Positions 1-64,000 of a DNA stretch of 64,000 nucleotides are shown here, one piece after another. The first letter of the stretch is position 1; each line of letters opens with the position of its first letter. This DNA comes from an uncultured Chloroflexia bacterium (GTDB lineage: Bacteria > Chloroflexota > Limnocylindria > Limnocylindrales > CSP1-4). The notes beneath the pieces are model-generated. The model was not told where the DNA came from. It made no database searches and was given only the letters and a program-made list of their open reading frames with translations. The position numbers were made by a program, and so were the translations under genes. Location of the stretch: contig CAVZHW010000007.1 of the NCBI GenBank assembly GCA_963775225.1, forward strand, positions 135,105 to 199,104, given 5' to 3'.

Positions 1-191
1 GTGACGACGGGCAACAGGCTGAACGAGGGACTCGTCGTCGGGGTGGGCGTGGCCGCGGATGCGGCGGTTGGGCCGCCTGTGGTGATGAATGCGACGGTTG
101 CATCGGTCGCCGTACCCGGCATCGAGAAGGCGGTCGTGGCGCTGATGGAAAGCAGTGCCACGAGCGCAAGCAGGGGTGTCTTCCAGCGCAT
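1..191 (-). CDS. N-terminus of a secreted protein (gene continues beyond the window start)
   Basis: ATG at 191-189 gives MRWKTPLLALVALLSISATTAFS..., a classic n/h/c signal peptide, followed by a Thr/Pro/Ala-rich stretch. I prefer this to the co-phased plus ORF 1-246, which has no recognisable features. Confidence 0.45.
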   Translation of the reverse strand, partial: MRWKTPLLALVALLSISATTAFSMPGTATDATVAFITTGGPTAASAATPTPTTSPSFSLLPVV

Positions 192-320
192 GCCGCAAGC
201 GAACCGCGCCGGGGCGCCCGTGACACCTGGACAAAAGGACCCCTAACCACACACGAAGGGGCTAGGGCGAGCGGGACGCCTGGCTGCGGCGCCCGCGGCG
301 ATCCGTGCCGGCGGCCTGAA

Positions 321-701
321 TCAGCCTTTCGGTTGGACCACCGCGAGGACGTTGCCGCTCGGGTCGATGAACCACGCTGCCCACGAGTGGCCCATGTCGG
401 CGATGCCGTCGATGGTCACCGGGTCGGGCGCTGCGTACTCCTCGATGCGCACGCCACGCTCGCGCAGTTCCGCGACCGCGGCGTGGATGTCGGGCACTTT
501 CCAGGCCATCTGGGTCTGCGTGTCGCTGGTGCCGACCGAGCTGAGCGTGACGGCCAACCGGGTGTCGGCGGAGCGAAAGACGATGCGGTCATCCGGATCC
601 TCACGCAGGATGTCCAGCCCGAGCACGTCGTGATAGAAGGCCCTGCTCGCCGTAAGGTCCCTGGATAGCAGGATCGGGAAGACCTGGTGCTCGCCGAGCA
701 T
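321..701 (-). CDS. VOC family (glyoxalase/bleomycin-resistance/dioxygenase fold) protein
   Basis: ORF 321-794 trimmed to ATG 701 ([16 protein letters not shown]...). FYHDVLGL near the N-terminus and AAWFIDPSGNVLAVVQ at the C-terminus are typical of paired beta-alpha-beta-beta-beta VOC modules. Confidence 0.75.
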   Translation of the reverse strand: MLGEHQVFPILLSRDLTASRAFYHDVLGLDILREDPDDRIVFRSADTRLAVTLSSVGTSDTQTQMAWKVPDIHAAVAELRERGVRIEEYAAPDPVTIDGIADMGHSWAAWFIDPSGNVLAVVQPKG

Positions 702-1914
702 GTCGCACCTCTGTGCTTTGGCGCGGACTGCGTCGCCGATCGACTCCGATGCCGGCGAGGGACTGTCGCACAACGGGTACCCATACCAGCGCACCGGCTG
801 CCTGCGCGGCGATGACGATGAGCAAGAGTATGCCCGGGACCGCGGTAACCAGCGCGGGATAAGTCCAATCGAGCAATCCGTTGGGCAGGCTCGCGAGCGC
901 GGTCGACACGACGCCGTCGATGCCGCTCACCAGGTCCTGGCCGCCCCCGCCGCCGGCGTCGCTCGGTGGCATGCCGATCGTGAGCGGCGCGTAAGTGGGC
1001 GATGGCGATGTGGGGCCGGGCGCCGCGGAACCGGACGCAGGGTTCCCGGAGGACGTATCGACCGGCGGCGAAGTGCGCGGAGCCGGCGACACCGGTGCAC
1101 TCGGAGGTACCGATGCCGTAACGGCTGGCGTGGGACTCGTCGATGCAGGTGGCGCGGTGGGTACAGGCGGTGAAGGGGAAGGCGGGCTCGCTGAGGCGGT
1201 CGGCGCGTAGAGCGGGCCGTCGGTGTCGCCGTTGGGGTCGAGCTGGCCGTGGGTCGTGGGGTGGGCGTTGGCGTTCGGGTGGGCGTGGGGGTGGGCGTGG
1301 GGGTGGGCGTTCGGGTGGGCGTTGGCCTCGGTGTCGAGGTCGGCGTCACAGTTGGGGTCGGCGTCGGTATCAGAGACGGCAGGACGACAAACGCAAGCGT
1401 GCCGGACGAGCCGCCATTCCCTGCACGTCTTTGTCGTCGGCGCGCCCGGATGGTGGTAGGCGCCGACCGACCAGACCATCGCTCCGACAACATTCGCCAC
1501 TCCGCGGATCTGAAAAACGGCCTCGTCGATGGGTGGAGTGCTGCCCACTAGTGGGTACTTTTCCTGCGGCTCCTTGAACGTCACCACGCTGCCGCCCGAC
1601 CAGATCACCTGCCACGCGTCGTAGGCCGCTCCCGACGTCTGTCCACGCACGGAGACGATTGAGGCGGACACGATGTCGAAGGTCGTTTCGATCTGGAACT
1701 GGACACACGTTATCTCTGAGCCCGCGCCGCTGTCGCCGATGTTGGTCACGGTGATCGCGATCGACGTCGTGCCACCGGCGACGAGGTCGATGGGGTTGGC
1801 GAAAACTGTGAAGGCACGTGCGGCGAGCACGGGTGAAACGAGCAGAAACAGGATGAATGTGGCGGAGCCGAGTGCAGCGAGACGCCCGGTCATGTGGCGA
1901 GACGGGGAACCCAA
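601..1914 (-). CDS. Membrane-anchored surface protein with a His-Pro repeat and a Pro/Ser/Thr-rich linker
   Basis: Signal peptide [23 protein letters not shown] and a ~170-aa globular N-domain. Then (HPxA)n and a PST-rich low-complexity region, a C-terminal TM helix [19 protein letters not shown] and a basic tail. Start is ATG 1914 or 1893. The 3' end overlaps the VOC gene by ~100 nt in another frame. Confidence 0.6.
1255..1326. repeat. Tandem 12-nt repeat (GTGGGCGTGGGG-like, ~5.5 units) inside the surface-protein gene
   Basis: Units are readable at 1261, 1279, 1291, 1303 and 1315. On the minus strand they encode [20 protein letters not shown]. Confidence 0.85.
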
Positions 1915-3804
1915 AGTGTGTTCACCGGAACGTCGGCGTTCGGGTCGGGCGCATCCGGAGCAGTCTCGAGCGCGTGGATGAACACGGTCACCAGACGTTC
2001 ATCGAGCTGAGTTCCCGCGGCATCGCCGAGGCGAGTCACCGCCTCGCGAACGTCGAGCGCCTTGCGATACGGTCGTGTAGTGGTCATGGCCGAGAACGCG
2101 TCGGCCACGGCAAGGATGCGCGCCACGAGCGGGATGTCCTTGCCGGCGAGCCCGGCAAGGTAACCGCGGCCGTCCCAGCGTTCGTGGTGGTTGCGGATGC
2201 CCGCCCGCACCACGGCGATGTCGGGCAGTTCGCGGACGATCAGGTCGCCCAGTGCGACGTGCTGCTTTACCACCTCTGTCTCGTCGCGCGTCAGCCGTCC
2301 GGGCTTGCGTAGGACCTGATCCGGAATGCCGATCTTACCGATGTCATGCAGCAGGCCGGCGATGTGCAGCGTCCTCAGCTTGTCTGCGTCAAGCCCGACC
2401 TGTTGGCCCAGGAAGACCGCGTAGCGGGCAACGTCCTGCGAGTGGCGCCTCGTGTAGTGATCCTTGGTGTCGACGGCGAACACGAGACCCTGCAGGACAT
2501 CGAACCTGGAGTCAACGGCCCGCGACTCGCTCACGTCGTTGCCGGCGACGCGCACAACGTCACCGCCACTCGCCCTGGCCTCCGCGAGCGTCTGCGCGGC
2601 GAGCGACAGCAGCGCCGTTACCGAGGTGGCGTGTTGCGGGTAGGGCAGATGCGCGCACTGACGGTGATGGGCAGCGCCTCGGTCGACTCGAACCTGATGC
2701 TGGTGCCGGCCAGGCGTGCGCGGATGCGTTCAACGATCGCGGCCAGATCGGCCGGGGAGTCGGGCGGCCTGATGATCAGGAATTCGTCGGGGCCGTAGCG
2801 GCCCACGACCATCTCCGGTGGAAGTTCCGCCGCCGCCTACGGGCCACGGCCAGAAGAACCTCGTCGCCGGCGCGGTGGGTGTACGTGTCGTTGACCAGAC
2901 CGGAAGTTGTCGATGTCGATGAGCGCAACGTCCAGCGTGGCCCCCATCTCGAGGGCATGCTCGATCTCCTGCGCGAGATGGCCGACCACAGCGCCGTGAC
3001 TGAGCGTCGCGGTCAGCGAGTCGCGGTGGCTGGCTTCGATCAGGGCGGCGGTCTGCCGCGAGATGCGCGCCTGTGCGGCACCGGAAGATGAAGAAAAGCA
3101 TCACCGCGACGATCAGGGCCGCGGTCAGGATGACCAGCACCACGCTTCCGCGCAAGCCGTCCAGTGATTGCAGGATGGGTTGTGCGTCTCGCCAGACACC
3201 GACAACTAGGGCGACGCGCCCGTCGAGGCTCAGCGGGAGGTACTCACGCAGCACGGTGGTGGCGGAAATCGAGCCCGGGCCGGCGTCGGCCTGATCCGCG
3301 CCGGCCATGTCGACGACGACGGTTCCTGGTCAACTGCCGCCCGGAACTGTTCGTTCGGGGGGACGATGGCGCCGGCCGCAGCCGGATCCGTGGCGGCGAT
3401 GATCGCGCCGTCAGGAGTGCGTAGCTCGACGCGCAGGATGCCACCCTTGCTCGTGAGCGTCGCCATCAACGAGTCGAGATTGGCCTGCTCTGGAGAGCCT
3501 GGGCGGGGTCGTCGACCAGCGCCGGGTCGACGCCCTGCTGGACGAAGCCGCGGATGGTGGCCAGGTCGCTAGCGATGATGGCGTTGAACGCCGTCTGTGA
3601 CGAGTAGACCGAGACCATCAGCGCCTGCGCGGTCGCTGTCACGCCGATGATGACAAGGAAGACGCCGAAGACGACCAGCAACAGCACCGGCCGCGGCGGT
3701 CGTGTCCGCGCGCCGAACGAGTCCACTACGAGTTCATCTCCCGCACGCTTCGTTACCCCCCTGCGCGGGAGGCTAGGTGCGCCTACGCGCTCGCCCCAGT
3801 CCAC
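1890..3804 (-). pseudogene. Eroded membrane sensor with GGDEF and HD-GYP domains (at least 6 frame changes)
   Basis: One gene can be followed across these ORF pieces. 3466-3804 holds a TM helix. 3230-3469 and 2730-3308 hold the second TM, VLVILTAALIVAVMLFFIF. An unlisted frame reads AAQARISRQTAALIEASHRDSLTATLSHGAV...IDIDNFR. 2776-2958 reads VNDTYTHRAGDEVLLAVA and 2618-2812 reads GRYGPDEFLII. 1890-2555 is an intact HD-GYP part (HDIGKIGIP, HHERWDGRGY). Frames run 0>1>2>1>0>1>2. Confidence 0.7.
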
Positions 3805-3854
3805 AAAAGTACCGGCCAGCCCACGTCACCGACCTCGCGACGGGCTGCCCTCGA

Positions 3855-4109
3855 TCAGGCCGACTGGTCAGGCGCTCCCAGCCAGGCGGCGATCTGCCCG
3901 ACGCTCGGAATCCGGCCGACACTGACGATCTTGCCGTCGATCACCAGTCCGGGCGTCGAGAGCACGCCGCGGCCGGCGATCGCGGCCATGTCGGTAACGT
4001 GATCGAGCTGCGCCTCCAGGCCGGCGTCGGCCAGGGCCCGGCGAACGTTTCGCTCGACCGCCTGGCAGTTTGGGCAGCCCGAGCCCAGAACCTCGATGAA
4101 GTGCGTCAC
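3855..4109 (-). CDS. Thioredoxin-fold protein (redox-active disulfide protein 2 / glutaredoxin-like)
   Basis: GTG 4109 is preceded by AGGAG. The 84-aa product VTHFIEVLGSGCPNCQ... has a CxxC motif near the N-terminus and the usual ~80-aa size. It lies downstream of the permease in the same operon. Confidence 0.75.
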   Translation of the reverse strand: MTHFIEVLGSGCPNCQAVERNVRRALADAGLEAQLDHVTDMAAIAGRGVLSTPGLVIDGKIVSVGRIPSVGQIAAWLGAPDQSA

Positions 4110-4126
4110 AGTGAAGTCTCCTCGTG

Positions 4127-5170
4127 CTAGATGAGTGCGTTGAACAGGTAGCCGATGAACAGGATCCCGACGCCAACGATGGCCACGAATGCGACCAGCA
4201 GCGGCAGGCGCATGACGCGGCGCAGGATGATCAGTTCGGGCAGGCTGATGGCGGTTACGGCCATCATGAAAGCGAGCGTGGTGCCCAATGGCAGGCCCTT
4301 GCCGAGCAGCGCCTGGACGATCGGCAGAATGCCCGCCGCGTTCGAATACAGCGGCACGGCCAGGATCACGACCATGGGCACGGCGAGCAGGTTGGCGCGC
4401 CCGCCGATATCGGTCACCAGCTCCATCGGCGCGTAGCCGTGGATGAGTGCGCCGATGGCGATGCCGCCGACGACGAACGGCCAGATCCGCCCCACCAGCC
4501 GGCGCGTCTCCGACCACGCGTCGCTGAGCCGCTCGTCGATGGACGGCGGCGCGACGTTGAGGCCGGCCGTGCCGCTGTGCACCTCCCACACATAGGGCTC
4601 GACGTAGCGCTCCAGGTGCAGGCGGCCGATGAGCAGGCCACCGGCGATCGCGACGGCCAGTCCGGCGGCCATGTAGATCAGCGCGATGCCTGGGCCGAAC
4701 AGGCCCCACAGCAGCACCAGCGCGACCTCGTTGACCATCGGCGAACTGATCAGGAAGGCGAAGGTAACGCCGAGCGGGATACCTGCCTCGAGGAAGCCGA
4801 TGGTCAGCGGCACGGCGGAGCAGCTGCAGAACGGGGTGATGATGCCGAAACCGGCCGCGGCGGCCGTTCCGGTCAGCTGGCCGTGGCCGGCCAGCGCAGT
4901 GCGTACGCGTTCAGCCGGGAAGAAGCCACGCACGAAGGTCACGACCGTGACAATGCCCAGCAGCAGCAACAGCACCTTGGGCGCGTCGAGCAGGAAGAAG
5001 GCCACCGCTTCGCCCAGTTGAGTGCCGCGCTCGAGGCGCAGCAGGTCGAAGGTCAGCCAGTCGGCGAGCGGCGCGTTGGCCAGCCAGGCGGCGAGCCAGC
5101 CCGACACCGCAAGGCCCAGCCACAGCGGCCGCGAAGCACGCTGCGGGACAGGCAGATAGGTGGCGGTCAT
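4127..5170 (-). CDS. Permease of the UPF0718/ArsP-like family
   Basis: ORF 4127-5356 trimmed to ATG 5170 (MTATYLPV...), which overlaps the ArsR stop (ATGA). It is a polytopic membrane protein with the family-typical GIITPFCSCSAVP cysteine motif. Confidence 0.75.
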   Translation of the reverse strand: MTATYLPVPQRASRPLWLGLAVSGWLAAWLANAPLADWLTFDLLRLERGTQLGEAVAFFLLDAPKVLLLLLGIVTVVTFVRGFFPAERVRTALAGHGQLTGTAAAAGFGIITPFCSCSAVPLTIGFLEAGIPLGVTFAFLISSPMVNEVALVLLWGLFGPGIALIYMAAGLAVAIAGGLLIGRLHLERYVEPYVWEVHSGTAGLNVAPPSIDERLSDAWSETRRLVGRIWPFVVGGIAIGALIHGYAPMELVTDIGGRANLLAVPMVVILAVPLYSNAAGILPIVQALLGKGLPLGTTLAFMMAVTAISLPELIILRRVMRLPLLVAFVAIVGVGILFIGYLFNALI

Positions 5171-5496
5171 CAGAGCAGCTGCGAGACCCGTTGGCGGGCC
5201 GCTGCGCACGCTTCCTCGTCGCGCTCGTAGTAGACCCACCGAGCGTCGGCGGCGTGGCGGCTGGCGCGCACCAGGCCTGCGGCGCGCAAGCGCGCCAGAT
5301 GATTGCTGACGTTGTTCTCGCGTTCGCCGGTTGCGGCGGCCATCTCGCACACGCAATGCGGGCCACTGCGTAACAGGGCGAGGATCGCGGCGCGGGTGCC
5401 GTCGGCGAGCAGCGCCGTCGTCGCGACGGCGTCCTTCACGTCGGGCGCGACGATGCCCGGCCGGGGGGCGGGGAGGACTGGAAGATCCACGGGCAT
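5170..5496 (-). CDS. ArsR/SmtB family metalloregulator-type transcriptional repressor
   Basis: ORF 5170-6222 trimmed to ATG 5496 (108 aa). Winged HTH LADGTRAAILALLRSGPHCVCEMAAATGERENNVSNHLARLRAAGLV with a CVC motif in helix alpha-3. Confidence 0.8.
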   Translation of the reverse strand: MPVDLPVLPAPRPGIVAPDVKDAVATTALLADGTRAAILALLRSGPHCVCEMAAATGERENNVSNHLARLRAAGLVRASRHAADARWVYYERDEEACAAARQRVSQLL

Positions 5497-5508
5497 CTCA
5501 TGGCGGAG

Positions 5509-5530
5509 TGTCTCAATCGCGGCTGAGATA
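5509..5530. promoter_or_regulatory. Candidate ArsR operator dyad
   Basis: Imperfect inverted repeat TGTCTCA-N8-TGAGATA (6/7 complementary), ~12 nt upstream of the arsR-family start, in the intergenic region shared with the divergent LLM gene. Confidence 0.4.
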
Positions 5531-5649
5531 TACGCCTGCCAGATGGCCCGAAACCGACGGGCACTTTGGCGTCTGGCCGCCGAGAGGGGGTAATCGGATA
5601 TGGTGTCCAGGCTGCTGCGAGATGGCTCGAAGCACCGCTGGAGGGCTCC

Positions 5650-6580
5650 GTGGCCAAATTCGAAATCGGCGTGGTGCTGTACACGTTCCAGTACGGGCCG
5701 GAACGGCGCACCACGCGCTGGCAGGAGATGCGCGCGGTATGCCTGCGCGCCGAGCAGGTGGGCTTCGACACCGTATGGATCCCCGACGAACTGCTGCAGC
5801 GCGTCGAAGGAGAACCGCCGACCGGCGTGTGGGATGGTGTCTCGATCGCGGGTGCCGCCGCCGCAGTGACCTCGACCATCAAGATCGGCACCTGGGTGCT
5901 GTCCGCGCTGCACCGCAACCCGGGCATCATCGCCAAGACGGCTGAGACACTCGACGAGATCAGTGCTGGCCGCTTCGTCTTTGGCCTCGGCGCGGGCCAT
6001 GCCGGGCCTGGCCAGGCGCATGCCTTCGGCCTGCCGGAGGATGAGATCCCCGCCCGCTTCAAGGAGGCGCTCGAGGTCATCGTCCCGCTGATGCGCGGCG
6101 GCAGGGCCGATTTCGAGGGAAAGTTCCACGCAGCGCGCGATCTGGTGCAGCAACCAGCTGGGACCGCGCCCGAACGCCATCCCGCTGCTGATCGGCGGCA
6201 ACCGGCGGCTGGGCCAGCGCATGGCGGCGCGCTACGCGGACATCTGGAGCAGCTTCGAAACCGCCAGCGCCTACGTCGAAGAATTCAGGCCGCGCATGGA
6301 ATCGTTCCTGGCCGTGTGCGAGGAGGAGGGCCGCGATCCGGCAAGCATCGGACGGGACGCGGGCATGCTCGTCCACCCGCTCGAACCAGCCGGCGCGAGC
6401 ACGGAGTACCTGTCAGGCTCGCCAGAGGAGATCGCCGACTCGTTGCGCGCCTTCCGCGCGGCCGGTTTCACTCAGGTCGATCTGATGATCGAGCCCGGGA
6501 CGGTCGAGGCGTTCGACGCAGTGGCGCCCGTCGTCGAGCTGCTCAACGCCGACCAGCTCGGTGATCGACCAGGTGATTGA
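5650..6580 (+). CDS. LLM-class (luciferase-like) F420/flavin-dependent oxidoreductase, frameshifted
   Basis: GTG 5650 follows GGAGGG. ORF 5566-6564 carries the N-terminal TIM-barrel part (FDTVWIPDE, GRFVFGLGAGH). After ~6145-6152 the sense continues in ORF 6221-6580 and upstream of it (NQLGPRPNAIPLLIGGNRRLGQRMAARYADIWSS). Confidence 0.75.
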
Positions 6581-6590
6581 GTAAGTCGGC

Positions 6591-7031
6591 CTAGGCAACC
6601 GGCGCGCGAGTTGTCCATGGTCCCACGCCACGTACCCGCTCGATCGTGATGTGGGTGATGAAGCCCGGTGGCGGGTCAGGCATGCCGGGGAAGACGACGT
6701 CAGGCCCGAGGTAGGTATGGGCGAGCGTCTGCAGGAGCGCGGCTGCACCGCCCTGCGTGATGCGTGCCGTGCCCTCGATGACCAGGTATTCGCGCAGCCC
6801 CCACTCGTTGACGCGCTCACCCTGGATCGACAGCGCGACACGCGCGTCCCGGCGCAGGTTGTGCAGCTTGCGTTGATCGGGCAACGTCGCGAAGACGATC
6901 TCGTCGCCATCGAGACCCACCCAGGCCGAGCTGAGCTGCGGCGATCCGTCGGGATTGATCGTCACGATCGTTGCCACCGCGTCCGACCGCACTAATTCGC
7001 GTGCATGCTCCGAGAGATTCTTTGGCATCAC
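6591..7031 (-). CDS. PPOX-class (pyridoxamine 5'-phosphate oxidase-like) F420-dependent oxidoreductase
   Basis: 146 aa. The pattern ATIVTINPDGSPQLSSAWVGLDGDEIVFATLPDQRKLHNLRRDARVALSI is typical of the split-barrel PPOX family. Confidence 0.7.
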   Translation of the reverse strand: MMPKNLSEHARELVRSDAVATIVTINPDGSPQLSSAWVGLDGDEIVFATLPDQRKLHNLRRDARVALSIQGERVNEWGLREYLVIEGTARITQGGAAALLQTLAHTYLGPDVVFPGMPDPPPGFITHITIERVRGVGPWTTRAPVA

Positions 7032-7045
7032 GCCCCAATCACGGT

Positions 7046-9534
7046 TCAGCGACCGACGATGCGGATGTTATCGAGCAGGATCTGCTCGTCCCCGCCCGGG
7101 AACGTGGGCCCGTGCTTGCCCGGGAGGCCGTTGTCGTCCTCTTCGAAGAACAGCGTGACGGCCTTGCCGGCCCAGGCTGAGATGTCGACCGATTGCGTTC
7201 TGAAGCTGAGGCCGCTCTCCATGCCGGTGACGATCTCGTCGACCAGCGCGGTGCTCGTTTCGCCGTCCACCAGCCGCACGGTGAAGTGCGAGTCGGAGAC
7301 GCCGGTGTCATGGGCACTCACGTCGAACGACAAGGTCCCCGCGTCTGCCGGAAGCGTGATGGTCTTCTTGATCCAGGCGTTGGGCGCGCCAGGTCGACCG
7401 GTGCCGTCCAGTTGGACGATGCCTCCTGCGCGGTCGAGCTGGTACACCGTGCCCCAGTTCTTAGAGCCCTTGGGCCCGGCAACTCCGGGCGTCCAGGTGT
7501 CGAGGTCAGTATCGAAGGTGTACGTGAGCGGGCTCGCCGAAGCCAGTTCGAGCGTGAACAGGTCGCTTGGCGGGAAGCCCTTGACCACGACGAAGGCGTA
7601 TAGCTCGCTCGCCGACACGTGGTCGGGCGCGGTGAAGTTGAAGCTGAAGTCGGTCTGGCCGCTGGTGGCGGTGGCAGTGGCCAGCGTAGTGAGGCTGCCG
7701 CCCGTGTAGCGGACCAGCTCAATCTTGTCGATGTCGTAGATGGTCAGGAAGGTGACCGTGGTCGGGTCGAGCTTGACCGTCGCCGTGGCCTGATCGCCGG
7801 TTGCGTACTCGGTCTTGTCGGCCGTCAGCGTGCCTGTTGGTGAATCGGCGAGGTCGACGCTCTGTGACAGCTCGGCCTTGGCGAGGGAGCCCAGTCCGAG
7901 CAGCTTGACCAGCTTGTCGGCGTCGAGGCCGAGCTCCGCGCTCAACTCGAGCGTCAGCTTGAAGCTGGAGGCGTAGGCTTGATCGAGGATCTGTACCTTC
8001 TGTGGCGCCCAGTCGCCAGCCAGCTGGCCGCCGAGCTTGGCCTCGAAGGCCTCGAAACGCAGCTTCTGCAGGAACGGGTTGCCGATGGCGGCCTTGATGA
8101 ACGCGAATATGCTCAGGCTCGGCTGGAGGCGTAGGTCGGTCAGGCTCGGCGCATCGACTGTAGGTGTGGCATTGACGGTCGGGCTGTCGATGCTGCGTAC
8201 GAAGGTGCAGTCGGTACCGTCGGGGCAGTCGAAGCCGGCCGAGGCGCTGGCGCTCGCCTCGACGGTCGCGCCGATCGACATGCTCGCAACGGTGACTTTG
8301 CCACCTATCTCCACGCCAACACCAACGGGCAGGATGCCGCCGATGAACAGCGACACCGGCCCGCCGATCGGGATGCGAATGTCGAAGAGCTCGAGCTCGC
8401 AGGTGACTTTGGCCTCGAAGGCGATCGTCGCGGACAGCAGCGCCGACATCGTCGCCTTCGGCGCGGCATGGACCACCAGGCGTTCCAGACCGTTGGCCTT
8501 GCTCCAGACCACATCGAGGCTGGGGTTGAGCGACACGCTGAAGCTGGGCGCCTGGGTCAGCTTGAACGGCGCAGTCGGTAGCGAGGTCTCGCAGTCAGAG
8601 AAGGGCGGGAGGGCGACGGTCCCCTGCGCACCCGCGGCCGGTCGCGGTTGGGCGTCCTGCGTGCCGGGCTGGTAGGCGGCCAGCACCGCATCGGGCGCCT
8701 GAGCACCTATGAGCTGCTCGAAACCGGGCTTGCCAGTGAAGGTGTACGTATCGCCGTCGCGGCTGATATCGAAGAGACGGGTCACCTCAGCTGGAAAGCT
8801 GACCTGGGCGTGGGCGAGGTCGATGACTTCGTTCAACTCGAGGTTGGGCAGCAGGCTGGCCAGCGGTACGAGGGCCATGGTCACGGTCACGTCGTTGCCT
8901 GAGGGCGCCGGCGCGACCGCCGTCACGCGCCCGGCCAGGGCTCGGCCGCCGGTGCCCAGCAGCAGATCGCCGACGGCCGGGTTGAGGCCGGCGAGGGTGA
9001 CCTCGTAGGTGTTGTCGGCCGACGGCGGCGCATTGGGGTCGCTATCGACCGGGTCGCTCGTGATCTGCTCGTCGGGTACCAGCGTCACGCCCGCTGCCGG
9101 GACCGAGACGATGGCCAGAATTGGCGCCGAGACGACATCGCCGACGGTGGCCGTGATCTGCGTGGCGCCCAGTGCGGCGGCGGTCAGTGTGCCATCGGCA
9201 GCGACCGTCGCCACCTCCGGCCGGCTGGAGCTCCAGGTCACGTCGGCGACGGCGATCGGTAGCCCCGCGCCGTCGAAGCCGCCGGCAGTCAACGGGGCAG
9301 TCTGGCCGGGATCGGTCAAGAGAACCGCACCGGGATTGATCGCGAGGGACACCGCTTGGCCGCTCACCGGCGTCGGCCCGGGGGTGACTCGGGTGATCTG
9401 GTGGGCAAGGATGCGGTGGAGTTCGGCGCCGAAGGCGCGGGTGTTATGGCCGGCGTCGGGGAGGGCTCACTGGTGCAGCCGACCAAGGCGGCCACGGCCA
9501 GCGTGACGACGGCGATCATCCGCATGCGACTCAT
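7046..9534 (-). CDS. Large lipoprotein with a bacterial Ig-like (Big_2) domain, frameshifted near the 5' end
   Basis: ATG 9534 gives MSRMRMIAVVTLAVAALVGC (lipobox LVGC) but stops after ~55 codons. The 773-aa ORF 7046-9367 continues in another frame. Its N-terminal region has a Big_2-like segment (VTWSSSRPEVATVAADGTLTAAALGATQITATV), followed by a large beta-rich body. Confidence 0.65.
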
Positions 9535-9660
9535 CTGTTCCCTCGGATATCAGTCGACACCCGCATGGCGAGCCGCGGCGCCGGTGCAGCACTATATCCG
9601 CTCATGCAGCCGCGCAGTGTCGCCGTCGTAGCTGACGCCGCCATTCAATCCGGAACGCGC

Positions 9661-9689
9661 TTGACGCGCCTGCTCTATCTGGCTATAAA
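9661..9689 (+). promoter_or_regulatory. Sigma-70-type promoter placed for a leaderless vapB mRNA
   Basis: TTGACG (9661-9666), 17-nt spacer, TATAAA (9684-9689). ATG 9696 follows 6 nt later. Confidence 0.55.
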
Positions 9690-9695
9690 GGCTAG

Positions 9696-9986
9696 ATGAA
9701 GACGGCCACCGTCACGGAAGCCAAGAACGGACTGAGCGCGCTCATCGATCAGGTCAAGGCAGGGGAGACGGTCACCATCCTCGATCGCGGAACACCGGTA
9801 GCGCGCCTGGAGCCGGTTGTGTCGCACGCCGCGCAGGAGGGTCGGCTTCGGCGCCTGTCGCGCGCGGGGATCGTTCGGCTCCCGGATCAGAAGGCGCAGC
9901 GCGGGCTAACGCACCTGCCCCCGGCGGCGACGGTGGCATCGAGCGTCGTTGACGCTCTGCTCGACGAGCGCCGGACGGCTCGATGA
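9696..9986 (+). CDS. vapB: Phd/YefM-type antitoxin of a VapBC module
   Basis: MKTATVTEAKNGLSALIDQVKAGETVTILDRGTPVARLEP is a typical antitoxin N-domain. It overlaps the downstream PIN gene by 4 nt. Confidence 0.8.
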   Translation: MKTATVTEAKNGLSALIDQVKAGETVTILDRGTPVARLEPVVSHAAQEGRLRRLSRAGIVRLPDQKAQRGLTHLPPAATVASSVVDALLDERRTAR

Positions 9987-10411
9987 GGTTCTGGGACAGT
10001 TCAGCGATCGTTCCACTGTTGGTGATCGAGACCGCCAGCGAGGCCGTGCTTGCGGCGCTCAACGCTGACATAGAGGTCATTGCCTGGTGGGGTACGCCGA
10101 TCGAATGTGCATCGGCGTTGGCCCGCCGTGAACGTGAAGGGGCGGTTACCGCGGAGGGCACCTCGGTCGCGCTCAGCCGGCTCGAGGCACTTCGCGCTAC
10201 CTGGGCCGAGGTCCAGCCGGTCGAGCGCGTGCGCGCCACGGCGGTGCGCCTGCTGCGCACCCATCAATTGCGAGCTGCGGATGCGCTGCAGCTGGCCGCC
10301 GCCATCGCTGCGGCTGAGGAGCATCCTGAGACGCTTCCGTTCGTGACACTGGACGAGCACCTGGGCGAGGCGGCCTCGCGCGAGGGGTTCGCAGTCACTC
10401 AGCCTCGCTAG
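9983..10411 (+). CDS. vapC: PIN-domain ribonuclease toxin VapC
   Basis: MRFWDSSAIVPLL carries the N-terminal acidic residue. DALQLAAAI and FVTLDEHL are conserved PIN acidic positions. 142 aa. Confidence 0.8.
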   Translation: MRFWDSSAIVPLLVIETASEAVLAALNADIEVIAWWGTPIECASALARREREGAVTAEGTSVALSRLEALRATWAEVQPVERVRATAVRLLRTHQLRAADALQLAAAIAAAEEHPETLPFVTLDEHLGEAASREGFAVTQPR

Positions 10412-10439
10412 ATGCGCGCGTGGGTTGCGAGTGGACTGG

Positions 10440-12950
10440 TCAACCTTCGCTTCGAGGCGACGCGCCCAGCCCAGGACTTCTCGATCTGGTGGGGCTCCCG
10501 CGGCGTGGATGCAGACGCGCCTGCACGGGCGACCCTGGTACAAGTTCATGGATATTGTCGATGAGGCCTACAGTGACGTTCGTCCGGGCGGCCGGATCGA
10601 GTACCACCCGGACAGACGAGTGGGTGATGTCCACGTGGACCAACTCACTGCGGTAGCGCACCTGCAGCTCGAGGCTTGACATCTCGTCGGGCAGGAGTGG
10701 ATTGAGCCACAGAACATCGCGCTGGACGCCGAGGCCCGTATAGCAGCGCTGGATGATGTCCACCGTGCCTGCCATCGCACCCAGGTGAATGCCTTCCGGC
10801 GTCGTGCCGTCCTGGATGTCGGCCACATCGCTGAGGAGGGCTTCGCGGAACCAGCTCCACGAGTTCGCCCGATCGGAACGAGATAGCACCCAGGCATTGA
10901 CCACGCGACCGAGTGTTGAGCCTACCGTCGACCGCGCGAGGTAGTAGTCGATCGTGCGCGGGATCACCTCTGGATCGAATGCATAGCCCAGCCGCGCGAA
11001 GAGGTCGGCCAGTTCGGTCGCCGACAGCAGGTAGAAGATCGTCAGGACGTCCGGCTGCTTGCCCAGCTTGTAGCCATTGGGGCTGATCCCTTCGGCTTCG
11101 AGGATGAGGTCGAGCCGCTGGATGTTGCCGTAGCGCTGGCGATAGCCCTCCCAGTCGAACTCTTCGAGTTGTTCGTAGCCCTCGAACTGGCTGAGCAGGC
11201 CATCGGCGTGGAAGACGAGATGCATCCGGCGCGAAACGTCGACCATGCGCGCGACGTCGTCGTCGGCCAGCGCCAGCCGCTCCGAGAGTTCTGCCCAGCG
11301 CTCGGGGGAGAGCAGGCCGATGCAGTCGAGAGCGCGGCAGATAGTCCAGACCGCCATCAGGTTGGTGTAGGAGTTGTTGTTCAGGCCGGGTTGCTCGCTG
11401 CCCGGATAGCCGTCGTGGAACTCGTCGGGACCCATGACCCCGCGGATCTCGTAGCGTCCAAGCGTCTCGTTGAATTGCGCAATGGCCGACCAGAACCGGG
11501 CGATGTCGATGATCAGTTCCGCGCCGAACGCATCGAAGAACTCGGTGTCGCCGGTGGTCTGGTAGTACTTCCAGGCGTTGTAGGCGATGGCCGACCCGAC
11601 GTGGCGCTGAAGATAGCTGTGATCGGCGATCCACCGGCCCGAACGCGGGTTCAGATAGATGCGGTCTGTTTCCTCGCGGCCGTCACTGCCGCTCTGCCAG
11701 GGAAACATGGCACCCCGGTATCCCGCCTTCTGAGCCGCCCAGCGCGCCTCCGGCAGACGGCGATAGCGGTAGCCCAGCAGTGAGCGTGTCAACTCGGGCA
11801 TATGCAGCGTGAGGAAGGGAAAGATGAACACCTCGTCCCAGAAGATGTGGCCCTTGTAGCCCTCGCCGTGGAGGCCTCGCGCGGGCACGCCGACATCGAG
11901 CTCGATGGTGTTGGGCGAAACCGTCTGGAGCAGATGGAAAATATGCAGATCGAGGATGCGCTGGGCATGCCGATCCTTGGGCAGTGCCAGGTGGAAGCGG
12001 TTCCAGAGGTGTTGCCAGGCGCCCTCGTTACTTGCTAGCAGCGCCGCGAAATTCGGGGCACGGTTGATCGCGGTCCGCGATTCCAGGCTCGGCTCGGAAA
12101 TGGCCCGGTCACGCGACGTGTACAGCGCCACGATCTTCTCGATGCGCGTGGGCTGCCGGCGAGAAAGATCCAGCGTGAACTCCTGGCTGACGTAGCGGTC
12201 TCGGACCGCAACCTGCCGAAGTGGATGAATGACGTTCGCTGCGTCGAATACGCGCGTTCGCGCCACCTGGGCGATGCGGATGCCCGACTGCACCGTTTCG
12301 ACCTGGAGTTCGATCGTGTCGTCATCGACCGCGACGGCGCCAACGTGGCGCAGGTGATCGCCGGCCAGCGGTCGGTAGCGTTCGACGCCGGTGTTCTGGA
12401 CGGTTCCGTCTAGCGCGCTCCTGACCTCGAGCACGCCATTCCAGTTCTCCGCCGTGAACGTCGTCTCGAGGCCGGCCAGATGAGGTTCCACGAGGTGCAC
12501 GAAGCGTCGTTGCGCCACCGTCGTGACGTGCCCCTTGACGTCCCGGAAGCGCAGGTCGCGAGACAACACCGCCCTGTGCATGTCGAGCTCCTGGTGGAAC
12601 TCGAGCAGTTCGGCCGCGCAGGGGTCGAACCAGTCCTCGCCCTCGACACGGAACTGCAGAACAAGCCAGTTGGGCAGGTTGACCATGCTCTCGTCCTCGA
12701 GGACCCGCCCGTCGATGTTCGACTCGAGCCGGTTGTAGAGCCCCGCGAGGTACGTCCCCGGGTAGTGGACCGTGTCGGCAGACGTCTCCGGCGCGGCGCC
12801 ACGCGTGGCGAAGTAGCCGTTGCCGAGCGCGCACAGCGACTCGCGCCGGCCCTCCACGGCGGGAACGAAATCGTCGTACTCGAGCCGCCAGCTGCTCTCG
12901 ACGCGACCGCCGGCGGTGGCCTCCGCCACACCCTGCGCGGGGTTGCTCAC
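10440..12950 (-). CDS. Glycoside hydrolase family 65 phosphorylase (trehalose/maltose/kojibiose phosphorylase type)
   Basis: 836 aa. GH65-type central (alpha/alpha)6 region (HGEGYKGHIFWDEVFIFPF, MFPWQSGSDGREET). It overlaps the upstream HAD gene by 4 nt, the usual pairing with beta-PGM. Confidence 0.8.
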   Translation of the reverse strand: MSNPAQGVAEATAGGRVESSWRLEYDDFVPAVEGRRESLCALGNGYFATRGAAPETSADTVHYPGTYLAGLYNRLESNIDGRVLEDESMVNLPNWLVLQFRVEGEDWFDPCAAELLEFHQELDMHRAVLSRDLRFRDVKGHVTTVAQRRFVHLVEPHLAGLETTFTAENWNGVLEVRSALDGTVQNTGVERYRPLAGDHLRHVGAVAVDDDTIELQVETVQSGIRIAQVARTRVFDAANVIHPLRQVAVRDRYVSQEFTLDLSRRQPTRIEKIVALYTSRDRAISEPSLESRTAINRAPNFAALLASNEGAWQHLWNRFHLALPKDRHAQRILDLHIFHLLQTVSPNTIELDVGVPARGLHGEGYKGHIFWDEVFIFPFLTLHMPELTRSLLGYRYRRLPEARWAAQKAGYRGAMFPWQSGSDGREETDRIYLNPRSGRWIADHSYLQRHVGSAIAYNAWKYYQTTGDTEFFDAFGAELIIDIARFWSAIAQFNETLGRYEIRGVMGPDEFHDGYPGSEQPGLNNNSYTNLMAVWTICRALDCIGLLSPERWAELSERLALADDDVARMVDVSRRMHLVFHADGLLSQFEGYEQLEEFDWEGYRQRYGNIQRLDLILEAEGISPNGYKLGKQPDVLTIFYLLSATELADLFARLGYAFDPEVIPRTIDYYLARSTVGSTLGRVVNAWVLSRSDRANSWSWFREALLSDVADIQDGTTPEGIHLGAMAGTVDIIQRCYTGLGVQRDVLWLNPLLPDEMSSLELQVRYRSELVHVDITHSSVRVVLDPAARTNVTVGLIDNIHELVPGSPVQARLHPRRGSPTRSRSPGLGASPRSEG

Positions 12951-13723
12951 GCGACGTCCACCTGGGCCAGGTCGCCGACCACCACGTCCGCACCGCTGCG
13001 GCTCAACGCCTCGGCCTGACTGGCCCGGTCGACACCGATCACAAGGCCAAAGCCACCGCGGCGGCCGGCCTCGACGCCAGCCGTGGCGTCCTCGACCACG
13101 ATCGCGCGTGCCGGCTCCGTATCCAGCCGCCGCGCAGCCTCGAGGAAGACCGCCGGATGAGGTTTGCCGGGCAGCCCCAGATCGGTGGCAACGACACCGT
13201 CGACCCTGGTCTCGAAGAGGTCGTTGACCCCGGCGGCTTCAAGCACCTCGCGGGCGTTGCGGCTGGCCGAGATCACAGCCACGCGCAGCCCGTGCCCGCG
13301 GAGCTTCCCGACCAGGTCGACGGTCGATGGGAATGCTGACGCACCGTGTTCCCGCAACTGGGCCAGGAAGAACCCGTCCTTCCGATTACCCAGCCCGCAC
13401 ACGGTCTCGCGCTCGGGCGGGTCATCTGGCGAGCCATCGGGCAGGTGAATGCCACGCGACGCCAGGAAGTCGCGCACACCGTCATAGCGCGACTTGCCGT
13501 CGACGTACCGGCGGTAGTCGCTCACGGCGTCAAACGGCTTGAAGGAGCCGCTGGGCGCCTGGCGGGCAAGGACGTCGTCGAACAGCCGTTTCCAGGCGGT
13601 CGCGTGGACGTCCGCGGTCCTGGTCACGACCCCATCCATGTCGAAGATGACGGCGTCGTAGCGTCGTGTGTCCAGAACGTACTGCCGCACCCGTGCGTCC
13701 CGCGTTGACGGCTGTGGACCCAT
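12947..13723 (-). CDS. Beta-phosphoglucomutase-family HAD hydrolase
   Basis: HAD motif I DAVIFDMDGVVT and motif IV-like VVEDATAGVEAG. Translationally coupled to the GH65 gene. Confidence 0.8.
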   Translation of the reverse strand: MGPQPSTRDARVRQYVLDTRRYDAVIFDMDGVVTRTADVHATAWKRLFDDVLARQAPSGSFKPFDAVSDYRRYVDGKSRYDGVRDFLASRGIHLPDGSPDDPPERETVCGLGNRKDGFFLAQLREHGASAFPSTVDLVGKLRGHGLRVAVISASRNAREVLEAAGVNDLFETRVDGVVATDLGLPGKPHPAVFLEAARRLDTEPARAIVVEDATAGVEAGRRGGFGLVIGVDRASQAEALSRSGADVVVGDLAQVDVA

Positions 13724-13827
13724 CGCCGGTCACACTATCGCGCTTCGCGTCCACGTTTCGGCTCAAGGTGACAGCCGATGCCGCTGCGACGGCGCCGGTC
13801 GGTCGCAGCGATGGATCCCGCGGGGTG

Positions 13828-14011
13828 CGGCCCAGCGTTCGCCGCATCCTCGACAGCCTGGTGGGCTTGCCCGCGTACGTGCGCAATGGTCGGTTCGACA
13901 TCCTGTATGCGAACGGGCTCGCCGAGGCCCTCTTATCCGACCTCTACGCCGACCCCACGCTGCCGGTCAACAGCGCCCGCTTCTGCTTCCTGAACCCGCG
14001 CGGCGAGGCCG
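13828..14011 (+). pseudogene. Relic of an MmyB-like regulator (ligand-binding domain fragment only)
   Basis: ILDSLVGLPAYVRNGRFDILYANGLAEALLSDLY...NSARFCFLNP matches the MmyB-like C-terminal domain pattern. No HTH part and no plausible start precede it. Confidence 0.35.
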
Positions 14012-14267
14012 GCCGAAACCCGTACAAACGGGCTCGTAGAACTCTCGAGATGGGCGGTGAAACGAGACGATCTGACTGCAGCCCAGGCAGCCTCGAGCCC
14101 ATAACCAGGGCGATCGACCGCCGCGCTGAGCTGTCTGAGAGGCGCGCCGCGTTGCGTTGCGAAATCAACAAGAAGGGCCTTCGATCTACATGATTCTTGA
14201 GATGTGACCCCGCCTTTCGTCGGCCAACGTTTGGGGACCGAGGCGAGGACCCAAGCGAGGTCACGAA

Positions 14268-14453
14268 ATGAACCACTACTGGGCAGAGCAGTACGCACGA
14301 CAGCGCTTTGATCAGCTATTGGGCGAGGCACGCGGCGATCAGGTGGTTCGGATGGCACGACGTGACCAGGGCCTGCCGACAGCACGCCCCTTCCTGTCCG
14401 CCCTGACCCGTCTACGCGTCAGGCTCGTCGCGATCGCCAGCATTCTCCGCTGA
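14268..14453 (+). CDS. Small hypothetical protein
   Basis: ATG is preceded by GAGG at about -11. 61 aa, no recognisable domain. Confidence 0.3.
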   Translation: MNHYWAEQYARQRFDQLLGEARGDQVVRMARRDQGLPTARPFLSALTRLRVRLVAIASILR

Positions 14454-14505
14454 TCGGTGCGCCCGGCGTCGCCGCGCCGGTAAGGGGATCGCCATAATCC
14501 GGCCT

Positions 14506-17498
14506 GTGACTGCGAGGGTCTGGAGCCCGATCTTTGTGGGCCGTCGGTTGGAGCTCGAGCGTCTGCGAGAGGCCGTCGCCCGAGCGCCGCGTGGAAACGG
14601 CGGCCTAATCCTCCTCGCCGGCGAGGCAGGCGTGGGCAAGAGTCGCCTGGTGGCCGAGCTCGTGGCGGGTACACGCGAAACCGGAGTCGCCACGGTCGGG
14701 GCATGCATTGAGATGGGCGTCGCGGCCATACCGTTCGCGCCATTCAGACAGGCCTGGCGTGAGCTATCGGCTGACCTGGGTATCGATCGGTTGCACGAGC
14801 TTGCTGGCGCGCGGGCAGAGCTCGGCGCGATCGCGGCGACAGCCGACCTGGCGCCCACGCCTCCCGAGGTGGAGGAGCGCATCGGCCTTGGCGCGGATTC
14901 CAGCCAGACGCGCATGTTCGAGTCATTTGCCTCGCTGCTGCGGCGCATCGGCTCCAGTCGGCCGCTGCTCCTCGTCATCGAGGACATCCATTGGGCGGAC
15001 CCATCCACGCTCGACATGCTGCGCTACCTCGCGCGTGGCGCCGCGGACGCCCCGTTTGTCGTAGTCGCCACGTTCCGATCGGACGAGCTGCCCCGGCGCC
15101 ATCCACTGCAGCCGTTCCTGGGCGAAATACAGCGGATGCGGGCGACGGAGCGAATTGATCTCGAGCGCTTCTCGGAGGAGGAGGTCGCCGAGCAGCTCAG
15201 CGCGATCATCGGCCGGCCTGCCTCCTCGGATTTAGTCGGCCGGATACACGGGCGCTCGAACGGCAATGCCTTCTACGCCGAGGAGCTCGTCGCCGTCGAG
15301 CAAACCGGCGGCGCTCTGCCGGCGGCAATGCGCGATGTCCTACTGGCGCGGGTCTCCTCCGTCAGCGCAGAAACGCAGGAGCTGCTCCGGATCGTGGCTG
15401 CCGGCGGCGCCCAGGTCAGCACGCAGGTTGTGGCGGCAGTGGCCGAATCCAAGCGCGTCGAGCTCGAACCCAGTCTGCGCGAGGCGGTCGATCGGCACCT
15501 GATCGTGCCGACCGATACCGATGGGGTGGAACGCGTCGCATTCCGCCACGCACTCGTCCAAGAGGCGGTATACAGCGAGCTCCTGCCCGGCGAGCGGTCC
15601 CGCCTCCATGCGCGGTTCGGCGCCGCGCTCGCTTCGACGCACATGCTTAACGACGCGTCGAGCGCCGAACTTGCGTATCACTGGTATGCGGCACACGACC
15701 TGCCGAAGGCGCTGGCGTCGTCCCTCGAAGCCGCTGTGTGGGCGGAGGAAGTTCACGCATTCGCCGACGCGCAGCGCCACTATGAGCGTGTGCTGGAGCT
15801 GTGGGATCAGGTTCCGGATGCGGTTGGGCAGGTCGGAGTGGACCGCGTGGGCGTGCTGGAGCGAGCCGCGAGGGCCACCGAGCAAGGCGATCCGCCACGC
15901 GCCGCGGCCCTCATGCTGGAAGCCATCAAGTCCGCGGACGAAACAATCGACAACGTCAGGCTCGGCCTGCTCAAGGAACGCTACGGCCGCTACTCCTGGA
16001 TGGCGGGTGATGGCTATGCCGCGCTCGATGCTTGTCGTGAGGCGGTCGCGCTGGTCCCAGATCAGCCGCCGACCCGGGCGCGAGCGCGGGTTCTGGCCAG
16101 CCTCGGCCAGATCCTGATGGTCACCATGGCGGACGAGGAGGCGCGACAAACGTGCACCGCCGCGGTAGCGGCAGCGCGGTCCGTCCATGCTCTTGACATG
16201 GAGTGCCACGCCCTTAACTCCCTCGGCGTGATCAACGTCTACCAGGGCGATCTGGATGCAGGCTTGGCTCAACTGCAGCAATCGCACGAGATTGCGAGGA
16301 AGGTGGGCGCCGTGGACGACATGATCCGTGCACAGGGAAACATCGTTGACGTCCTCGCCCACAGCGGCCGTCTCGCCGCGGCCGGCGACGAAGCCGAGAA
16401 AGCGTACGAGTTCAATCGCGGACACGGACTTCCGCCGGCAATGAGCATCGTGAACCTGGCCGAGGGCGCCTCGGCCTACTACCGACTGGGTCGCTGGGAT
16501 CTGGCGCATACACTGCTTGAGCGCGCACGTCGCCTGGTCGTCGGCGGGGTGCCGCAGATCATGGTCGAACAGCGTCTGGCGCTGCTTGAGGTTGGACGTG
16601 GCGACCACGATGCCGCCGAGGCGCGACTGTCCGCGGCCCGAGATTCCATCGAGACGGCGGTCGAAGCCCAAGTGATCGCGCCCCTCGTCGAGGCTGCGGC
16701 CGAGCTGGCCCTCTGGCGCGGACGCCCACTCCAGGCGCGCGCCGACATCGGCATCGCCATGCGCAAGCTCGAAGCGCGTCCGTCCTACATATCCCGGCTC
16801 GGTCCGTTGTATGCGCTCGGGGTTCGTGCCGAGGCTGATATCTCGACGATCGCACGTACGCGACGCGATGACGCGGCGTTGGCCGAGTCGCAGGCCGTCG
16901 CCGAGGACCGCCTGCAGACGATACGCTGGCTGCACGACGAGGCGATGAGCGGTCTGCCCAACTTCGTCTCGCAGTCGGCGGCATGGCTCGCGGCCAGCTG
17001 CGCGGAAATGGGGAGGCTGCGCGGAAAAGCGACCCCGCTGAGTGGGCACGGGCAGCGGCTGCATTCGACGCGATCCCCATGCCATACGCGCGGGCGTACT
17101 CGCTCTGGCGGCAGGCTCAAGCCGAGCTGGGACTACGCCATGGTCGGACGGCTGCGTCGGAATTGCTCGCGGAGGCGCGGCGGATCGCAATTGAGCTCGG
17201 TGCGGCGCCGCTGCTAGGCGAGGTTGAGGGATTGGCGAAGCGCGCGGGCATAGACCTCGACGTCCAGCGCGATTTAGAACAGGCGCCAGCCGCGACGGAC
17301 GGGCTGGGCCTGACGGCGCGCGAACGCGAAATACTGAGGTTGGTTGCCATAGGCCGCAGCAACCGCCAAATCGCCGAGGAGCTGTACATCACCGTCGGCA
17401 CGACCGGGACGCACGTCTCCCACATCCTCGACAAGCTCGACGTGAGGAGCCGAACGGAGGCCGCCGCCGCCGCTCACCGCATGGGGCTGGTCGACTGA
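14506..17498 (+). CDS. Large ATP-binding LuxR-family (LAL/MalT-like) transcriptional regulator, frameshifted
   Basis: N-terminal P-loop (LLAGEAGVGKSRLV), a long TPR-like middle, and a C-terminal LuxR HTH (LTAREREILRLVAIGRSNRQIAEELYITVGTTGTHVSHILDKL) found in ORF 16983-17498. The frame switches from ORF 14506-17217 at ~17005-17035. Confidence 0.8.
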
Positions 17499-17531
17499 CC
17501 AGCCTCTAGCGGCGTCGCACATACTGAGCGC

Positions 17532-19863
17532 GTGACCCGGGTAGCCGTCGATCACGTACTGACCGCGCCGCCGCCTTCATTCAGCGACCAGCAGGCGGCG
17601 ACCCTCGCTCGCGAGCTGTTCGGCGTGATGGGGTGGCCGAGGAGGCCGACAGCGAGCGCGACCAGACCTTCCTGATCGACGGTGATCGCGCGACCGTTCT
17701 CAAGATCTCCAACGCCGCGGAGTCGCCAGAGCGACTGGACTTGGAGGCGCTCGCGACGCAGCGCGTTTCCGAGGTAGACCCGACTCTGCCGGTGGCCCTG
17801 CCATGGTTTGTGCCCGGCACGCCCTACGGGCCGATGACCCACAGGCGTACCGTGCGCCGGTCAGCCGTGGCGCGGAGACGCACTGGGCGCGCATGTACGA
17901 CCGGCTGCCGGGTTGGGCGTCCGTAACAGGCGCGAGCCTGAGCGACGAGGCGGTGCGCGACTGGGGGACGATGGCAGCGCGGGTGGGTCGGGCGCTGAGA
18001 GGCTTCTGGCATCCGTCGGCCGCACGGGTGATGCTCTGGGACGTCCAGCACGCACTTCGCCTGCGGCCGATGCTGAGCGCGGTTCCCGATCCGGAGGTTC
18101 GCGCGCTGGTCGAACGCGCCCTCGACCGCTACGAGCAGGAGGTGATGCCGGGGTGGCCGACCCTCCGCCACCAGGTCATCCATACCGACCTGTGCGCCTC
18201 GAACACGCTGGTGGACGACGCCGGCCGGGTGACCGGGATCATCGATTTCGGTGACGCGAGCTGGTCGGCGCTGGTCGTCGATCTCGCGGCGGTCCTGGAG
18301 ACCGTGGTCGACGGACGCGAAGGCGACGTCGACGAGTTCTTCCGCGTGTGCCGGCTGGCGCTCGACGGCTACGAGAAAGTCACCCCGCTCGAGCCCGAGG
18401 AGCGGCGGATCGTCGCTGAGCTGCTCGCCGCGCGAATGTGTGCCGGCGTCGTCATCCCGGCGTCACGCGCCGCCCTCTACGTAGATCCAGACACGCTCAT
18501 GCCGCGCCTGCAGGGCCAGGCGGTGAAGGTCCTGCGGCTGTTCGAGTCGGTTGGCGCTGACGAGGTCCGGCGCCGGCTGGGTGGTCAGGAGCCGGGGGAA
18601 GGCTGGGGCGTGGCTGCTCTCGCGAAGCGTCGGTCGAAGGATTTTGGTCCGGCGATGACCGCGCCGACCTATCGCCAGCCGCTGCACCTGGTCCGCGGCG
18701 AGGGCGTGTGGCTGATCGACGCGGACGGCGAGCGTTACCTCGATGCGTACAACAACGTGCCGGTCGTGGGCCACGAGCACCCGCGCGTGGTCGAGGCGAT
18801 GGTCCGCCAGGCGCGCCGCCTGAACACCAACGCGCGCTATCTCCACGAGACCGCGCTCGAGGTGGCCGAGCGGCTGATCGCGTCGACGGGCGGCGCGCTC
18901 GACGTGGTGATGTTCGTCAACTCAGGGTCGGAGGCCAACGACGTTGCCTGGCGCATCGCGCGCGCCGCGACCGGCGGCAGTGGCGGCATCACGACCGACT
19001 GGGCCTACCACGGCATCACCGACGCGATCCACGACCTGACGCCGGAAGAGTGGGGTAGTGGCCGTCCGCCGGCACACGTGCGCACCTGGCGCCCGCCCGA
19101 TGCTCTGCACGGTTTCCTCGGCAGCGTGGATGACTTCGATCGGGCCGTCCGCGAGCTGACCGGGACCGGCCATCAGCCCGCAGTGGCGATCCTCGACGCG
19201 GTCCTGACCAGTGACGGGATCATCGATCTTTCGCCGGAGTTGGCCGCTGAGCTGGTGCACCGCACGCACGACGCCGGCGCGCTGTGGATTGCCGACGAGG
19301 TGCAGTCGGGCCACGGTCGTACGGGCGTCGCGATGTGGGGCTACCAGCGCCTGGGCATCGAGCCCGACATCGTCACCGTGGGCAAGCCGATGGGCAACGG
19401 GATGCCCGTGGCCGCGGTGATCACCCGGCGCGAGCTGGCGCAGCGCTTCTCACCCGACGGCGACTTCTTTTCGACGTTCGGCGGCAACCCGGTCGCGATG
19501 GCCGCGGCGTTGGCCGTGCTCGAGGTAATGGATGACGAGCGGATCATCGGGAACGCCGGCAGGGTTGGGGAGTACCTGGCCGGGCGGCTGCGCGAGCTGG
19601 CGGGGCGCTATCCGGTGATCGGGGAGGTGCGTGCGGTGGGCTTGGCGATCGGCGTCGAGATCGTCCGCCCCGGCACGACCGAACCCGATCCGGCGACCGC
19701 CAGGGAGATCGTTGAGGGCATGCGCGGGCGGGGCGTCCTGATCGGCACCACCGGCCGCCACAGCAACACCCTCAAGATCCGCCCGCCACTCGTATTTGCG
19801 CAGGCCGACGCGGACCAACTCACCGAAACGCTTAAGCGGGTTCTGGTGCCGCTGGCTCGCTGA
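17532..19863 (+). CDS. Fusion of an APH/hydroxylysine-kinase-like phosphotransferase with a class-III aminotransferase-fold PLP enzyme; two frameshifts in the 5' part
   Basis: GTG 17532 gives ...SFSDQQAATLARELFG. The sense continues in ORF 17633-17926 (AEEADSERDQTFLIDG), then in ORF 17803-19863. Kinase motifs: VIHTDLCASNTLVDD and IIDFGDA. Aminotransferase motifs: NSGSEANDVAWRIAR, ADEVQSGHGRTG, GKPMGNGMPVAAV. Confidence 0.75.
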
Positions 19864-20015
19864 AGACGTCCCAGTAATTGCCGCTCGGGTCAGGTGCCAG
19901 TTGGGTGTTTCTCCATGGATGCCCCTCTCCCGTTGATAGGACCAGTTGCGCCCGAGCAACGGTACCGTCCAGCCTATTCGCAGATCGCCTGCAAGGCCTG
20001 ATCATCGTTGACGGA

Positions 20016-20477
20016 ATGACAACGCGCGACCCACGCCAGACCTATTACAGGGTCCTCATGCTGGCCGAGAACGCCGACAAGGAAATCATCAGCACCGTCT
20101 ACCGGAAGCTCGCCCGGCGTTACCACCCCGACATCGACCCGGGCCCGGAGGCGGCACGCAAGATGGTCGAGCTCAACGAGGCCTACAGCACCTTGCGCAA
20201 TCCGGAGAAGAGGCGCCAGTACGATGCGTGGCTGGCGAGCCGGCGCGACCGGCGCAACGGCGATCGGCTGATCATGCAGCCGGGTGATGTGCCGTACGGC
20301 ACCGCCGGCATGCCGGTCGGGGTGCCGTCCGGAAGCCTGATCGACTGGGGGCGCTACAGCGGCTGGACGCTGGGTCAGATCCACCGGTACGACCCCAGCT
20401 TCCTGGAGTGGCTTCTGCGCGTGCCGGTCGGACGGCAGTACCGCGACGAGATCAACAGGATGTTGTCGAGCGGCTGA
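20016..20477 (+). CDS. J-domain (DnaJ-like) protein
   Basis: ORF 19878-20477 trimmed to ATG 20016. YYRVLMLAENADKEIISTVYRKLARRYHPDIDPG contains the HPD motif. The short C-terminal domain (WTLGQIHRYDPSFLEWLL) is not the canonical DnaJ Zn/CTD. Confidence 0.75.
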   Translation: MTTRDPRQTYYRVLMLAENADKEIISTVYRKLARRYHPDIDPGPEAARKMVELNEAYSTLRNPEKRRQYDAWLASRRDRRNGDRLIMQPGDVPYGTAGMPVGVPSGSLIDWGRYSGWTLGQIHRYDPSFLEWLLRVPVGRQYRDEINRMLSSG

Positions 20478-20554
20478 TTCGCTGCTCGTCGCCGGGCGCT
20501 GGGCCGCCGGTCCGATCACCGCGTAGGTGGACATGCCCGAATGGCCGCGCAACG

Positions 20555-20764
20555 GACCTTGCCCATCGCGCCGGGCTGAAGGGCATCCAGGAGTGGCTAT
20601 CGTTCTACTTCAAGAGCCCGCAGCACGCTCCTAACCTGTATCCCGAGAACGACCTGTTCATCCAGCAGACCAAGCTCAAGAACACGTTGCGCTGGCTGAT
20701 GGGCGAGGAGCAGATCACGCACCTCGGCATGGAGTACTACCAGGACGACTACGTGAAGGAGTAG
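20555..20764 (+). pseudogene. 3'-terminal relic of a second inositol-3-phosphate synthase gene
   Basis: DLAHRAGLKGIQEWLSFYFKSPQHAPNLYPENDLFIQQTKLKNTLRWLMGEEQITHLGMEYYQDDYVKE aligns to the last ~65 aa of the intact ino1 at 32731-34254. My hand alignment gives about 86% nt identity over ~165 nt. Nothing homologous lies upstream. Confidence 0.8.
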
Positions 20765-21108
20765 CCCAGCGGCCGTGATGCGCGTGCCGCATCGCTTTGG
20801 GGCAATTCGTGCAGACAAGTCAGCCGAAAAGGCCGATTTTGGACAGGTTCGTTCAGGGAATCGGTCGCTCTTGAGCCGCTGCGCGCATCAATCGTTCTGA
20901 CTCAGCGCGGACAAGGCGAGAATCGAAAGAGCCCGGGCGCCGTCGTCGTGGACGGGTGATCGACATGGCAACTCTTCTCCACCAGTCGGATGCGGACACG
21001 CTCGCCGAGATCGAGTCGGCGCGCGAAACGCTCACGCGCCTCGGTGCCAGGCCCTACCTCGATCGGCTCGAGGCTGCCCTGCACGAGGGCCCGGAGCGCT
21101 CACCGGGC

Positions 21109-21948
21109 CTAAAGGTGGGGAGGGCCGCGGCGAATTCGCTCGCGCACCGTGTCAGCTGAATCGGTCTCCTCCCATCGACTTTCGATGAACCAGGTCGCGC
21201 CGGCGTCGGCCAGCGCCTGCAGGCGGGCGCGATCCGCCGCGTGGTCGGGGCCCTCGGTGATGCCCGCGGTGACGATGTCGAATGGAGCGTTGGACTCACG
21301 GTGCTCGGCCATCCACGACACGACGCCGGCGACGGCCGCGGGCGACGTCCAGATGTCGTCACGATCGGCGTCCTCGGACAGATCGGAGACCACGATGCCG
21401 TCCCAACGCGCCGCGCGCCCGAGCGACTTTGGGTACGGCCACGCCCCGACCGGCCACACCGGTATACGCGGTCGCTGTACCGGCCGGTCGAAGCGCAGGT
21501 CCTTCATCCAGTAGTGCTTGCCCTGGTAGCTGACGGTTTCGCCCGACCAGGCCAGTTCCAGGATGTCGAGGCACTCGTCAAGCTTCTCGGCGCGCACCCG
21601 ACGCGAGGGATCGTCGGTGCTCACGCGCGCGTAACCGCCGTCCCACGTGCCTCCCAGGCCCACCGGGAGCACGAACCGGCCGTTCGACAGGTTGTCGATC
21701 GTGCTCGTCTCGCGCGCCACCTTCCACGGCCGGCGACGAGCAAGCGAGAAGACCATCGCGCCCAGGGTGATCCGCTCGGTGACCGCGGCCATGGCGCCCA
21801 GGACCACCCAGGGGTCGAAGACGTCGCCGCGGTCAACAGAGATGTCGTCCCAGGCGAACACTCCGTCCCAGCCGCTCGCCTCGGCATCGCGGGCCATGTC
21901 GACGTAGTCGTGGACCGATCCGAACGACGTGATTACCCCGAACTTCAT
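21109..21948 (-). CDS. LLM-class F420/flavin-dependent oxidoreductase
   Basis: 279 aa. MKFGVITSFGS..., WDGVFAWDD and GRFVLPVGLGG are typical luciferase-like TIM-barrel patterns. Confidence 0.75.
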   Translation of the reverse strand: MKFGVITSFGSVHDYVDMARDAEASGWDGVFAWDDISVDRGDVFDPWVVLGAMAAVTERITLGAMVFSLARRRPWKVARETSTIDNLSNGRFVLPVGLGGTWDGGYARVSTDDPSRRVRAEKLDECLDILELAWSGETVSYQGKHYWMKDLRFDRPVQRPRIPVWPVGAWPYPKSLGRAARWDGIVVSDLSEDADRDDIWTSPAAVAGVVSWMAEHRESNAPFDIVTAGITEGPDHAADRARLQALADAGATWFIESRWEETDSADTVRERIRRGPPHL

Positions 21949-22631
21949 GAGCGGTGCCCGCCGTCAAGCAACATCCAACGGCCCTCGGAGATGACCTCGG
22001 CGGTGCCGTCGACCACCTTGATGGCGGTCTCGTCGTCGATCACGTAGGCCGGCACGGACAGGCCGGCCGCCCATGCCTCGATCGCTGCGGGAGAGTCGGG
22101 CGGAAGGCCGTCCTTGCGATCGAGGTGCGGGAACACCGAGAAATCCACCAGTCCCAGCGCCTCCGCGCTGGCGGTGAGAGGTTCGCTCTCGTCGTAGGTC
22201 GTTCCTCCGAAGTCGGGCGTCGCCACCATCGCTCCGCCGCTCGTGCCCACGTAGACGGTTTCTGGCCGCAGCGAGGGAAGGAGGTCGGCCAGGCCCAATT
22301 CGCGCATCCAGTAGCACAGGTACAGCGGGCTGCCGCCCCACACCAGCAGGGCGTCGACCTCCCGGACGGCCGACACCCAGTACTCCTTCTTGATACTGGG
22401 CAGCGCCGTGAGCTCGAGCACCCCCAGCGACTTCCAGCCCAGGCCACACATCGGACTGCGAGTTGCACCCGAGATGAAGTCATAGACGTGCCCGGGCCCG
22501 CCGCGGAAGGGCGCCACACCAGTGGGAATGCACAGCGCGCTCGACTCGGCGATAGTCTTGCCCAGCAGCTCGACCAGCGCCCGCTCGATGCTCGCGTTGC
22601 TGATGCCGGAGGAAGCCAGAAGGAATTTCAT
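21945..22631 (-). CDS. Peptidase E / S51-family (class-I glutamine-amidotransferase-like) protein
   Basis: 228 aa. The nucleophile-elbow-like segment VYVGTSGGAMV and the overall pattern fit the S51 dipeptidase E family. 4-nt overlap with the downstream LLM gene. Confidence 0.65.
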   Translation of the reverse strand: MKFLLASSGISNASIERALVELLGKTIAESSALCIPTGVAPFRGGPGHVYDFISGATRSPMCGLGWKSLGVLELTALPSIKKEYWVSAVREVDALLVWGGSPLYLCYWMRELGLADLLPSLRPETVYVGTSGGAMVATPDFGGTTYDESEPLTASAEALGLVDFSVFPHLDRKDGLPPDSPAAIEAWAAGLSVPAYVIDDETAIKVVDGTAEVISEGRWMLLDGGHRS

Positions 22632-22718
22632 GGTGCGAGCCTACCGCGTGGCCCACAATCGGGACGTGGCGAGGACGGCCGGGCTGGCGAACGCTGACAC
22701 TCAGGGAGCCACGAGTAC

Positions 22719-23063
22719 ATGAAGCTCATCGCTACCGAGATGATCACCCTGGACGGGGTATACCAGGGTCCCGGAGGTCGCGACGAGGACCGTCGCGACG
22801 GATTCGACCGCGGCGGCTGGGCGGGGTTACACGCCGACGAGGAGACGGGCAGCCACATAACCTCGCTGCTGGAGCACGCCGACGCGCTGCTCCTGGGTCG
22901 GCGGACATTCCAGATCTGGGAGCCGTACTGGCCGGAGCACGACGACAACCCGATCGGGCACATCATCAACAGCATTCCCAGGTACGTGCCTTCGACCACG
23001 CTGGCAAACTCGAAGTGGCAAAACACCAACTTCATCAAGCCTCGAGGTGGAAGTGCGCTGTAG
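22719..23063 (+). CDS. RibD_C/dihydrofolate-reductase-family protein, C-terminally truncated
   Basis: MKLIATEMITLDGVYQGPGG...LLLGRRTFQIWEPYWP is the family N-terminal half. It ends at 114 aa, while the paralog at 46816-47379 is 187 aa. Confidence 0.55.
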   Translation: MKLIATEMITLDGVYQGPGGRDEDRRDGFDRGGWAGLHADEETGSHITSLLEHADALLLGRRTFQIWEPYWPEHDDNPIGHIINSIPRYVPSTTLANSKWQNTNFIKPRGGSAL

Positions 23064-23075
23064 CCTCTCAGCGAC

Positions 23076-24041
23076 ATGGCCGTTATCGAGGCAGAGGGCC
23101 TGACCAAGCGCTACGGCGCCGGCCGATTCCCGCTCCGTCGAGGGCGCGAGACGGTGCGCGCCCTACATGAGCTGACGGTGAGTGTCGAGGAAGGCGAGAT
23201 CTTCGGCTTCCTGGGCCCCAACGGCGCAGGCAAGACGACGACCATCAGGCTATTGCTCGGTCTCATTCATCCCACCTCGGGCGGCGCACGAGTCCTGGGC
23301 CACGACATCGTCGGCGGGAGCATCGCCATTCGGGCTGCAACGGGCTACCTACCGGGCGGCATCGCGCTCTACGACACCATGACGGGCGAACAGATGCTCG
23401 ACTACCTGGGTAGTCTCTATGGCCGCCCGACGCCGCTACGCGGAGAGCTGACCGACCGCCTGGAGATGTCCCAGCGGACTCTCAAGCGGCAGGTGCGCGA
23501 CTACTCGCGCGGCATGCGCCAGAAGGTCGGCATCATCCAGGCGCTGCAGCATGACCCTGAGCTCGCCATCCTCGACGAGCCCACAGAGGGCCTCGACCCG
23601 CTCATGCAGCGCGCCTTCTATGACATGCTCGACGAGCGGCGCAAGGCTGGCCGCACCGTCTTCTTCTCGTCGCACGTGCTGTCCGAGGTGGAGCGCTTGT
23701 GTGACCGGGTGGCGATCATCCGCGCCGGTGAGATGGTCGCGCTATCCAACGTGCCCGACCTGCTGGCCCACCGCCAGCGGCACGTCGAGATGCGCCTCGC
23801 CGGCGAACCGCCCGCGCTGGACGGGGTCGGCGGCGTCTCGAACGTCGTCGTCCGTGCCGGCCACCTGTCGTGCGAGTTGGAGGGCGATGTCGGGCCCTTC
23901 CTGGGCGCCATCCATGGCGCTGCAATCACCGACCTGACGATCGAGCCGGCGCGCCTCGAGGAGGCGTTCCTCGAGTACTACGCCGACGAGGACGCGGCCG
24001 AGGTCGCCGCGGCGGCGCAGCCGGCCGAGGTGGCCAGGTGA
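23076..24041 (+). CDS. ABC transporter ATP-binding protein (ABC-2 exporter type)
   Basis: Walker A GPNGAGKTT, signature YSRGMRQK, Walker B LAILDEPTEGLD. Confidence 0.9.
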   Translation: MAVIEAEGLTKRYGAGRFPLRRGRETVRALHELTVSVEEGEIFGFLGPNGAGKTTTIRLLLGLIHPTSGGARVLGHDIVGGSIAIRAATGYLPGGIALYDTMTGEQMLDYLGSLYGRPTPLRGELTDRLEMSQRTLKRQVRDYSRGMRQKVGIIQALQHDPELAILDEPTEGLDPLMQRAFYDMLDERRKAGRTVFFSSHVLSEVERLCDRVAIIRAGEMVALSNVPDLLAHRQRHVEMRLAGEPPALDGVGGVSNVVVRAGHLSCELEGDVGPFLGAIHGAAITDLTIEPARLEEAFLEYYADEDAAEVAAAAQPAEVAR

Positions 24042-24841
24042 GCCTGACCGTCTTTCGTCACGTCGTGCGCCAGCAGCGGCTGCGGCTGTTGGTTGTCGTT
24101 GCCGCGCTGACGGGCTGGGGGATGCTGATGCCGATCGTCTATGCGACGTTTGGTGTCCAGATGCAGGACATGGTCCGCCAATTTCCGGCACTGCAGCAGT
24201 ACATGCACTTCGGCGGTGGCGACATGTTCACTCTGTCCGGCTCGATCGCGGTGGGCTACATCCACCCGATCGCGATCGCGCTGCTGGCGGTATTTGCCAT
24301 CGCCTTCCCACTCAGTGGCGTAGCCGGCGAGCGGCAGCGCGGGACGCTGGAAGTCGTCCTCGCCCGGCCGGTATCGCGGCGGACCTATTACGTGACGCTG
24401 CTGGTTGCCGCAATCCTGTTCATCGGGCTGGCCATGGCCGCAACGCTGGTCGGCACGGTCATCGCCGCTGCCGCAGTCAACGTGCTCGACCAACTGAAAC
24501 TGGAGAACATGCCGTTGCTGTGGTTGAACGGCGTTCTGCTCTACTTCGCGATCGCGGCGATCGCCTTCGCAGCGTCGGTCAGCTTCGACCGGTTGGGCCC
24601 GGCCGCGGGCATCGTGCTGACCATCGTGCTGGTCGCCTATGCGCTGGAGATCATCGGATCGCTCTGGCCCGATGCCGAGTGGGTCCAGCCATACTCGCTC
24701 TTCTACTACCTCCAACCGGACCTCGTGCTGCGTGAGGGCCTGCAGGTCTTCGACACGGCTTTGCTGCTGTTGGTCGGCGGTGCCGCAGTGCTGTACGCGC
24801 TGATCGTCTTTCCGCGGCGCGACCTGGCCGCGCCGACGTAA
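24038..24841 (+). CDS. ABC-2 family transporter permease
   Basis: GTG 24038 overlaps the ATPase stop (GTGA). Six hydrophobic segments. ORF 23870-24841 trimmed. Confidence 0.75.
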   Translation: MSLTVFRHVVRQQRLRLLVVVAALTGWGMLMPIVYATFGVQMQDMVRQFPALQQYMHFGGGDMFTLSGSIAVGYIHPIAIALLAVFAIAFPLSGVAGERQRGTLEVVLARPVSRRTYYVTLLVAAILFIGLAMAATLVGTVIAAAAVNVLDQLKLENMPLLWLNGVLLYFAIAAIAFAASVSFDRLGPAAGIVLTIVLVAYALEIIGSLWPDAEWVQPYSLFYYLQPDLVLREGLQVFDTALLLLVGGAAVLYALIVFPRRDLAAPT

Positions 24842-24852
24842 GAGGATCCGAC

Positions 24853-25230
24853 GTGGGCGCGACAGACGAGACACGGATCGATCGGTGGCTGTGCGCCGTT
24901 CGCCTGGCCAAGACCCGGCCAATCGCCACTCAGCTGTGTGAAGGCGGTCACGTCCGCGTCAACGGGAGCCCAGCCAAGCCTTCGATGAAGGTCCATGCCG
25001 GCGACCGAGTCGACGCGCTGATTGCCGGACGCGAGCGCATCGTCGAGGTAGTGCGGCCAATCGAAGCTCGTGTCGGTGCACCGGTTGCCGCGACCTGCTA
25101 TGTCGACCACTCGCCGCCACCAGTGGTCTCGGAGCTGGCACCTGGCATCAAGGTCGAGCGCGGCGAGGGCCGGCCGAGCAAACGTCTTCGTCGCGAGCTG
25201 GAGCGGATGCGTCGGATCGCGGGCGCGTGA
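24853..25230 (+). CDS. S4-domain RNA-binding protein (Hsp15/HslR-like)
   Basis: TRIDRWLCAVRLAKTRPIATQLCEGGHVRVNGSPAKPSMKVHAGDRV is an S4 alpha-L motif. 125 aa. Confidence 0.75.
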   Translation: MGATDETRIDRWLCAVRLAKTRPIATQLCEGGHVRVNGSPAKPSMKVHAGDRVDALIAGRERIVEVVRPIEARVGAPVAATCYVDHSPPPVVSELAPGIKVERGEGRPSKRLRRELERMRRIAGA

Positions 25231-25305
25231 CTGTTCGGCGAGACCGACGAGCAGTCACCGGTGCGACCGTCGCGTTGGCGATCGACCAGAGCGACGACTC
25301 CGCGC

Positions 25306-25533
25306 CTACGCGGCGGCGCGGGTCTTGGGGCCGTTGAAGTAGAGACCGAAGAGCGGGGCAAAGACGCACACGTCGAAGATGCCGGCCAGCAACGGCACAA
25401 GCCCCACGACGGCAACGACAATGCCAACCGCTCCGCCCAGCCAGAGCAGGCCGACGGCGATCAGCGCGATACCGGCGACGATGCGCGTGACCCGGCCGGC
25501 GGTTGAGACAAGAAACTTGATGAGCGACTGCAC
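25306..25533 (-). CDS. DUF2892/YgaP-like small membrane protein
   Basis: 75 aa. RIVAGIALIAVGLLWL...LLAGIFDVCVFAPLFG is the characteristic two-TM pattern. Confidence 0.65.
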   Translation of the reverse strand: MQSLIKFLVSTAGRVTRIVAGIALIAVGLLWLGGAVGIVVAVVGLVPLLAGIFDVCVFAPLFGLYFNGPKTRAAA

Positions 25534-25609
25534 CTGAGCTCTCCTTTTCGAGTTGACGGTGGTTCGTCAATCACTCTCGCGGAGCCCGCGGCGGGCGTCA
25601 GTGACTAAG

Positions 25610-26284
25610 TCACCCAGCCGCGGCCTTTTCGAGAGCCGCTAGATCGAGCACCTCGATCCGACCGCGAGCAGACCTGATCAATCCCTTGGCCGCCAGGTCC
25701 TCCAGCACGCGGCTGACTGCCTCTCGGGCGCTGCCGAGCTCGTCGGCGATCTCCTGGTGCGTGGTGAGAACGGCATTGCCCGTACTGGCACGTGCGGCGA
25801 TCAGGCCCGCGACGCGCTTATCGAGCCTGCGAAACGCGACCTCGTCCACGACGTTCATGACGCTCGCCAGCCGCTGAGCCACGAGCTGAACGAAGAAGCC
25901 GCGCCACAGCGACTCGCGCGCAACCCACTCGCGGAAGACCTGCGCCGGGATCATGACCGCCTCGGCGTCTTCCTCGACCGTGGCAATGGCCGGGAAGCTC
26001 TGTTCGGTCAGGATGGCATTCGCGGTCAGCACGCACGATTCCCCCGGGCGGAAGCGATAGAGAGTCACCTCGCGGCCCGTCTCGCCGAGTTGGTAGACCC
26101 GCACGGTTCCGGAGAGCAGGAGCGGTATGGCGGCCACCCGGTCGCCCTCGACGAAGACATCGCGACCCGCCGGGATATGGGCCAGGTAGCCATGCGTCCG
26201 GAACGCTCGGATCATTTCGGGAGTGGCGCCATGCAGGATCGGCAGCGCCGCCGTGATCCGCTCCAGCTCGCCGTCGTCAATCAT
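25610..26284 (-). CDS. Crp/Fnr family transcriptional regulator
   Basis: N-terminal cNMP-binding-like beta-roll and a C-terminal HTH (THQEIADELGSAREAVSRVLEDLAAKGLI). Divergent from nifJ. Confidence 0.85.
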   Translation of the reverse strand: MIDDGELERITAALPILHGATPEMIRAFRTHGYLAHIPAGRDVFVEGDRVAAIPLLLSGTVRVYQLGETGREVTLYRFRPGESCVLTANAILTEQSFPAIATVEEDAEAVMIPAQVFREWVARESLWRGFFVQLVAQRLASVMNVVDEVAFRRLDKRVAGLIAARASTGNAVLTTHQEIADELGSAREAVSRVLEDLAAKGLIRSARGRIEVLDLAALEKAAAG

Positions 26285-26398
26285 CCGCCAGTGACACTAC
26301 CGCACGCCACCATGCGACGGCCCTGTCACGCAACTTGGCTGATCAGGGCGACACTATGCGCAGCCGTTGCTCACGGAACGAACCACAGGGAGAGCCAA

Positions 26399-29300
26399 GT
26401 GGACGCAGGTTGGGAAGCCATGGACGGCAACGAGGCGGCCGCGCGGGTCGCCTATGCACTGTCAGAAATCATCGCGATCTACCCCATCACGCCGGCCTCC
26501 CCGATGGCCGAGCACTGCGACGACTGGTCCGCCGCCGGCCAGCCGAACCTGTGGGGGCAGGTACCCGAAGTCATGGAGATGCAATCCGAAGCCGGAGCCG
26601 CCGGCGCACTCCACGGCGCGCTGCAGAAGGGCAGCCTGGCGACCACGTTCACGGCGAGCCAGGGACTGCTGCTCATGATCCCGAACATGTTCAAGATCGC
26701 CGGCGAGCTGACTCCGGCGGTCATCCATGTCGCGGCGCGGACGGTGGCAACGCATGCCCTGTCGATCTTCGGCGACCACAGTGACGTGATGCACACGCGC
26801 AGTGCGGGCTGGGCGATGCTGGCCTCCGGCTCCGTCCAGGAGGCCCACGACATGGCGCTCGTGGCTCACGCTGCAACCCTGCGCACCCGTGTTCCGTTCC
26901 TGCACTTCTTCGACGGCTTCCGAACGAGCCACGAGGTCAACAAGATCGAGCTGCTGGCCGACGACGACTTGCGGGCCCTCGTACGAGAAGCGGACGTGCT
27001 CGAGTTCCGCCACCGCGGACTTACGCCCGATGCACCGGTGGTGCGCGGGACGGCGCAAAACCCGGACGTCTTCTTCCAGGCGCGCGAGGCGGCCAACCCG
27101 TTCTATGAAGCGGTCCCACGGATCGTGGCAGAGGTGATGGACGAGTTTGCCCAGCGGACGGGACGGCGCTACAACCTGGTCGACTACCACGGCGCGCCCG
27201 ACGCCGAGCGCGTCGCCGTAATCATGGGCTCGGGCGCCGGCGCCCTGCGCGAGACTGTCGATGCGCTGAACGCCGCTGGCGAGCGAGTTGGAATGATCAC
27301 GATCCGGCTGTTCCAGCCGTTCCCGATCGACGCGCTGGTGGACGCGCTGCCGAAAACGACGCGCGCAGTTGCCGTGCTCGACCGCACCAAGGAGCCCGGC
27401 GCTGTGGGCGAGCCGCTCTACCTCGCCGTTCGGGCGGCCCTGGCAGAAGAGGCGGAGAGCGGCCGCTCCCGCTTCGAACACCCGCCGCGCATCATCGGTG
27501 GCCGCTACGGGCTCGCCTCGAAGGAGTTCACGCCGCAGATGGCCAAGCCGATCTTCGACGAGCTGTCGATGGACGAGCCACGGCGCCGCTTCACGGTCGG
27601 CATCTACGACGACGTCAGCAACCTGTCGCTGCCCATCGACCTCGAGTTCGGCGCGCCGCGACCGGCAGGGGAGGTCCAGGCGATCTTCTACGGGCTCGGA
27701 GCCGACGGCACGGTGGGGGCCAACAAGGCTTCGGTCAAGATCATCGCCGAGGAAACGGACCTGTTCGCGCAGGGCTACTTCGTCTACGACTCCAAGAAGT
27801 CGGGCTCGATGACGATCAGCCATTTGCGCTTCGGCCCGCAACCGATCGAGTCGACCTACCTGATCGACCAGGCCGACTTCGTCGCGTGCCACCAGTGGGG
27901 CCTGCTGGGCAAGGTAAGCATGCTCGACCACGCCAAGCCCGGCGCCACCTTCCTGCTCAACGCGCCGTACGGCGCGGACGAGGTGTGGCAGCACCTGCCC
28001 GCCGACGTCCAGCGTGACATGGTCGAAAAGCACATCAACCTGTGGGTCATCGACGCGCTCGCCGTCGCTGCCGAAACCGGCATGGGCAACCGGATCAACA
28101 CGATCATGCAGCCGTGCTTCTTCCAGCTTGCCGGCGTCCTGCCCGCGGATGAGGCGATCGCGCAGATCAAGCACTTCGTCGACAAGACCTATTCGAAGCG
28201 TGGCGAAGCCGTCGTCGCGCGCAACTACGCGGCCATCGACAGCAGCCTGGCGGGTCTCGCCCAAGTGCCACTCGGCAAGCCGACCGGCGAGGCCGCCACC
28301 GGCTTCACGCTGCCCGAGCAGGCGCCCGAGTTCGTCAAGCGCGTGACCGCCGTGATGATGGCCGGCGAGGGGGACCGCCTGCCGGTCAGCGCCCTGCCGG
28401 TCGACGGCACCTTCCCAAGCGGGACGACGAAGTATGAGAAGCGCGCCATTGCTCAGAGCATCCCCGTGTGGGATCCGGCAATCTGCATCGACTGCGGCAA
28501 GTGCGCGATGGTCTGTCCGCACGCGACGATCCGTATGAAGGTATTCCCCGAGTCGTCGCTGGCGGGTGCGCCGGCCAGCTTCATCCACAAGGAGTTCCGG
28601 TCGCGCGAGCTGCCCGGCCATCGGCTGACGATCCAGGTGGCGCCTGACGATTGCACGGGCTGCGGCGTCTGCGTCGACGTCTGTCCGGCGAAGTCGAAGA
28701 CGGAAGTGCGACACAAGGCAATCAACATGGAGCCTGTCCTCGAGCACAGCGACGTCGAGCGCGAGCGCTGGGACTTCTTCCAGACGATCCCGCGACTCGA
28801 CGATGGCCTTGTGTCACCGGAGACGGTCAAGGGCAGTCAGCTGCTCGAGCCGCTGTTCGAGTTTTCCGGCGCGTGCGGCGGCTGTGGCGAAACGCCGTAC
28901 ATCCGATTGGTAAGCCAGCTGTTCGGCGAGCGGATGGTCGTCGCCAACGCGACAGGCTGCTCCTCGATCTACGGCGCGAACCTGCCGACGACGCCGTGGA
29001 CGGTCAACGCGACCGGGCGCGGGCCGGCGTGGAACAACTCGCTGTTCGAGGACAACGCGGAGTTTGGCCTGGGCTTTCGCCTCGCGCTTGACGCGCAGAC
29101 AAACCAGGCACGCCGCCTGCTCGCGGCGCTCGCCCCGGAGATCGGCAGCGAGCTCGTCGCCGAGGTGCTCGAATCAAATCAGGCCGACGAGGCGGAGATC
29201 CGCCGCCAGCGCGAGCGCGTCGGCCGAATCAGGGAGGCGCTGGAGAAGCTGGCGTCGTCGAGCGCGGAGGCGCGTTCGCTGCTCGCTCTGACCGACAGCC

Positions 29301-30037
29301 TGGTCCGCCAGGGCATCTGGATAATCGGTGGTGATGGCTGGGCGTACGATATCGGCTTCGGCGGGCTCGACCAGGTGCTCAGCTCCGGTCGGAACGTGAA
29401 CATCCTGGTGCTCGACACCGAGGTCTACTCGAATACCGGCGGACAGGCCAGCAAGGCCACGCCGCGCGGCGCCGTGGCGAAGTTCGCGGCCGCGGGCAAA
29501 GGCACGACCAAGAAGGACCTGGGCGCGATCGCGCGTGCCTACGGCAACGTCTACGTGGCCCAGGTCTCGATGGGTGCCAACGACCAGCAGACGCTGCGTG
29601 CGCTGCTCGAGGCCGACGCATGGCCGGGGCCCTCGCTCGTCATCGCCTACTCGACGTGCATCGCCCACGGCATCGACATGTCGCTCTCGATGAGTCACCA
29701 GAAGGACGCCGTGCGCTCGGGTTTCTGGCCGCTGTACCGCTTCCGGCCCTCGGAGAGCGAGGGCGGCCAGCCGTTCAAGCTCGACTCCACCAAGCCCTCG
29801 ATCCCGCTGCACGACTTCATGGCCTCGGAGACGCGCTTCGCGGTCCTGGAACGGACGCACCCGGAGCGGGCCGCGGAGCTGGCCCTCCTGGCCCAGGCCG
29901 ACGTCGACGAGCGGTGGCGTTACTACGAGCAGCTGGCAGGCATCAGCCGGACGGTGCCGCACCTGCCGCCGCCCGAGGTGCGCGAGGAAGTCGAGAGCGA
30001 CGCCGGTACGCGGCCGACCAACCGAGTAGCGTCATGA
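26399..30037 (+). CDS. nifJ: Pyruvate:ferredoxin (flavodoxin) oxidoreductase, single-chain type
   Basis: ORF 25757-30037 trimmed to GTG 26399 (GGGAGAG 7 nt upstream; ATG 26420 is the alternative). N-terminus reads MDGNEAAARVAYALSEIIAIYPITPASPM. Two 4Fe-4S motifs, CIDCGKCAMVCP and CTGCGVCVDVCP. TPP motif GGDGWAYDIGFGG. Confidence 0.9.
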   Translation: MDAGWEAMDGNEAAARVAYALSEIIAIYPITPASPMAEHCDDWSAAGQPNLWGQVPEVMEMQSEAGAAGALHGALQKGSLATTFTASQGLLLMIPNMFKIAGELTPAVIHVAARTVATHALSIFGDHSDVMHTRSAGWAMLASGSVQEAHDMALVAHAATLRTRVPFLHFFDGFRTSHEVNKIELLADDDLRALVREADVLEFRHRGLTPDAPVVRGTAQNPDVFFQAREAANPFYEAVPRIVAEVMDEFAQRTGRRYNLVDYHGAPDAERVAVIMGSGAGALRETVDALNAAGERVGMITIRLFQPFPIDALVDALPKTTRAVAVLDRTKEPGAVGEPLYLAVRAALAEEAESGRSRFEHPPRIIGGRYGLASKEFTPQMAKPIFDELSMDEPRRRFTVGIYDDVSNLSLPIDLEFGAPRPAGEVQAIFYGLGADGTVGANKASVKIIAEETDLFAQGYFVYDSKKSGSMTISHLRFGPQPIESTYLIDQADFVACHQWGLLGKVSMLDHAKPGATFLLNAPYGADEVWQHLPADVQRDMVEKHINLWVIDALAVAAETGMGNRINTIMQPCFFQLAGVLPADEAIAQIKHFVDKTYSKRGEAVVARNYAAIDSSLAGLAQVPLGKPTGEAATGFTLPEQAPEFVKRVTAVMMAGEGDRLPVSALPVDGTFPSGTTKYEKRAIAQSIPVWDPAICIDCGKCAMVCPHATIRMKVFPESSLAGAPASFIHKEFRSRELPGHRLTIQVAPDDCTGCGVCVDVCPAKSKTEVRHKAINMEPVLEHSDVERERWDFFQTIPRLDDGLVSPETVKGSQLLEPLFEFSGACGGCGETPYIRLVSQLFGERMVVANATGCSSIYGANLPTTPWTVNATGRGPAWNNSLFEDNAEFGLGFRLALDAQTNQARRLLAALAPEIGSELVAEVLESNQADEAEIRRQRERVGRIREALEKLASSSAEARSLLALTDSLVRQGIWIIGGDGWAYDIGFGGLDQVLSSGRNVNILVLDTEVYSNTGGQASKATPRGAVAKFAAAGKGTTKKDLGAIARAYGNVYVAQVSMGANDQQTLRALLEADAWPGPSLVIAYSTCIAHGIDMSLSMSHQKDAVRSGFWPLYRFRPSESEGGQPFKLDSTKPSIPLHDFMASETRFAVLERTHPERAAELALLAQADVDERWRYYEQLAGISRTVPHLPPPEVREEVESDAGTRPTNRVAS

Positions 30038-31125
30038 CCCTCGATACCACCACCCGCTATCTCGGCCTTGGGCTTCGCTCGCCGCTCGTCGCGTCGGCCT
30101 CGCCACTGACGGCGAAGGCCGAGGTCGCCGCGCTGCTCGAAGCCTCGGGCGCCGGCGCGATCGTCCTGCCCTCGCTCTTCGAGGAAGAGATCCGGGCCGA
30201 AGAGCTCGGCCTGAACGCCGCCCTCGAGCAGGGGACCAACCAATACGCCGAGGCGCTCGACTATTTCCCGGCGATGCCCGAACTGATCAACGCCGGCGAG
30301 CGCTACCTGGCCAACCTCGAAAACGTACGTTCCCAGATCTCCCTTCCTTTGATCGCGAGCCTCAACGCCACCAGCGAAGGTGGCTGGGTGCGCTATGCCC
30401 GACTGCTGGCCGACGCCGGCGCCGACGCGATCGAGCTCAACATCTACCACCTCGCGGCCGACCCGCACCTCTCGCCGTTGGACGTGGAGGAGTCCGATCT
30501 CGACATCATCGCGGCCGTTCGCGCGGCGGTGGACGTTCCGCTTGCCGTCAAGCTCAGCCCGCACTACACCGCGCTCGCCTCGTTCGCGGCGCGCGTGGTC
30601 GTCGCCGGCGCGAACGGGCTCGTCCTGTTCAACCGCTTCTACCAGCCCGACCTCGACCTCGACACCTTCGACGTGATCGCCAGCCACGAGCTCTCCCGGC
30701 CGTCTGACGGGCGCCAGGCGCTGCGTTGGATCGGCATCCTGCGCGCGCAGCTCGGACCGGACGTCTCGCTCGCCGCGACATCCGGCGTGTGGAGCGGGAC
30801 GGACGCGCTCAAGCTGATCGCGGTTGGTGCCGATGTCGCGATGACCACGTCGGCCCTCCTGCACCACGGTCCGGCGTATCTGGCCACGATGGCTGCGGAG
30901 CTGCAGGCGTGGTTGGTCGAGCACGAGTACGAGTCGGTGCGCCAGCTGTGTGGCAGCGCGAGCGCGGCCTCGGTACCCGACCCGGCAGCCTTCGAGCGGG
31001 CGAACTACATGCGCAATCTGCGCAGCTGGAGCTGGCCACCCGGCCTCGAGCCGTGGACGCCGTCCGGCGGCGCGGTGACGGTTCAGCAGCTGGCGAGCAT
31101 GCGCGTCGCCGACCCAGACGATTAA
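30034..31125 (+). CDS. Dihydroorotate-dehydrogenase-like (class-1 DHOD/DHPD fold) protein
   Basis: ATG 30034 overlaps the nifJ stop (ATGA). TIM-barrel pattern LRSPLVASASPL, AIELNIY, LVLFNRF, ATSGV. Confidence 0.7.
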   Translation: MTLDTTTRYLGLGLRSPLVASASPLTAKAEVAALLEASGAGAIVLPSLFEEEIRAEELGLNAALEQGTNQYAEALDYFPAMPELINAGERYLANLENVRSQISLPLIASLNATSEGGWVRYARLLADAGADAIELNIYHLAADPHLSPLDVEESDLDIIAAVRAAVDVPLAVKLSPHYTALASFAARVVVAGANGLVLFNRFYQPDLDLDTFDVIASHELSRPSDGRQALRWIGILRAQLGPDVSLAATSGVWSGTDALKLIAVGADVAMTTSALLHHGPAYLATMAAELQAWLVEHEYESVRQLCGSASAASVPDPAAFERANYMRNLRSWSWPPGLEPWTPSGGAVTVQQLASMRVADPDD

Positions 31126-31182
31126 AGCAACGCTCAGCGACGGCCGCGTGACAGGTCTTTCGGGTATTCCGACCGAGGCTCG

Positions 31183-31980
31183 ATGACCGCCACCGTCCTC
31201 GCAGACGCGAACGACGGGCTGATTGTGTTCGTCCAGGCGGCTCGAGCCGCCGAGCGATTGATCTTCGACGAGATACCCGCGGAGCGTCGTGATCACAGGG
31301 TCGGCGCATCGTGGTCGGCCAAGGACGTCCTTGCGCATATCTCCGCCTGGCGGGATCGCCAGGCCAGCCGGCTGACAACGCGCGCCGGTGGCACGCGGGC
31401 GTCATCGGCTGTGCGTATGGCCATAAGACTGGACGATGCGGCCATCGATATCGTCAACGCGAAGTCTCATGCCCAACGCGCTGCGTGGGCCTGGGAGCGC
31501 GTCGAGGCCGATGCCGACGCATCGGCGGGCCGCTTGATCGCCGCGCTGCGAGCCACCGATGCGTCGCTGCTCAGAGACAACGGGCTCCTCGTGGGTTCAA
31601 TCCTGGGCAGCGGGCCCCTTCACGATCTCGAGCACCTTTCGGCGGTACCAGGCACGCGGCGTAAGGCGCCCGCGCGTGCCCTCGTTCAGGTCGGACGCCG
31701 GATCGCCGGGGCAGGCGTCCTGCTCGACGGTGACGCCGGTCAGCTGCTCTACAACCTTGCCTGCCGAGAGGCACTCGACGGTCGTCTGGCGTCGGCACGG
31801 CAGCTGTTGAGGGCTGCCTTTCGACTGCGTCCCGATCTGGCTGTATGGGCCGCCACCGACACGGATCTCGCGCGGCTCCGCGCGGAACTCAAGGCGATGC
31901 TCGCCGGCTCCGGCCCGCCGAATCCAGGTGTGCGAGCGCATGCCCATCGTTCTCACGCCGGTCCCATTGTTCCAATGTAG
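31183..31980 (+). CDS. Hypothetical protein with a DinB/ClbS-like four-helix-bundle N-domain
   Basis: WSAKDVLAHISAWRDRQ resembles the DinB_2/ClbS family. The C-terminal part is TPR-like (LLYNLACREALDGRLASARQLL). Confidence 0.45.
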   Translation: MTATVLADANDGLIVFVQAARAAERLIFDEIPAERRDHRVGASWSAKDVLAHISAWRDRQASRLTTRAGGTRASSAVRMAIRLDDAAIDIVNAKSHAQRAAWAWERVEADADASAGRLIAALRATDASLLRDNGLLVGSILGSGPLHDLEHLSAVPGTRRKAPARALVQVGRRIAGAGVLLDGDAGQLLYNLACREALDGRLASARQLLRAAFRLRPDLAVWAATDTDLARLRAELKAMLAGSGPPNPGVRAHAHRSHAGPIVPM

Positions 31981-31991
31981 ACACAGCCCTG

Positions 31992-32000
31992 TGGTAATGT
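31992..32000 (+). promoter_or_regulatory. Extended -10 element placed for a leaderless vapB mRNA
   Basis: TGgTAATGT at 31992-32000, with ATG 32007 following 6 nt later. No good -35. Confidence 0.4.
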
Positions 32001-32006
32001 GGACAC

Positions 32007-32267
32007 ATGGCTGATGTCGGAATCCGAGAACTGAAACAGCGTCTCTCCGAGTACCTTGATCGGGCGGAACGGGGCGAGATCCTGCGGGTCACCGACCGGG
32101 GCCGGCCGAAGGCGGTCCTCGGACCGGTGCCAGGTCGCGCGCGCATCGAGGACGGGATCCGCACCGGCTGGATCACGCCCGGCACCGGTGCACCACTCGG
32201 CCCGGTGCAGCGCTCGAAGGCATCGAGGCGGGTGCTTGTCGTGCTGGCCGAGGATCGCGGCGAGTGA
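32007..32267 (+). CDS. vapB: Phd/YefM-type antitoxin of a VapBC module
   Basis: MADVGIRELKQRLSEYLDRAERGEILRVTDRGRPKAVLGP. 4-nt overlap with the PIN gene. Confidence 0.8.
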   Translation: MADVGIRELKQRLSEYLDRAERGEILRVTDRGRPKAVLGPVPGRARIEDGIRTGWITPGTGAPLGPVQRSKASRRVLVVLAEDRGE

Positions 32268-32668
32268 GCACCTACGTCGACTCGAGCGCCCTGCTCAAGC
32301 GTTACGTGGAGGAGGCCGACTCGGCCGCCGCCGACGCCCTGCTGCGCGCGGACCGCGAACTCCTGACGGCCCGACACACCATCGTCGAGGTTCGCCGTAA
32401 CCTGGCTCGTTTGCTGTCGGGCCGTGCGCTTGCCGCAGCCGGACGCGCGTTCGCCGACGACCTGCGCTCTATCTCCATCATCGAGCTCGACGAAGGAACC
32501 TGCGAATCGGCGGCCACGATCGCGGAAACCACCGGCGTCAGGACGCTCGATGCCCTCCATCTGGCGGCCGCGCAGCGGGTCTCCGCGCCCGGGGCCGGCT
32601 TCCTGACGTTCGATCTGCGCCAGGCGCATGCGGCCCGTGCCCTTGGCCTGACCGTCGTGACTGCCTGA
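32264..32668 (+). CDS. vapC: PIN-domain toxin VapC
   Basis: MSTYVDSSALLKRYV (N-terminal Asp), TLDALHLAAA, FLTFDLRQ. Confidence 0.8.
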   Translation: MSTYVDSSALLKRYVEEADSAAADALLRADRELLTARHTIVEVRRNLARLLSGRALAAAGRAFADDLRSISIIELDEGTCESAATIAETTGVRTLDALHLAAAQRVSAPGAGFLTFDLRQAHAARALGLTVVTA

Positions 32669-32730
32669 CCGGACTCGGCGATCGCGTCTGATGGTCTCTT
32701 GGTAGTACTGGGTTGTGGGCGTGCCCGGCG

Positions 32731-34254
32731 CTAGGCCTCGACGTCCTCGTAGTACTCGATGCCCAGGTGCGTGATCTGCTCCTCGCCCATCATGTAACGG
32801 AGCGTGTTCTTGAGCTTCGTCTGCTGGATGAAGAGGTCATGTTCCGGGTATAGCCCCGGCGCGTGCTGTGGGCTCTTGAAGTAGAACGAGAGCCACTCCT
32901 GGATGCCCTTCATGCCCGCGCGCTGGGCGAGGTCGAAGAAGAGCGCGAGGTCGAGCACGAGCGGCGCCGCCAGGATCGAATCGCGGCACAGGAAATCGAT
33001 CTTGATCTGCATCGGGTAGCCCAGCCACCCGAAGATGTCGATGTTGTCCCAGCCCTCCTTGTTGTCGCCGCGCGGCGGGTAGTAGTTGATGCGCACCTTG
33101 TGGTAGATGTCGCCGTAGAGCTCGGGGTAGAGGTCGGGCTGGAGGACGTACTCCAGGACGCCGAGCTTCGACACCTCCTTCGTCTTGAAGCTTTCGGGGT
33201 CGTCGAGCACCTCGCCATCGCGATTGCCGAGGATGTTGGTCGAGTACCAGCCGGCGACACCGAGCATGCGCGCCTTGAGCATCGGCGAGATGACCGTCTT
33301 GATCAGCGTCTGGCCGGTCTTGAAGTCCTTGCCACCGATCGCCACGCCGCGGTCATTGGCGAGCTGCAGGAGTGCAGGGATGTCGGTGGTCAGATTCGGG
33401 GCGCCGTTGGCGAAGGGGACGTTCTCCATCAAGGCCGCGTATGCGTAAAGCATCGAGGGGGCGATGTTCTCGTCATTCGCCTCCATCGCCGCCTTGAGCG
33501 AATCGAGGTTCTCGTGGCAAGCGGCCGCTTCCATGTAGATCTCGGTCGAGGCGGCCCAGATCATCACCAGGCGATCGCAGCCGTTAGCCGCCTTGAAGTC
33601 GCGGATGTCCTTGCGCACGAACTCGGCCAGGGCCAGCTTCGTCGGCGCGGACTTGACGTTCGTGCCAGTAAGCCGCTTGACGTAGAACTGGTCGAAGACG
33701 GCTGGCATCGGCTTGATCGACTGGAGGAAGTCCTTGATCGGCTCGATGTGCTCGTGCTTGTCGAGCACACCGGCGTTCAGCGCGGAGGCGTAGGCGTCGT
33801 CGGGGATGGGGTCCCAGGCGCCGAAGACGAGGTCGTCGAGGTCGGCCAGCGGGACGAAGTCCTTGATCAGCGGGTTGCGGTTGTCGGTGCGCTTGCCGAG
33901 CCTGATGCGGCCCATCTGGGTGACCGAGCCGATCGGCTTGGCGAAACCACGGCGGGTGTTCTCCACGCCCGCGATGAACGTCGTCGCCACGGCGCCGAGG
34001 CCGACGATGAGGACGCCGAGCTTGCCCGTGGCGGGCTTGATTTCCACGACCGGAGCCGGAGTGAAGTCCTTTGGTTCCAAGACGATGCCTCTTTCGCGTG
34101 CGAGGGCGAGCAGCTGCCTGTGATGCTGCGTCGGGACCATGCCCGTGGCCGCCCAGTGTTGGATGGTGCTCTGGCGAGTGTTCAGGAGCTGGGCCAGCGC
34201 GCTCTGTCCGCCGAAGCGGGCAATGACGCGTTCAGCGCTGTTCTTAGGTTCCAC
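32731..34254 (-). CDS. ino1: Inositol-3-phosphate synthase with an in-frame N-terminal Cro/YdaS-like HTH extension
   Basis: Residues ~75-507 form a full MIPS (GKLGVLIVGLGAVATTFIAGV Rossmann start, NGAPNL, GWYSTNILGNRDG, DSILAAPLVLDL). Residues 1-65 (FGGQSALAQLLNTRQSTIQHWAATGMVPTQHHRQLLALARERGI) look like a Cro/YdaS HTH. No stop separates the two parts. GTG start at 34254. Confidence 0.8.
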   Translation of the reverse strand: MEPKNSAERVIARFGGQSALAQLLNTRQSTIQHWAATGMVPTQHHRQLLALARERGIVLEPKDFTPAPVVEIKPATGKLGVLIVGLGAVATTFIAGVENTRRGFAKPIGSVTQMGRIRLGKRTDNRNPLIKDFVPLADLDDLVFGAWDPIPDDAYASALNAGVLDKHEHIEPIKDFLQSIKPMPAVFDQFYVKRLTGTNVKSAPTKLALAEFVRKDIRDFKAANGCDRLVMIWAASTEIYMEAAACHENLDSLKAAMEANDENIAPSMLYAYAALMENVPFANGAPNLTTDIPALLQLANDRGVAIGGKDFKTGQTLIKTVISPMLKARMLGVAGWYSTNILGNRDGEVLDDPESFKTKEVSKLGVLEYVLQPDLYPELYGDIYHKVRINYYPPRGDNKEGWDNIDIFGWLGYPMQIKIDFLCRDSILAAPLVLDLALFFDLAQRAGMKGIQEWLSFYFKSPQHAPGLYPEHDLFIQQTKLKNTLRYMMGEEQITHLGIEYYEDVEA

Positions 34255-34265
34255 GCCGCCAGTAT

Positions 34266-34280
34266 AACGACTTTTTCGTT
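34266..34280. promoter_or_regulatory. Palindrome AACGA-N5-TCGTT just upstream of ino1
   Basis: Perfect 5-nt arms at 34266-34270 and 34276-34280, 12 nt from the ino1 start. Possible operator; function unknown. Confidence 0.25.
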
Positions 34281-34401
34281 AGTCGGCTACTTGAGGGGGC
34301 GCGAGCTAGTACGGCTGGCTAAAGCGGTCACGCATCTGGTCCGTTGCGCACCAATCCCTCTTCGACCATCCTCAACGCACAGCTGCCACTAGGACCACTT
34401 C

Positions 34402-35763
34402 GTGCACAACATGCTCGTGAATGACCGACCGAAGCGCCCTTTGTTGGGGCGCGGTTTGGCGGCAACCCGCGCACTGGTCCAGGAAATTGGGGCAAAGCGG
34501 GCTCGCTGGCTCGCACCGCTCGCGCCTGCCTCGTCGAGGCGATACTGGGCCAGCCAACGCCAGCGACTCTCGGACGCGGCACAGAATGGCATGCGCATAG
34601 TGATCGTCGCCGCCGTGCTCGACATCCTCGTGCTGACGCCTGTTGGTCATGATGCCGCCCGCCCATTCATCCTCACAAACGTGGCGATCGCGGTCGCGGC
34701 AATCGTGGCTATTGTCGTGATCTCGAGACAGTGGCGCCGGTCCCCCGTGTTGCCGGTGGTCGCCGTGCTGACCCTGATTGACCTTGGCACGGCGCGACTT
34801 GGCCTTGCCTATCCAGAGATGCATCTGGTCCTCTTTGGCTACCTTCTCCTGCTGCCGACGGTGGTTGCACTCGTCATCCCGTGGTCGACCAGGGTGCATG
34901 GCGCATGGCTGCTGATGCACATGGCACTGACCGTTGCCTACCTGATGATGGCCGCGGTCCCGGCACATTACGAGTTACGTACGGAGCTGGCGCTGCTCGC
35001 AGTCTCGTCGGGCGTGAGCCTGTACGGCCATTTTGCTGGCTACCATTCGCGCGTCGGCAGCTTCGTAAATACCAACCGGATCAACGCCCTCAACAGGCAG
35101 GCTGGGCGGGACCAGTTCAAGCTTGCCGCCCTGAACACCGTCCTGGACCTGGCGGCTCGGACTGACGCGTTGACCGGCTTGAAGAACCGGCTCGCCCTCA
35201 AGGACGACCTGTTGGTGCTCCGCTCGCGCATCAAGCGCCACGGCGAGCGATTTGTTCTCATGCTGGCCGATCTCGATCACTTCAAGGGCATCAACGACCA
35301 CCTTGGCCATGTTGCAGGCGATGCCGTCCTACAGGCCGTTGCGGGCCGTCTGGCAGTTTCGTTTCGTCCCGAGGACGGCGTGTATCGCTTTGGCGGCGAG
35401 GAGTTCGTGCTCCTTATGAAAAGCACTCCGAGCACCGCGGCCGGCGATGTCGCCGAACGCGCCCGACAATCGATTGCGTCACTGGACCTGGCTCACCCCG
35501 CCAACCCACCGCATGACAGGGTCACGATCTCCGTCGGAGCCTTAACGGTCGGAACACCGGAGCTGGCACTTGACGACGACGCCTGGTTCCGACGAGCCGA
35601 CCAAGCTCTCTACCAAGCCAAAGCGGATGGCCGCGACCGATCCGTTGTGTGGGTCAGACCGGAAAAGCCGGCCGCCGCCGTTAAGGGCACACGGCTTCCC
35701 CTAGTACCCCAGCCGGCCGGCCATTCAGGCAGAGTCATGTCAGCGAGTGACACGCGCCCATAA
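34402..35763 (+). CDS. Membrane-bound diguanylate cyclase (GGDEF domain)
   Basis: N-terminal half has ~6 hydrophobic helices. C-terminal GGDEF domain: TDALTGLKNRLAL, DLDHFKGINDHLGHVAGD, RFGGEEFVLL. Confidence 0.85.
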   Translation: MHNMLVNDRPKRPLLGRGLAATRALVQEIGAKRARWLAPLAPASSRRYWASQRQRLSDAAQNGMRIVIVAAVLDILVLTPVGHDAARPFILTNVAIAVAAIVAIVVISRQWRRSPVLPVVAVLTLIDLGTARLGLAYPEMHLVLFGYLLLLPTVVALVIPWSTRVHGAWLLMHMALTVAYLMMAAVPAHYELRTELALLAVSSGVSLYGHFAGYHSRVGSFVNTNRINALNRQAGRDQFKLAALNTVLDLAARTDALTGLKNRLALKDDLLVLRSRIKRHGERFVLMLADLDHFKGINDHLGHVAGDAVLQAVAGRLAVSFRPEDGVYRFGGEEFVLLMKSTPSTAAGDVAERARQSIASLDLAHPANPPHDRVTISVGALTVGTPELALDDDAWFRRADQALYQAKADGRDRSVVWVRPEKPAAAVKGTRLPLVPQPAGHSGRVMSASDTRP

Positions 35764-35964
35764 GGCCGTTCGACATCGCCGAAGTGGCGAAGAGATTGGC
35801 CGCGAGCCGGTCCTCCGCTGCCGAGAAGGCCAGCGCGACGACTCGGGAGAGAGGGCACGCTCAGCGATGCTGACGATCTGACGGAAGAACCACATCCGTG
35901 ATCACAGCCAGGTGGTAGACAGAAGAAACACCACGACTGACGCGCTCGCGCTAGCGTAAGTCTC

Positions 35965-37032
35965 GTGAACACGCTGCCGCTGCCGCTGTTGCTGGTCATC
36001 TTCGTGGCCGCCGGCGCAGCGGTGTGGCTGGCCGGAAGCAGGCTGTCGATGGCCACCGACGTACTCGACACGAAGCTCGGCCTCGGCGATGCGTTCGGCG
36101 GTCTCATCCTGCTCGCGATCGTCACCAACTTGCCCGAGATCGCGATCGTGGTCAGTGCGGCCCTGACTCACCAGGTGGGCATCGCCGTCGGAAACATCCT
36201 GGGCGGCATCGCCATGCAGACCCTGGTGTTGGTGCTCCTCGATGCCGTCGCAGTCCCCGGCACCAAGGCTCTCAGCTACCTTGGGGCGTCGCTGCTGGTG
36301 CTGCTCGAGGCAGGCATGGTGGTGGCGGTGTTGAGCATTACGGTGATGGGCAGCCAGCTGCCCGCGGGCCTCTTGCTGTGGCGGATCGACCCGGCCGCCC
36401 TGCTCATCGTCGTGGTCTGGGTAGCGGGACTTCTCCTGGTCCATCGCGCCCGCAAGGGGCTGCCCTGGCACGAGCAGGGGCAGCCGCCAGATGGCCAGAG
36501 CAAGGCGCGCGGGCACTCGAAGAAGGCCCGGGCCCAGGACGCGGTGGAGCGCGGCATGAGCACCAACCGTGCGGCTTTCGTGTTCGTGATCGGAGCAGCT
36601 GTGACCCTGGCCGCGGGCGCCCTGCTCGAGCTCAGCGGCGAAGGCATCGCCACGCAGGTCCACATGAGCGGGGTCCTCTTCGGGGCCACTGTGCTCGCCG
36701 CGGCGACCTCGCTGCCGGAGGTCTCGACGGGCCTGGCCTCGGTTCGAATGGGCGACTATCAGCTGGCCTTCGGCGATATCTTCGGAGGCAATGCCTTCCT
36801 TCCGGTCCTGTTCCTTGTCGCGAGCCTGCTGTCGGGCCAGGCGGTCGTGCCCCAGGCCCAGGTCACCGACATCTATCTGACCGGCCTTGGCGCGCTACTC
36901 AGCGTGGTGTATATGTTCGGGATCGTGTTTCGGCCGTCACGAACAATCGCGCGTGTCGGCCTCGACTCGGCTGTCGTTCTTCTCTTGTACCTGGTCGGGA
37001 TGGCCGGCCTGGTCGTCATCGGCACCTCGTGA
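35965..37032 (+). CDS. Ca2+/cation antiporter (CaCA, Na+/Ca2+-exchanger-like) family membrane protein
   Basis: Two alpha-repeat-like segments (GDAFGGLILLAIVTNLPE and GDIFGGNAFLPVLF) separated by a charged loop. Confidence 0.7.
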   Translation: MNTLPLPLLLVIFVAAGAAVWLAGSRLSMATDVLDTKLGLGDAFGGLILLAIVTNLPEIAIVVSAALTHQVGIAVGNILGGIAMQTLVLVLLDAVAVPGTKALSYLGASLLVLLEAGMVVAVLSITVMGSQLPAGLLLWRIDPAALLIVVVWVAGLLLVHRARKGLPWHEQGQPPDGQSKARGHSKKARAQDAVERGMSTNRAAFVFVIGAAVTLAAGALLELSGEGIATQVHMSGVLFGATVLAAATSLPEVSTGLASVRMGDYQLAFGDIFGGNAFLPVLFLVASLLSGQAVVPQAQVTDIYLTGLGALLSVVYMFGIVFRPSRTIARVGLDSAVVLLLYLVGMAGLVVIGTS

Positions 37033-37065
37033 GGACGGTCGACCAGGTGGGACGCATTGCCCGAG

Positions 37066-37494
37066 CTATTTCGTCAGTCGGAAGTACGTCCGGCTGCGAA
37101 TCTGCTTCTCGTCGAGCTCGTATCTGCCAGATCCCCAACGCTCGGGGCGCCTCATGATCGTGTACCAGACCATCTGTCCGAAGAACATCGCAGATCGATC
37201 GACGTCACCTAGCGCAGCCTTCCTGAAGATCGGCTCGAACGCCGTACCGGTCCAGTCGCTGCCGGGCAGCCAGCTTGACGTCGTGATCTCGGCGCCGCTC
37301 TCGTCGATGAGTTCGTTGATGCGCCCGACCATTGCATCGAACTCAGCAACGGACAGTCGACTCTTGAGAGTGTCGAACTGCCCTCGGTAGGGAATGAGGT
37401 CGATAGATCGCCCTGTGTCGATATCGATCAACATGCCCTCATTCTGACTGGTGCGGGCGTTCTGGCAACCGACAGCCGAGCGCGCCGTAGCCAT
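37066..37494 (-). CDS. Hypothetical protein (orphan, lower GC)
   Basis: ORF 37066-37569. The start is probably ATG 37494 or 37434, because the upstream part overlaps the AI-2E gene. I recognise no domain. Two 60-nt lines count 55-58% GC. Confidence 0.4.
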   Translation of the reverse strand: MATARSAVGCQNARTSQNEGMLIDIDTGRSIDLIPYRGQFDTLKSRLSVAEFDAMVGRINELIDESGAEITTSSWLPGSDWTGTAFEPIFRKAALGDVDRSAMFFGQMVWYTIMRRPERWGSGRYELDEKQIRSRTYFRLTK

Positions 37495-37501
37495 CGATTC
37501 C

Positions 37502-38647
37502 TCAGGACCGGACGACCTCAGCCTTGGCCGCTGGTTCTTCGGCAGAACTGTGCACGCCTGCAATCGCATGCTGGGCGACCTGGCTCTCGCGATCCTGCAC
37601 CCGCTCGAGGACAGCGACCAGGACGGCGGCCATGGGGACCGCGATCAGCGCGCCCACGATGCCCCCAAGAGATCCCCCGATCAGCAGAAAGAGGATGATG
37701 AGAAACGGTGAGACGCCGACCGCATTACGCATGACACGCGGGACCAGCACGTTGGCTTCGACGACTTGGATGACAGCGTATGCAATGACAACGGGCAACA
37801 GCGTCTCCGGCTTGAGGGTCGCCGCAACCAGGATTGCCGGCACCGCCCCAATGGCTGGGCCCACGAGAGGTACCGCCTCCGCTAATCCGGCGAAGACGCC
37901 CAGCGCGACCGCCGACGGCACCCCGATAACAAGGTATGCCACTCCGGCAGCGATCCCCATCGTGACCATCAGGATCAACTGGCCGCGCACCCAACCTCCC
38001 AGACGGATCTCGGCCTGATTCCAGGCGTCGCGGGTATCGGCCCTACGGGAGGCCGGGACGAAGCTCAGCACGAACCGCTGGAGATGAGATCTCTCGATCA
38101 ACCAGAAGTACATGAGCGTCAAGACCGTGACGGTTGAAACGACCACGTCGCCAATTGCCAAGCCCGCGGCGACCACCGTTCCTGCTTGAGCGCTGCCGCT
38201 CGGGTTGAGGGCTCTTTCGGCCGCGTTGATCAGGGCCTCTGCGCTCGTCGACAGGGCGCCCGGCAGAGACTCCCGCGCGAACGTGCGCGCGTGTTCCAAC
38301 GCGGTCGGCAGGGCAGCCATGAGCTGGCCAACCTCGTTGACCATTCCCGGAATGGCCACCAACCCAAACGCAACCAACGCCAGCGTGAATGTCCCGTAGA
38401 CCAGCAGAATTGCCGCGCCACGTGGAATCGGCAGCGCATCGCGAAGGCGACCGATCAGCGGCTCAAGCCCAGACGCCAGCAGTAGCGCGATGAACACGAG
38501 TAGCAGAACCTTCGATGCCGATACAAGCTCGGTCGCGATCGCATAGATGACCAGGCCGCCGCCCACGAAGCCGACCCCGCGCTCGAATTCGCGCGCGACC
38601 TCTGAGCGTCCAGACCGCCTGGGCTGATCCGCTGCCTCGTCGTTCAT
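37502..38647 (-). CDS. AI-2E family transporter (PerM/UPF0118)
   Basis: 381 aa polytopic protein. The GLAEAVPLVGPAIGAVPA motif region is typical of the family. Confidence 0.75.
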   Translation of the reverse strand: MNDEAADQPRRSGRSEVAREFERGVGFVGGGLVIYAIATELVSASKVLLLVFIALLLASGLEPLIGRLRDALPIPRGAAILLVYGTFTLALVAFGLVAIPGMVNEVGQLMAALPTALEHARTFARESLPGALSTSAEALINAAERALNPSGSAQAGTVVAAGLAIGDVVVSTVTVLTLMYFWLIERSHLQRFVLSFVPASRRADTRDAWNQAEIRLGGWVRGQLILMVTMGIAAGVAYLVIGVPSAVALGVFAGLAEAVPLVGPAIGAVPAILVAATLKPETLLPVVIAYAVIQVVEANVLVPRVMRNAVGVSPFLIILFLLIGGSLGGIVGALIAVPMAAVLVAVLERVQDRESQVAQHAIAGVHSSAEEPAAKAEVVRS

Positions 38648-38707
38648 GGCCGAACATTACAGCGGGCTTGAGTGAGAGCTGCTGCCAGGTGCGTGACCCG
38701 AGACTGC

Positions 38708-39040
38708 CTAGTTGATCGCCGTCGCGTCGAGCGTGTGCACGCTAACGCATTGCGTGTCGAATGGCACCCAGGACAGAGTCCCGGAGACGGTGAGCGACTC
38801 CCCCATCCCGATGAAGCGCCCGTCAGGTTTGCCAAGGCCGTCGGCGTCCGCCGCGTAGTCGGGCGGCAGATGCCGAAGCCAGTAGAGATCGGTACCGTTC
38901 GCATCCGGGCCATGGATGTAGAGGCAGTGGCCGTCGGCGCCCTCGAGTGTCCCGGTGATGGTCGCGGTCCCGCTGGCGCAGCCCGAGACGAGGAGTGTCG
39001 CGCAGATCGCGACGCAGGCCGCAAGCCGAAGCCCTTTCAA
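38708..39040 (-). CDS. Small lipoprotein, function unknown
   Basis: MKGLRLAACVAICATLLVSGC has a lipobox (LVSGC). 110 aa. Confidence 0.6.
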   Translation of the reverse strand: MKGLRLAACVAICATLLVSGCASGTATITGTLEGADGHCLYIHGPDANGTDLYWLRHLPPDYAADADGLGKPDGRFIGMGESLTVSGTLSWVPFDTQCVSVHTLDATAIN

Positions 39041-39065
39041 AGCTGGTACTCCATTAGGCGGGGGG

Positions 39066-40031
39066 TTAGCCGAGTGTCAGGACTACGTTCCCGCTCTTGC
39101 GCCAGCTCTCGACGTAGCGGTGCGCTTCCACGACCTGCTCCAGCGGGTAGGTCCGATCGATCACGGGGTGGTATTCGCCGGCCTCGATGAGCTCCTTCAT
39201 AAGCTGAACATCGGCCTTCGATCGCCTTCCTGCCGCGAACTTCAGCTTCCGACCGCCGACCACGCGGGTTGCGATGGCCATGACGGCCGTATTCAGCTTG
39301 TGCGGCCCGAAATCCGTCTCAACGTAGATGCCACTGGGCTCCAACGCACTCTTGCCCCAGTGGTAGGCGTACTTGCCAACCGCGTCGATGACAACGTCGA
39401 AGATGTGGCCGAGCTTGGTCAGGTCCTCACGGGTGTAGTCGATCACCGCGTCGGCGCCCAGCGAGCGCACCAGTTCGACGTGATTCGTGCTCGTGACACC
39501 GGTGACGTGGGCGCCCAGGTGTTTCGCGATCTGAACCGCTGCCGTTCCAAGGGAGCCCGACGCGCCATAGATCGCGACCCGGCTGCCTTTGCCAACATCC
39601 CCCACGCGCAGTGTCGCAAGCGCCTGCATCGCGCCGTCGCCGACCGCGGCTGCCTCCTCGAAGCTCAGCTTCGCGGGCTTGTGGGCGATCGGCCCGTTCT
39701 CCGCGACGCACACATATTCGGCGTGCGCTCCGAGCCATCTCATCAGGCCGAAGACCTCGTCGTCGGCTTTGAACTCGGTTACGCCAGCGCCGACCACCTC
39801 GACGACGCCGGCGAAGTCCACACCCAGCGTGCGCCATCTTGGCCCGCGCAAGCCGCCGACAAGTCGCCAGAGCGGCGGGTGCGCGCCCCTGACGTGGGTG
39901 TCGGTCTGGCTGACGGTCGACGCCCGCACTCGAACGAGCACCTCGCCATCTTTTGGCGTGGGGCGCTCGACCTCTTCGACACGCAGGACCTCGGGCGGTC
40001 CATACCGATCCTGCACGACAGCCCGCATCAC
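39066..40031 (-). CDS. NAD(P)-dependent medium-chain dehydrogenase/reductase (quinone-oxidoreductase-like)
   Basis: MRAVVQDRYGPPEVLRVEEVERPTP...; nucleotide-binding segment VAIYGASGSLGTAAVQIAK. Confidence 0.8.
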   Translation of the reverse strand: MMRAVVQDRYGPPEVLRVEEVERPTPKDGEVLVRVRASTVSQTDTHVRGAHPPLWRLVGGLRGPRWRTLGVDFAGVVEVVGAGVTEFKADDEVFGLMRWLGAHAEYVCVAENGPIAHKPAKLSFEEAAAVGDGAMQALATLRVGDVGKGSRVAIYGASGSLGTAAVQIAKHLGAHVTGVTSTNHVELVRSLGADAVIDYTREDLTKLGHIFDVVIDAVGKYAYHWGKSALEPSGIYVETDFGPHKLNTAVMAIATRVVGGRKLKFAAGRRSKADVQLMKELIEAGEYHPVIDRTYPLEQVVEAHRYVESWRKSGNVVLTLG

Positions 40032-40178
40032 GCGATGAGCGTAACCGCCTGAGCGTCGAAAACCACCTGGATACTGCCTACTATTCCAATGAGGCTCGCC
40101 GGCTTCCCACGCGTTTCGCTGATGTTTCGGACCTCGGCCAGGGCTGCGACACGCTCGAGTCGATACGAGGCGGTTGCG

Positions 40179-40640
40179 CTAGCTCGGCTGGACGCGCTCC
40201 GCGAGGCCTCGCAGCACGCCCGTCAGTCCATCGGGAAAGACCGGGTCATGCGTGGCTTCGAGATCGGCCAGAGACCACCAGCGATGAGCCGCGACTGCGG
40301 CCGCTTCGTTGTCGCCTTGACGGCTGACCAGCCTGTCCGCTCGGTCGATGCGCGCGACAAAGTGCCACTCATCCTGGTCGAAGCGCCGGCCGCGATAGAC
40401 GAAACGAGCACGACATCGAAGAACGAGAGGTCCGACGTCAGCCTCGATCCCGAGCTCCTCGATCAGTTCGCGCCGTGCTGCCTGTTCGGGCGTTTCGCCT
40501 TCCTCGATGCGGCCGCCAGGTGGATACCAGAAACCTCCGCGTTCCTCGTCGCGGTCGTCAAACAGCAGGAGGAGATGGTCATTGGGATCAAGGACGAGGA
40601 CGCGGGCGACGGGCCGCACGACCTCGGCAGGCTGGCTCAT
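40179..40640 (-). CDS. NUDIX hydrolase
   Basis: Nudix box GGRIEEGETPEQAARRELIEELGI. Confidence 0.85.
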   Translation of the reverse strand: MSQPAEVVRPVARVLVLDPNDHLLLLFDDRDEERGGFWYPPGGRIEEGETPEQAARRELIEELGIEADVGPLVLRCRARFVYRGRRFDQDEWHFVARIDRADRLVSRQGDNEAAAVAAHRWWSLADLEATHDPVFPDGLTGVLRGLAERVQPS

Positions 40641-40674
40641 TGCGCAACAAGTCTCATCGGGTCTGTGCCCTCGG

Positions 40675-41607
40675 TCACCGGCGTCCGCTTGCCGCTAGTG
40701 ATTCCGCCTCGGCCGACAGTCGGGCGAACTCCGCGTCAGAAAGCAGCAGGTCCGCGGCGGCCGCGTTCTCTTCGAGCTGCTTGACCGTCCTGGCGCCGGG
40801 GATCACGACCGTGTTCGGGTGGTGGAGCACCCAGGCGAGGGCGACCTGGGCACGCGTGGCGCCGTGGGCGGCCGCAATCTCATTGACGGCCCCGACCAGC
40901 GACGCGATCCGCTGCTGTGCACCCGGACGAAACGTCGGGTTCCTCGCGCGCAGTCCTCGGATCGTCCCGGGAGCAACGCCGGCAAGAAGGCCCTGACCGA
41001 GCGGCGAGTAAGCCACGACCAACCGGCCACTCGCTGCCGCATAGGGAACATGCTCGCTTGCCGGACCGGGGCTCACGAGGCTGAAACGGACCTGGTTCGC
41101 CACGACAGGCGCGCGCAGGGCGCGCTCCGCGGCTCGCCACTGCTCGACCGAGTAATTGCTTACCCCGACGCGACGAACGAGCCCGGCAGCCACGAGCGGG
41201 CGAACAGCCTGCATCACCCGCCGAACCGACACGAGCGGGTTCGGCCAGTGGGCGTAGTAAAGGTCGATCGTGTCGACGCCGAGCCTCCGTCGGCTGCCGG
41301 CAGCCTGCCAGGCGAGGATCGGCTCGGCGGGAGCGATCGGCAGGAACTTCGTCGCGACGACGAGGCGGGCGCGTTCCTCCGCCGGCATCGCCGCCAATGT
41401 GTCGCCGATGATGCGCTCGGATCGTGCGGGGCCGTACGCCTCTGCGGTGTCGATCAGCAATATCCCAAGCTCGACCGCGCGGCGCACCAGGGCGGGGGCG
41501 ACCTCAGACGCGTATGTCTCGCCGTAGCCCCACTCTCGGGAGCCGAACTGCCAGGTCCCGAGCCCGATCCGGGAAACCCGGAGGCCATCCGCCTCGACGT
41601 ACCTCAC
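40675..41607 (-). CDS. Aldo/keto reductase
   Basis: GLGTWQFG, IDTAEAYG, YYAHWP and VIPGARTVKQLEEN are typical AKR patterns. GTG start. Confidence 0.85.
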   Translation of the reverse strand: MRYVEADGLRVSRIGLGTWQFGSREWGYGETYASEVAPALVRRAVELGILLIDTAEAYGPARSERIIGDTLAAMPAEERARLVVATKFLPIAPAEPILAWQAAGSRRRLGVDTIDLYYAHWPNPLVSVRRVMQAVRPLVAAGLVRRVGVSNYSVEQWRAAERALRAPVVANQVRFSLVSPGPASEHVPYAAASGRLVVAYSPLGQGLLAGVAPGTIRGLRARNPTFRPGAQQRIASLVGAVNEIAAAHGATRAQVALAWVLHHPNTVVIPGARTVKQLEENAAAADLLLSDAEFARLSAEAESLAASGRR

Positions 41608-41613
41608 GGCTGG

Positions 41614-41641
41614 ACTCTAGCGCGGCGCAGATCGGCCACAA
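41614..41641 (-). promoter_or_regulatory. Promoter placed for a leaderless AKR mRNA (copy 1 of a shared module)
   Basis: On the minus strand: TTGTGG (41641-41636), 16 nt, TAGAGT (41619-41614), 6 nt, GTG 41607. About 30 nt are shared with 42697-42730. Confidence 0.4.
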
Positions 41642-41670
41642 TCGAGCCGATCTGCCTCGGGCGCTCGGCG

Positions 41671-42690
41671 TCAGCGCCAGCCGAGCTCCGGCGCGACGTA
41701 ACGCAGGATCGACTCGATGGCATGCGCGTTGTAGTCCACGCCGAGCTGGTTCGGAACGGTCAGTAGCAGCGTGTCGGCGGCCTCGATGGCAGTGTCACCT
41801 TTCAGCTGCTCGACCAGCTCCTCAGGCTCGGCTGAATAGGACCGCCCGAAGACCGCCCGCGTGTTCTCGTCGATCTGGCCGATCTGGTCGCGCTCGTCAG
41901 ATCGGCCGAAGTAGGCACGATCGCGGTCGTCGACGATGGCGAAGATGCTGCGGCTGACCGACACGCGCGGTTCGCGGGTATGACCCGCCTCCTTCCAGGC
42001 TGCGCGGTAGGCGTCGATCTGCCGGCGCTGCTGGACGTGCAGCGCCTCGCCGGTCTCGTCGAACACGAGTGTCGAACTCATCAGGTTCATGCCCTGTTGC
42101 GCCGTCCAGACGGCCGTGGCGCTCGAGCCAGCTCCCCACCAGATCCGCTCCCGCAGCCCAGCGGAGAACGGCTCCAGGCGCAGCAGCCCGGGCGGGTTGG
42201 GAAACATCGGCCGCGGGCTCGGTTGGGCGAAGCCTTCACCCTTGAGCAGCCCAAGGAAGACCTCTGCATGCCGGCGCGCCATGTCGGCATCCGTCTCGCC
42301 CTCGGCAGGCGCGTAGCCGAAGTGGCGGAAGCCGTCGATGACCTGCTCGGGCGAGCCGCGACTGATACCGAGCTGTAGCCGTCCGCCGGCTATGACATCG
42401 GCCGCCCCGGCGTCCTCGGCCATGTAGAACGGGTTCTCGTAGCGCATGTCGATGACGCCGGTGCCGATCTCGATCCGGCTGGTCCGCGCACCCACCGCGG
42501 CGAGGAGCGGGAAAGGGGAGCCGAGTTGGCGGGCGAAGTGGTGGACGCGGAAATATGCACCATCGGCGCCCAGCTCTTCCGCCGCGACAGCGAGCTCGAT
42601 CGACTGGAGCAGGGCGTCAGATGCCGAACGCACCTGCGAGTACGGGGAATCAGACCAGTGGCCGAACGACAGGAATCCGATGCGTTTCAC
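41671..42690 (-). CDS. LLM-class flavin-dependent oxidoreductase
   Basis: 339 aa. MKRIGFLSFGHW..., YFRVHHF, LQLGISRG. Confidence 0.8.
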   Translation of the reverse strand: MKRIGFLSFGHWSDSPYSQVRSASDALLQSIELAVAAEELGADGAYFRVHHFARQLGSPFPLLAAVGARTSRIEIGTGVIDMRYENPFYMAEDAGAADVIAGGRLQLGISRGSPEQVIDGFRHFGYAPAEGETDADMARRHAEVFLGLLKGEGFAQPSPRPMFPNPPGLLRLEPFSAGLRERIWWGAGSSATAVWTAQQGMNLMSSTLVFDETGEALHVQQRRQIDAYRAAWKEAGHTREPRVSVSRSIFAIVDDRDRAYFGRSDERDQIGQIDENTRAVFGRSYSAEPEELVEQLKGDTAIEAADTLLLTVPNQLGVDYNAHAIESILRYVAPELGWR

Positions 42691-42696
42691 GGATCC

Positions 42697-42723
42697 AGAT
42701 TAGCGAGCGCTGATCAGCCACAA
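42697..42723 (-). promoter_or_regulatory. Promoter placed for a leaderless LLM mRNA (copy 2 of the shared module)
   Basis: On the minus strand: TTGTGG (42723-42718), 15 nt, TAATCT (42702-42697), 6 nt, GTG 42690. Confidence 0.35.
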
Positions 42724-42751
42724 TCGAGCCGCGACCGAGCGTGGCGAGATC

Positions 42752-42801
42752 GACGAGACGCGGATCGATCGCTGGCTGTGCGCGGTGCGCCTGGTCAAGA
42801 C
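42752..42801 (+). pseudogene. 5' relic of an S4-domain gene
   Basis: A 50-nt block matches 24865-24914 (the start of the S4/Hsp15-like gene) at 45/50 positions and encodes DETRIDRWLCAVRLVKT. Downstream sequence has decayed. Confidence 0.6.
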
Positions 42802-42988
42802 GCGATCTCGCCGGACTCCCAAAGATCGCTGCACGCATGCCCGGTATCAAACCACGAACTTCGCATGGGGCGGCCCGAACTGCCGGCCAACCCGGGTCAA
42901 ATGATTGAACCATTCGGAGCATGCGACCGGTCTTGTAGGTAAGGCGACCTAAGCGACGGGTCGCGCCGTTCGACTGGGAGCTGCTGGC

Positions 42989-44236
42989 ATGAGGCGTGGG
43001 AGGTCACTACTCCTTATCGTGCTGACCACGCTGGCCTGGGCGTGCACCGCGCCGGCTGCGTCGATCACGCCGGTCCCGACAGCCTTGGTGTCGTCAACCC
43101 CGACCCTGCCGCCATCGCCCACTCTGCAGCCGTCATCGACTTCGCCATCCGCGTACAGCCTTGGGCACTTTCCAGCGCCGCCGACAACCGTCCTCCCACG
43201 CGAGACGGTCTCGGGCCTGCAGGCGATCCTCGACCAGGCGGCCACCCACTTGCCTGGCGTTACGGCGACGGTCATCATCGCCGATCGCGGGACGTGGTCG
43301 GGCGCTGCCGGCAAGGCCGATGACCAGCACCCCGTCGAGATCAATGCACAGTTCGGTATCGCCAGCATCACCAAGACGGTCATCGCCGCAGAGATCATGC
43401 TTCTAGCCGACCAGGGGAAGCTGAAGCTGTCCGACCAGCTGTCGGAACATCTGCCGTCGGACTTCGATTTCAACACGAATGGTGCGACCATCGGCAACCT
43501 GCTGGCGATGGAGAGCGGCATCCCAGACCCGAGCATGAACGGCACGTCTTACGCTGCCGACCTGATGCGCGACTGGAGCGTCCGGGAAGTGCTGGCCACG
43601 GTTCCCGATTACCGTTCGAAGCCGGGCGACCACTTCGTCTACGAGGACGCCAACTACATGCTGCTGGGGATGGTCGTGGCCCAGGTCACCGGCATGACCA
43701 CCGCTTCTGCGCTGCGCGCGGGCGTGCTGGCCGATCCGCAATTCGCCGCGCTCGTCTATCAGCCCGAAGAGAAGCCGGCCGGCCCCTTTGCGCTGCCTCA
43801 TCTCGGGACCCAGCTAAGAGCTGACATCCTCGCGCTTGGCGGCGGCTACCTGCCGTCCGAGGCCCAGGCCAGCGAGGCCAACGGTTCCGGCTGCATGGCC
43901 AGCAATTCGGGCAGCCTAGCCCTATGGGGTTACCAGGTCCTCGGCGGAGCCATCCTTTCGCAGCAGTCGTTGGGGGCGATGACCGACTTTGGCCCGGACC
44001 TGTCCGGTGGCGCCGACGGACCGTACGGCATGGGCATCTTCGACCAGACCAACCTGGCCAACGGCTACGGGGTCGCCACCGTCGGCAACGGGGGCTGGGA
44101 GGACGGCGGCTACTCGTCGGTGCTCAGCGTCATCCCGAGCGAGGCCATCGCCATCGCCGTGCTGACGAATGAGGCCGGTGACCCAAGGGCGCTGGTCATG
44201 CCGCTGGCCCAGAAGATCGCGGCGCTGCTCAGATGA
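42989..44236 (+). CDS. Serine hydrolase of the beta-lactamase/PBP4-like (class C) family, secreted or lipoprotein
   Basis: SxxK motif FGIASITKTV. N-terminal signal with LTTLAWAC. Confidence 0.8.
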   Translation: MRRGRSLLLIVLTTLAWACTAPAASITPVPTALVSSTPTLPPSPTLQPSSTSPSAYSLGHFPAPPTTVLPRETVSGLQAILDQAATHLPGVTATVIIADRGTWSGAAGKADDQHPVEINAQFGIASITKTVIAAEIMLLADQGKLKLSDQLSEHLPSDFDFNTNGATIGNLLAMESGIPDPSMNGTSYAADLMRDWSVREVLATVPDYRSKPGDHFVYEDANYMLLGMVVAQVTGMTTASALRAGVLADPQFAALVYQPEEKPAGPFALPHLGTQLRADILALGGGYLPSEAQASEANGSGCMASNSGSLALWGYQVLGGAILSQQSLGAMTDFGPDLSGGADGPYGMGIFDQTNLANGYGVATVGNGGWEDGGYSSVLSVIPSEAIAIAVLTNEAGDPRALVMPLAQKIAALLR

Positions 44237-44784
44237 CCCGCCAGCAACTGATCGACAGCGCCCGGCAGGGTGACCGCGAGGCGTTCGCGGAGTTGGCCGC
44301 GCTGGAGATCGACCGCCTCCATGCGACGGCGACCTTGATCCTGCGGGACATGCACCTGGCGCAGGACGCGGTCCAGGAGACCCTCGTTCGATGCTGGCGG
44401 CAGCTGCCCAGCCTGCGCGACGTGGCCAGCTTCGATGGCTGGCTCTATCGGATCCTGCTACGTGCAGCGGCGGACGAGGCCTCGCGCCGGCGCCGCTTCA
44501 GATCCAGCGTCCGAACGCTATACCTTGAGCCGCACGCTGACGACGACACCCTTGCCGTTGCAGACCGTGAGCGGCTGGAGCGCGCCTTCGCCCAGCTCAG
44601 CCTGGAACACCGGGCGGTCGTGGTGCTGCATCAGTACGCGGACCTGCCACTGGTGGACGTTGCCCAGGCCCTCGCGATTCCGCTGGGCACGGCGAAATCG
44701 CGCTACCACTACGCCATGGCCCAGCTGCGGGCTGTCCTTGAAGCCGAAGCCAGAGTGGCGGCAGTCGCGGAGGGTCGACCATGA
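44233..44784 (+). CDS. ECF-type RNA polymerase sigma-70 family factor
   Basis: Region 2 (LAQDAVQETLVRCWR) and region 4 (DVAQALAIPLGTAKSRYHYA). Overlaps both neighbours by 4 nt. Confidence 0.85.
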   Translation: MTRQQLIDSARQGDREAFAELAALEIDRLHATATLILRDMHLAQDAVQETLVRCWRQLPSLRDVASFDGWLYRILLRAAADEASRRRRFRSSVRTLYLEPHADDDTLAVADRERLERAFAQLSLEHRAVVVLHQYADLPLVDVAQALAIPLGTAKSRYHYAMAQLRAVLEAEARVAAVAEGRP

Positions 44785-45776
44785 ACCCTGATCGCGTGAT
44801 CACCGACTGGCTGCGCGGCTCAGCACCTGCACGCGCGCCGCAGCAGCTGCTGAACTCGACAATCGAGCGTATCGCTACGACCCCCCAACAGCTGAAGGGG
44901 ACGGCTCGTATCAGGGACCTGACCCGTCGACGACCCACTTCGCGGATGCTGTTGATCGCCGCCGCGCTGGTCGGTGGGGCGCTTCTCGGGTCGCTGTTGG
45001 TTGCCGGTGGACGACATGACGTGCGCCCGTCACCGGCCAACCAGACGTTTTCACCTGGGCCGTCGGCGCCGCTGCCTACGTCGGCGCCGCTGCCTACGTC
45101 GGCGCCGCTGCCTACGCCGGCGCTGCCGGCAGTCCGCGGGACCCTCAACCCGGCTGGGGTGACCGTATACGAGGGAGCGCTGTCACCCGGACGCTATGAA
45201 ACAGGTGTCGACGGTGCTGGGTTCAGTATGCAATTCACGGTGCCCGCCGGCTGGAGCTGGGACGGTCGGGCGCTGCGTAAGGGCGGGCCGGGCCTGCCGG
45301 ATGGGGCAGCGATCTTCTTCTACGGCGGCCCGTTACAGGTCTACGCAGATCCCTGCCACTGGGCAACGATCCCTTCAAGCGCGCCCACGGCCGACGCCGT
45401 CGACGCCCTCCTGGCTGCTCAGCCTGGCCGGATCGTGACCACATCGCTCGCAGGCGCATGGGGACCGCGGCCGTGGCCGGGAAAGGCGATAGAGCTTGTC
45501 GTGCCTGACAACATCGACATCTCCGCGTGCGACGAGGGCCAGTACCGGAGCTGGGGTCCAGACAATAAGGTGCGGTCCAACGAGGGTCCGGGACAGCGCG
45601 ACCTGGTCTGGTTCATGAACGTGCAGGGCGGGGAGGTGACGGTACCCGGGAGCACACCCTATATGCTGCCGAGTGGTCTCGTCATCGACCGCGCCTCGTT
45701 CCCGGGCACCCCGGCCGACGTCCTGACCGAGATGGACGACATCCTTGGGTCGCTCTACGTCGGTCACTGGGGCTGA
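44781..45776 (+). CDS. Sigma-associated single-pass membrane protein (possible anti-sigma factor)
   Basis: Translationally coupled to the ECF sigma gene. One TM (MLLIAAALVGGALLGSLLVA), an (SAPLPT)3 linker and a ~230-aa extracytoplasmic domain. No ZAS motif seen. Confidence 0.5.
   Translation: MNPDRVITDWLRGSAPARAPQQLLNSTIERIATTPQQLKGTARIRDLTRRRPTSRMLLIAAALVGGALLGSLLVAGGRHDVRPSPANQTFSPGPSAPLPTSAPLPTSAPLPTPALPAVRGTLNPAGVTVYEGALSPGRYETGVDGAGFSMQFTVPAGWSWDGRALRKGGPGLPDGAAIFFYGGPLQVYADPCHWATIPSSAPTADAVDALLAAQPGRIVTTSLAGAWGPRPWPGKAIELVVPDNIDISACDEGQYRSWGPDNKVRSNEGPGQRDLVWFMNVQGGEVTVPGSTPYMLPSGLVIDRASFPGTPADVLTEMDDILGSLYVGHWG
45063..45116. repeat. Perfect tandem repeat, 18 nt x 3 (TCGGCGCCGCTGCCTACG)
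   Basis: Three identical units at 45063, 45081 and 45099. They encode SAPLPT x3. Confidence 0.9.
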
Positions 45777-45986
45777 ACGAGGACATCTGCCGGGCGGATC
45801 GCGCCATCCGATCTCGCCGACCGTGGCCCCACTGACGCGCCGGCCACCGGCTCGCTCACACGCTCGACGGCCGTCCCGCAGCTGCGTTGCCACACTTGAC
45901 CAGCAGGCTGGCGGCGAAAGGCTCTCGGCGGTGGCAACCCGGGCCATGGACGCGGCCGAGTGAGTGCTCATCAGCCCGCTTCCAGT

Positions 45987-46024
45987 GGCCCTCGGAAATG
46001 ACTTCGGCCGTGCCGTCGACCACC
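45987..46024 (-). pseudogene. 3' relic of a peptidase-E-like gene
   Basis: A 38-nt block matches 21980-22017 (3' end of the S51 gene) at 35/38 positions. It encodes VVDGTAEVISEGHW versus VVDGTAEVISEGRW. Confidence 0.5.
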
Positions 46025-46043
46025 CGGGAGGTGCCCGGCGCCG

Positions 46044-46072
46044 TTGACGCGACTTCGCATCAGACGTACAGT
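46044..46072 (+). promoter_or_regulatory. Sigma-70-type promoter for phd-relE with a very short leader
   Basis: TTGACG (46044-46049), 17 nt, TACAGT (46067-46072). ATG 46082 follows 9 nt later. TGTAC repeats overlap the region. Confidence 0.5.
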
Positions 46073-46081
46073 GTGTACAAG

Positions 46082-46378
46082 ATGTACGACACGAGTAAGC
46101 AGTACGAAGGCACTCACATAAGCGTGAGCGGGGCTCGGGACGATTTCGCCAATCTTGTCAATCGAGCTGCCTACAAAGAAGAGCGGGTCATCATCACGCG
46201 TCGTGGTCGGGCGATAGCGGCAATCGTTCCAATCGAGGACGTCGCATACCTGGAGCGCCTCGAGGACGAATACGACGTCCAGGAGGCCTTGAAGGTGCTC
46301 AACGATCCCAACGAGATGGCCAACACCATTCCGTGGGAGCGCGTCGAGGCTGGGCTGGACACACAGAAGAAGGGCTGA
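46082..46378 (+). CDS. phd: Phd/YefM family antitoxin
   Basis: ORF 45887-46378 trimmed to ATG 46082. ISVSGARDDFANLVNRAAYKEERVIITRRGRAIAAIVPIEDVAYLERLED. Confidence 0.8.
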   Translation: MYDTSKQYEGTHISVSGARDDFANLVNRAAYKEERVIITRRGRAIAAIVPIEDVAYLERLEDEYDVQEALKVLNDPNEMANTIPWERVEAGLDTQKKG

Positions 46379-46379
46379 C

Positions 46380-46763
46380 GTGGCCAGATACCGGGTCCGA
46401 GCGACTCGCAGCGCGCAGCGACAACTCGAACGGTTGCCGACGCCGATCCAGGTTCGGATCCGGATCGCCACTCGTTCGCTTGCTGACGATCCGCGGCCGC
46501 CGGGCGCGGCGTTGCTGGCTGGTGAAGGAACTGAGCGCGTGTGGCGTATCCGCGTGGGCGACTATCGCATCCTCTGTCAGATCCGTGATGATCAGCTACT
46601 CGTCCTTGTCATTCGCGCCGGACATCGTCGCGAGATCTATCGAGGGCGGCGTGTCAGCGAAGAGAGTCGGCAGTACGGGATAGAGCGGCCAGATCCTCAC
46701 GGAGGCAGAAGCTGGACCAGCGAGCTGGCGCACCCCGACGGACCCGGCTGGCGAGCGCAGTGA
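46380..46763 (+). CDS. relE: RelE/ParE family toxin with a C-terminal extension
   Basis: GTG 46380 lies 1 nt after the phd stop. RVWRIRVGDYRILCQIRDDQLLVLVIRAGHRREIY is the family core, which usually ends there. About 40 extra residues follow. Confidence 0.7.
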   Translation: MARYRVRATRSAQRQLERLPTPIQVRIRIATRSLADDPRPPGAALLAGEGTERVWRIRVGDYRILCQIRDDQLLVLVIRAGHRREIYRGRRVSEESRQYGIERPDPHGGRSWTSELAHPDGPGWRAQ

Positions 46764-46815
46764 CCAGAATCGTGCCAGGCCGGCGGCTGACCGCTTCAAG
46801 TGGCAATCTTGCTCG

Positions 46816-47379
46816 ATGCGATCGCTCCGATACTCCATCAACATCACTCTCGACGGCTGCGTCGACCACCGCGCGATCATCCCCAATGAGGAGCTCCATC
46901 GTCACGCCGCCGAGAGCCTCGCACAGGCGGATGGCCTCCTCTTAGGCCGCGTCACCTACGAACTGATGGAGGCAGGCTGGCGCGAAGCCGCGCAGACGGG
47001 CGCGCGGCCCGACTTGATGCCCAAATGGATGTTGTCCTTCGCGCACACCATTGATGCGGCGAAGAAGTACGTCGTATCGAGCACGCTCAAGCACGTGGAC
47101 TGGAACGCCGAGCTAGTGCCCGGCGATCGGCTGCAAGCCACCGTCCAGGAGCTGAAGCGCCAGCCGGGCAAGGGGCTGCTGACGGGCGGCGTGACGCTCC
47201 CCCTGGCATTGGCCGAGCTCGGACTGATCGACGAGTACGAGTTCGTGGTGCAGCCGCGGATCGCCGGCCACGGCCCGACGCTGTTCGCGGGACTATCGAA
47301 GCCCCTGGATCTGGAGCTCGTGGGCCGGCACGAACTTGGCTCGGGCGCGCTGGCGATGCAGTACAAGCCCAAGAAGTAG
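46816..47379 (+). CDS. RibD_C/dihydrofolate-reductase-family protein
   Basis: 187 aa. SINITLDGC, LLLGRVTYE, LIDEYEFVVQPRIAGHG. Confidence 0.75.
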   Translation: MRSLRYSINITLDGCVDHRAIIPNEELHRHAAESLAQADGLLLGRVTYELMEAGWREAAQTGARPDLMPKWMLSFAHTIDAAKKYVVSSTLKHVDWNAELVPGDRLQATVQELKRQPGKGLLTGGVTLPLALAELGLIDEYEFVVQPRIAGHGPTLFAGLSKPLDLELVGRHELGSGALAMQYKPKK

Positions 47380-47442
47380 TCGGCGGCCGGCAATGCCATC
47401 GTCTATTAGCGGTTTGGCCCGAACGAGAGACGGGAGGCATTG

Positions 47443-47451
47443 TGCTACAGT
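47443..47451 (+). promoter_or_regulatory. Extended -10 element upstream of vapB (leaderless option)
   Basis: TGcTACAGT, with ATG 47460 following 8 nt later. Competing model: GGAGG at 47433-47437 serving GTG 47442. Confidence 0.3.
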
Positions 47452-47459
47452 TGTGCGTC

Positions 47460-47762
47460 ATGAGCGAACGAGCAGCCAGGCCGACGCGAGTCGGCATTCG
47501 CGAACTGCGCCAGAACCTGTCCGTGTACGTCAGGCAGGTGCGCGAGAACGGGCAGGCCTACGAAGTGACCGAGAGGGGAGAGGCTGTCGCGCGGCTGCTG
47601 CCACTCGAAGACCGCGACAGCCATGTGGGCCGAATGATGGCCGACGGCCGTATTGCTCCCGCTATTCACCGGCTGAGCGACGTGCCCGCCGCCCTGCAAT
47701 CCAACGGCGGCAAATCGCTGGCCGCCATTCTCGATGAGCTGCGTGCGGAGGAGTCGCGCTGA
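47460..47762 (+). CDS. vapB: Phd/YefM-type antitoxin of a VapBC module
   Basis: RVGIRELRQNLSVYVRQVRENGQAYEVTERGEAVARLLP. Start is ATG 47460 or GTG 47442. Confidence 0.8.
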   Translation: MSERAARPTRVGIRELRQNLSVYVRQVRENGQAYEVTERGEAVARLLPLEDRDSHVGRMMADGRIAPAIHRLSDVPAALQSNGGKSLAAILDELRAEESR

Positions 47763-47788
47763 ACGGCGTCTACGTCGATACGTCGGCG

Positions 47789-48154
47789 TTGGTGAAGCTG
47801 GTCGTCGAAGAGCCGGAGTCTGTCGCCTTGCGGGCGTACCTGAGCGAGAGGGAGCCGCTGTACGCGAGCCGCATCGCTGCCGTTGAGCTGCGCCGGGCAG
47901 TCATGCGTCAGGCCGAGCGCGCTGCTGACGAACAGGCGGAGCTGGTGCTCGGCGCGCTGCGCATGATCGAGCTCGACGACGAGATGTCGCGCGCCGCCGG
48001 TGAGGCCGGGCCATCCACGCTGCGCACTCTCGATGCGGTCCATCTGTCGGCCGCGCTCGCTCTCGGCGATGAGTGCGACGCCTTCGTCTCCTACGACACG
48101 CGGCTCAACGCCGCTGCTCGTCGAGCCGGGCTCGAGGTTCGCTCGCCGGACTAG
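47789..48154 (+). CDS. vapC: PIN-domain toxin VapC (annotated from the first canonical start; the conserved N-terminus lies upstream)
   Basis: TLDAVHLSAAL and FVSYDTRL are PIN motifs. The frame is open from 47738 and codes NGVYVDTSA upstream of TTG 47789. That stretch holds the conserved N-terminal Asp, but no ATG/GTG/TTG is available in it. Confidence 0.7.
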   Translation: MVKLVVEEPESVALRAYLSEREPLYASRIAAVELRRAVMRQAERAADEQAELVLGALRMIELDDEMSRAAGEAGPSTLRTLDAVHLSAALALGDECDAFVSYDTRLNAAARRAGLEVRSPD

Positions 48155-48181
48155 GCTCGTCGAGCCGGTTAGGCTCAGAGC

Positions 48182-49195
48182 GTGGCAACGCGCGAAACGA
48201 GCACAAAGCAGCTGATGCGAGCCGCCTGGCGCGAGCGTTGGGGCGGGCCAGAGGTCGTCGAAGTGCGCGACATCGACAAGCCGACGCCCGGGCCTGGCCA
48301 CATCCTGGTCAAGCTGCACGCCGCGTCGGTCAATCGCGTCGACCTCGACACGCTCATCCCGGAGCCGATGATCATGCGCATGTTCCTGGGGCCGCGCCGG
48401 CCACGGCAGAAGCGCATCGGTGTCGACGCCGCCGGCGTGGTCGAGGCGGCGGGGGAGGGCGTCACCGGGTTCAAGGTCGGTGATCGTGTCTTCGCCGATC
48501 TCTACCCCTACGGCGGCGGCGCGTTCGCGGAATACGTGTCCGCGCCAGCCAAGGCGTGGCTGCCAATTCCGGACGGCATCTCGTTCGAGATTGCCGCCAC
48601 CCTGCCGCACTCGGCCAACCTGGCCATCCAGGGGCTGCGCCTAGGCAACGGTCGAAGCGTCGGGGAGGGCGATCGGCTGCTCGTGGTGGGGGCAACCGGC
48701 AACGTCGGCCCCTTCCTTGTCCAGCTGGCGAAGGCGCGTGGCGCACATGTGACCGCCGTGGGGGCGGGCGACAAGGCCGACTTCATGCGCACGCTCGGCG
48801 CGGACGAGGTGATCGACTACCGGACGACCGACTACACGCGGCCGGCCGAGCGCTACGACTGGATCGTCGACGTCCACGCCCACCAGAGCCTGGGTAGCTG
48901 GCGAAAGGCGCTCAAGCCGCGCGGTGTCTACCAGGCGATGGGTGGCTCGGGCTGGTGGCTGCTGTCGATGGCCGTCATGCAGCCGGCGTACAAACTGGCG
49001 ACCCGCAAGACGATGGGCCTGATGCTGTCGTGGAAGCCGTTCAAACAGGCCGACATCGAGGAGCTCACCCGGCTGGTGGCCTCCGGAACGCTCGAACCGC
49101 GGATCGATCGCCGTTTCCCGCTCGAGGAGGTGGCCGATGCCCTCGCCTGGGTCGACCAGGCCAAGTCGCGCGGCAAGGTGCTGATCACCTTCTAG
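48182..49195 (+). CDS. NAD(P)-dependent medium-chain dehydrogenase/reductase (quinone-oxidoreductase-like)
   Basis: GPEVVEVRDIDKPTPGPGHILVKLHAASVN; LLVVGATGNVGPFLVQLAK. Confidence 0.8.
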   Translation: MATRETSTKQLMRAAWRERWGGPEVVEVRDIDKPTPGPGHILVKLHAASVNRVDLDTLIPEPMIMRMFLGPRRPRQKRIGVDAAGVVEAAGEGVTGFKVGDRVFADLYPYGGGAFAEYVSAPAKAWLPIPDGISFEIAATLPHSANLAIQGLRLGNGRSVGEGDRLLVVGATGNVGPFLVQLAKARGAHVTAVGAGDKADFMRTLGADEVIDYRTTDYTRPAERYDWIVDVHAHQSLGSWRKALKPRGVYQAMGGSGWWLLSMAVMQPAYKLATRKTMGLMLSWKPFKQADIEELTRLVASGTLEPRIDRRFPLEEVADALAWVDQAKSRGKVLITF

Positions 49196-49287
49196 CCGCG
49201 ACGCGCGATCAGTCTCGGCGCTGAGCAAGGGAGTTCATGGTCGCGGATTTGCGCAAATCCTCATAATGCCGCCATGGATCGCACCAT

Positions 49288-49746
49288 TTGACAGAGCCAT
49301 CGGCGATCAGCGGTCCGCCTCTTCCGCCGACCACGGCAGTTGCAGTCGTTCGTCGGGTAGCGAGCCCGATTTGGCGGTTCATTGGCATTGCCGCCACGCT
49401 GGAAACCCGGCGGCCGGTAAGCGGGGCCACCCAACGGGTGACGATCATCCCCGTCGAGCTCGACGGCAGCTTGTACGCAGTGGCGTGGGGTGGGATCACG
49501 GACTGGGCGCGCAATCTTCGGGCAGCGGGCGGAGGCGAGCTGATTCGTCGGCGTCGGCCGCAGGCAGTCCGCGCGATCGAAGTGGAAGGTGACACCAGGG
49601 ACGCGGTTGTCGCCACTTATCTGCGCAGAATGGGGCCGTTCAGGAAGGATTTCAATCGACTTCCCAGCCCGTCCGACCATCCCGTGTTCAGGCTCGAGCC
49701 GACCGCGCTGCCCTCCAATCAGAGCGAACGCCCGACCCGTCCGTAG
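49288..49746 (+). CDS. Deazaflavin-dependent nitroreductase/quinone-reductase (DDN, DUF385) family protein
   Basis: TLETRRPVSGATQRVTIIPVELDGSLYAVAWGGITDWARNLRAAGGGEL fits the family core. TTG start. Confidence 0.55.
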   Translation: MTEPSAISGPPLPPTTAVAVVRRVASPIWRFIGIAATLETRRPVSGATQRVTIIPVELDGSLYAVAWGGITDWARNLRAAGGGELIRRRRPQAVRAIEVEGDTRDAVVATYLRRMGPFRKDFNRLPSPSDHPVFRLEPTALPSNQSERPTRP

Positions 49747-49796
49747 GCGCACTCCGACTCGCCCTGCTTGCGCTCGCTGCGTCGCTGGCTGCTCGC

Positions 49797-50309
49797 CTAC
49801 TTGTACGTGTCGCGAAGCCAGGCTATGTGGGCGCGGTGCTCGGCCTCGTGCTGGAGGAGGTGATGGATCACCCAGTCGGGCGCGACGTCGTACCGCTCGA
49901 GACTGCGCACGCGATGAAATTCTTCATTGCTGATTGGTCGTAGCCGATCCAGCGCGAACTGTCGGACACCGTTGAGACGTGCTCGATGCTCGTCCAACGA
50001 GTGCCCGTCGATCCGCGAAAGATGCTTGTCCGGCTCACGGTCGGGCCAGGGGAGAAGCACGGCGAGCTCTGCGGGGCTGTCCGCCAGCTCCAGGATCTCG
50101 GTGGCGACCCAGTCGGCCTCGATCAGGGCGATGTGGTAGAGCAGAGAGCCGATGCTGTTGAGCGGAGCGTCGGGATACCAATCAACCATCTGTGGGCTGA
50201 CGCTCTCAAGCTCACGCAACGTGTCGCGGCGAGCGTCTTCGAGGGCAGCGAGCCACCTGCCCACCTCCGGATCGTCGGCGATGGGCTCGAGAGTCAGGCG
50301 CTCCTTCAT
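49797..50309 (-). CDS. DinB family (DUF664-like) protein
   Basis: SIGSLLYHIALIEADW and HLLQHEAEHRAHIAWLRD are His-rich four-helix-bundle motifs. Confidence 0.7.
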   Translation of the reverse strand: MKERLTLEPIADDPEVGRWLAALEDARRDTLRELESVSPQMVDWYPDAPLNSIGSLLYHIALIEADWVATEILELADSPAELAVLLPWPDREPDKHLSRIDGHSLDEHRARLNGVRQFALDRLRPISNEEFHRVRSLERYDVAPDWVIHHLLQHEAEHRAHIAWLRDTYK

Positions 50310-50334
50310 CGGGCAAGGCTAACCTTGGGTGCAC

Positions 50335-52018
<1,684 letters not shown>

Positions 52019-52024
52019 AATCGC

Positions 52025-52053
52025 TTGACCCCCTCTATTGTGGGCACTACTGT
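52025..52053 (+). promoter_or_regulatory. Sigma-70-type promoter of tacAT
   Basis: TTGACC (52025-52030), 17 nt, TACTGT (52048-52053). It is followed by GTAC-rich palindromes (GTACGTAC, CCGTACGG) and an AAGGGA RBS before ATG 52086. Confidence 0.45.
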
Positions 52054-52085
52054 ACGTACGATATCCGTACGGTAAGGGACATCCG

Positions 52086-52376
52086 ATGACGGTCGCACGA
52101 TCAGCGACAAGAAAGGACGACAGGCTGGAGCTACGCCTCCGGCCGACCGAGCGCGCCCTGCTCGACGAGGCCGCGCACGCAAGCGCCATGACGACGAGCG
52201 CCTTCGTTCTTACGCACGCCACGGCTGCGGCTCAGGAAGTGCTCGCCGATCGCACGACCTTCGTCCTGCCGGCGGAGCGGTGGGATGCCTTCGTAGAACT
52301 CCTGGAGCGCGAGCCGCGACCGATGCCGGGTCTCGCCGCCTTCCTCGCCCGTCCGAGCGTTCTCGAACAGGAGTGA
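52086..52376 (+). CDS. tacA: DUF1778/TacA-type antitoxin
   Basis: ORF 52038-52376 trimmed to ATG 52086. RLELRLRPTERALLDEAAHASAMTTSAFVLTHA is the RHH-like DUF1778 pattern. Confidence 0.8.
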   Translation: MTVARSATRKDDRLELRLRPTERALLDEAAHASAMTTSAFVLTHATAAAQEVLADRTTFVLPAERWDAFVELLEREPRPMPGLAAFLARPSVLEQE

Positions 52377-52942
52377 GCCGCTACGGCCGGATAGAGCCGT
52401 TGGCACGCGACCATCACCTGGACGGCTTCGACTGCGGGTCTGAAGCGCAAACCACCTGGCTCCGACGCCACGCTCTTCAGGCGCACCAATCAGACACCGC
52501 CAAGGTCTACGTCGTATGCCGCGGTGGCTCTCGCGATGTCGTGGGCTACTACGCGCTCGCTGCCGGATCTGTCCTCCACGAGGACGTGCCGGACCGAGTC
52601 AAACGAGGTGCCGGGCGCTATCCCATACCAGTGGTCATTCTCACGCGCCTCGGCGTGGACGAGCGCGAGCAGCGACAGGGACTCGGTTCCGCTCTGGTCA
52701 AGGACGCGTTCCTCCAGACGGCATCGATAGCAGAGAAGATCGCCGTCCGCGCACTAGTTATCCATGCCGAGACGGCGGAGGCCGTCCAGTTCTACCGTCG
52801 GATCGATCCCGGCTTTGACGTGTCGCCGACCGACCCGCTGCACGTCCTGCTCCTGCTGAAGGATCTCCGGCTCGCCATTCAGGACGGTGCCTCCACCGAG
52901 GCCACCAAAGGTCCCGATCACGCTCTACGGGTCAGCCTCTGA
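52373..52942 (+). CDS. tacT: GNAT-family acetyltransferase toxin (TacT-like)
   Basis: GTG 52373 overlaps the tacA stop (GTGA). LDGFDCGSEAQTTWLRRHA, YYALAAGSV and LTRLGVDEREQRQGLGSALV are typical of TA-associated GNATs. Confidence 0.8.
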   Translation: MSRYGRIEPLARDHHLDGFDCGSEAQTTWLRRHALQAHQSDTAKVYVVCRGGSRDVVGYYALAAGSVLHEDVPDRVKRGAGRYPIPVVILTRLGVDEREQRQGLGSALVKDAFLQTASIAEKIAVRALVIHAETAEAVQFYRRIDPGFDVSPTDPLHVLLLLKDLRLAIQDGASTEATKGPDHALRVSL

Positions 52943-52944
52943 CA

Positions 52945-53111
52945 TCATTCGAGGAGCTCCCGCAGTTCGTCCCGGTCGATGCCCGTGACCCGAAGGATGC
53001 CCATCAGCGTGCCGTGTGATGGCTGCCGCTGACGCGATCAACGCGCCAGCCCTGGCGCTCCAGCGCCCGGATCAGTTGTCCCGGTTTGACGGCGGGCAGC
53101 CGTTCACTCAC
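52945..53111 (-). pseudogene. hicA: hicA toxin relic (internal deletion plus frameshift)
   Basis: GTG 53111 overlaps the hicB stop. VSERLPAVKPGQLIRALERQGWRVDRVSGSHH then runs into a stop at 53004. The C-terminal piece GTLMGILRVTGIDRDELRELLE is in another frame. The ~20-aa central strand region of HicA is missing. Confidence 0.6.
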
Positions 53112-53329
53112 TCCAGCCGGACGGCTATGCGTTCACGCAGGACCTGTTCAACAGGCCAGCCCTTCTCGCGGTGGACAGACAGGTACAGCTCGATGGCGTC
53201 GCGCGCCATGTCGAGCGCTTCCTCCCGAGTTCCCCCCTCCGTGATCACACCAGGGAGCTCAGGCACGGTGACGGTGAAGCCACCCTCGGCCTGCGGAACG
53301 AGCACGACCTCGTATTCCATCTCTTCCAT
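53108..53329 (-). CDS. hicB: HicB family antitoxin (UPF0150 fold)
   Basis: MEYEVVLVPQAEGGFTVTVPELPGVITEGGTREEALDMARDAIELYL. The start is ambiguous: TTG 53350, ATG 53329 or ATG 53320. Confidence 0.75.
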   Translation of the reverse strand: MEEMEYEVVLVPQAEGGFTVTVPELPGVITEGGTREEALDMARDAIELYLSVHREKGWPVEQVLRERIAVRLE

Positions 53330-53420
53330 CCCATGCAGCGTAACCCACAATCGGCGACCTTTGACGCGGTCGCCGCGCGAGCCTGCGCCATCATCCCACC
53401 CGCCACTTATCAGGCGCTTA

Positions 53421-53693
53421 TCAACCCCTGAAGACCGTGTCGGCGTGCCACTCGAGGTATTCGCGCGAGGGTGGCGGGTTGCCGGCGGCGGGTCGTCGGA
53501 TCTCGCGGCCGGCGAGGGCGTAGTAGTCGCGCCCGTTCTCGAACTCCGCGCGGATCGAGCGGCTGACGAGCAGTCGCAGGTCGGGCGAGACCGACACGTA
53601 GCCCTGGTCGAACAGGGTGTGCAGGTCCGACCGAAGCAGGAGGCCGTTGTCGGCCGCGTGCGGGCCCATCTGGCTCTACGGCTTGACGTGCAC
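53421..53693 (-). pseudogene. HNH endonuclease relic (C-terminal part, in-frame TAG, N-terminus missing)
   Basis: HVKP-TAG(53676-53678)-SQMGPHAADNGLLLRSDLHTLFDQGYVSV... matches the HNH core and tail. Upstream sequence is only antisense to the res gene region and has no HNH N-terminal part. Confidence 0.6.
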
Positions 53694-53786
53694 CTCCCTC
53701 GTCCTGCTCGAGTTGTTCTCCCGTGTCTTCCTGCGATAGCCTAGGCGGGCCGGGCAGGCAGCAAGAGGGGAGAGGGGCACAGTCGG

Positions 53787-56765
53787 TTGGCGCAGGGCGC
53801 ACCCACAGCCACGATCGACAACCCGGTCATCAACTCGCCGTTCGTCGAGCCACAGCGCCACTTCGTCATGGCCGACGGCCAACCCACCGGCGAGATCGCC
53901 GATCGTCGTCGACCATCTGAGTTCTTCGTTCCCGTCCCCCCGCCCAGGAAGAAGTCGGCTGCGCAGCTGACGCTGGACCAGTTCGGCATCACCAAGCAGC
54001 AACCGAACGAGATCGTCAACGAGATCCGTCAGTCGGTCGCGCGCTGGCGCCAGCAGGGATATCCGCACGCCACAACGGTCTCCCGCGACCTGCTGGCGTA
54101 CTGGCAGAGCGATGACCGGCAGCGAAAGCTCTTCTTCTGCCAGATCGAGGCCGCCGAGACGGCCATCTACCTGACCGAAGCGGCCGAGCGACTCGGCGAC
54201 ACCAGTGCGCCCAACCAGATCGCCCTCAACAACGCCCACTACAACGGCGGCCTGCCGCGCCTGGCGTTCAAGATGGCCACCGGCTCGGGCAAGACAGTGG
54301 TGATGGCGATGCTCATCGCGTGGCAGACGCTCAACAAGCAGGCCAACCCGCAGGATCGGCGCTTTTCCGACAAGTTCCTGGTCGTCACGCCGGGCATCAC
54401 CATCCGCGACCGGCTCCGTGTGTTGCTGCCTAACGACCCGCAGAACTACTACCAGGTGATGGACCTGGTCAGCGCCGAGCAGATCGACCGCCTGCAGTCG
54501 GCCACCGTCGTCATCGCTAATTACCACGGCTTCATTCGGCGCGAGACGATCCAGGCGGCGAGCCTGGACAAGAGGATCCTCTCGGCGGGGAGGGACGACG
54601 ACGCGTTCAAGGAAACGCCCGCGGAGACGGTCCGTCGCGTATGCCGCGACTTCGGCAGCTCAAAAAACATCGTGGTCATCAATGACGAGGCGCACCACTG
54701 CTACCAGCCGGCGCCGAAGGACGAGGCACAGCAAGAAGTCCTCAGCGCGGATGACCGCCAGCTGGCCAAGCAGGACCAGGAGGAAGCGCGCGTCTGGCTG
54801 AGCGGTTTGCAGGCAGTCGGCGAGAAGCTCGGCATTCGCTCCGTCTTCGACCTCTCCGCGACGCCGTTCTTCCTCAAGGGCTCCGGCTACCAGGAAGGGA
54901 CTCTCTTTCCCTGGGTCGTGAGCGACTTCGGGCTGATGGACGCCATCGAGAGCGGCATCGTCAAGATCCCGCGCGTGCCGGTGAGCGACGACTCGATGAC
55001 GGGCACGGGGCCTATGTACCGCGACCTGTGGCTGCGCGTGCGCGACGCACTGCCGCGCAAGGGCATCAAGGACACGCCGATCGACGGCCAGCCAAACATC
55101 CCCAAGGAGCTCGAGGGCGCGCTGCGCACGCTGTACGCCGACTACGAGCGGGACTTCGATGCCTGGGCGGAAGCCGGCATCGGCACGCCGCCGGTATTCA
55201 TCGTGGTCTGCTCCAACACGGCGACCTCGAAGCTGGTCTTTGACTGGATCGCCGGCTGGGACAAGGAGGGCATCGCGGTCCCCGGCAACCTGCCGCTGTT
55301 CTCGAATGAGCAGGACGGCCGGGTGCGCGAGCGGCCGAACACGATCCTGGTCGACTCGGCCCAACTCGACAAGGACGAGTCGCTCGATCCGGCATTCCGC
55401 AAGGCGGCGGCGACCGAGATCGAGACCTTCAAGCGCGAGTACGTCACGCGCTTCCCCGGACGCAGCGCGGAGGACATCACGCCCGAAGACATCATGCGCG
55501 AGGTCATGAACACGGTCGGCAAGCCGGACAAGCTGGGCGAGGCCATTCGCTGCGTCGTATCGGTGTCGATGCTGACCGAGGGCTGGGATGCCAACACGGT
55601 CACGCACATCCTGGGCATCCGCGCCTTCGGCACGCAGCTGCTGTGCGAGCAGGTCGTGGGCCGGGCGTTGCGGCGGGCCAGCTACGACGCCGACGAAAAC
55701 GGCATGTTCGATGCGCAGTACGCGGAGGTGTACGGCGTGCCGTTCAGCTTCCTTTCTGTGGCGGGGAAGGGGAGGGTCAAGCAGGCCAGGCCGGTGATGG
55801 TCGTCCGCGCGCTGCCCGCGCGGGAGAACCTGCGCATCGAGTTCCCGCGGGTGACCGGATACCGCTTCGACATGCCCACCGAGCACCTGCAGGCGCGCTT
55901 CGACACGTCATCGAACCTCGAACTCTCGACGCGCGACGTGGCCCTGCATACCGAGGTGGACCCGATCGTTGGCGAGCGCGAACTGCATACGCTTGACGAC
56001 CTGCGCAACGTGCGCATGCAGACGGTCGAGTTCACGATCGCCAAGCGCACGCTCGACAACCACTTCCGTGATGGTGACGGCGGCGAGCGGCCGTGGCTCT
56101 TCCCGCAGCTCGTCCGGATCACGCACGACTGGATCCGCGACTGCGTGCACCTCAAGGACAACGCCTTCCCGCAGATGCTGCTGTTCGTCGAGTACAGCCA
56201 CGCGGCGGCAGACCGGATCAACCAGGCGATCGTGTCGGGCACCAGCGGCGAGAAGCGGCTGACGGCCATCCTGCGCCCGTACGAGCCCATCGGCTCGACC
56301 GACTACGTCTACTTCGAGACGACCAAGACCTGCTTCGACACGACCAAGAGCCACATCAACCGCGTCGTCCAGGACTCGGGCTGGGAGTCAAAGCTGGCCG
56401 AGGTGCTCGAGTCGATGCCCGAGGTCGTGGCCTACACCAAGAACCAGGGGCTCAACTTCAAGATCCCCTACACCTACGAGGGGAGGGCGGCCAACTACGT
56501 GCCCGACTTCCTGATCCGCCTGCGCGATGGCGCCTCGACCGGCGACGACGACCTGCTGACCCTCGTGCTCGAGGTGACCGGCGAGGCCAAGAAGGAGAAG
56601 CAGGCCAAGGTAGCAACTGCCCTGAATCTGTGGATCCCGGCCGTCAACAACTGGGGCGGCGCCGGCCGCTGGAAATTTCTTGAGGTGACCGATCCTTGGG
56701 ATGCTGAGAACCTGATCCGCAAGAAGTTCCTCTCGACGAAGTTGACAACTACGCAAAGTGCGTAG
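53787..56765 (+). CDS. res: Type III restriction-like Res subunit (SF2 helicase with C-terminal PD-(D/E)xK nuclease motif)
   Basis: 992 aa, TTG start after a GGGGAGAGGGG stretch. Walker A MATGSGKTVVMAM, motif II VVINDEAHHC, motif VI QVVGRALRR. C-terminal YVPDFLIRL...LVLEVTGEAKKEK is PD...ExK-like. Confidence 0.85.
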   Translation: MAQGAPTATIDNPVINSPFVEPQRHFVMADGQPTGEIADRRRPSEFFVPVPPPRKKSAAQLTLDQFGITKQQPNEIVNEIRQSVARWRQQGYPHATTVSRDLLAYWQSDDRQRKLFFCQIEAAETAIYLTEAAERLGDTSAPNQIALNNAHYNGGLPRLAFKMATGSGKTVVMAMLIAWQTLNKQANPQDRRFSDKFLVVTPGITIRDRLRVLLPNDPQNYYQVMDLVSAEQIDRLQSATVVIANYHGFIRRETIQAASLDKRILSAGRDDDAFKETPAETVRRVCRDFGSSKNIVVINDEAHHCYQPAPKDEAQQEVLSADDRQLAKQDQEEARVWLSGLQAVGEKLGIRSVFDLSATPFFLKGSGYQEGTLFPWVVSDFGLMDAIESGIVKIPRVPVSDDSMTGTGPMYRDLWLRVRDALPRKGIKDTPIDGQPNIPKELEGALRTLYADYERDFDAWAEAGIGTPPVFIVVCSNTATSKLVFDWIAGWDKEGIAVPGNLPLFSNEQDGRVRERPNTILVDSAQLDKDESLDPAFRKAAATEIETFKREYVTRFPGRSAEDITPEDIMREVMNTVGKPDKLGEAIRCVVSVSMLTEGWDANTVTHILGIRAFGTQLLCEQVVGRALRRASYDADENGMFDAQYAEVYGVPFSFLSVAGKGRVKQARPVMVVRALPARENLRIEFPRVTGYRFDMPTEHLQARFDTSSNLELSTRDVALHTEVDPIVGERELHTLDDLRNVRMQTVEFTIAKRTLDNHFRDGDGGERPWLFPQLVRITHDWIRDCVHLKDNAFPQMLLFVEYSHAAADRINQAIVSGTSGEKRLTAILRPYEPIGSTDYVYFETTKTCFDTTKSHINRVVQDSGWESKLAEVLESMPEVVAYTKNQGLNFKIPYTYEGRAANYVPDFLIRLRDGASTGDDDLLTLVLEVTGEAKKEKQAKVATALNLWIPAVNNWGGAGRWKFLEVTDPWDAENLIRKKFLSTKLTTTQSA

Positions 56766-57410
56766 ATGCTTCCCAGTATGGCCTCAGTTCTTACACCCAC
56801 GGCCGCCAGCGCCCTAATCGTGATCGATGAGCTCGACTCAGCCTCCCTGACCGACATCGCTCGCCTGGGCGGTAAGGCCGTGTCCACTGTCCAACGCGCC
56901 CTGAGCACGCTGACCGCGTCGAATGTTTTGACTCGAGAGTGGAACCGCGGCCCGTACACATTTTCGCCGGGAGTGCCACGGTCGGCGCTGCGAGAGCTGG
57001 CCAACTGGACTCTGGGGCCCAAGGAGAGGGCGCGACTTAAGGGCGCGCTGCAGATGTCGAATGGGGCTGAGGCTTCCGGTGCGCCCAAGACCATTACCAA
57101 TCCGCGTATTCGCCGCGCTTGGCCACATGCAATCAGGCGAATTGTTTCTAACTACCACCCCAAGCAGGTCGTGCTCTTCGGCTCCCAATCACGGGGAGAT
57201 GCGAAACCCGACAGCGATGTGGACCTGCTTGTGGTGTTCGATCGCGTGCCGGACCGTCGGGAACGGAGCATCCAGTTGATGGGCCTCCTGAGTGACATGC
57301 CGTTTGCCAAGGACGTTCTCGTTGTCGGCGCTAAGGACACCATCCACCCGCTCCGCGGGAGCGCACTTGCCGATGCGCTCAAGAACGGTGTCGTCGTCTA
57401 TGAGAGATGA
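56766..57410 (+). CDS. Winged-HTH plus minimal nucleotidyltransferase (MNT) protein
   Basis: ATG directly abuts the res stop (TAGATG). N-terminal wHTH (LTDIARLGGKAVSTVQRALSTLTASNVLTRE). C-terminal MNT motif LFGSQSRGDAKPDSDVDLLVV. Confidence 0.8.
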   Translation: MLPSMASVLTPTAASALIVIDELDSASLTDIARLGGKAVSTVQRALSTLTASNVLTREWNRGPYTFSPGVPRSALRELANWTLGPKERARLKGALQMSNGAEASGAPKTITNPRIRRAWPHAIRRIVSNYHPKQVVLFGSQSRGDAKPDSDVDLLVVFDRVPDRRERSIQLMGLLSDMPFAKDVLVVGAKDTIHPLRGSALADALKNGVVVYER

Positions 57411-57822
57411 AGACAGGGCAGACGCTTTGACGTGGCTCTCGTACGCGTTCGGCGATCTGGCCGAGGCACGGTCGCAACCCGGTCGACCTAGCAGGCCGCG
57501 CATCGTGGCATTCCACGCTCAGCAAGCGGCGGAGAAGGCGCTCAAAGCAGCCTTGGTTCTCTCGGATGTCGATCCACCGCGGACTCACGAGTTGGAACAG
57601 TTGCGAGCGCTGCTGCCGATGGACTGGCGCGTACGGCTCAACCCTCGAGACCTTCGACGGCTGTCGCGCCACGGAGTGGATGCGCGATATCCAGATGACC
57701 TGGAGCACGTGCCAACCCTCGCGGCGGCAACGGCGGTTCGCCAGGCAATCGCGGTTGTTCGACTGGTTCGTGAGGACTTCGAGCGCCGTGGCGTACGGAC
57801 AGAAGGGCTGACCCCGCAGTGA
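57400..57822 (+). CDS. HEPN-domain protein (partner of the MNT)
   Basis: ORF 57292-57822 trimmed to ATG 57400 (11-nt overlap with the MNT gene). AFHAQQAAEKALKAALV...PRTHELEQL...ARYPD is the HEPN pattern. Confidence 0.75.
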   Translation: MRDEDRADALTWLSYAFGDLAEARSQPGRPSRPRIVAFHAQQAAEKALKAALVLSDVDPPRTHELEQLRALLPMDWRVRLNPRDLRRLSRHGVDARYPDDLEHVPTLAAATAVRQAIAVVRLVREDFERRGVRTEGLTPQ

Positions 57823-57840
57823 GTAAGCCGGAGCTAAGCG

Positions 57841-60450
57841 GTGGCTGACAAACTTAAGGGCAAGACCACGCCTGTCCGCGCCTACCCGCACCCGTCGGAC
57901 AGCCGCGCCAACATCCCCACCGCCGAGCTCGAGTCGTTCGCCCGCCCCGAAGAGAAGAGGCCCGCGACCGTGCGCTACCCACGCGACCCCACACTCGACC
58001 CGCAACTCGTCTGGAAGGGCAAGGACGAGCAGGACGGCCACGACCTCGAGGTCCCGGCCGTCCCGATCTACATCCAGGAGACGATCGACCCGCTGGCGCT
58101 GATCGAGGAGTTGCGCGCCGAGAGCGAGGGCCGGCGCAGCGAACAGCAGCTCGGCTTCTTCGGCCCGTACAACGACCTGTCCTTCGAGGAGAAGGTCGAC
58201 TTCTACCGCCACGCCGGCAAGTGGACCAACAGGATGATCCTGGGCGACTCGCTGCTGGTCATGACCAGCCTGGCCGAGAAGGAAGGCCTGAAGGGCCAGG
58301 TCCAGACCATCTACGTGGACCCGCCCTACGGCATCAAGTTCGGCTCGAACTGGCAGGTCTCGACGCGCAAGCGCGACGTGCGCGACGGCAAGGACACCGA
58401 CCTGACGCGCCAGCCCGAGCAGGTGCGCGCGTATCGGGACACCTGGGAGCTCGGCATCCACTCGTACCTGAGCTACCTGCGCGATCGGTTGGCCGTGGCT
58501 CGGGAGCTGCTAACCGAGTCAGGCTCGATTTTCGTCCAGATTGGCGACGAGAATGTCCATCTCGTCCGGTCGGTGCTAGATGAGACGTTCGGGGCGACCA
58601 ACTTCGTGTCGCTCATACCGTTTGCTAAGACTGGCGGCCAAGCCGATCTCGCCCTTGGCGCCGTGGTCGACTATGTGATCTGGTACGCGAAGGATCGCGA
58701 CCGCGTCAAGGCTCGCCCGCTTATGCAGACGAAAAGTCGCGGCGGCACCGGTTCAGGTGAGTACTCATGGGTCCACCTACCCGACGGAACGCGCCGGCGT
58801 GCCACGAAGGAGGAGTCTGATAATCCCTCGCTCCTGCCCACAGCCACGCGCTTCTTCATCCCAGACAACTTGACGTCGGCCGATGTAACCGCGACGGGCA
58901 CATTTGACTACTCGGTTGATGGCCAAACGTTCTTTCCGAAGGGCGGGCATTGGAAGACAACCCGAGACGGCCTCGACCGACTTGGCGTCGCGGGCCGGCT
59001 GATAGTTCAGGGCGTCACGCTTCGCTACGTGCGGTACTACGACGACTTCCCCGTAACGCCGATGAGCAATCTCTGGGCAGATACGGCAGCACGCGGCTGG
59101 TTCGAGGACAAGGTATACGTCGTACAGACGACCGGCCGCGTGATTGAGCGCTGTTTGCTGATGACCACTGACCCGGGCGACCTCATAGTCGACCCCACTT
59201 GCGGATCAGGTACGGCTGCGTACGTGGCTGAGGGCTGGGGGAGGCGCTGGATCACGATCGACACCAGTCGCGTCGCGCTCGCTCTCGCCCGCTCGCGCCT
59301 CATGGCCGCCAAGTACCCGTACTACCTGCTCGCCGACTCGGAGCTCGGCGCCCGGAAGGAAGCCGAGGTTGGCGGCATCGCGCCACCGATGGCCTCCGCC
59401 TACGGCAACGACGTCCGGCGCGGCTTCGTCTACGAGCGCGTGCCGCACGTGACCCTCAAGTCGATCGCCCAGAACCCCTACATCCGCGAGGGCATGACGC
59501 GCGAGGAGATCGACGCCTCGATCGCCCGCCACGCCGAGACCGAGACGCTCTTCGACCGACCGTACGAGGACAAGAAGGCCGTTCGCGTGTCGGGCCCGTT
59601 CACCGTCGAGAGCCTGTCACCCCACCGCGTCTTGCGCACCGGGCCGGAGGACGAGGGCGCCGAGCCGCCGCCTTCGGCGCCTGACTCCGGCCAGTTCGTA
59701 ACCAGCATCCTCGACAACCTGCGCCGGGCCGGCGTCCAGAACACCAAGCGCGCGGAGCGCCTCGAGTTCAGCCGACTCGACCCATACCCGGGCGTCTATA
59801 TCCAGGCGACCGGCGAGTACGCCGAGAACAGCCACAGGAAGACGGTCGCGGTGGCGATCGGGCCTGAGTTCGGCACCGTCGGCCCCGAGCTAATCCGCGA
59901 CGCCGCCAAAGAGGCTGTCAAGATCGCCGATCTGCTCGTAGTTTGCGGCTTCGCATTCGACCCGCTGGCAGGGGAGGAGGCCCGCGAGCTCGGTCGCCTG
60001 ACCGTGCTCCAGGCGCGCATCTCGCCGGACCTGCTGGTCGGCGGGCTGAAGAACACCGGCGCCGGCAACCTCTTTCAGGTCTTCGGCGAGCCCGACATCG
60101 ACGTGCGGGAAACTTCCGACAACCAGCTGGTGGTAGAGATCCGGGGGCTGGACGTCTACGACCCGACCACAGGCCAGGTGCGCTCGAACGACATCGACGA
60201 CATCGCCGCCTGGTTCCTCGACACCAACTACGACGGCGACGCCTTCTTCGCCCGCCACGCGTACTTCACGGGCGCCGACGACCCCTACGACCGCCTCCGC
60301 CGCGCCCTGAGGGCTGACATTTCCCATGAGGCTTGGGCGACCGTCAACTCGAACAGCAGCCGAGCCTTTCCGCGCCCCTCCACCGGCAAGATCGCCGTCA
60401 AGGTCATCAACCACTATGGGGATGAAATCATGAAGGTGCTCGCAGCTTGA
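57841..60450 (+). CDS. mod: Beta-class N6-adenine/N4-cytosine DNA methyltransferase (Type III-like Mod)
   Basis: 869 aa. GTG follows GGAG. Motif IV VDPPYGIKF (~58315) precedes motif I DPTCGSGTAAYVAE (~59190), with a ~290-aa variable region between them. This is the beta-class order IV-TRD-I. Confidence 0.85.
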   Translation: MADKLKGKTTPVRAYPHPSDSRANIPTAELESFARPEEKRPATVRYPRDPTLDPQLVWKGKDEQDGHDLEVPAVPIYIQETIDPLALIEELRAESEGRRSEQQLGFFGPYNDLSFEEKVDFYRHAGKWTNRMILGDSLLVMTSLAEKEGLKGQVQTIYVDPPYGIKFGSNWQVSTRKRDVRDGKDTDLTRQPEQVRAYRDTWELGIHSYLSYLRDRLAVARELLTESGSIFVQIGDENVHLVRSVLDETFGATNFVSLIPFAKTGGQADLALGAVVDYVIWYAKDRDRVKARPLMQTKSRGGTGSGEYSWVHLPDGTRRRATKEESDNPSLLPTATRFFIPDNLTSADVTATGTFDYSVDGQTFFPKGGHWKTTRDGLDRLGVAGRLIVQGVTLRYVRYYDDFPVTPMSNLWADTAARGWFEDKVYVVQTTGRVIERCLLMTTDPGDLIVDPTCGSGTAAYVAEGWGRRWITIDTSRVALALARSRLMAAKYPYYLLADSELGARKEAEVGGIAPPMASAYGNDVRRGFVYERVPHVTLKSIAQNPYIREGMTREEIDASIARHAETETLFDRPYEDKKAVRVSGPFTVESLSPHRVLRTGPEDEGAEPPPSAPDSGQFVTSILDNLRRAGVQNTKRAERLEFSRLDPYPGVYIQATGEYAENSHRKTVAVAIGPEFGTVGPELIRDAAKEAVKIADLLVVCGFAFDPLAGEEARELGRLTVLQARISPDLLVGGLKNTGAGNLFQVFGEPDIDVRETSDNQLVVEIRGLDVYDPTTGQVRSNDIDDIAAWFLDTNYDGDAFFARHAYFTGADDPYDRLRRALRADISHEAWATVNSNSSRAFPRPSTGKIAVKVINHYGDEIMKVLAA

Positions 60451-63067
60451 GCGACTCACTGTTCTCCAAGTGGTACTTGGCCGACCTCCATGTTCATACC
60501 GTCGCGGACGCAAACCACCGATACCAAACAAGCAACCTTGACAAGGAGCCGAACGCAGCATTCGCCACTGAGCTCATCGAAGCGTCTTCCTCTGCAGGTG
60601 TGTCCGTCATCGCCGTGACCGATCACAACCGTGTCGACTGGTGGCCCGCTTTGCGAGACGCGGCGAAGAGGCGCGGCATCACCGTCTTTCCAGGGATTGA
60701 GATCAGTGTGAACCGTTGTCATCTCATCGGGATCTGGGAGGCAACTGCCGAGGGCTACGCACTCGCACAACGCTTTGCCAGCGGAATCCACCGTCCGGGA
60801 CAGTCGCCGTACGTTCATGGGAGTCCCCGGCCTGTGGCTAGCGGCAATGTGGAAGAAAACGCACGCAAGATCGTCGACCATGCCGGCCTTGTGCTCGCGC
60901 CGCACTCCACGAATCGTGGGCTCGGCTTCTTTGGCCCCGGTGTCTGCTCGAACTCCGATGAGATCGCACAGTCCGGCCTCATCTCCGCGTTTGATGTCTT
61001 TGGCAATCCGGGCGCCGACGTCTTGCAGAATCCAAGGTCGCAGTTCGGTGATGCGCTGCCGAGATGGATCCTAACCGGGGACACGCGATCGTTCGATGAT
61101 ATTGCACAGCGAGCCATATATCTCAAGCTTGGTGCACGTCCTACGCTCGAGGGCCTCCGGCAGGCGTTCCTGTCTCCAACCACGCGTATTCGCTTCCCCG
61201 AATCGACTCGGAGTGACTGGGGTCGTGTCAAGGGCGTTGCATTCACGAATGACGTCAGGCCGGCCTGGCCGCGATTGAGTCGACTGACTATCAAAGGAGG
61301 CTTTCACGATGGTCTCGAACTCCAGTTCGGCCCAGGCCTGAACGCCCTGATCGGGGGAAAGGGCACAGGCAAGTCAGCTGTCATCGAGATCATTCGTCAC
61401 GTTGTCGGAGCACTGCAACCGAACGAACGGTCTTTACTCGACAATCGTGCCCGGAACTTCCCGCAAATGCCGACGCTGAGATCACATTCATAGACAGCGA
61501 TGGCCAAGAATACTTGGTCCAACGAAGCGGTGGCAGCAGTCCCCCGCAGCTGCTAGTCGCTGGCGTGAAGAGCGAAGTGTACGTCTCACGTCGAGTGACC
61601 TTGAACATCTTTGGCCAGAGGCAACTTGGTGAGCTGGCATCCTCCGGTGCTCTCCGAGAGTTTCTGGCGCGGGGCCTCGCTGACGACTGGACCGCGCAGC
61701 TGGAGACTCAGCGCTTGCTCGTCCGCGACCTAGAGTCGAACGCTGCCGCCCTCGCATCAAAGGAGACTGCTCTCACCGATCTGGAGGACAAGGCCGCCGA
61801 GCGAAGCGACTACGTTGAGCGTATTGAACGCGCTCGCGCTGCCGGCGCTGACAAGGTCATAGCCAAGCTACAAGGCTTGAGTAGGGACAATCAGAAGTAT
61901 CGGCGGGCTCAGCAGTGGCCGGGAACCGCGTCCGATGCACTGCAGAAAGTCGCGGAATTGCTACCGCCGCCCACGCCGCCAAACGATCCTCCCGACATGG
62001 CCGAACTCGGAAGAAGCCTCACGGACGCCGGTGCCGCGATCTCACAGGCCCTCGACGACGCGACTGACGCCGTGGTGAAGTCCTCCGACGCCGTCAAGAC
62101 CGCGCGCGCAGTCTGGCTTGAGCACTACGAGCGACAGAAAGCGGTACTCGAAGGTGAGCTTGCAGCCGTGGGCATATCGAATCCCGCCGATCTCGCTGCA
62201 TGGCAGGGAAGACTTAGTGAGCTAGACGACGAACTGAGTGCTCTACCTACTGCGCGCTCATCCCGCTCGGCGCTCCTTAAGCAAAGGGAAGAGTTGCTGA
62301 CGCGATTGAGGGCCGGTTGGCGCGCGAAATCACGTCTTATCGAACAGGCAGCCGCGCGAGTTGCAACGTTGCTACCGCCTCGCGTAAGGCTCGTCACAGG
62401 CACTTTGCGTGATAGAACTGCATTCCGGACGGCGCTCGAACGTGCGGTTCAGGGCCAAGGAGTCCGCAGTGAGCAACTGGACAAGCTGTCAGTGCTCGAC
62501 CCGTCTACCGTTCTGAAGGCCGCGGAGACAGGGGTCGACGAACTCGTATCCCTCGGCGTAACAGCAAACACTGCCGCCAAGCTGGCGGCCATTTCTCCAA
62601 CAGAGCGCAGATCGATCGAGCTAGCGGAGATCCAAGACGAAGTTACCGTCGAAATGGACCCGTCGCCAGGTGGAACAGGCGAATGGCGGAATATTGGCGA
62701 TGTCTCTCCCGGCCAGCGCGCGACAGCACTCCTAGCGCTTGTCTTGGTCGGAGGCCACGAACCTCTAATCATCGATCAGCCAGAAGACGACCTCGATAAC
62801 CGCTACATATACGAAGAGGTCGTAGGCGTCTTAGGCCGGACCTGCGAGAAACGCCAGGTCATCGTTGCCACCCACAACGCCAACATACCGATCCTTGGCG
62901 ACGCTGAACTGATCGTGGCTCTCGATGCGTCCGCGACCCGTAGCAAAGTCATCGCAATGGGCGGGCTGGAGCTATCCAACGTCGCCGATTCGGCGCGGAC
63001 CATCCTCGAAGGAGGCGAGGAAGCGTTCCTCGCGAGGTCTCAGCGCTACTTGGGCACACGGACCTAG
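60447..63067 (+). CDS. PHP phosphoesterase fused to a Rad50/SMC-like ABC ATPase with a coiled coil, frameshifted
   Basis: TTG 60447 overlaps the mod stop (TTGA). PHP motifs: ADLHVHT, AVTDHN, GIEIS, APHS. Walker A GGKGTGKSA. The frame switch at ~61461-61466 (…NRARNF / ANADAEITFIDSDGQEYLVQR) joins ORF 60447-61493 to ORF 61514-63067. The second ORF has a ~300-aa Ala/Leu/Glu/Arg-rich helical region, then signature SPGQRA, Walker B LIIDQPEDDLD and H-loop ATHNANIP. Confidence 0.8.
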
Positions 63068-63149
63068 GCATTAACGGTACATAACTTCTCTTATCGGCAG
63101 TACCACGAGTTAGCCGGTGAGTGTGGGCAGACCTTCGGAAAAGTGACTT

Positions 63150-63557
63150 TCAGCCGGTGACGGAAAAGCCGAGGGCGGTAGCTGCGACCGAGAACTCGCG
63201 ATCATGGGTGGCAACCGTCACGTCGCCAAACTCATCGCGCAGGGCGAGAGCCGTCGCGAGGTGGATTGCGTCGAGCGTTCGCAAAGAGGTCGGGAACGGC
63301 TCGGCAGCTCGCTCGAGCAGCTCAGCGGAGACCGATACCAGCGCGATGCCGGCCACAACGGCGAGCGCTGCATTGCGCAGGCGCGCAGTGGTTTCGTCAT
63401 CCAGCCGCTGACTCAACCTCGTGCGATCGATGACGCGCAAGGACTCGACCCGCAGTAGCTCACTCGATACCGGGTGGTCGCCCTGCCAGCCAGTCAACTG
63501 GTCTGGTTCGCCGAAGAGCATGCGCAGGACGACTGACGAGTCGACGTATGTCGTCAA
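63150..63557 (-). CDS. vapC: PIN-domain toxin VapC
   Basis: MTTYVDSSVVLRML (N-terminal Asp), TLDAIHLATAL, VATHDREF. 4-nt overlap with vapB. Confidence 0.8.
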   Translation of the reverse strand: MTTYVDSSVVLRMLFGEPDQLTGWQGDHPVSSELLRVESLRVIDRTRLSQRLDDETTARLRNAALAVVAGIALVSVSAELLERAAEPFPTSLRTLDAIHLATALALRDEFGDVTVATHDREFSVAATALGFSVTG

Positions 63558-63808
63558 CGCCGGCCTCGCTCCTCCATGAGCAGCTCCAGGGAGCTCACTG
63601 GCAGATTGAGCGGCGGGTAGCTCCTGTTGATCACCTCCGCCAGGGAGCGTGTGGGTTCACGGATGACCAGGCGCGAATGCCGCTCGACTGGTACCAGGCG
63701 CGCGATCGCCCGATCATGATCGGTCACCTCGATGACCTCGCCCTTCTCCACCAAGCGCAGGTTCTTCGAGAGGTTGTTCTTGAGTTCGGCGACTCCGACC
63801 CGTTGCAT
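63554..63808 (-). CDS. vapB: Phd/YefM-type antitoxin of a VapBC module
   Basis: MQRVGVAELKNNLSKNLRLVEKGEVIEVTDHDRAIARLVP. Start set at ATG 63808 because of the promoter geometry. The ORF track starts at 63847. Confidence 0.75.
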   Translation of the reverse strand: MQRVGVAELKNNLSKNLRLVEKGEVIEVTDHDRAIARLVPVERHSRLVIREPTRSLAEVINRSYPPLNLPVSSLELLMEERGRR

Positions 63809-63813
63809 GGCCA

Positions 63814-63843
63814 TATCTAGCCATGACATGACCACAATGTCAA
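63814..63843 (-). promoter_or_regulatory. Consensus-like promoter placed for a leaderless vapB mRNA
   Basis: On the minus strand: TTGACA (63843-63838), 18 nt, TAGATA (63819-63814), 5 nt, ATG 63808. Confidence 0.5.
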
Positions 63844-63868
63844 GCATGGCGCCGGTCTCGAAGGACGC

Positions 63869-64000
63869 TCACGCGAGCGCGCGGTCGACGTCGGTCGGTG
63901 TGATGACTTCGACCACGGCGCTGACGCGCGTCGCTAGTCGCGCGTCACTCGTCACCAATGGAGCGCCAAGGCGCTGCGCGAGGGCGACGTATTCGGCGTC
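63869..64000 (-). CDS. C-terminal part of another PIN-domain (VapC-like) toxin, gene continues past the window end
   Basis: Reading from 64000: DAEYVALAQRLGAPLVTSDARLATRVSAVVEVITPTDVDRALA-stop. The 'D..Y.ALA...g.pL.T.D..l' pattern is the PIN C-terminal motif. Confidence 0.6.
   Translation of the reverse strand, partial: DAEYVALAQRLGAPLVTSDARLATRVSAVVEVITPTDVDRALA

Follow-up and report, generated by a model that had tools for sequence, protein, structure and literature searches.

Described systems with nested defence genes

Payne et al. (bioRxiv 10.1101/2024.01.29.577857) have already described defence genes embedded in methylase-based systems, namely Hma, BREX, DISARM and Type I R-M; the passages of the preprint drawn on here mention "type III" only in the form "DRT type III". 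Auxiliary or backup effectors are known in BREX and DUF499 systems (PMC12839542). HEPN genes embedded in R-M operons have also already been published (PMC3710099), and PrrC, a HEPN anticodon nuclease inside the Type Ic R-M operon EcoprrI, is a guardian of R-M (PMC3710099, PMC12707154). Ppl, for its part, has been reported to be an NTP-inhibited 3'-5' ssDNA exonuclease (PMC12904381). The locus described here comes from an uncultured Chloroflexia bacterium and is, in our judgement, rather likely to be a modular defence stack on a Type III-like R-M operon, i.e., an assembly of known parts and not one five-gene machine.

Layout of the locus

The first-pass annotation of the window (the whole stretch of DNA that was analysed, 64,000 nucleotides) had singled out five closely packed ORFs on one strand as a composite defence system. 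Their co-orientation and all four junctions proved to be as described: the res stop TAG (56763-56765) is followed without a gap by ATG 56766, the end of the MNT gene (57410) overlaps the HEPN gene, which begins at ATG 57400, by 11 nt, an 18-nt gap containing a GGAG separates the end of the HEPN gene (57822) from the GTG of mod (57841), and the mod stop TGA (60448-60450) and a TTG at 60447 share the letters TTGA. What did not stand was the count of frames, the fifth gene being split between two. Profile searches upheld the domain assignments of the five genes, and all of the motifs that had been read from the sequence were found. The annotation knew of no named system with this arrangement, and each of the family profiles of PADLOC-DB, NCBIfam and Pfam, scanned singly, matched at most one of the five genes.

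No terminator above chance was found on the plus strand between the five genes, and 3' of position 63067 lie minus-strand genes of the vapBC type. The tight packing makes co-expression of the genes plausible. Together with the common strand and the overlapping stop and start codons, the missing terminators also speak for a single obligate system, in which self DNA would be licensed by methylation and the HEPN and PHP-ATPase effectors would depend on Res/Mod. Against this, the R-M genes (res 0.90, mod 0.86) stand well apart in GC3 from the other three (MNT 0.71, HEPN 0.66, 5' part of the fifth gene 0.66; range 0.65-0.71), a difference that points to a mosaic origin of the locus. The evidence from gene neighbourhoods on the obligate system is taken up with the fifth gene.

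The Res and Mod core

The res gene (53787..56765, plus strand) encodes a Type III-like helicase-nuclease of 992 aa, which scored 1175.7 bits against NCBIfam NF046055 (BPTD_3080 family restriction endonuclease; cut-off 800) over profile positions 1-969 of 970. Its motifs MATGSGKT, NDEAHH and PDF...GEAK are in place, the first two (GSGKT, DEAH) accompanying a Pfam ResIII match of 47.6 bits; the C-terminal nuclease scored below the cut-off of Pfam RE_endonuc (16.4 vs 23.4 bits), but the PD...EAK motif is there nonetheless. The curated model of canonical Type III enzymes, NCBIfam PRK15483, gave 14.6 bits, short of its cut-off of 564, and the best PADLOC REase_III score was 29.9 bits.

The mod gene (57841..60450, plus strand) encodes a beta-class N6-adenine DNA methyltransferase of 869 aa that scored 925.7 bits against PADLOC MTase_III PDLC03632 and also matched Pfam N6_N4_Mtase. 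As noted at first sight, DPPY (near residue 150) precedes the FxGxG motif, DPTCGSGTAAY (near residue 440), so that motif IV comes before motif I. The centre of the gene (~58600-59100) is non-homologous among relatives, and blastn homology to seven of them (L001-3, L159-162) breaks at 58584-59160; this segment is probably the target-recognition domain. Mod also has a C-terminal extension of ~390 aa.

The sample of the Res family comprised 71 related loci, and the gap and order of res and mod were compared in 49 loci. Res and Mod were the only conserved pair in those 49 loci, with res preceding mod in all but two (47/49), and comparison of the related loci revealed no conserved gene flanking them. 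By homology, Res and Mod are the conserved core of the operon.

A cargo slot between res and mod

The res-mod gap is shorter than 300 bp in 12 of the 49 loci; in the other 37 it spans 556-8606 bp and holds cargo. The cargo is varied and of a defence-like character. It includes DUF1883-TIR (PDC-S66/ThsB-like), PDDEXK_4, HD, GmrSD_N and AbiEi/Eii genes, AAA_15/21 with DUF4276 (HEC-01), DUF3800, IS200/605, and a protein of unknown function with DUF5131 (PDC-M41A/B), and on the annotated plasmid pAQ5 of Picosynechococcus PCC 7002 the slot is occupied by UPF0175/DUF3368. In the Res tree the basal lineages are free of cargo, and in the window's clade loci with MNT-HEPN are interspersed among those with TIR, PDDEXK or unknown cargo. 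The borders of the slot in the window are sharp (~56720-57818), and the pattern by which embedded cargo is recognized, same-strand nesting between system genes with content that varies across loci, was found here. MNT-HEPN pairs from several lineages have entered the slot repeatedly (L012, L184, L192, L205), which hints at more than chance.

The MNT-HEPN cassette

The first gene in the slot (56766..57410, plus strand) encodes an N-terminal winged helix (IclR/MarR-like) joined to a minimal nucleotidyltransferase. The latter matches Pfam NTP_transf_2 and Polbeta, and the matches of the former to HTH_IclR and MarR are weak; the protein also matches the PADLOC candidate PDC-S09, and against the NCBIfam MntA model it scored 37.6 bits, below the cut-off of 60. 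The GSQSRGD...DSDVDLLVV signature is intact, and across ~100 clusters of homologues its GS...DxD residues (G139, S140, D151, D153) are invariant. Homologues are mostly 210 aa long, their conserved start corresponds to the second ATG (56778), and Met5 is nearly invariant; translation probably begins there.

The second gene (57400..57822, plus strand) encodes a HEPN protein of the PF05168/HEPN-T type, not DUF86 (Pfam E = 1.2e-17), with weak matches to 1UFB and 1WOL. Its PRTHELEQL motif was confirmed, and 28 sequences of the family share, without exception, the E-x3-K motif, the RTHEL histidine and the RYP arginine; the canonical Rx4-6H histidine was not conserved among these 28. By analogy with known modules, the HEPN protein is a probable RNase toxin, and the wHTH-MNT protein its probable antitoxin and autorepressor.

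The res stop codon TAG is itself part of a promoter/operator-like motif, TTGACA-N2-TACGCA-N3-TGCGTA-GAT (56742..56768, plus strand), in the last codons of res. The window has a single copy of the motif, where chance would give 0, and it was found in exact form in 18 of 250 loci, each time directly 5' of a wHTH-MNT gene, embedded or solo. All copies of the MNT-HEPN cassette carry it. A generic sigma-70 promoter scan made no call there, so the promoter function has to be inferred, and we take the motif to be a putative promoter/operator of the MNT-HEPN pair's own.

The block Res-MNT-HEPN-Mod recurs in five loci of the window's subclade (L159-163), and three further loci are consistent with it, two having Res with MNT-HEPN on contigs that end before mod (L157, L166) and one having MNT-HEPN with a mod fragment (L169). 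It has been kept, including the overlaps and the 18-nt spacing, over 75-87% Res identity, and such persistence could equally well reflect functional coupling. The same MNT-HEPN family also occurs solo, without Res/Mod, in at least 13 loci, among them one in a genome whose flank is 95% identical (L164/L165), and homology of the cassette is confined to 56741-57823. The proposed linkage of MNT/HEPN to res/mod was thus borne out in part: it is far above chance in one subclade, but the pair is one of many slot cargos and is found alone as well.

These observations bear on whether the pair guards the R-M system in the manner of PrrC, the HEPN protein being held inactive while Res/Mod works and released when a phage blocks restriction, and/or whether the cassette promoter and the wHTH control the expression of mod. 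The co-inheritance of the four-gene block in the window's subclade is in keeping with such a role, as are the divergence of MNT and HEPN, which follows that of Res (85/64, 82/78 and 75/51% identity), the tight and conserved junctions, with mod starting 18 nt past HEPN and downstream of the promoter-like motif, and the precedents of PrrC in EcoprrI and of HEPN genes in R-M operons (PMC3710099, PMC12707154). It is hard to reconcile with the solo cassettes, including the one beside the 95% identical flank, and with the unrelated cargo that fills the slot in sister Res lineages. Furthermore, the cassette has its own antitoxin and therefore needs no R-M partner for silencing, and its HEPN protein, unlike PrrC, has no fused ABC ATPase. 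On balance, we regard a guard function as unlikely, if worth keeping in mind. Somewhat more doubtful still is the stronger version, in which the cassette is wired into the R-M system on both counts, its autoregulated promoter driving mod (a C-protein-like control of establishment) and HEPN firing on blocked restriction. Were that true, a Type III-like R-M system would carry its guardian within itself, as a module that strains could exchange by recombination in the conserved res/mod flanks.

The fifth gene and its frameshift

The first-pass annotation had treated the PHP-ATPase as a single ORF, and in doing so overlooked a frameshift. The 5' part (60447..61493, plus strand) carries the PHP phosphoesterase domain and Walker A; its true coding extends to ~61463, after which it is out of frame until frame 0 stops at 61493. 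The remainder is in frame 2 (frame -1 relative to the 5' part; 61463..63067, plus strand, listed as an ORF from 61514), and carries the coiled coil, the signature SPGQRA, Walker B and the H-loop. Between them the motifs noted earlier (DLHVHT, TDHN and GIEIS of PHP; GGKGTGKSA, SPGQRA, LIIDQPEDDLD and ATHNANIP of the ATPase) are all present. The ~120 homologues are single proteins of ~870 aa. At the frameshift site (61455..61466, plus strand) the window reads AACTTCCCGCAA against an expected AAC TTY CCC GCR, one base fewer than in homologues; DNA alignment with the closest of these (L073) places the absent base in AAC-TT(C)CCCGCA, the shift is also seen in the three-frame translation, and the consensus there is NF(R/P)ANA.

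Against the NCBIfam TrlF_fam_ATP model (NF045780; cut-off 350) the 5' part scored 153.6 bits over profile positions 3-342 and the 3' part 208.7 bits over positions 405-943, each below the cut-off; rejoined across the 1-nt deletion they scored 371.7 bits. Pfam PHP, AAA_23 and SMC_N match the 5' part weakly, and an AF2 model of a 73% identical homologue (P0001) has a predicted PHP domain together with a coiled coil and a head like that of SMC/Rad50 proteins. Judged by profile and predicted fold, the gene is a marginal member of the TrlF family, Ppl-like in architecture. The suggested kinship with Ppl and TrlF survives in that form; an assignment to Ppl proper was rejected because the rejoined protein scored 136 bits where NF042955 demands 1000, and PADLOC Ppl gave 31 and 73 bits on the halves.

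The frameshift is probably an assembly error, since the housekeeping gene ettA, 10 kb upstream, is frameshifted too, with a 1-nt indel against an intact 574-aa orthologue. The related long contigs L160 and L161 are full of frameshifts, and both halves of the TrlF gene, the single indel aside, retain all conserved motifs and score as TrlF. If the shift were real, the fifth gene would be a pseudogene in decay, leaving the four-gene block as the functional part here, a possibility that we think is real but improbable. In its favour, the -1 shift is there in the sequence as given, no slippery heptamer was found at it, gene callers split the gene (a 500-aa protein, P0002, is recorded from the source contig), and defence cargo turns over fast at the post-mod position.

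TrlF and the position after mod

The neighbourhood comparison that the first-pass annotation had itself laid down as the test of linkage between the PHP-ATPase and res/mod came out against it. TrlF lies beside the res/mod family in 0 of 71 Res loci and in no sister contig, and sister contigs that share the left flank are homologous up to the mod stop codon (60442) and no further. In those contigs mod is followed by an RT, a Schlafen/AlbA_2 gene or Thoeris-like TIR genes, and on a Methylomagnum plasmid CBASS sits after mod. Most close relatives of the TrlF gene lie in integrative elements or housekeeping contexts, 5 of 7 examined contexts in the close clade being without adjacent R-M; the TrlF genes of L073 and L074 are downstream of a methyltransferase/helicase module. 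The directly 3' gene is a Schlafen-AlbA_2/HATPase_c_4 partner in 48 of 85 TrlF-family loci (an observation of this analysis, not a curated criterion of TrlF), and it is absent downstream in the window and in the close clade (L072-L082). Canonical members score above 500 bits on the TrlF model.

The obligate five-gene system is thereby largely refuted. The interruption of the TrlF ORF also tells against it, and what can still be said for it is that TrlF recurs beside methyltransferase-helicase systems, those with DUF1156/DUF499 (Hma-type) in 12 of 85 loci and Type III-like ones in 4 of 85; we consider it very improbable. Together ~19% of TrlF loci adjoin DUF1156 or Type III-like methyltransferases, and for that reason TrlF may have some affinity for methylation-based systems.

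A probable modular defence stack

How the modular stack would work can be sketched from its better known relatives. As in Type III systems, Mod would mark self DNA and Res would cut DNA that is unmarked. The slot would hold an autonomous cassette made up of a -35-like box with a palindromic operator, the wHTH-MNT gene and the HEPN gene. If the cassette behaves as MNT-HEPN toxin-antitoxin modules do, HEPN would be an RNase toxin that MNT restrains, probably via nucleotidylylation, and the wHTH of MNT would repress the cassette promoter; were MNT lost or inactivated upon infection, HEPN would be freed and the cell arrested. The post-mod position would be a second, strain-variable slot, which in the window holds the TrlF-family PHP-nuclease/ABC-ATPase, and this gene most likely acts alone, like Ppl. 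The modules would be linked because the operon offers them expression and a recombination-friendly scaffold, and in the sequences compared we saw no sign that they require one another. The earlier idea of layered defence is, in that sense, a reasonable one.

The locus does not represent a novel class of immune system, since all of its components belong to described families and their nesting has been published. The new part is the host, a widespread and little-studied Type III-like R-M family (BPTD_3080) with a sharp res-mod slot, filled in some three quarters of the loci compared, and a second variable position after mod. The guilt-by-embedding route to discovery is thereby extended to Type III-like systems, and several of the slot families have no known function. 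Sister strains with different downstream defence genes at one chromosomal site provide a natural experiment, and pAQ5 of Picosynechococcus PCC 7002 is a tractable model for embedded TA cassettes that may guard or regulate their R-M host.

Comparison with known systems

Like the Type III R-M systems EcoP1I and EcoP15I, the core has two subunits, a beta-class N6-adenine Mod with a central variable region and a Res with N-terminal SF2 helicase motifs and a C-terminal PD-(D/E)xK motif. The canonical order, however, is mod then res, adjacent to each other, whereas here res comes first, with cargo between in 37 of 49 loci; in addition, Res falls far under the canonical model, and Mod carries its long C-terminal extension.

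The cassette shares with type VII HepT/MntA an MNT gene that overlaps a 3' HEPN gene, the invariant GS...DxD and a HEPN protein as the predicted toxin. It differs in that the HEPN protein of HepT/MntA is of the DUF86/HepT type and not PF05168 (HEPN-T), in the extra N-terminal wHTH of an MNT that falls short of the MntA model, and in a conserved His upstream of the canonical Rx4-6H position. The fifth gene, as modelled, has the single-gene architecture of Ppl (Gao et al. 2020) and TrlF, an N-terminal PHP domain followed by an ABC/SMC-type ATPase split by a coiled coil, but it lacks the Schlafen-AlbA_2/HATPase_c_4 partner common in the TrlF family and passes the family cut-off marginally, after rejoining only.

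With PrrC/EcoprrI the locus has in common a HEPN-superfamily gene within an R-M operon and a possible second line of defence. PrrC, though, is encoded as one chain that includes an ABC ATPase and is kept silent by the R-M complex, whereas the HEPN protein here has a wHTH-MNT partner and a promoter-like motif of the cassette's own, and occurs without R-M too. In layout the locus also resembles the embedded systems found by guilt-by-embedding, in which there is likewise same-strand nesting between genes of a methylase system; the cargo families in common are HEC-01, PDC-M41, PDC-S66, GmrSD and AbiE, to which the PDC-S09 match of the window's MNT may be added. The passages of the preprint drawn on here name Hma, BREX, DISARM and Type I R-M as hosts, whereas the present host belongs to a Type III-like R-M family and has one sharp slot and another after mod.

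Organisation and surroundings of the locus

The first-pass annotation had described closely packed reading frames, all on the + strand, at 53787-63067 (res, wHTH-MNT, HEPN, mod and a PHP-ATPase gene), and this was borne out by the ORF listing. The res stop TAG (56763-56765) abuts the ATG at 56766, the MNT end (57410) and the HEPN ATG (57400) produce an 11-nt overlap, an 18-nt spacer containing GGAG separates the HEPN end (57822) from the mod GTG (57841), and the mod stop overlaps the TTG at 60447 as TTGA. Every catalytic motif that had been named was found in the translations. The anatomy was largely right, the exception being the fifth gene, which had been taken as one ORF but is split between two frames. 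Generic scans of 53300-63600 called no sigma-70-type sites, and terminator-like hairpins were at chance level. No direct or inverted repeats flanking the five genes, as marks of a mobile element, were found in a repeat search, the window held no Rfam families or tRNAs, and no integrase was visible close to the locus.

The region is rich in toxin-antitoxin (TA) modules. Just upstream of res lie a HicB-like antitoxin and an 82-aa HNH_2 fragment (53108-53669, - strand), preceded by TacA-like and GNAT (TacT-like) genes at 52038-52942 (+) and a PIN gene at 47789-48151 (+). At the right end a VapC-type PIN toxin (63150-63557, -) pairs with a Phd/YefM antitoxin (63554-63847, -), and a second PIN-like ORF within 63150-64000 (-) is represented by its 3' end only and continues past the window end. 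The TacA/TacT segment has 76% DNA identity to a pair inside the res-MNT gap of comparison locus L157, a likeness which argues that the same small modules change position in these islands.

The restriction-modification core and its cargo slot

Res belongs to the BPTD_3080 family of restriction endonucleases (NCBIfam NF046055, 1175.7 bits, cut-off 800) and also matches Pfam ResIII; neither sequence nor profile searches against the PDB gave a match for it. Mod matched PADLOC MTase_III (925.7 bits) and Pfam N6_N4_Mtase. By analogy, the two would carry out restriction and methylation, respectively. The centre of mod, roughly 58600-59100 (+), has no DNA homology to any close relative by blastn, whereas both flanks are 76-93% identical. 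This centre is probably the target-recognition domain, in which case methylation specificities would differ between sister loci.

Scanning genomes, one for each species, yielded 71 loci with a Res relative, mostly in Chloroflexota MAGs, and also in Actinomycetota, Cyanobacteriota, CPR bacteria and archaea. The order res then mod held in 47 of the 49 loci with both genes, and the gap between them was less than 300 bp in 12 and 556-8606 bp in 37. No conserved flanking gene other than res or mod was found among the Res loci. The contents of this slot are highly diverse and mostly co-oriented with res and mod, and include DUF1883-TIR (PADLOC PDC-S66/ThsB-like), PDDEXK_4, an HD phosphohydrolase, an AAA_15/21 ATPase with DUF4276 (PADLOC HEC-01A/B), GmrSD_N, an uncharacterised protein with DUF5131 (PDC-M41A/B), AbiEi/AbiEii, DUF3800, IS200/IS605 and several families without a match. 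Two recurrent clusters of slot proteins of ~200-280 aa, c0 (L018-L020, L025, L026, L065) and c7 (L018, L029, L031), had no Pfam or PADLOC match, and by the logic of embedding are candidate defence genes. In a neighbour-joining tree of Res, cargo is absent from the basal lineages, and within the window's clade loci with MNT-HEPN intermingle with others whose cargo is TIR, PDDEXK_4 or unknown.

Annotated plasmids repeat this pattern. On pAQ5 of Picosynechococcus sp. PCC 7002 (L251, record 29469-38071) the order is Res, UPF0175, DUF3368, Mod, the middle genes being a TA-like pair in the slot, with a 624-aa hypothetical gene after mod; this strain is a cultured and genetically tractable carrier of the window's R-M family. 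On pRS11DPr6 of Methylomagnum ishizawai (L255), Res, a 173-aa ORF and Mod are all co-oriented. Res and mod are adjacent in Rhodococcus and two cyanobacterial plasmids.

The position directly after mod is a second site of variation in Res loci, and often holds co-oriented defence genes, among them an OLD-family ATPase-TOPRIM, AIPR, UvrD-PD-(D/E)xK, a paraMORC-like protein and a STAND protein. In L255 a CBASS cGAMP-activated phospholipase and nucleotidyltransferase, also co-oriented, start 18 nt after Mod. Downstream of mod in the sister loci L159-L161 are an RT gene with a Ymh-type HEPN, a Schlafen-AlbA_2/HATPase_c_4 gene, or Thoeris-like TIR genes.

The wHTH-MNT/HEPN cassette

The second gene encodes a minimal nucleotidyltransferase with a fused winged-helix domain and the third a PF05168 HEPN domain (both Pfam). 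The E-x3-K, the RTHEL His and the RYP Arg do not vary among 28 distinct HEPN sequences, in contrast to the canonical downstream His, and this pattern matches the HEPN-T type with an alternative His that PMC3710099 describes. By analogy, the HEPN protein would be an RNase toxin neutralised by MNT.

On the MNT side, wHTH-MNT is a distinct family of about 100 clusters, with proteins of ~210 aa. In database look-ups and a metagenome scan the Res-MNT-HEPN-Mod block recurs in L159-L161 (Res 82-87% identical, MNT 64%) and L162/L163 (Res 75%, MNT 51%). Three further loci, truncated by contig ends, fit it: L166 (Res 82%, MNT 78%, HEPN 92%), where the contig stops inside HEPN; L157, with its extra TacA/TacT pair between res and MNT and a contig that ends before any mod; and L169, in which a mod fragment follows MNT and HEPN. 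The persistence of this four-gene block keeps in play the main rival reading, a link between cassette and R-M system, either regulatory or as a guard in the manner of PrrC, the HEPN anticodon nuclease of an R-M operon. That reading is weakened by the copies of the wHTH-MNT family that stand alone, in at least 13 loci (L164/165, L167, L168, L170-L179), and by the alternative cargos of the slot. In L012, L184, L192 and L205 the slot is occupied by smaller MNT-HEPN pairs without the wHTH.

A motif, TTGACA-N2-TACGCA-N3-TGCGTA-GAT, lies 9-10 nt ahead of the conserved Met of each wHTH-MNT gene, embedded or not. It occurs once in the window (56742-56766), with none expected by chance, and of the 250 loci fetched, 18 had an exact copy, each at the same position before wHTH-MNT. 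We infer that it combines a -35 box with a palindromic operator for the wHTH and would give a near-leaderless transcript, although it was not called by the generic promoter scan. In the window and L159 the res stop codon is inside the motif, and thus the last res codons are cassette-derived.

The blastn boundaries were as follows. Homology with stand-alone cassettes is limited to 56741-57823; with L001-L003, Res homology ends near 56719 and Mod homology restarts near 57818-57832; and with L159-L161 it ends at 60442, the mod stop. The left flank that L159-L161 have in common with the window consists of HicB and the HNH_2 fragment on the minus strand. In L164/L165 a left flank 95% identical to the window's occurs without res or mod, and the space from HicB to a longer HNH_2 gene is taken up by an MNT-HEPN cassette (66% identical); a 63-bp segment (window 53427-53489) is found on both sides of that insert. 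The locus is an island of defence and TA genes that varies between strains. GC3 is 0.90 in Res and 0.86 in Mod, versus 0.71 in MNT, 0.66 in HEPN and 0.65-0.66 in TrlF, which fits a mosaic origin.

The TrlF-family gene

Two links had been proposed for the fifth gene, of which the one to the TrlF family is marginal (371.7 bits for the rejoined protein, cut-off 350) and the one to Ppl, a single-gene PHP and ATPase antiphage system, was not borne out (136 bits, cut-off 1000). In the AlphaFold model of a 73%-identical homologue (mean pLDDT 85.5), an alpha/beta (PHP) domain at the N-terminus is combined with an ATPase head of SMC/Rad50 type that a long coiled coil divides, and the best PDB matches of the model by Foldseek were Smc, MukB, JetC, Rad50, RecF and AriA. 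This agrees with PDB searches by sequence and by profile, in which TrlF matched SMC, Rad50, ABC and AriA heads only; no structure of Ppl or TrlF was among the matches. A literature search for "TrlF" gave unrelated matches only. By analogy with Ppl, which PMC12904381 reports to be a 3'-5' ssDNA exonuclease inhibited by NTP and sensing 3'-OH ends, the protein may be a Ppl-like nuclease.

The five genes had been read as a single composite system, which is not supported: TrlF stood beside the window's res/mod family in 0 of 71 Res loci. TrlF loci were gathered by an alignment-based contig scan (a single-protein scan found one locus only). Close relatives, 41-73% identical, have varied settings: some follow unrelated methyltransferase/helicase modules (L073, L074), some lie in integrative elements beside integrases or AbiE (L075/L076, L246-L249), and some are in housekeeping contexts behind an uncharacterised 572-625-aa protein. 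The latter, without a Pfam match, precedes the close-clade gene in L250 (6020-7897) and in the contig of homologue P0043, where the two genes overlap by 4 nt, and may be an unrecognised TrlF partner.

In the canonical clade (more than 500 bits on the TrlF-family model), a Schlafen-AlbA_2/HATPase_c_4 gene is directly downstream of TrlF in 48 of 85 loci, and a subset lies within DUF1156/DUF499/SNF2-NOV_C (Hma-type) loci. In 16 of the 85, TrlF has a DUF1156 or Type III-like methyltransferase less than 7 kb away; a motif-based methyltransferase count of 29/85 is a rough upper bound. From the varied settings and these 16 neighbours, it follows that TrlF is an autonomous module that has some propensity to be carried in methylase-based systems, and not a partner of the window's res/mod family. 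In eight Hma-type loci (L083, L091, L092, L116, L123, L137, L155, L156), composed of a DUF1156 methyltransferase, DUF499 ATPase and SNF2-NOV_C helicase, TrlF lies inside together with its Schlafen-AlbA_2/HATPase_c_4 partner, and L116 has an additional MNT and HEPN pair.

Frame 0 of the window's gene, with the PHP domain and Walker A, stops at 61493, and frame 2 encodes the remaining ATPase. In about 120 homologues one protein of ~870 aa runs through the split point, where NF(R/P)ANA is conserved, and DNA alignment to the closest relative (73% identical) showed one base absent from the window in AAC-TT(C)CCCGCA. Some 10 kb upstream, the ABC-F/EttA-like gene ettA (50330-52018, +) is also frameshifted, its Walker A part being in another frame; compared with an intact orthologue of 574 aa in L002, it contains a single additional base near 50586, which suggests indel errors in the assembly. 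Based on this indel and the abundant frameshifts in related long contigs, the split is probably an assembly error, with a true pseudogene the less favoured explanation. Programmed -1 frameshifting was considered and rejected, there being no slippery heptamer and the homologues all being single ORFs.

A probable modular stack and its precedents

With the family identities, slot, cassette limits, motif and co-occurrence pattern observed directly, the best-supported reading is a modular stack. Its first layer would be the Type III-like R-M core of Res and Mod, its second the wHTH-MNT/HEPN cassette in the res-mod cargo slot, toxin-antitoxin-like, autonomous and equipped with a promoter of its own, and its third a strain-variable post-mod cargo gene, TrlF in the window.

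Nesting of defence genes has precedents in four sources, whose passages matched by term searches do not mention a Type III-like host or the window's R-M family. What those passages describe are R-M operons with embedded HEPN genes, with PrrC as the paradigm (PMC3710099, PMC12707154), BREX and DUF499 systems with auxiliary HEPN, MNT and Schlafen effectors (PMC12839542), and defence genes nested in Hma, BREX, DISARM and Type I R-M systems, a nesting that has been used for discovery (bioRxiv 10.1101/2024.01.29.577857).

Follow-up and report, generated by a model that had tools for sequence, protein, structure and literature searches.

Immediately behind the mod gene of a restriction-modification locus in an uncultured Chloroflexia bacterium lie two open reading frames, in which a preliminary description of the surrounding DNA (the window; 64,000 nucleotides of contig CAVZHW010000007.1) had seen a PHP phosphoesterase joined to an SMC-like ATPase, which it proposed to be like a single-chain analogue of SbcCD with an activity coordinated with methylation through its coupling to Mod. 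The locus thus raises the questions of whether the two frames are one gene, what kind of protein that gene encodes, and what its position behind mod signifies.

A single-nucleotide deletion splits one gene into two reading frames

As sequenced, the region contains an ORF of 348 amino acids in frame 0 (60447–61493) and an ORF of 517 amino acids in frame 2 (61514–63067), the second frame being open upstream across its junction with the first. Comparison with a relative (L082) located the lesion in the DNA: where the window has AACTTCCCG-CAAATGCC the relative has AACTTCCCGGCAAATGCG, which corresponds to a 1-nt deletion at 61461–61464, within the span (~61461–61466) already suspected of harboring a single frameshift, and frame 0 runs into a premature TAG at 61491–61493. 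We bridged the deletion by passing from frame 0 to frame 2 at the Pro codon that follows F338, which turned 60447–63067 into one forward-strand gene for a protein of 873 amino acids (previously estimated at ~870) that aligned without a gap to single-chain homologs of ~870 amino acids. The motif at the frame junction, NRxRNF-x-ANADA, is conserved among these homologs. The start codon overlaps the mod stop codon, as had been noted, and a Shine-Dalgarno-like element (AAGGTG) lies 8 nt upstream of the TTG, within mod. Because of the 4-nt overlap and this element, the gene is probably co-transcribed and translationally coupled with mod in this genome. Its features, in positions of the window, are as follows.

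60447–60450, forward strand: TTGA, in which the TTG start (60447) overlaps the mod stop codon TGA (60448–60450)
60447–61463, forward strand: 5′ part of the gene, residues 1–339, frame 0, containing the PHP domain and the start of the ABC head
61461–61464, forward strand: site of the 1-nt deletion, passing from frame 0 to frame 2 (CCCG, versus CCCGG or CCCCG in relatives)
61463–63067, forward strand: 3′ part of the gene, residues 340–873 and stop, frame 2, containing the rest of the ABC N-lobe, the coiled coil, a helical domain and the ABC C-lobe
60447–61271, forward strand: PHP phosphoesterase domain, residues 1–275 (AF2 model with pLDDT 95.7, Foldseek, profile matches and residue counts)
60489–60497, forward strand: HxH motif of the PHP domain, H15 and H17
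61080–61088, forward strand: final motif of the PHP domain, D212-T-R214
61353–61376, forward strand: Walker A/P-loop GGKGTGKS, residues 303–310 (G303–S310)
61682–62365, forward strand: antiparallel coiled-coil insertion, residues 413–640 (DSSP on the AF2 model, SMC/Rad50/JetC matches and sequence)
62705–62722, forward strand: ABC signature SPGQRA, residues 754–759 (S754–A759)
62765–62797, forward strand: Walker B/D-loop LIIDQPEDDLD, residues 774–784, with Gln778 at the usual position of the catalytic Glu
62870–62884, forward strand: H-loop THNAN, residues 809–813 (H810)

The protein joins a PHP domain to an SMC-like ATPase head

All of the PHP motifs previously read from the N-terminal sequence (HxH, DH, E and H) were found, as H15-x-H17 (DLHVHT), D59-H60 (TDHN), E85 (GIEIS) and H153 (APHS), together with D21, H92 and D212. 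Whether the domain has a different identity, a possibility that had been raised at the outset, was addressed by structure and by profile. When the model of the N-domain was searched against the PDB with Foldseek, the top 28 matches were all PHP proteins, with only PHP proteins down to E ~6e-3, and the family profile matched solved PHP proteins by sequence (TM0559 at 8.5e-12, RNase AM, Cv1693, PolC and YcdX); the Pfam PHP match fell below threshold (23.8 versus 26.4 bits). The domain thus shares with stand-alone PHP enzymes and with the PHP domains of polymerases (TM0559, RNase AM/YciV, Cv1693, PolC, DnaE, YcdX) both its fold and the order of its motifs (HxH, D, DH, E, H, H, D); it differs from them in being fused to an ATPase and in its ninth metal ligand. 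Eight of the nine canonical ligands (HxH, D/H, H, E, H, H, DxH) are kept (H15, H17, D21, H60, E85, H92, H153 and D212), and the ninth, the His of DxH, is replaced by R214, which aligns with the His of 'SDFH' in TM0559. The preliminary description had pointed to this missing His (TGDTRS), and the substitution extends to the window's entire clade, with Arg in 87/87 members; in addition, the first His of HxH, present in the window, is Gln in 70 of the 87. Because of these two departures from the canonical nine, nuclease activity of the clade's PHP site is, as judged from its residues, not guaranteed.

The remainder of the protein is an SMC/Rad50-like ABC head split by a coiled coil of ~230 residues, which appears as helices 413–640 in the AlphaFold model. 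The arrangement proposed earlier, an N-half of the head followed by a long helical region and a C-half, was borne out by the Walker A motif, Q-loop (Q391), signature, Walker B/D-loop and H-loop. The model of the full protein (pLDDT 90.7, pTM 0.79) matched heads of SMC, MukB, JetC, Rad50 and RecF proteins, so that the structural check suggested at the outset (AlphaFold and Foldseek) returned both the PHP N-domain and an SMC/Rad50/JetC-like head with its coiled coil. At its apex the coiled coil turns through a Pro-rich loop, LLPPPTPPNDPP; residues 493–527 show no Cys and therefore no CxxC hook. The D-Q-P-E of Walker B is invariant, with Gln where ABC ATPases carry the catalytic Glu, a substitution that would fit nucleotide sensing better than a fast-hydrolyzing motor.

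The protein belongs to a peripheral clade of the TrlF family

The bridged sequence matched the NCBIfam model NF045780, 'TrlF family AAA-like ATPase', at 371.7 bits (E = 1.3e-110), a narrow margin over the curated cutoff of 350 bits, and did so end to end (residues 7–868 of 873 against profile positions 3–943 of 944). The comparison with Ppl and TrlF that the preliminary description had suggested therefore resolves into membership in TrlF; Spaf_1101 and Ppl, sister models in NCBIfam, gave weaker matches. The window protein shares with TrlF proteins the length class, the PHP N-domain and the ABC/SMC-like head split by a coiled coil (with Walker A, Q-loop, signature, Walker B and H-loop, including the invariant DQPEDDLD, SxGQ and HNAN). 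It differs in continuity: TrlF proteins are single uninterrupted chains, which the window does not encode, given the 1-nt deletion and the stop at 61491–61493. Because the protein belongs to this family, the idea of a single-chain SbcCD analogue, with a PHP domain and an SMC-like ATPase in one polypeptide, amounts to a known kind of protein rather than a discovery. The architecture is not new.

We found 545 homologs, and nearly all of the best 120 had lengths of 814–934 amino acids; just two were shorter, P0011, whose contig spans 2.7 kb, and P0002, which is the 3′ ORF of the window itself. Concern had been voiced that the two parts might never occur fused in relatives; they form one polypeptide of ~870 amino acids in hundreds of them, across many phyla. 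Relatives occupied at least 569 genome loci and fell into 962 clusters (50% identity, E ≤ 1e-30), and plasmid records with a tblastn match numbered 1125, of which 811 were conjugative; PGAP already labels relatives on plasmids 'TrlF family AAA-like ATPase'. A literature search on the name 'TrlF' returned only unrelated acronyms (TRLFS spectroscopy and tumor-related liver failure) and no published experiment on the TrlF family proper, and neither a sequence profile nor Foldseek found a solved Ppl/TrlF-like chain in the PDB.

The window's clade is peripheral in TrlF, with 317–410 bits versus 440–645 bits for other TrlF proteins and with identities that fall from 40–45% to at most 33% on leaving the clade. 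It comprises ~7 full-length clusters at 50% identity, from Chloroflexota, Actinomycetota, Rokubacteria, Dormibacterota and other phyla, and is marked by an invariant D-x-R at the last PHP motif (other TrlF proteins have D-x-K, as in the Hakubella locus L008 and a copy on an E. coli plasmid, or the canonical D-x-H, as in Halapricum and the Yersinia phage), by Q-x-H in place of HxH in most members, and by its lack of a Schlafen-like partner gene. This SLFN_AlbA_2/HATPase_c_4 gene lay directly after TrlF in ~46 of 80 genome loci and anywhere in the locus in 48 of the 80, which makes it a frequent feature of the sampled loci and not a curated TrlF criterion; it was absent from the window and from every clade locus with room for it.

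Ppl is a sister family, and other nuclease-coupled ATPases differ in their effector

The best PADLOC match of the protein was Ppl (2.6e-31). Like the window protein, Ppl of E. coli (NF042955) has a PHP domain at the N terminus of a single polypeptide that also contains an ABC-type NTPase. The window protein nevertheless scored 136 bits against the NF042955 cutoff of 1000, with its best stretch in the C-terminal ATPase lobe (residues 744–867), which places it, by sequence, in a sister family of Ppl and not in Ppl itself. Ppl is the only relative with a reported defense activity and mechanism (PMC11482910, PMC12904381, PMC13434339 ref 51): it is anti-phage by experiment (PMC11482910) and, according to reviews (PMC12904381; PMC13434339, citing Xu et al., Mol Cell 2026), an NTP-inhibited ssDNA 3′–5′ exonuclease that senses 3′-OH ends.

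SbcCD/Mre11-Rad50 likewise couples a metal-dependent nuclease to an ABC head that is interrupted by an antiparallel coiled coil, and Rad50 heads were among the structural matches. In the window, however, the nuclease is a TIM-barrel-like PHP domain instead of a calcineurin fold and is fused instead of forming its own subunit, the coiled coil has a Pro-rich loop at its apex instead of a CxxC zinc hook, and Walker B carries Gln for the catalytic Glu. The ORF listing for the flanking 10 kb showed no evident SbcD-like gene. OLD, GajA of Gabija, AriA of PARIS and PtuA of Septu resemble the window protein in coupling an AAA_21-type ABC ATPase to a nuclease effector in phage defense, and weak PADLOC and PDB matches to AriA, GajA, PtuA and LmuB arose through the ATPase domain. 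These systems use TOPRIM or HNH effectors, whereas the window protein uses PHP (no TOPRIM domain was matched in Pfam or NCBIfam) and has a head with a long SMC-like coiled coil.

The position behind mod is not conserved

The gene sits in a small defense island, in the order Res, MNT-HEPN, Mod, TrlF-family gene, VapBC, with the following neighbors upstream.

53787–56765, forward strand: Res, a restriction endonuclease of the BPTD_3080 family with helicase and endonuclease (NCBIfam NF046055, 1175.7 bits, cutoff 800)
56766–57822, forward strand: MNT (56766–57410) and HEPN (ORF 57292–57822) pair between Res and Mod (Pfam NTP_transf_2, 2.2e-11, and HEPN, 2.3e-17)
57841–60450, forward strand: Mod, a type III-like N6/N4 DNA methyltransferase (Pfam N6_N4_Mtase, 3.6e-24; PADLOC MTase_III, 8.7e-279)

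The low GC content noticed earlier in three lines of the gene (55–62%) holds for the whole of it: 0.59–0.61, whereas Res and Mod have 0.65–0.66 and the remainder of the window has 0.67. At third codon positions the gap widens (GC3 of 0.65–0.66, versus 0.90 for Res and 0.86 for Mod), and a GC3 gene map of the window marked the gene as compositionally atypical. This difference in codon composition shows that the TrlF-family gene and the R-M pair have separate histories. A search for the boundaries of an insertion found no tRNAs, no terminator-like sites above shuffled controls and only short repeats at chance level, and the DNA downstream showed no synteny to related Res-Mod loci by which the insertion could be delimited.

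To survey the Mod side, we collected 80 loci carrying the closest Mod homologs (55–76% identity), in which the Res-Mod arrangement was kept. A TrlF-like gene lay downstream of Mod in 0 of the 51 that had at least 1.5 kb of downstream sequence. From the other side, a Mod-like neighbor was present at only ~5 of 80 TrlF genome loci, and none of the gene's close relatives abuts a Mod. In these comparisons, adjacency to Mod therefore looks like the accidental outcome of an insertion at this locus rather than a partnership that has been conserved. Clade contexts were defense-related or mobile in 7 of 11 cases and housekeeping or unclear in 4 of 11, for example between metH and recQ. Contexts changed from relative to relative and included integrase-flanked islands, and one TrlF member (465 bits) lies between gpA and the portal gene gpQ of a P2-like Yersinia phage, a site that we take to be the known P2 defense hotspot.

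Alternative explanations

These surveys bear directly on the model of the preliminary description, in which the protein is a dedicated type III R-M accessory, a nuclease coordinated with methylation via translational coupling to Mod. The TTGA overlap and the AAGGTG element speak for it, as do the few other TrlF loci with Mod-like or DUF1156 methyltransferase neighbors and the relative P0001, which follows another Mod-Res pair at a distance of 3.3 kb. The empty positions behind Mod in related Res-Mod loci, the ~75 of 80 TrlF loci lacking any Mod-like neighbor, the GC3 gap (0.66 versus 0.86–0.90), and relatives that stand alone on plasmids, in the P2-like phage or amid housekeeping genes all argue against it, and such comparative data suggest that the model is already largely refuted; we regard it as quite unlikely. 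Another reading, only slightly less improbable, would make the window's clade a functionally distinct offshoot of the TrlF/Ppl superfamily, possibly with a two-metal or otherwise rewired PHP site acting on another substrate; in this genome the protein might also use DNA ends made by the type III Res encoded upstream, forming a second layer whose translation is linked to that of Mod. That the protein is instead a housekeeping repair enzyme, an end processor in the manner of SbcCD or RecN, is suggested by the likeness of its head to those of Rad50, RecF and SMC proteins, by the relative adjoining recQ, and by the proofreading or repair exonuclease role that PMC11482910 (ref 93) attributes to the PHP domains of PolX and PolC. 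The patchy, mobile distribution (conjugative plasmids, integrase-flanked islands, the P2-like phage locus), a GC3 low relative to the host, Ppl as the best match in a defense library, and disruption of the copy here and in its nearest relative, atypical for a core repair gene, make this very unlikely.

The frameshift itself admits more than one reading. The copy as sequenced is a pseudogene or an assembly error; the gene is split inside the N-lobe of the ATPase head and, unless the deletion is such an error, would be non-functional. That the organism has an intact 873-amino-acid gene from which a base was lost in assembly or consensus calling, the undeleted site reading CCCGGCAAAT or CCCCGCAAAT instead of CCCG-CAAAT, is a real though not the favored possibility. 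It accords with the pristine state of both halves, which keep 96 of 96 columns that are invariant over 87 clade members (all catalytic motifs included) and carry no second lesion, and with the short homopolymer context, CCCG(G), of the deletion. Against it, the flanking Res and Mod genes, ~6 kb of coding DNA, are free of frameshifts and full-length relative to models and homologs. Exact-protein look-ups with the C-terminal ORF and with Mod returned no sister assembly against which the deletion could be compared. Moreover, the closest relative (P0001/L081, 73% identity) carries its own, independent out-of-frame lesion near the 3′ end, and because it too is disrupted, decay is plausible in the window's lineage. 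It is highly improbable that the split is functional, with chains of 348 amino acids (PHP and Walker A) and ~517 amino acids reassembling or a programmed ribosomal frameshift yielding the full-length protein. SMC/Rad50 heads can generally be reconstituted from N and C halves, and a –1 shift would bring back the frame. The break, however, falls within the N-lobe β-sheet rather than at the coiled coil, and translation could restart at 61514 at the earliest, a site that has no Shine-Dalgarno-like sequence and from which ~18 conserved residues (339–356) would be missing. Programmed frameshifting was rejected because the lesion has no X XXY YYZ slippery heptamer and the junction is in frame in all relatives.

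A likely function and its implications

We consider it likely that 60447–63067 is one gene encoding a TrlF-family PHP–ABC ATPase, a self-contained and horizontally mobile defense module of the same kind as Ppl. By analogy, it would most likely act on its own as an NTP-gated PHP exonuclease in the manner of Ppl, a mechanism that we infer from a protein whose model matches the window protein weakly (136 versus 1000 bits). On this analogy, the protein would dimerize via its ATPase heads, and nucleotide at the ATPase and PHP sites would hold the nuclease off. Phage infection would lower the NTP pool and expose free 3′-OH DNA ends, whereupon the PHP domain would degrade DNA 3′ to 5′ and halt the infection. 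Comparison of the loci suggests that insertion would have placed the gene immediately after mod in a type III-like R-M locus, which forms part of a small defense island.

For annotation, the two ORFs amount to one frameshifted 'TrlF family AAA-like ATPase' pseudogene, and not to a novel Mod-coupled nuclease. The window copy by itself contributes little. The TrlF-type PHP–ABC proteins, in contrast, make up a large family that is mobile and found near defense genes, of which only the sister Ppl has been studied. Experiments on the family could build on the natural Gln at the catalytic Walker B position, the D-x-H/D-x-K/D-x-R variation at the last PHP motif, and the conserved Schlafen-like partner gene found in most non-clade loci.

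A damaged member of the TrlF family

The gene at window positions 60447-63067 belongs to a kind that is already known and named, the TrlF family, of which it is a new and damaged member. Its reading frame is divided in two in the sequence as given:

60447-61493, plus strand: ORF 1, TTG start, 348 amino acids, frame 0
61514-63067, plus strand: ORF 2, 517 amino acids, frame 2

Frame 2 is open well 5′ of 61514, and switching into it from frame 0 at the Pro codon following Phe338 yields an 873-amino-acid protein (the bridged protein, whose residue numbers we use), which at the junction aligns without gaps to single-chain homologs of ~870 amino acids and carries a motif conserved in the homolog alignment, N-R-x-R-N-F-x-A-N-A-D/E-A. 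This protein matched NCBIfam NF045780 ('TrlF family AAA-like ATPase') end to end with 371.7 bits (cutoff 350), and the sister models more weakly (Spaf_1101, 158 bits, cutoff 475; Ppl_antiphage, 136 bits, cutoff 1000); its top PADLOC match was Ppl. A homolog search found 545 proteins, and nearly all of the best 120 were 814–934 amino acids long, the only shorter ones being P0011, whose contig measures 2.7 kb, and P0002, which is ORF 2 of the window itself.

The PHP and ATPase parts are fused essentially everywhere else, so the refuting case named in the preliminary description, that relatives never have them fused, does not apply. The architecture is common: at least 569 TrlF-like loci, spanning many bacterial phyla and archaea, were present in a collection holding one genome per species, and homologs with E <= 1e-30 formed 962 clusters at 50% identity. 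A tblastn search matched 1125 plasmid records (811 conjugative); the plasmid matches listed were all on genes of the TrlF family, named 'TrlF family AAA-like ATPase' by PGAP and histidinol-phosphatase or hypothetical protein by other annotators. In a P2-like Yersinia phage, another member (465 bits) occupies the interval from gpA to the portal gene, which we take to be the P2 defence hotspot. The preliminary description had read the domains accurately; its proposal of a new single-chain SbcCD analogue found no support.

Start codon and lesion

The TTG start codon shares bases with the TGA stop of the methyltransferase gene upstream (TTGA, 60447-60450), and an AAGGTG element lies ahead of it, spaced as a Shine-Dalgarno sequence would be. 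The start is credible because homologs begin at the equivalent position, and the gene is probably co-expressed with mod in the window genome.

Comparison with the DNA of a 52%-identical relative, in which the window's AACTTCCCG-CAAATGCC corresponds to AACTTCCCGGCAAATGCG, indicates that the lesion is a single-base deletion at 61461-61464, within the interval in which a frameshift had been suspected. In the sequence as given, the break sits in the N-lobe of the ATPase head. Because ~18 conserved residues separate the lesion from the first possible restart codon, which has no ribosome-binding site, the two ORFs are unlikely to produce a working two-chain enzyme. There is also no slippery heptamer for programmed frameshifting.

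The deletion is the only damage to the gene, as would be expected either of a mutation of very recent date or of an assembly consensus error in a short C/G run. What weighs against an assembly error is the state of the nearest relative. The gene of P0001, the closest homolog at 73% identity, is itself disrupted by an out-of-frame lesion close to the 3′ end (L081:12380-12560), with the conserved C-terminus ('...VANSARTILEGGEEAFMARSQRY') readable in another frame only, and the protein as called scores below the TrlF cutoff (316.5 versus 350 bits). This independent lesion makes decay of the lineage plausible, and we rate a genuine pseudogene as somewhat likelier than an assembly error.

PHP domain and ABC ATPase head

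Pfam evidence for the domains was weak (PHP, 23.8 bits, slightly below the gathering score; AAA_23, SMC_N and AAA_21, all sub-threshold), and that from structure models and profiles was stronger. A separately built AlphaFold2 model of residues 1–275 (pLDDT 95.7) had only PHP-fold proteins among its top 28 Foldseek matches, namely phosphoesterases 3e38 and 3o0f, RNase AM, Cv1693, and PHP domains from PolC and DnaE. [quoted passage not shown] All of the PHP motifs named from the sequence were present (H15-x-H17, D21, D59-H60, E85, H92, H153, D212), and the early caution over a final motif lacking its His was well placed: it reads D212-T-R214, with R214 aligned in the profile alignment to the His of the TM0559 S-D-F-H. 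The Arg is invariant among members of the window protein's clade (87/87), most of which also have Q-x-H at the first motif, where the window retains H-x-H. Elsewhere in the family the last-motif position is Lys (an E. coli plasmid copy and L008, a genome locus) or the canonical His (the Halapricum plasmid and Yersinia phage copies). The D-x-R change and the clade's Q-x-H raise real doubt over the manner in which metal is bound at the PHP site.

The AlphaFold2 model of the whole bridged protein, with 87 homologs in the input, was confident (pLDDT 90.7, pTM 0.79), and its C-terminal 600 residues resembled the coiled-coil-bearing heads of SMC, MukB, JetC, Rad50 and RecF proteins (Foldseek, best E 9e-12). 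The ABC motifs are intact (GGKGTGKS, Q391, SPGQRA, LIIDQPEDDLD, THNAN). Walker B reads D-Q-P-E, with Gln778 (62777-62779) in place of the usual catalytic Glu, a detail that the preliminary description passed over, and this Gln occurs in 87/87 clade sequences and in 10/10 full-length relatives of the wider TrlF alignment. An E-to-Q change at Walker B is used experimentally to trap SMC and ABC heads in the ATP-bound state; the natural Gln would suit a nucleotide-sensing ATPase better than one of rapid turnover.

Probable function

These searches and models establish the fold, motifs and family of the bridged protein, and Ppl is the only relative that has been studied. A single-gene system with PHP and ATPase domains, Ppl guards E. 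coli against T7 (PMC11482910). A 2026 review describes it as a single-stranded-DNA 3′-5′ exonuclease that NTPs bound at both domains inhibit until infection depletes the NTP pool and phage homing endonucleases generate 3′-OH ends (PMC12904381; the primary paper is Xu et al., Mol Cell 2026, as cited in PMC13434339). By analogy, we infer a Ppl-like function for the window's TrlF protein, which would act as an NTP-inhibited PHP exonuclease freed when NTPs are depleted and 3′-OH ends are present.

An independent module behind mod

A Mod-like neighbour was found at ~5 of 80 TrlF genome loci, and a start overlapping a Mod at none of 11 contexts from the window's clade. These contexts vary and are of defence or mobile character in 7 of the 11; across the set they include a Mod-Res pair separated from the TrlF gene by 3.3 kb in which Mrr and toxin-antitoxin genes lie, an island of C5-methylase, HATPase, Mrr-helicase, Vsr and TIR genes, an integrase-bounded element, RE_XcyI with integrases, AbiE with an integrase, SNF2-NOV_C with Abi_C, and plain housekeeping surroundings. 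Viewed from the other side, 80 metagenome loci carrying the closest Mod homologs (55–76% identity) kept the Res-then-Mod order in 66 cases, and none of the 51 with at least 1.5 kb of downstream sequence had a TrlF-like gene downstream of Mod (one had a weak partial ATPase match 2.5 kb away). GC3 is host-like in Res (0.90) and Mod (0.86), as against 0.65–0.66 in both halves of the TrlF gene, and the Mod C-terminus is of normal length. From the neighbour surveys on both sides and the GC3 contrast, we conclude that the TrlF gene was inserted directly behind mod and is an independent module; the same evidence leaves the functional coupling to Mod proposed in the preliminary description unsupported.

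Counting an MNT-HEPN pair between Res and Mod (56766-57822) and a VapC pair, the region is a small defence and toxin-antitoxin island. Two features flank the R-M and TrlF genes:

53016-53744, plus strand: 242-amino-acid ORF adjoining Res upstream, no Pfam match
63150-63847, minus strand: VapC (PIN) and Phd/YefM-type antitoxin pair, directly downstream of the TrlF gene

Another open frame begins at ~63840. In 65 related Res-Mod loci (from L092-L171) the Res-to-Mod gap was bimodal (<=132 nt, n = 24; 341–3893 nt, n = 41), so embedded cargo seems to land repeatedly in the interval between the two R-M genes. Upstream of Res, a GNAT acetyltransferase region (52053-52870; gene 52280-52942) has 68% DNA identity to L093:4317-5131, a segment located between Res and Mod of a related metagenome locus, and in another relative, L081, a TacA/GNAT pair adjoins the R-M genes. 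The window's R-M family may move together with toxin-antitoxin-like GNAT cargo.

A Schlafen-like partner gene in other TrlF loci

A gene of ~400–440 amino acids with SLFN_AlbA_2 and HATPase_c_4 domains is conserved in 48 of 80 TrlF genome loci (L008:12680-13906, L017:12584-13876, L064:12507-13835 and 45 others), directly 3′ of the PHP-ATPase gene in ~46 and kilobases away in L036 and L049. Neither PADLOC v2 nor NCBIfam has a model for it, and the pair looks like an unrecognised two-gene system. The archaeal TrlF gene of Halapricum desulfuricans plasmid pHSR-Est01 (locus L087, 87118-103646) lies among MADS-like DUF1156, DUF499 and SNF2 genes with a DUF262 gene; DUF1156/SNF2 genes also occur at ~9 bacterial TrlF loci, five of which have a DUF499 gene too.

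The Schlafen-like partner is absent from the E. coli plasmid copy, the P2-like phage copy and the window's clade. That clade comprises ~7 full-length clusters at 50% identity, 40–45% identical to the window protein, and outside it identity falls to 33% or less. By these comparisons it is a compact peripheral branch of the family, and its D-x-R motif and missing Schlafen-like partner make it a point of modest interest.
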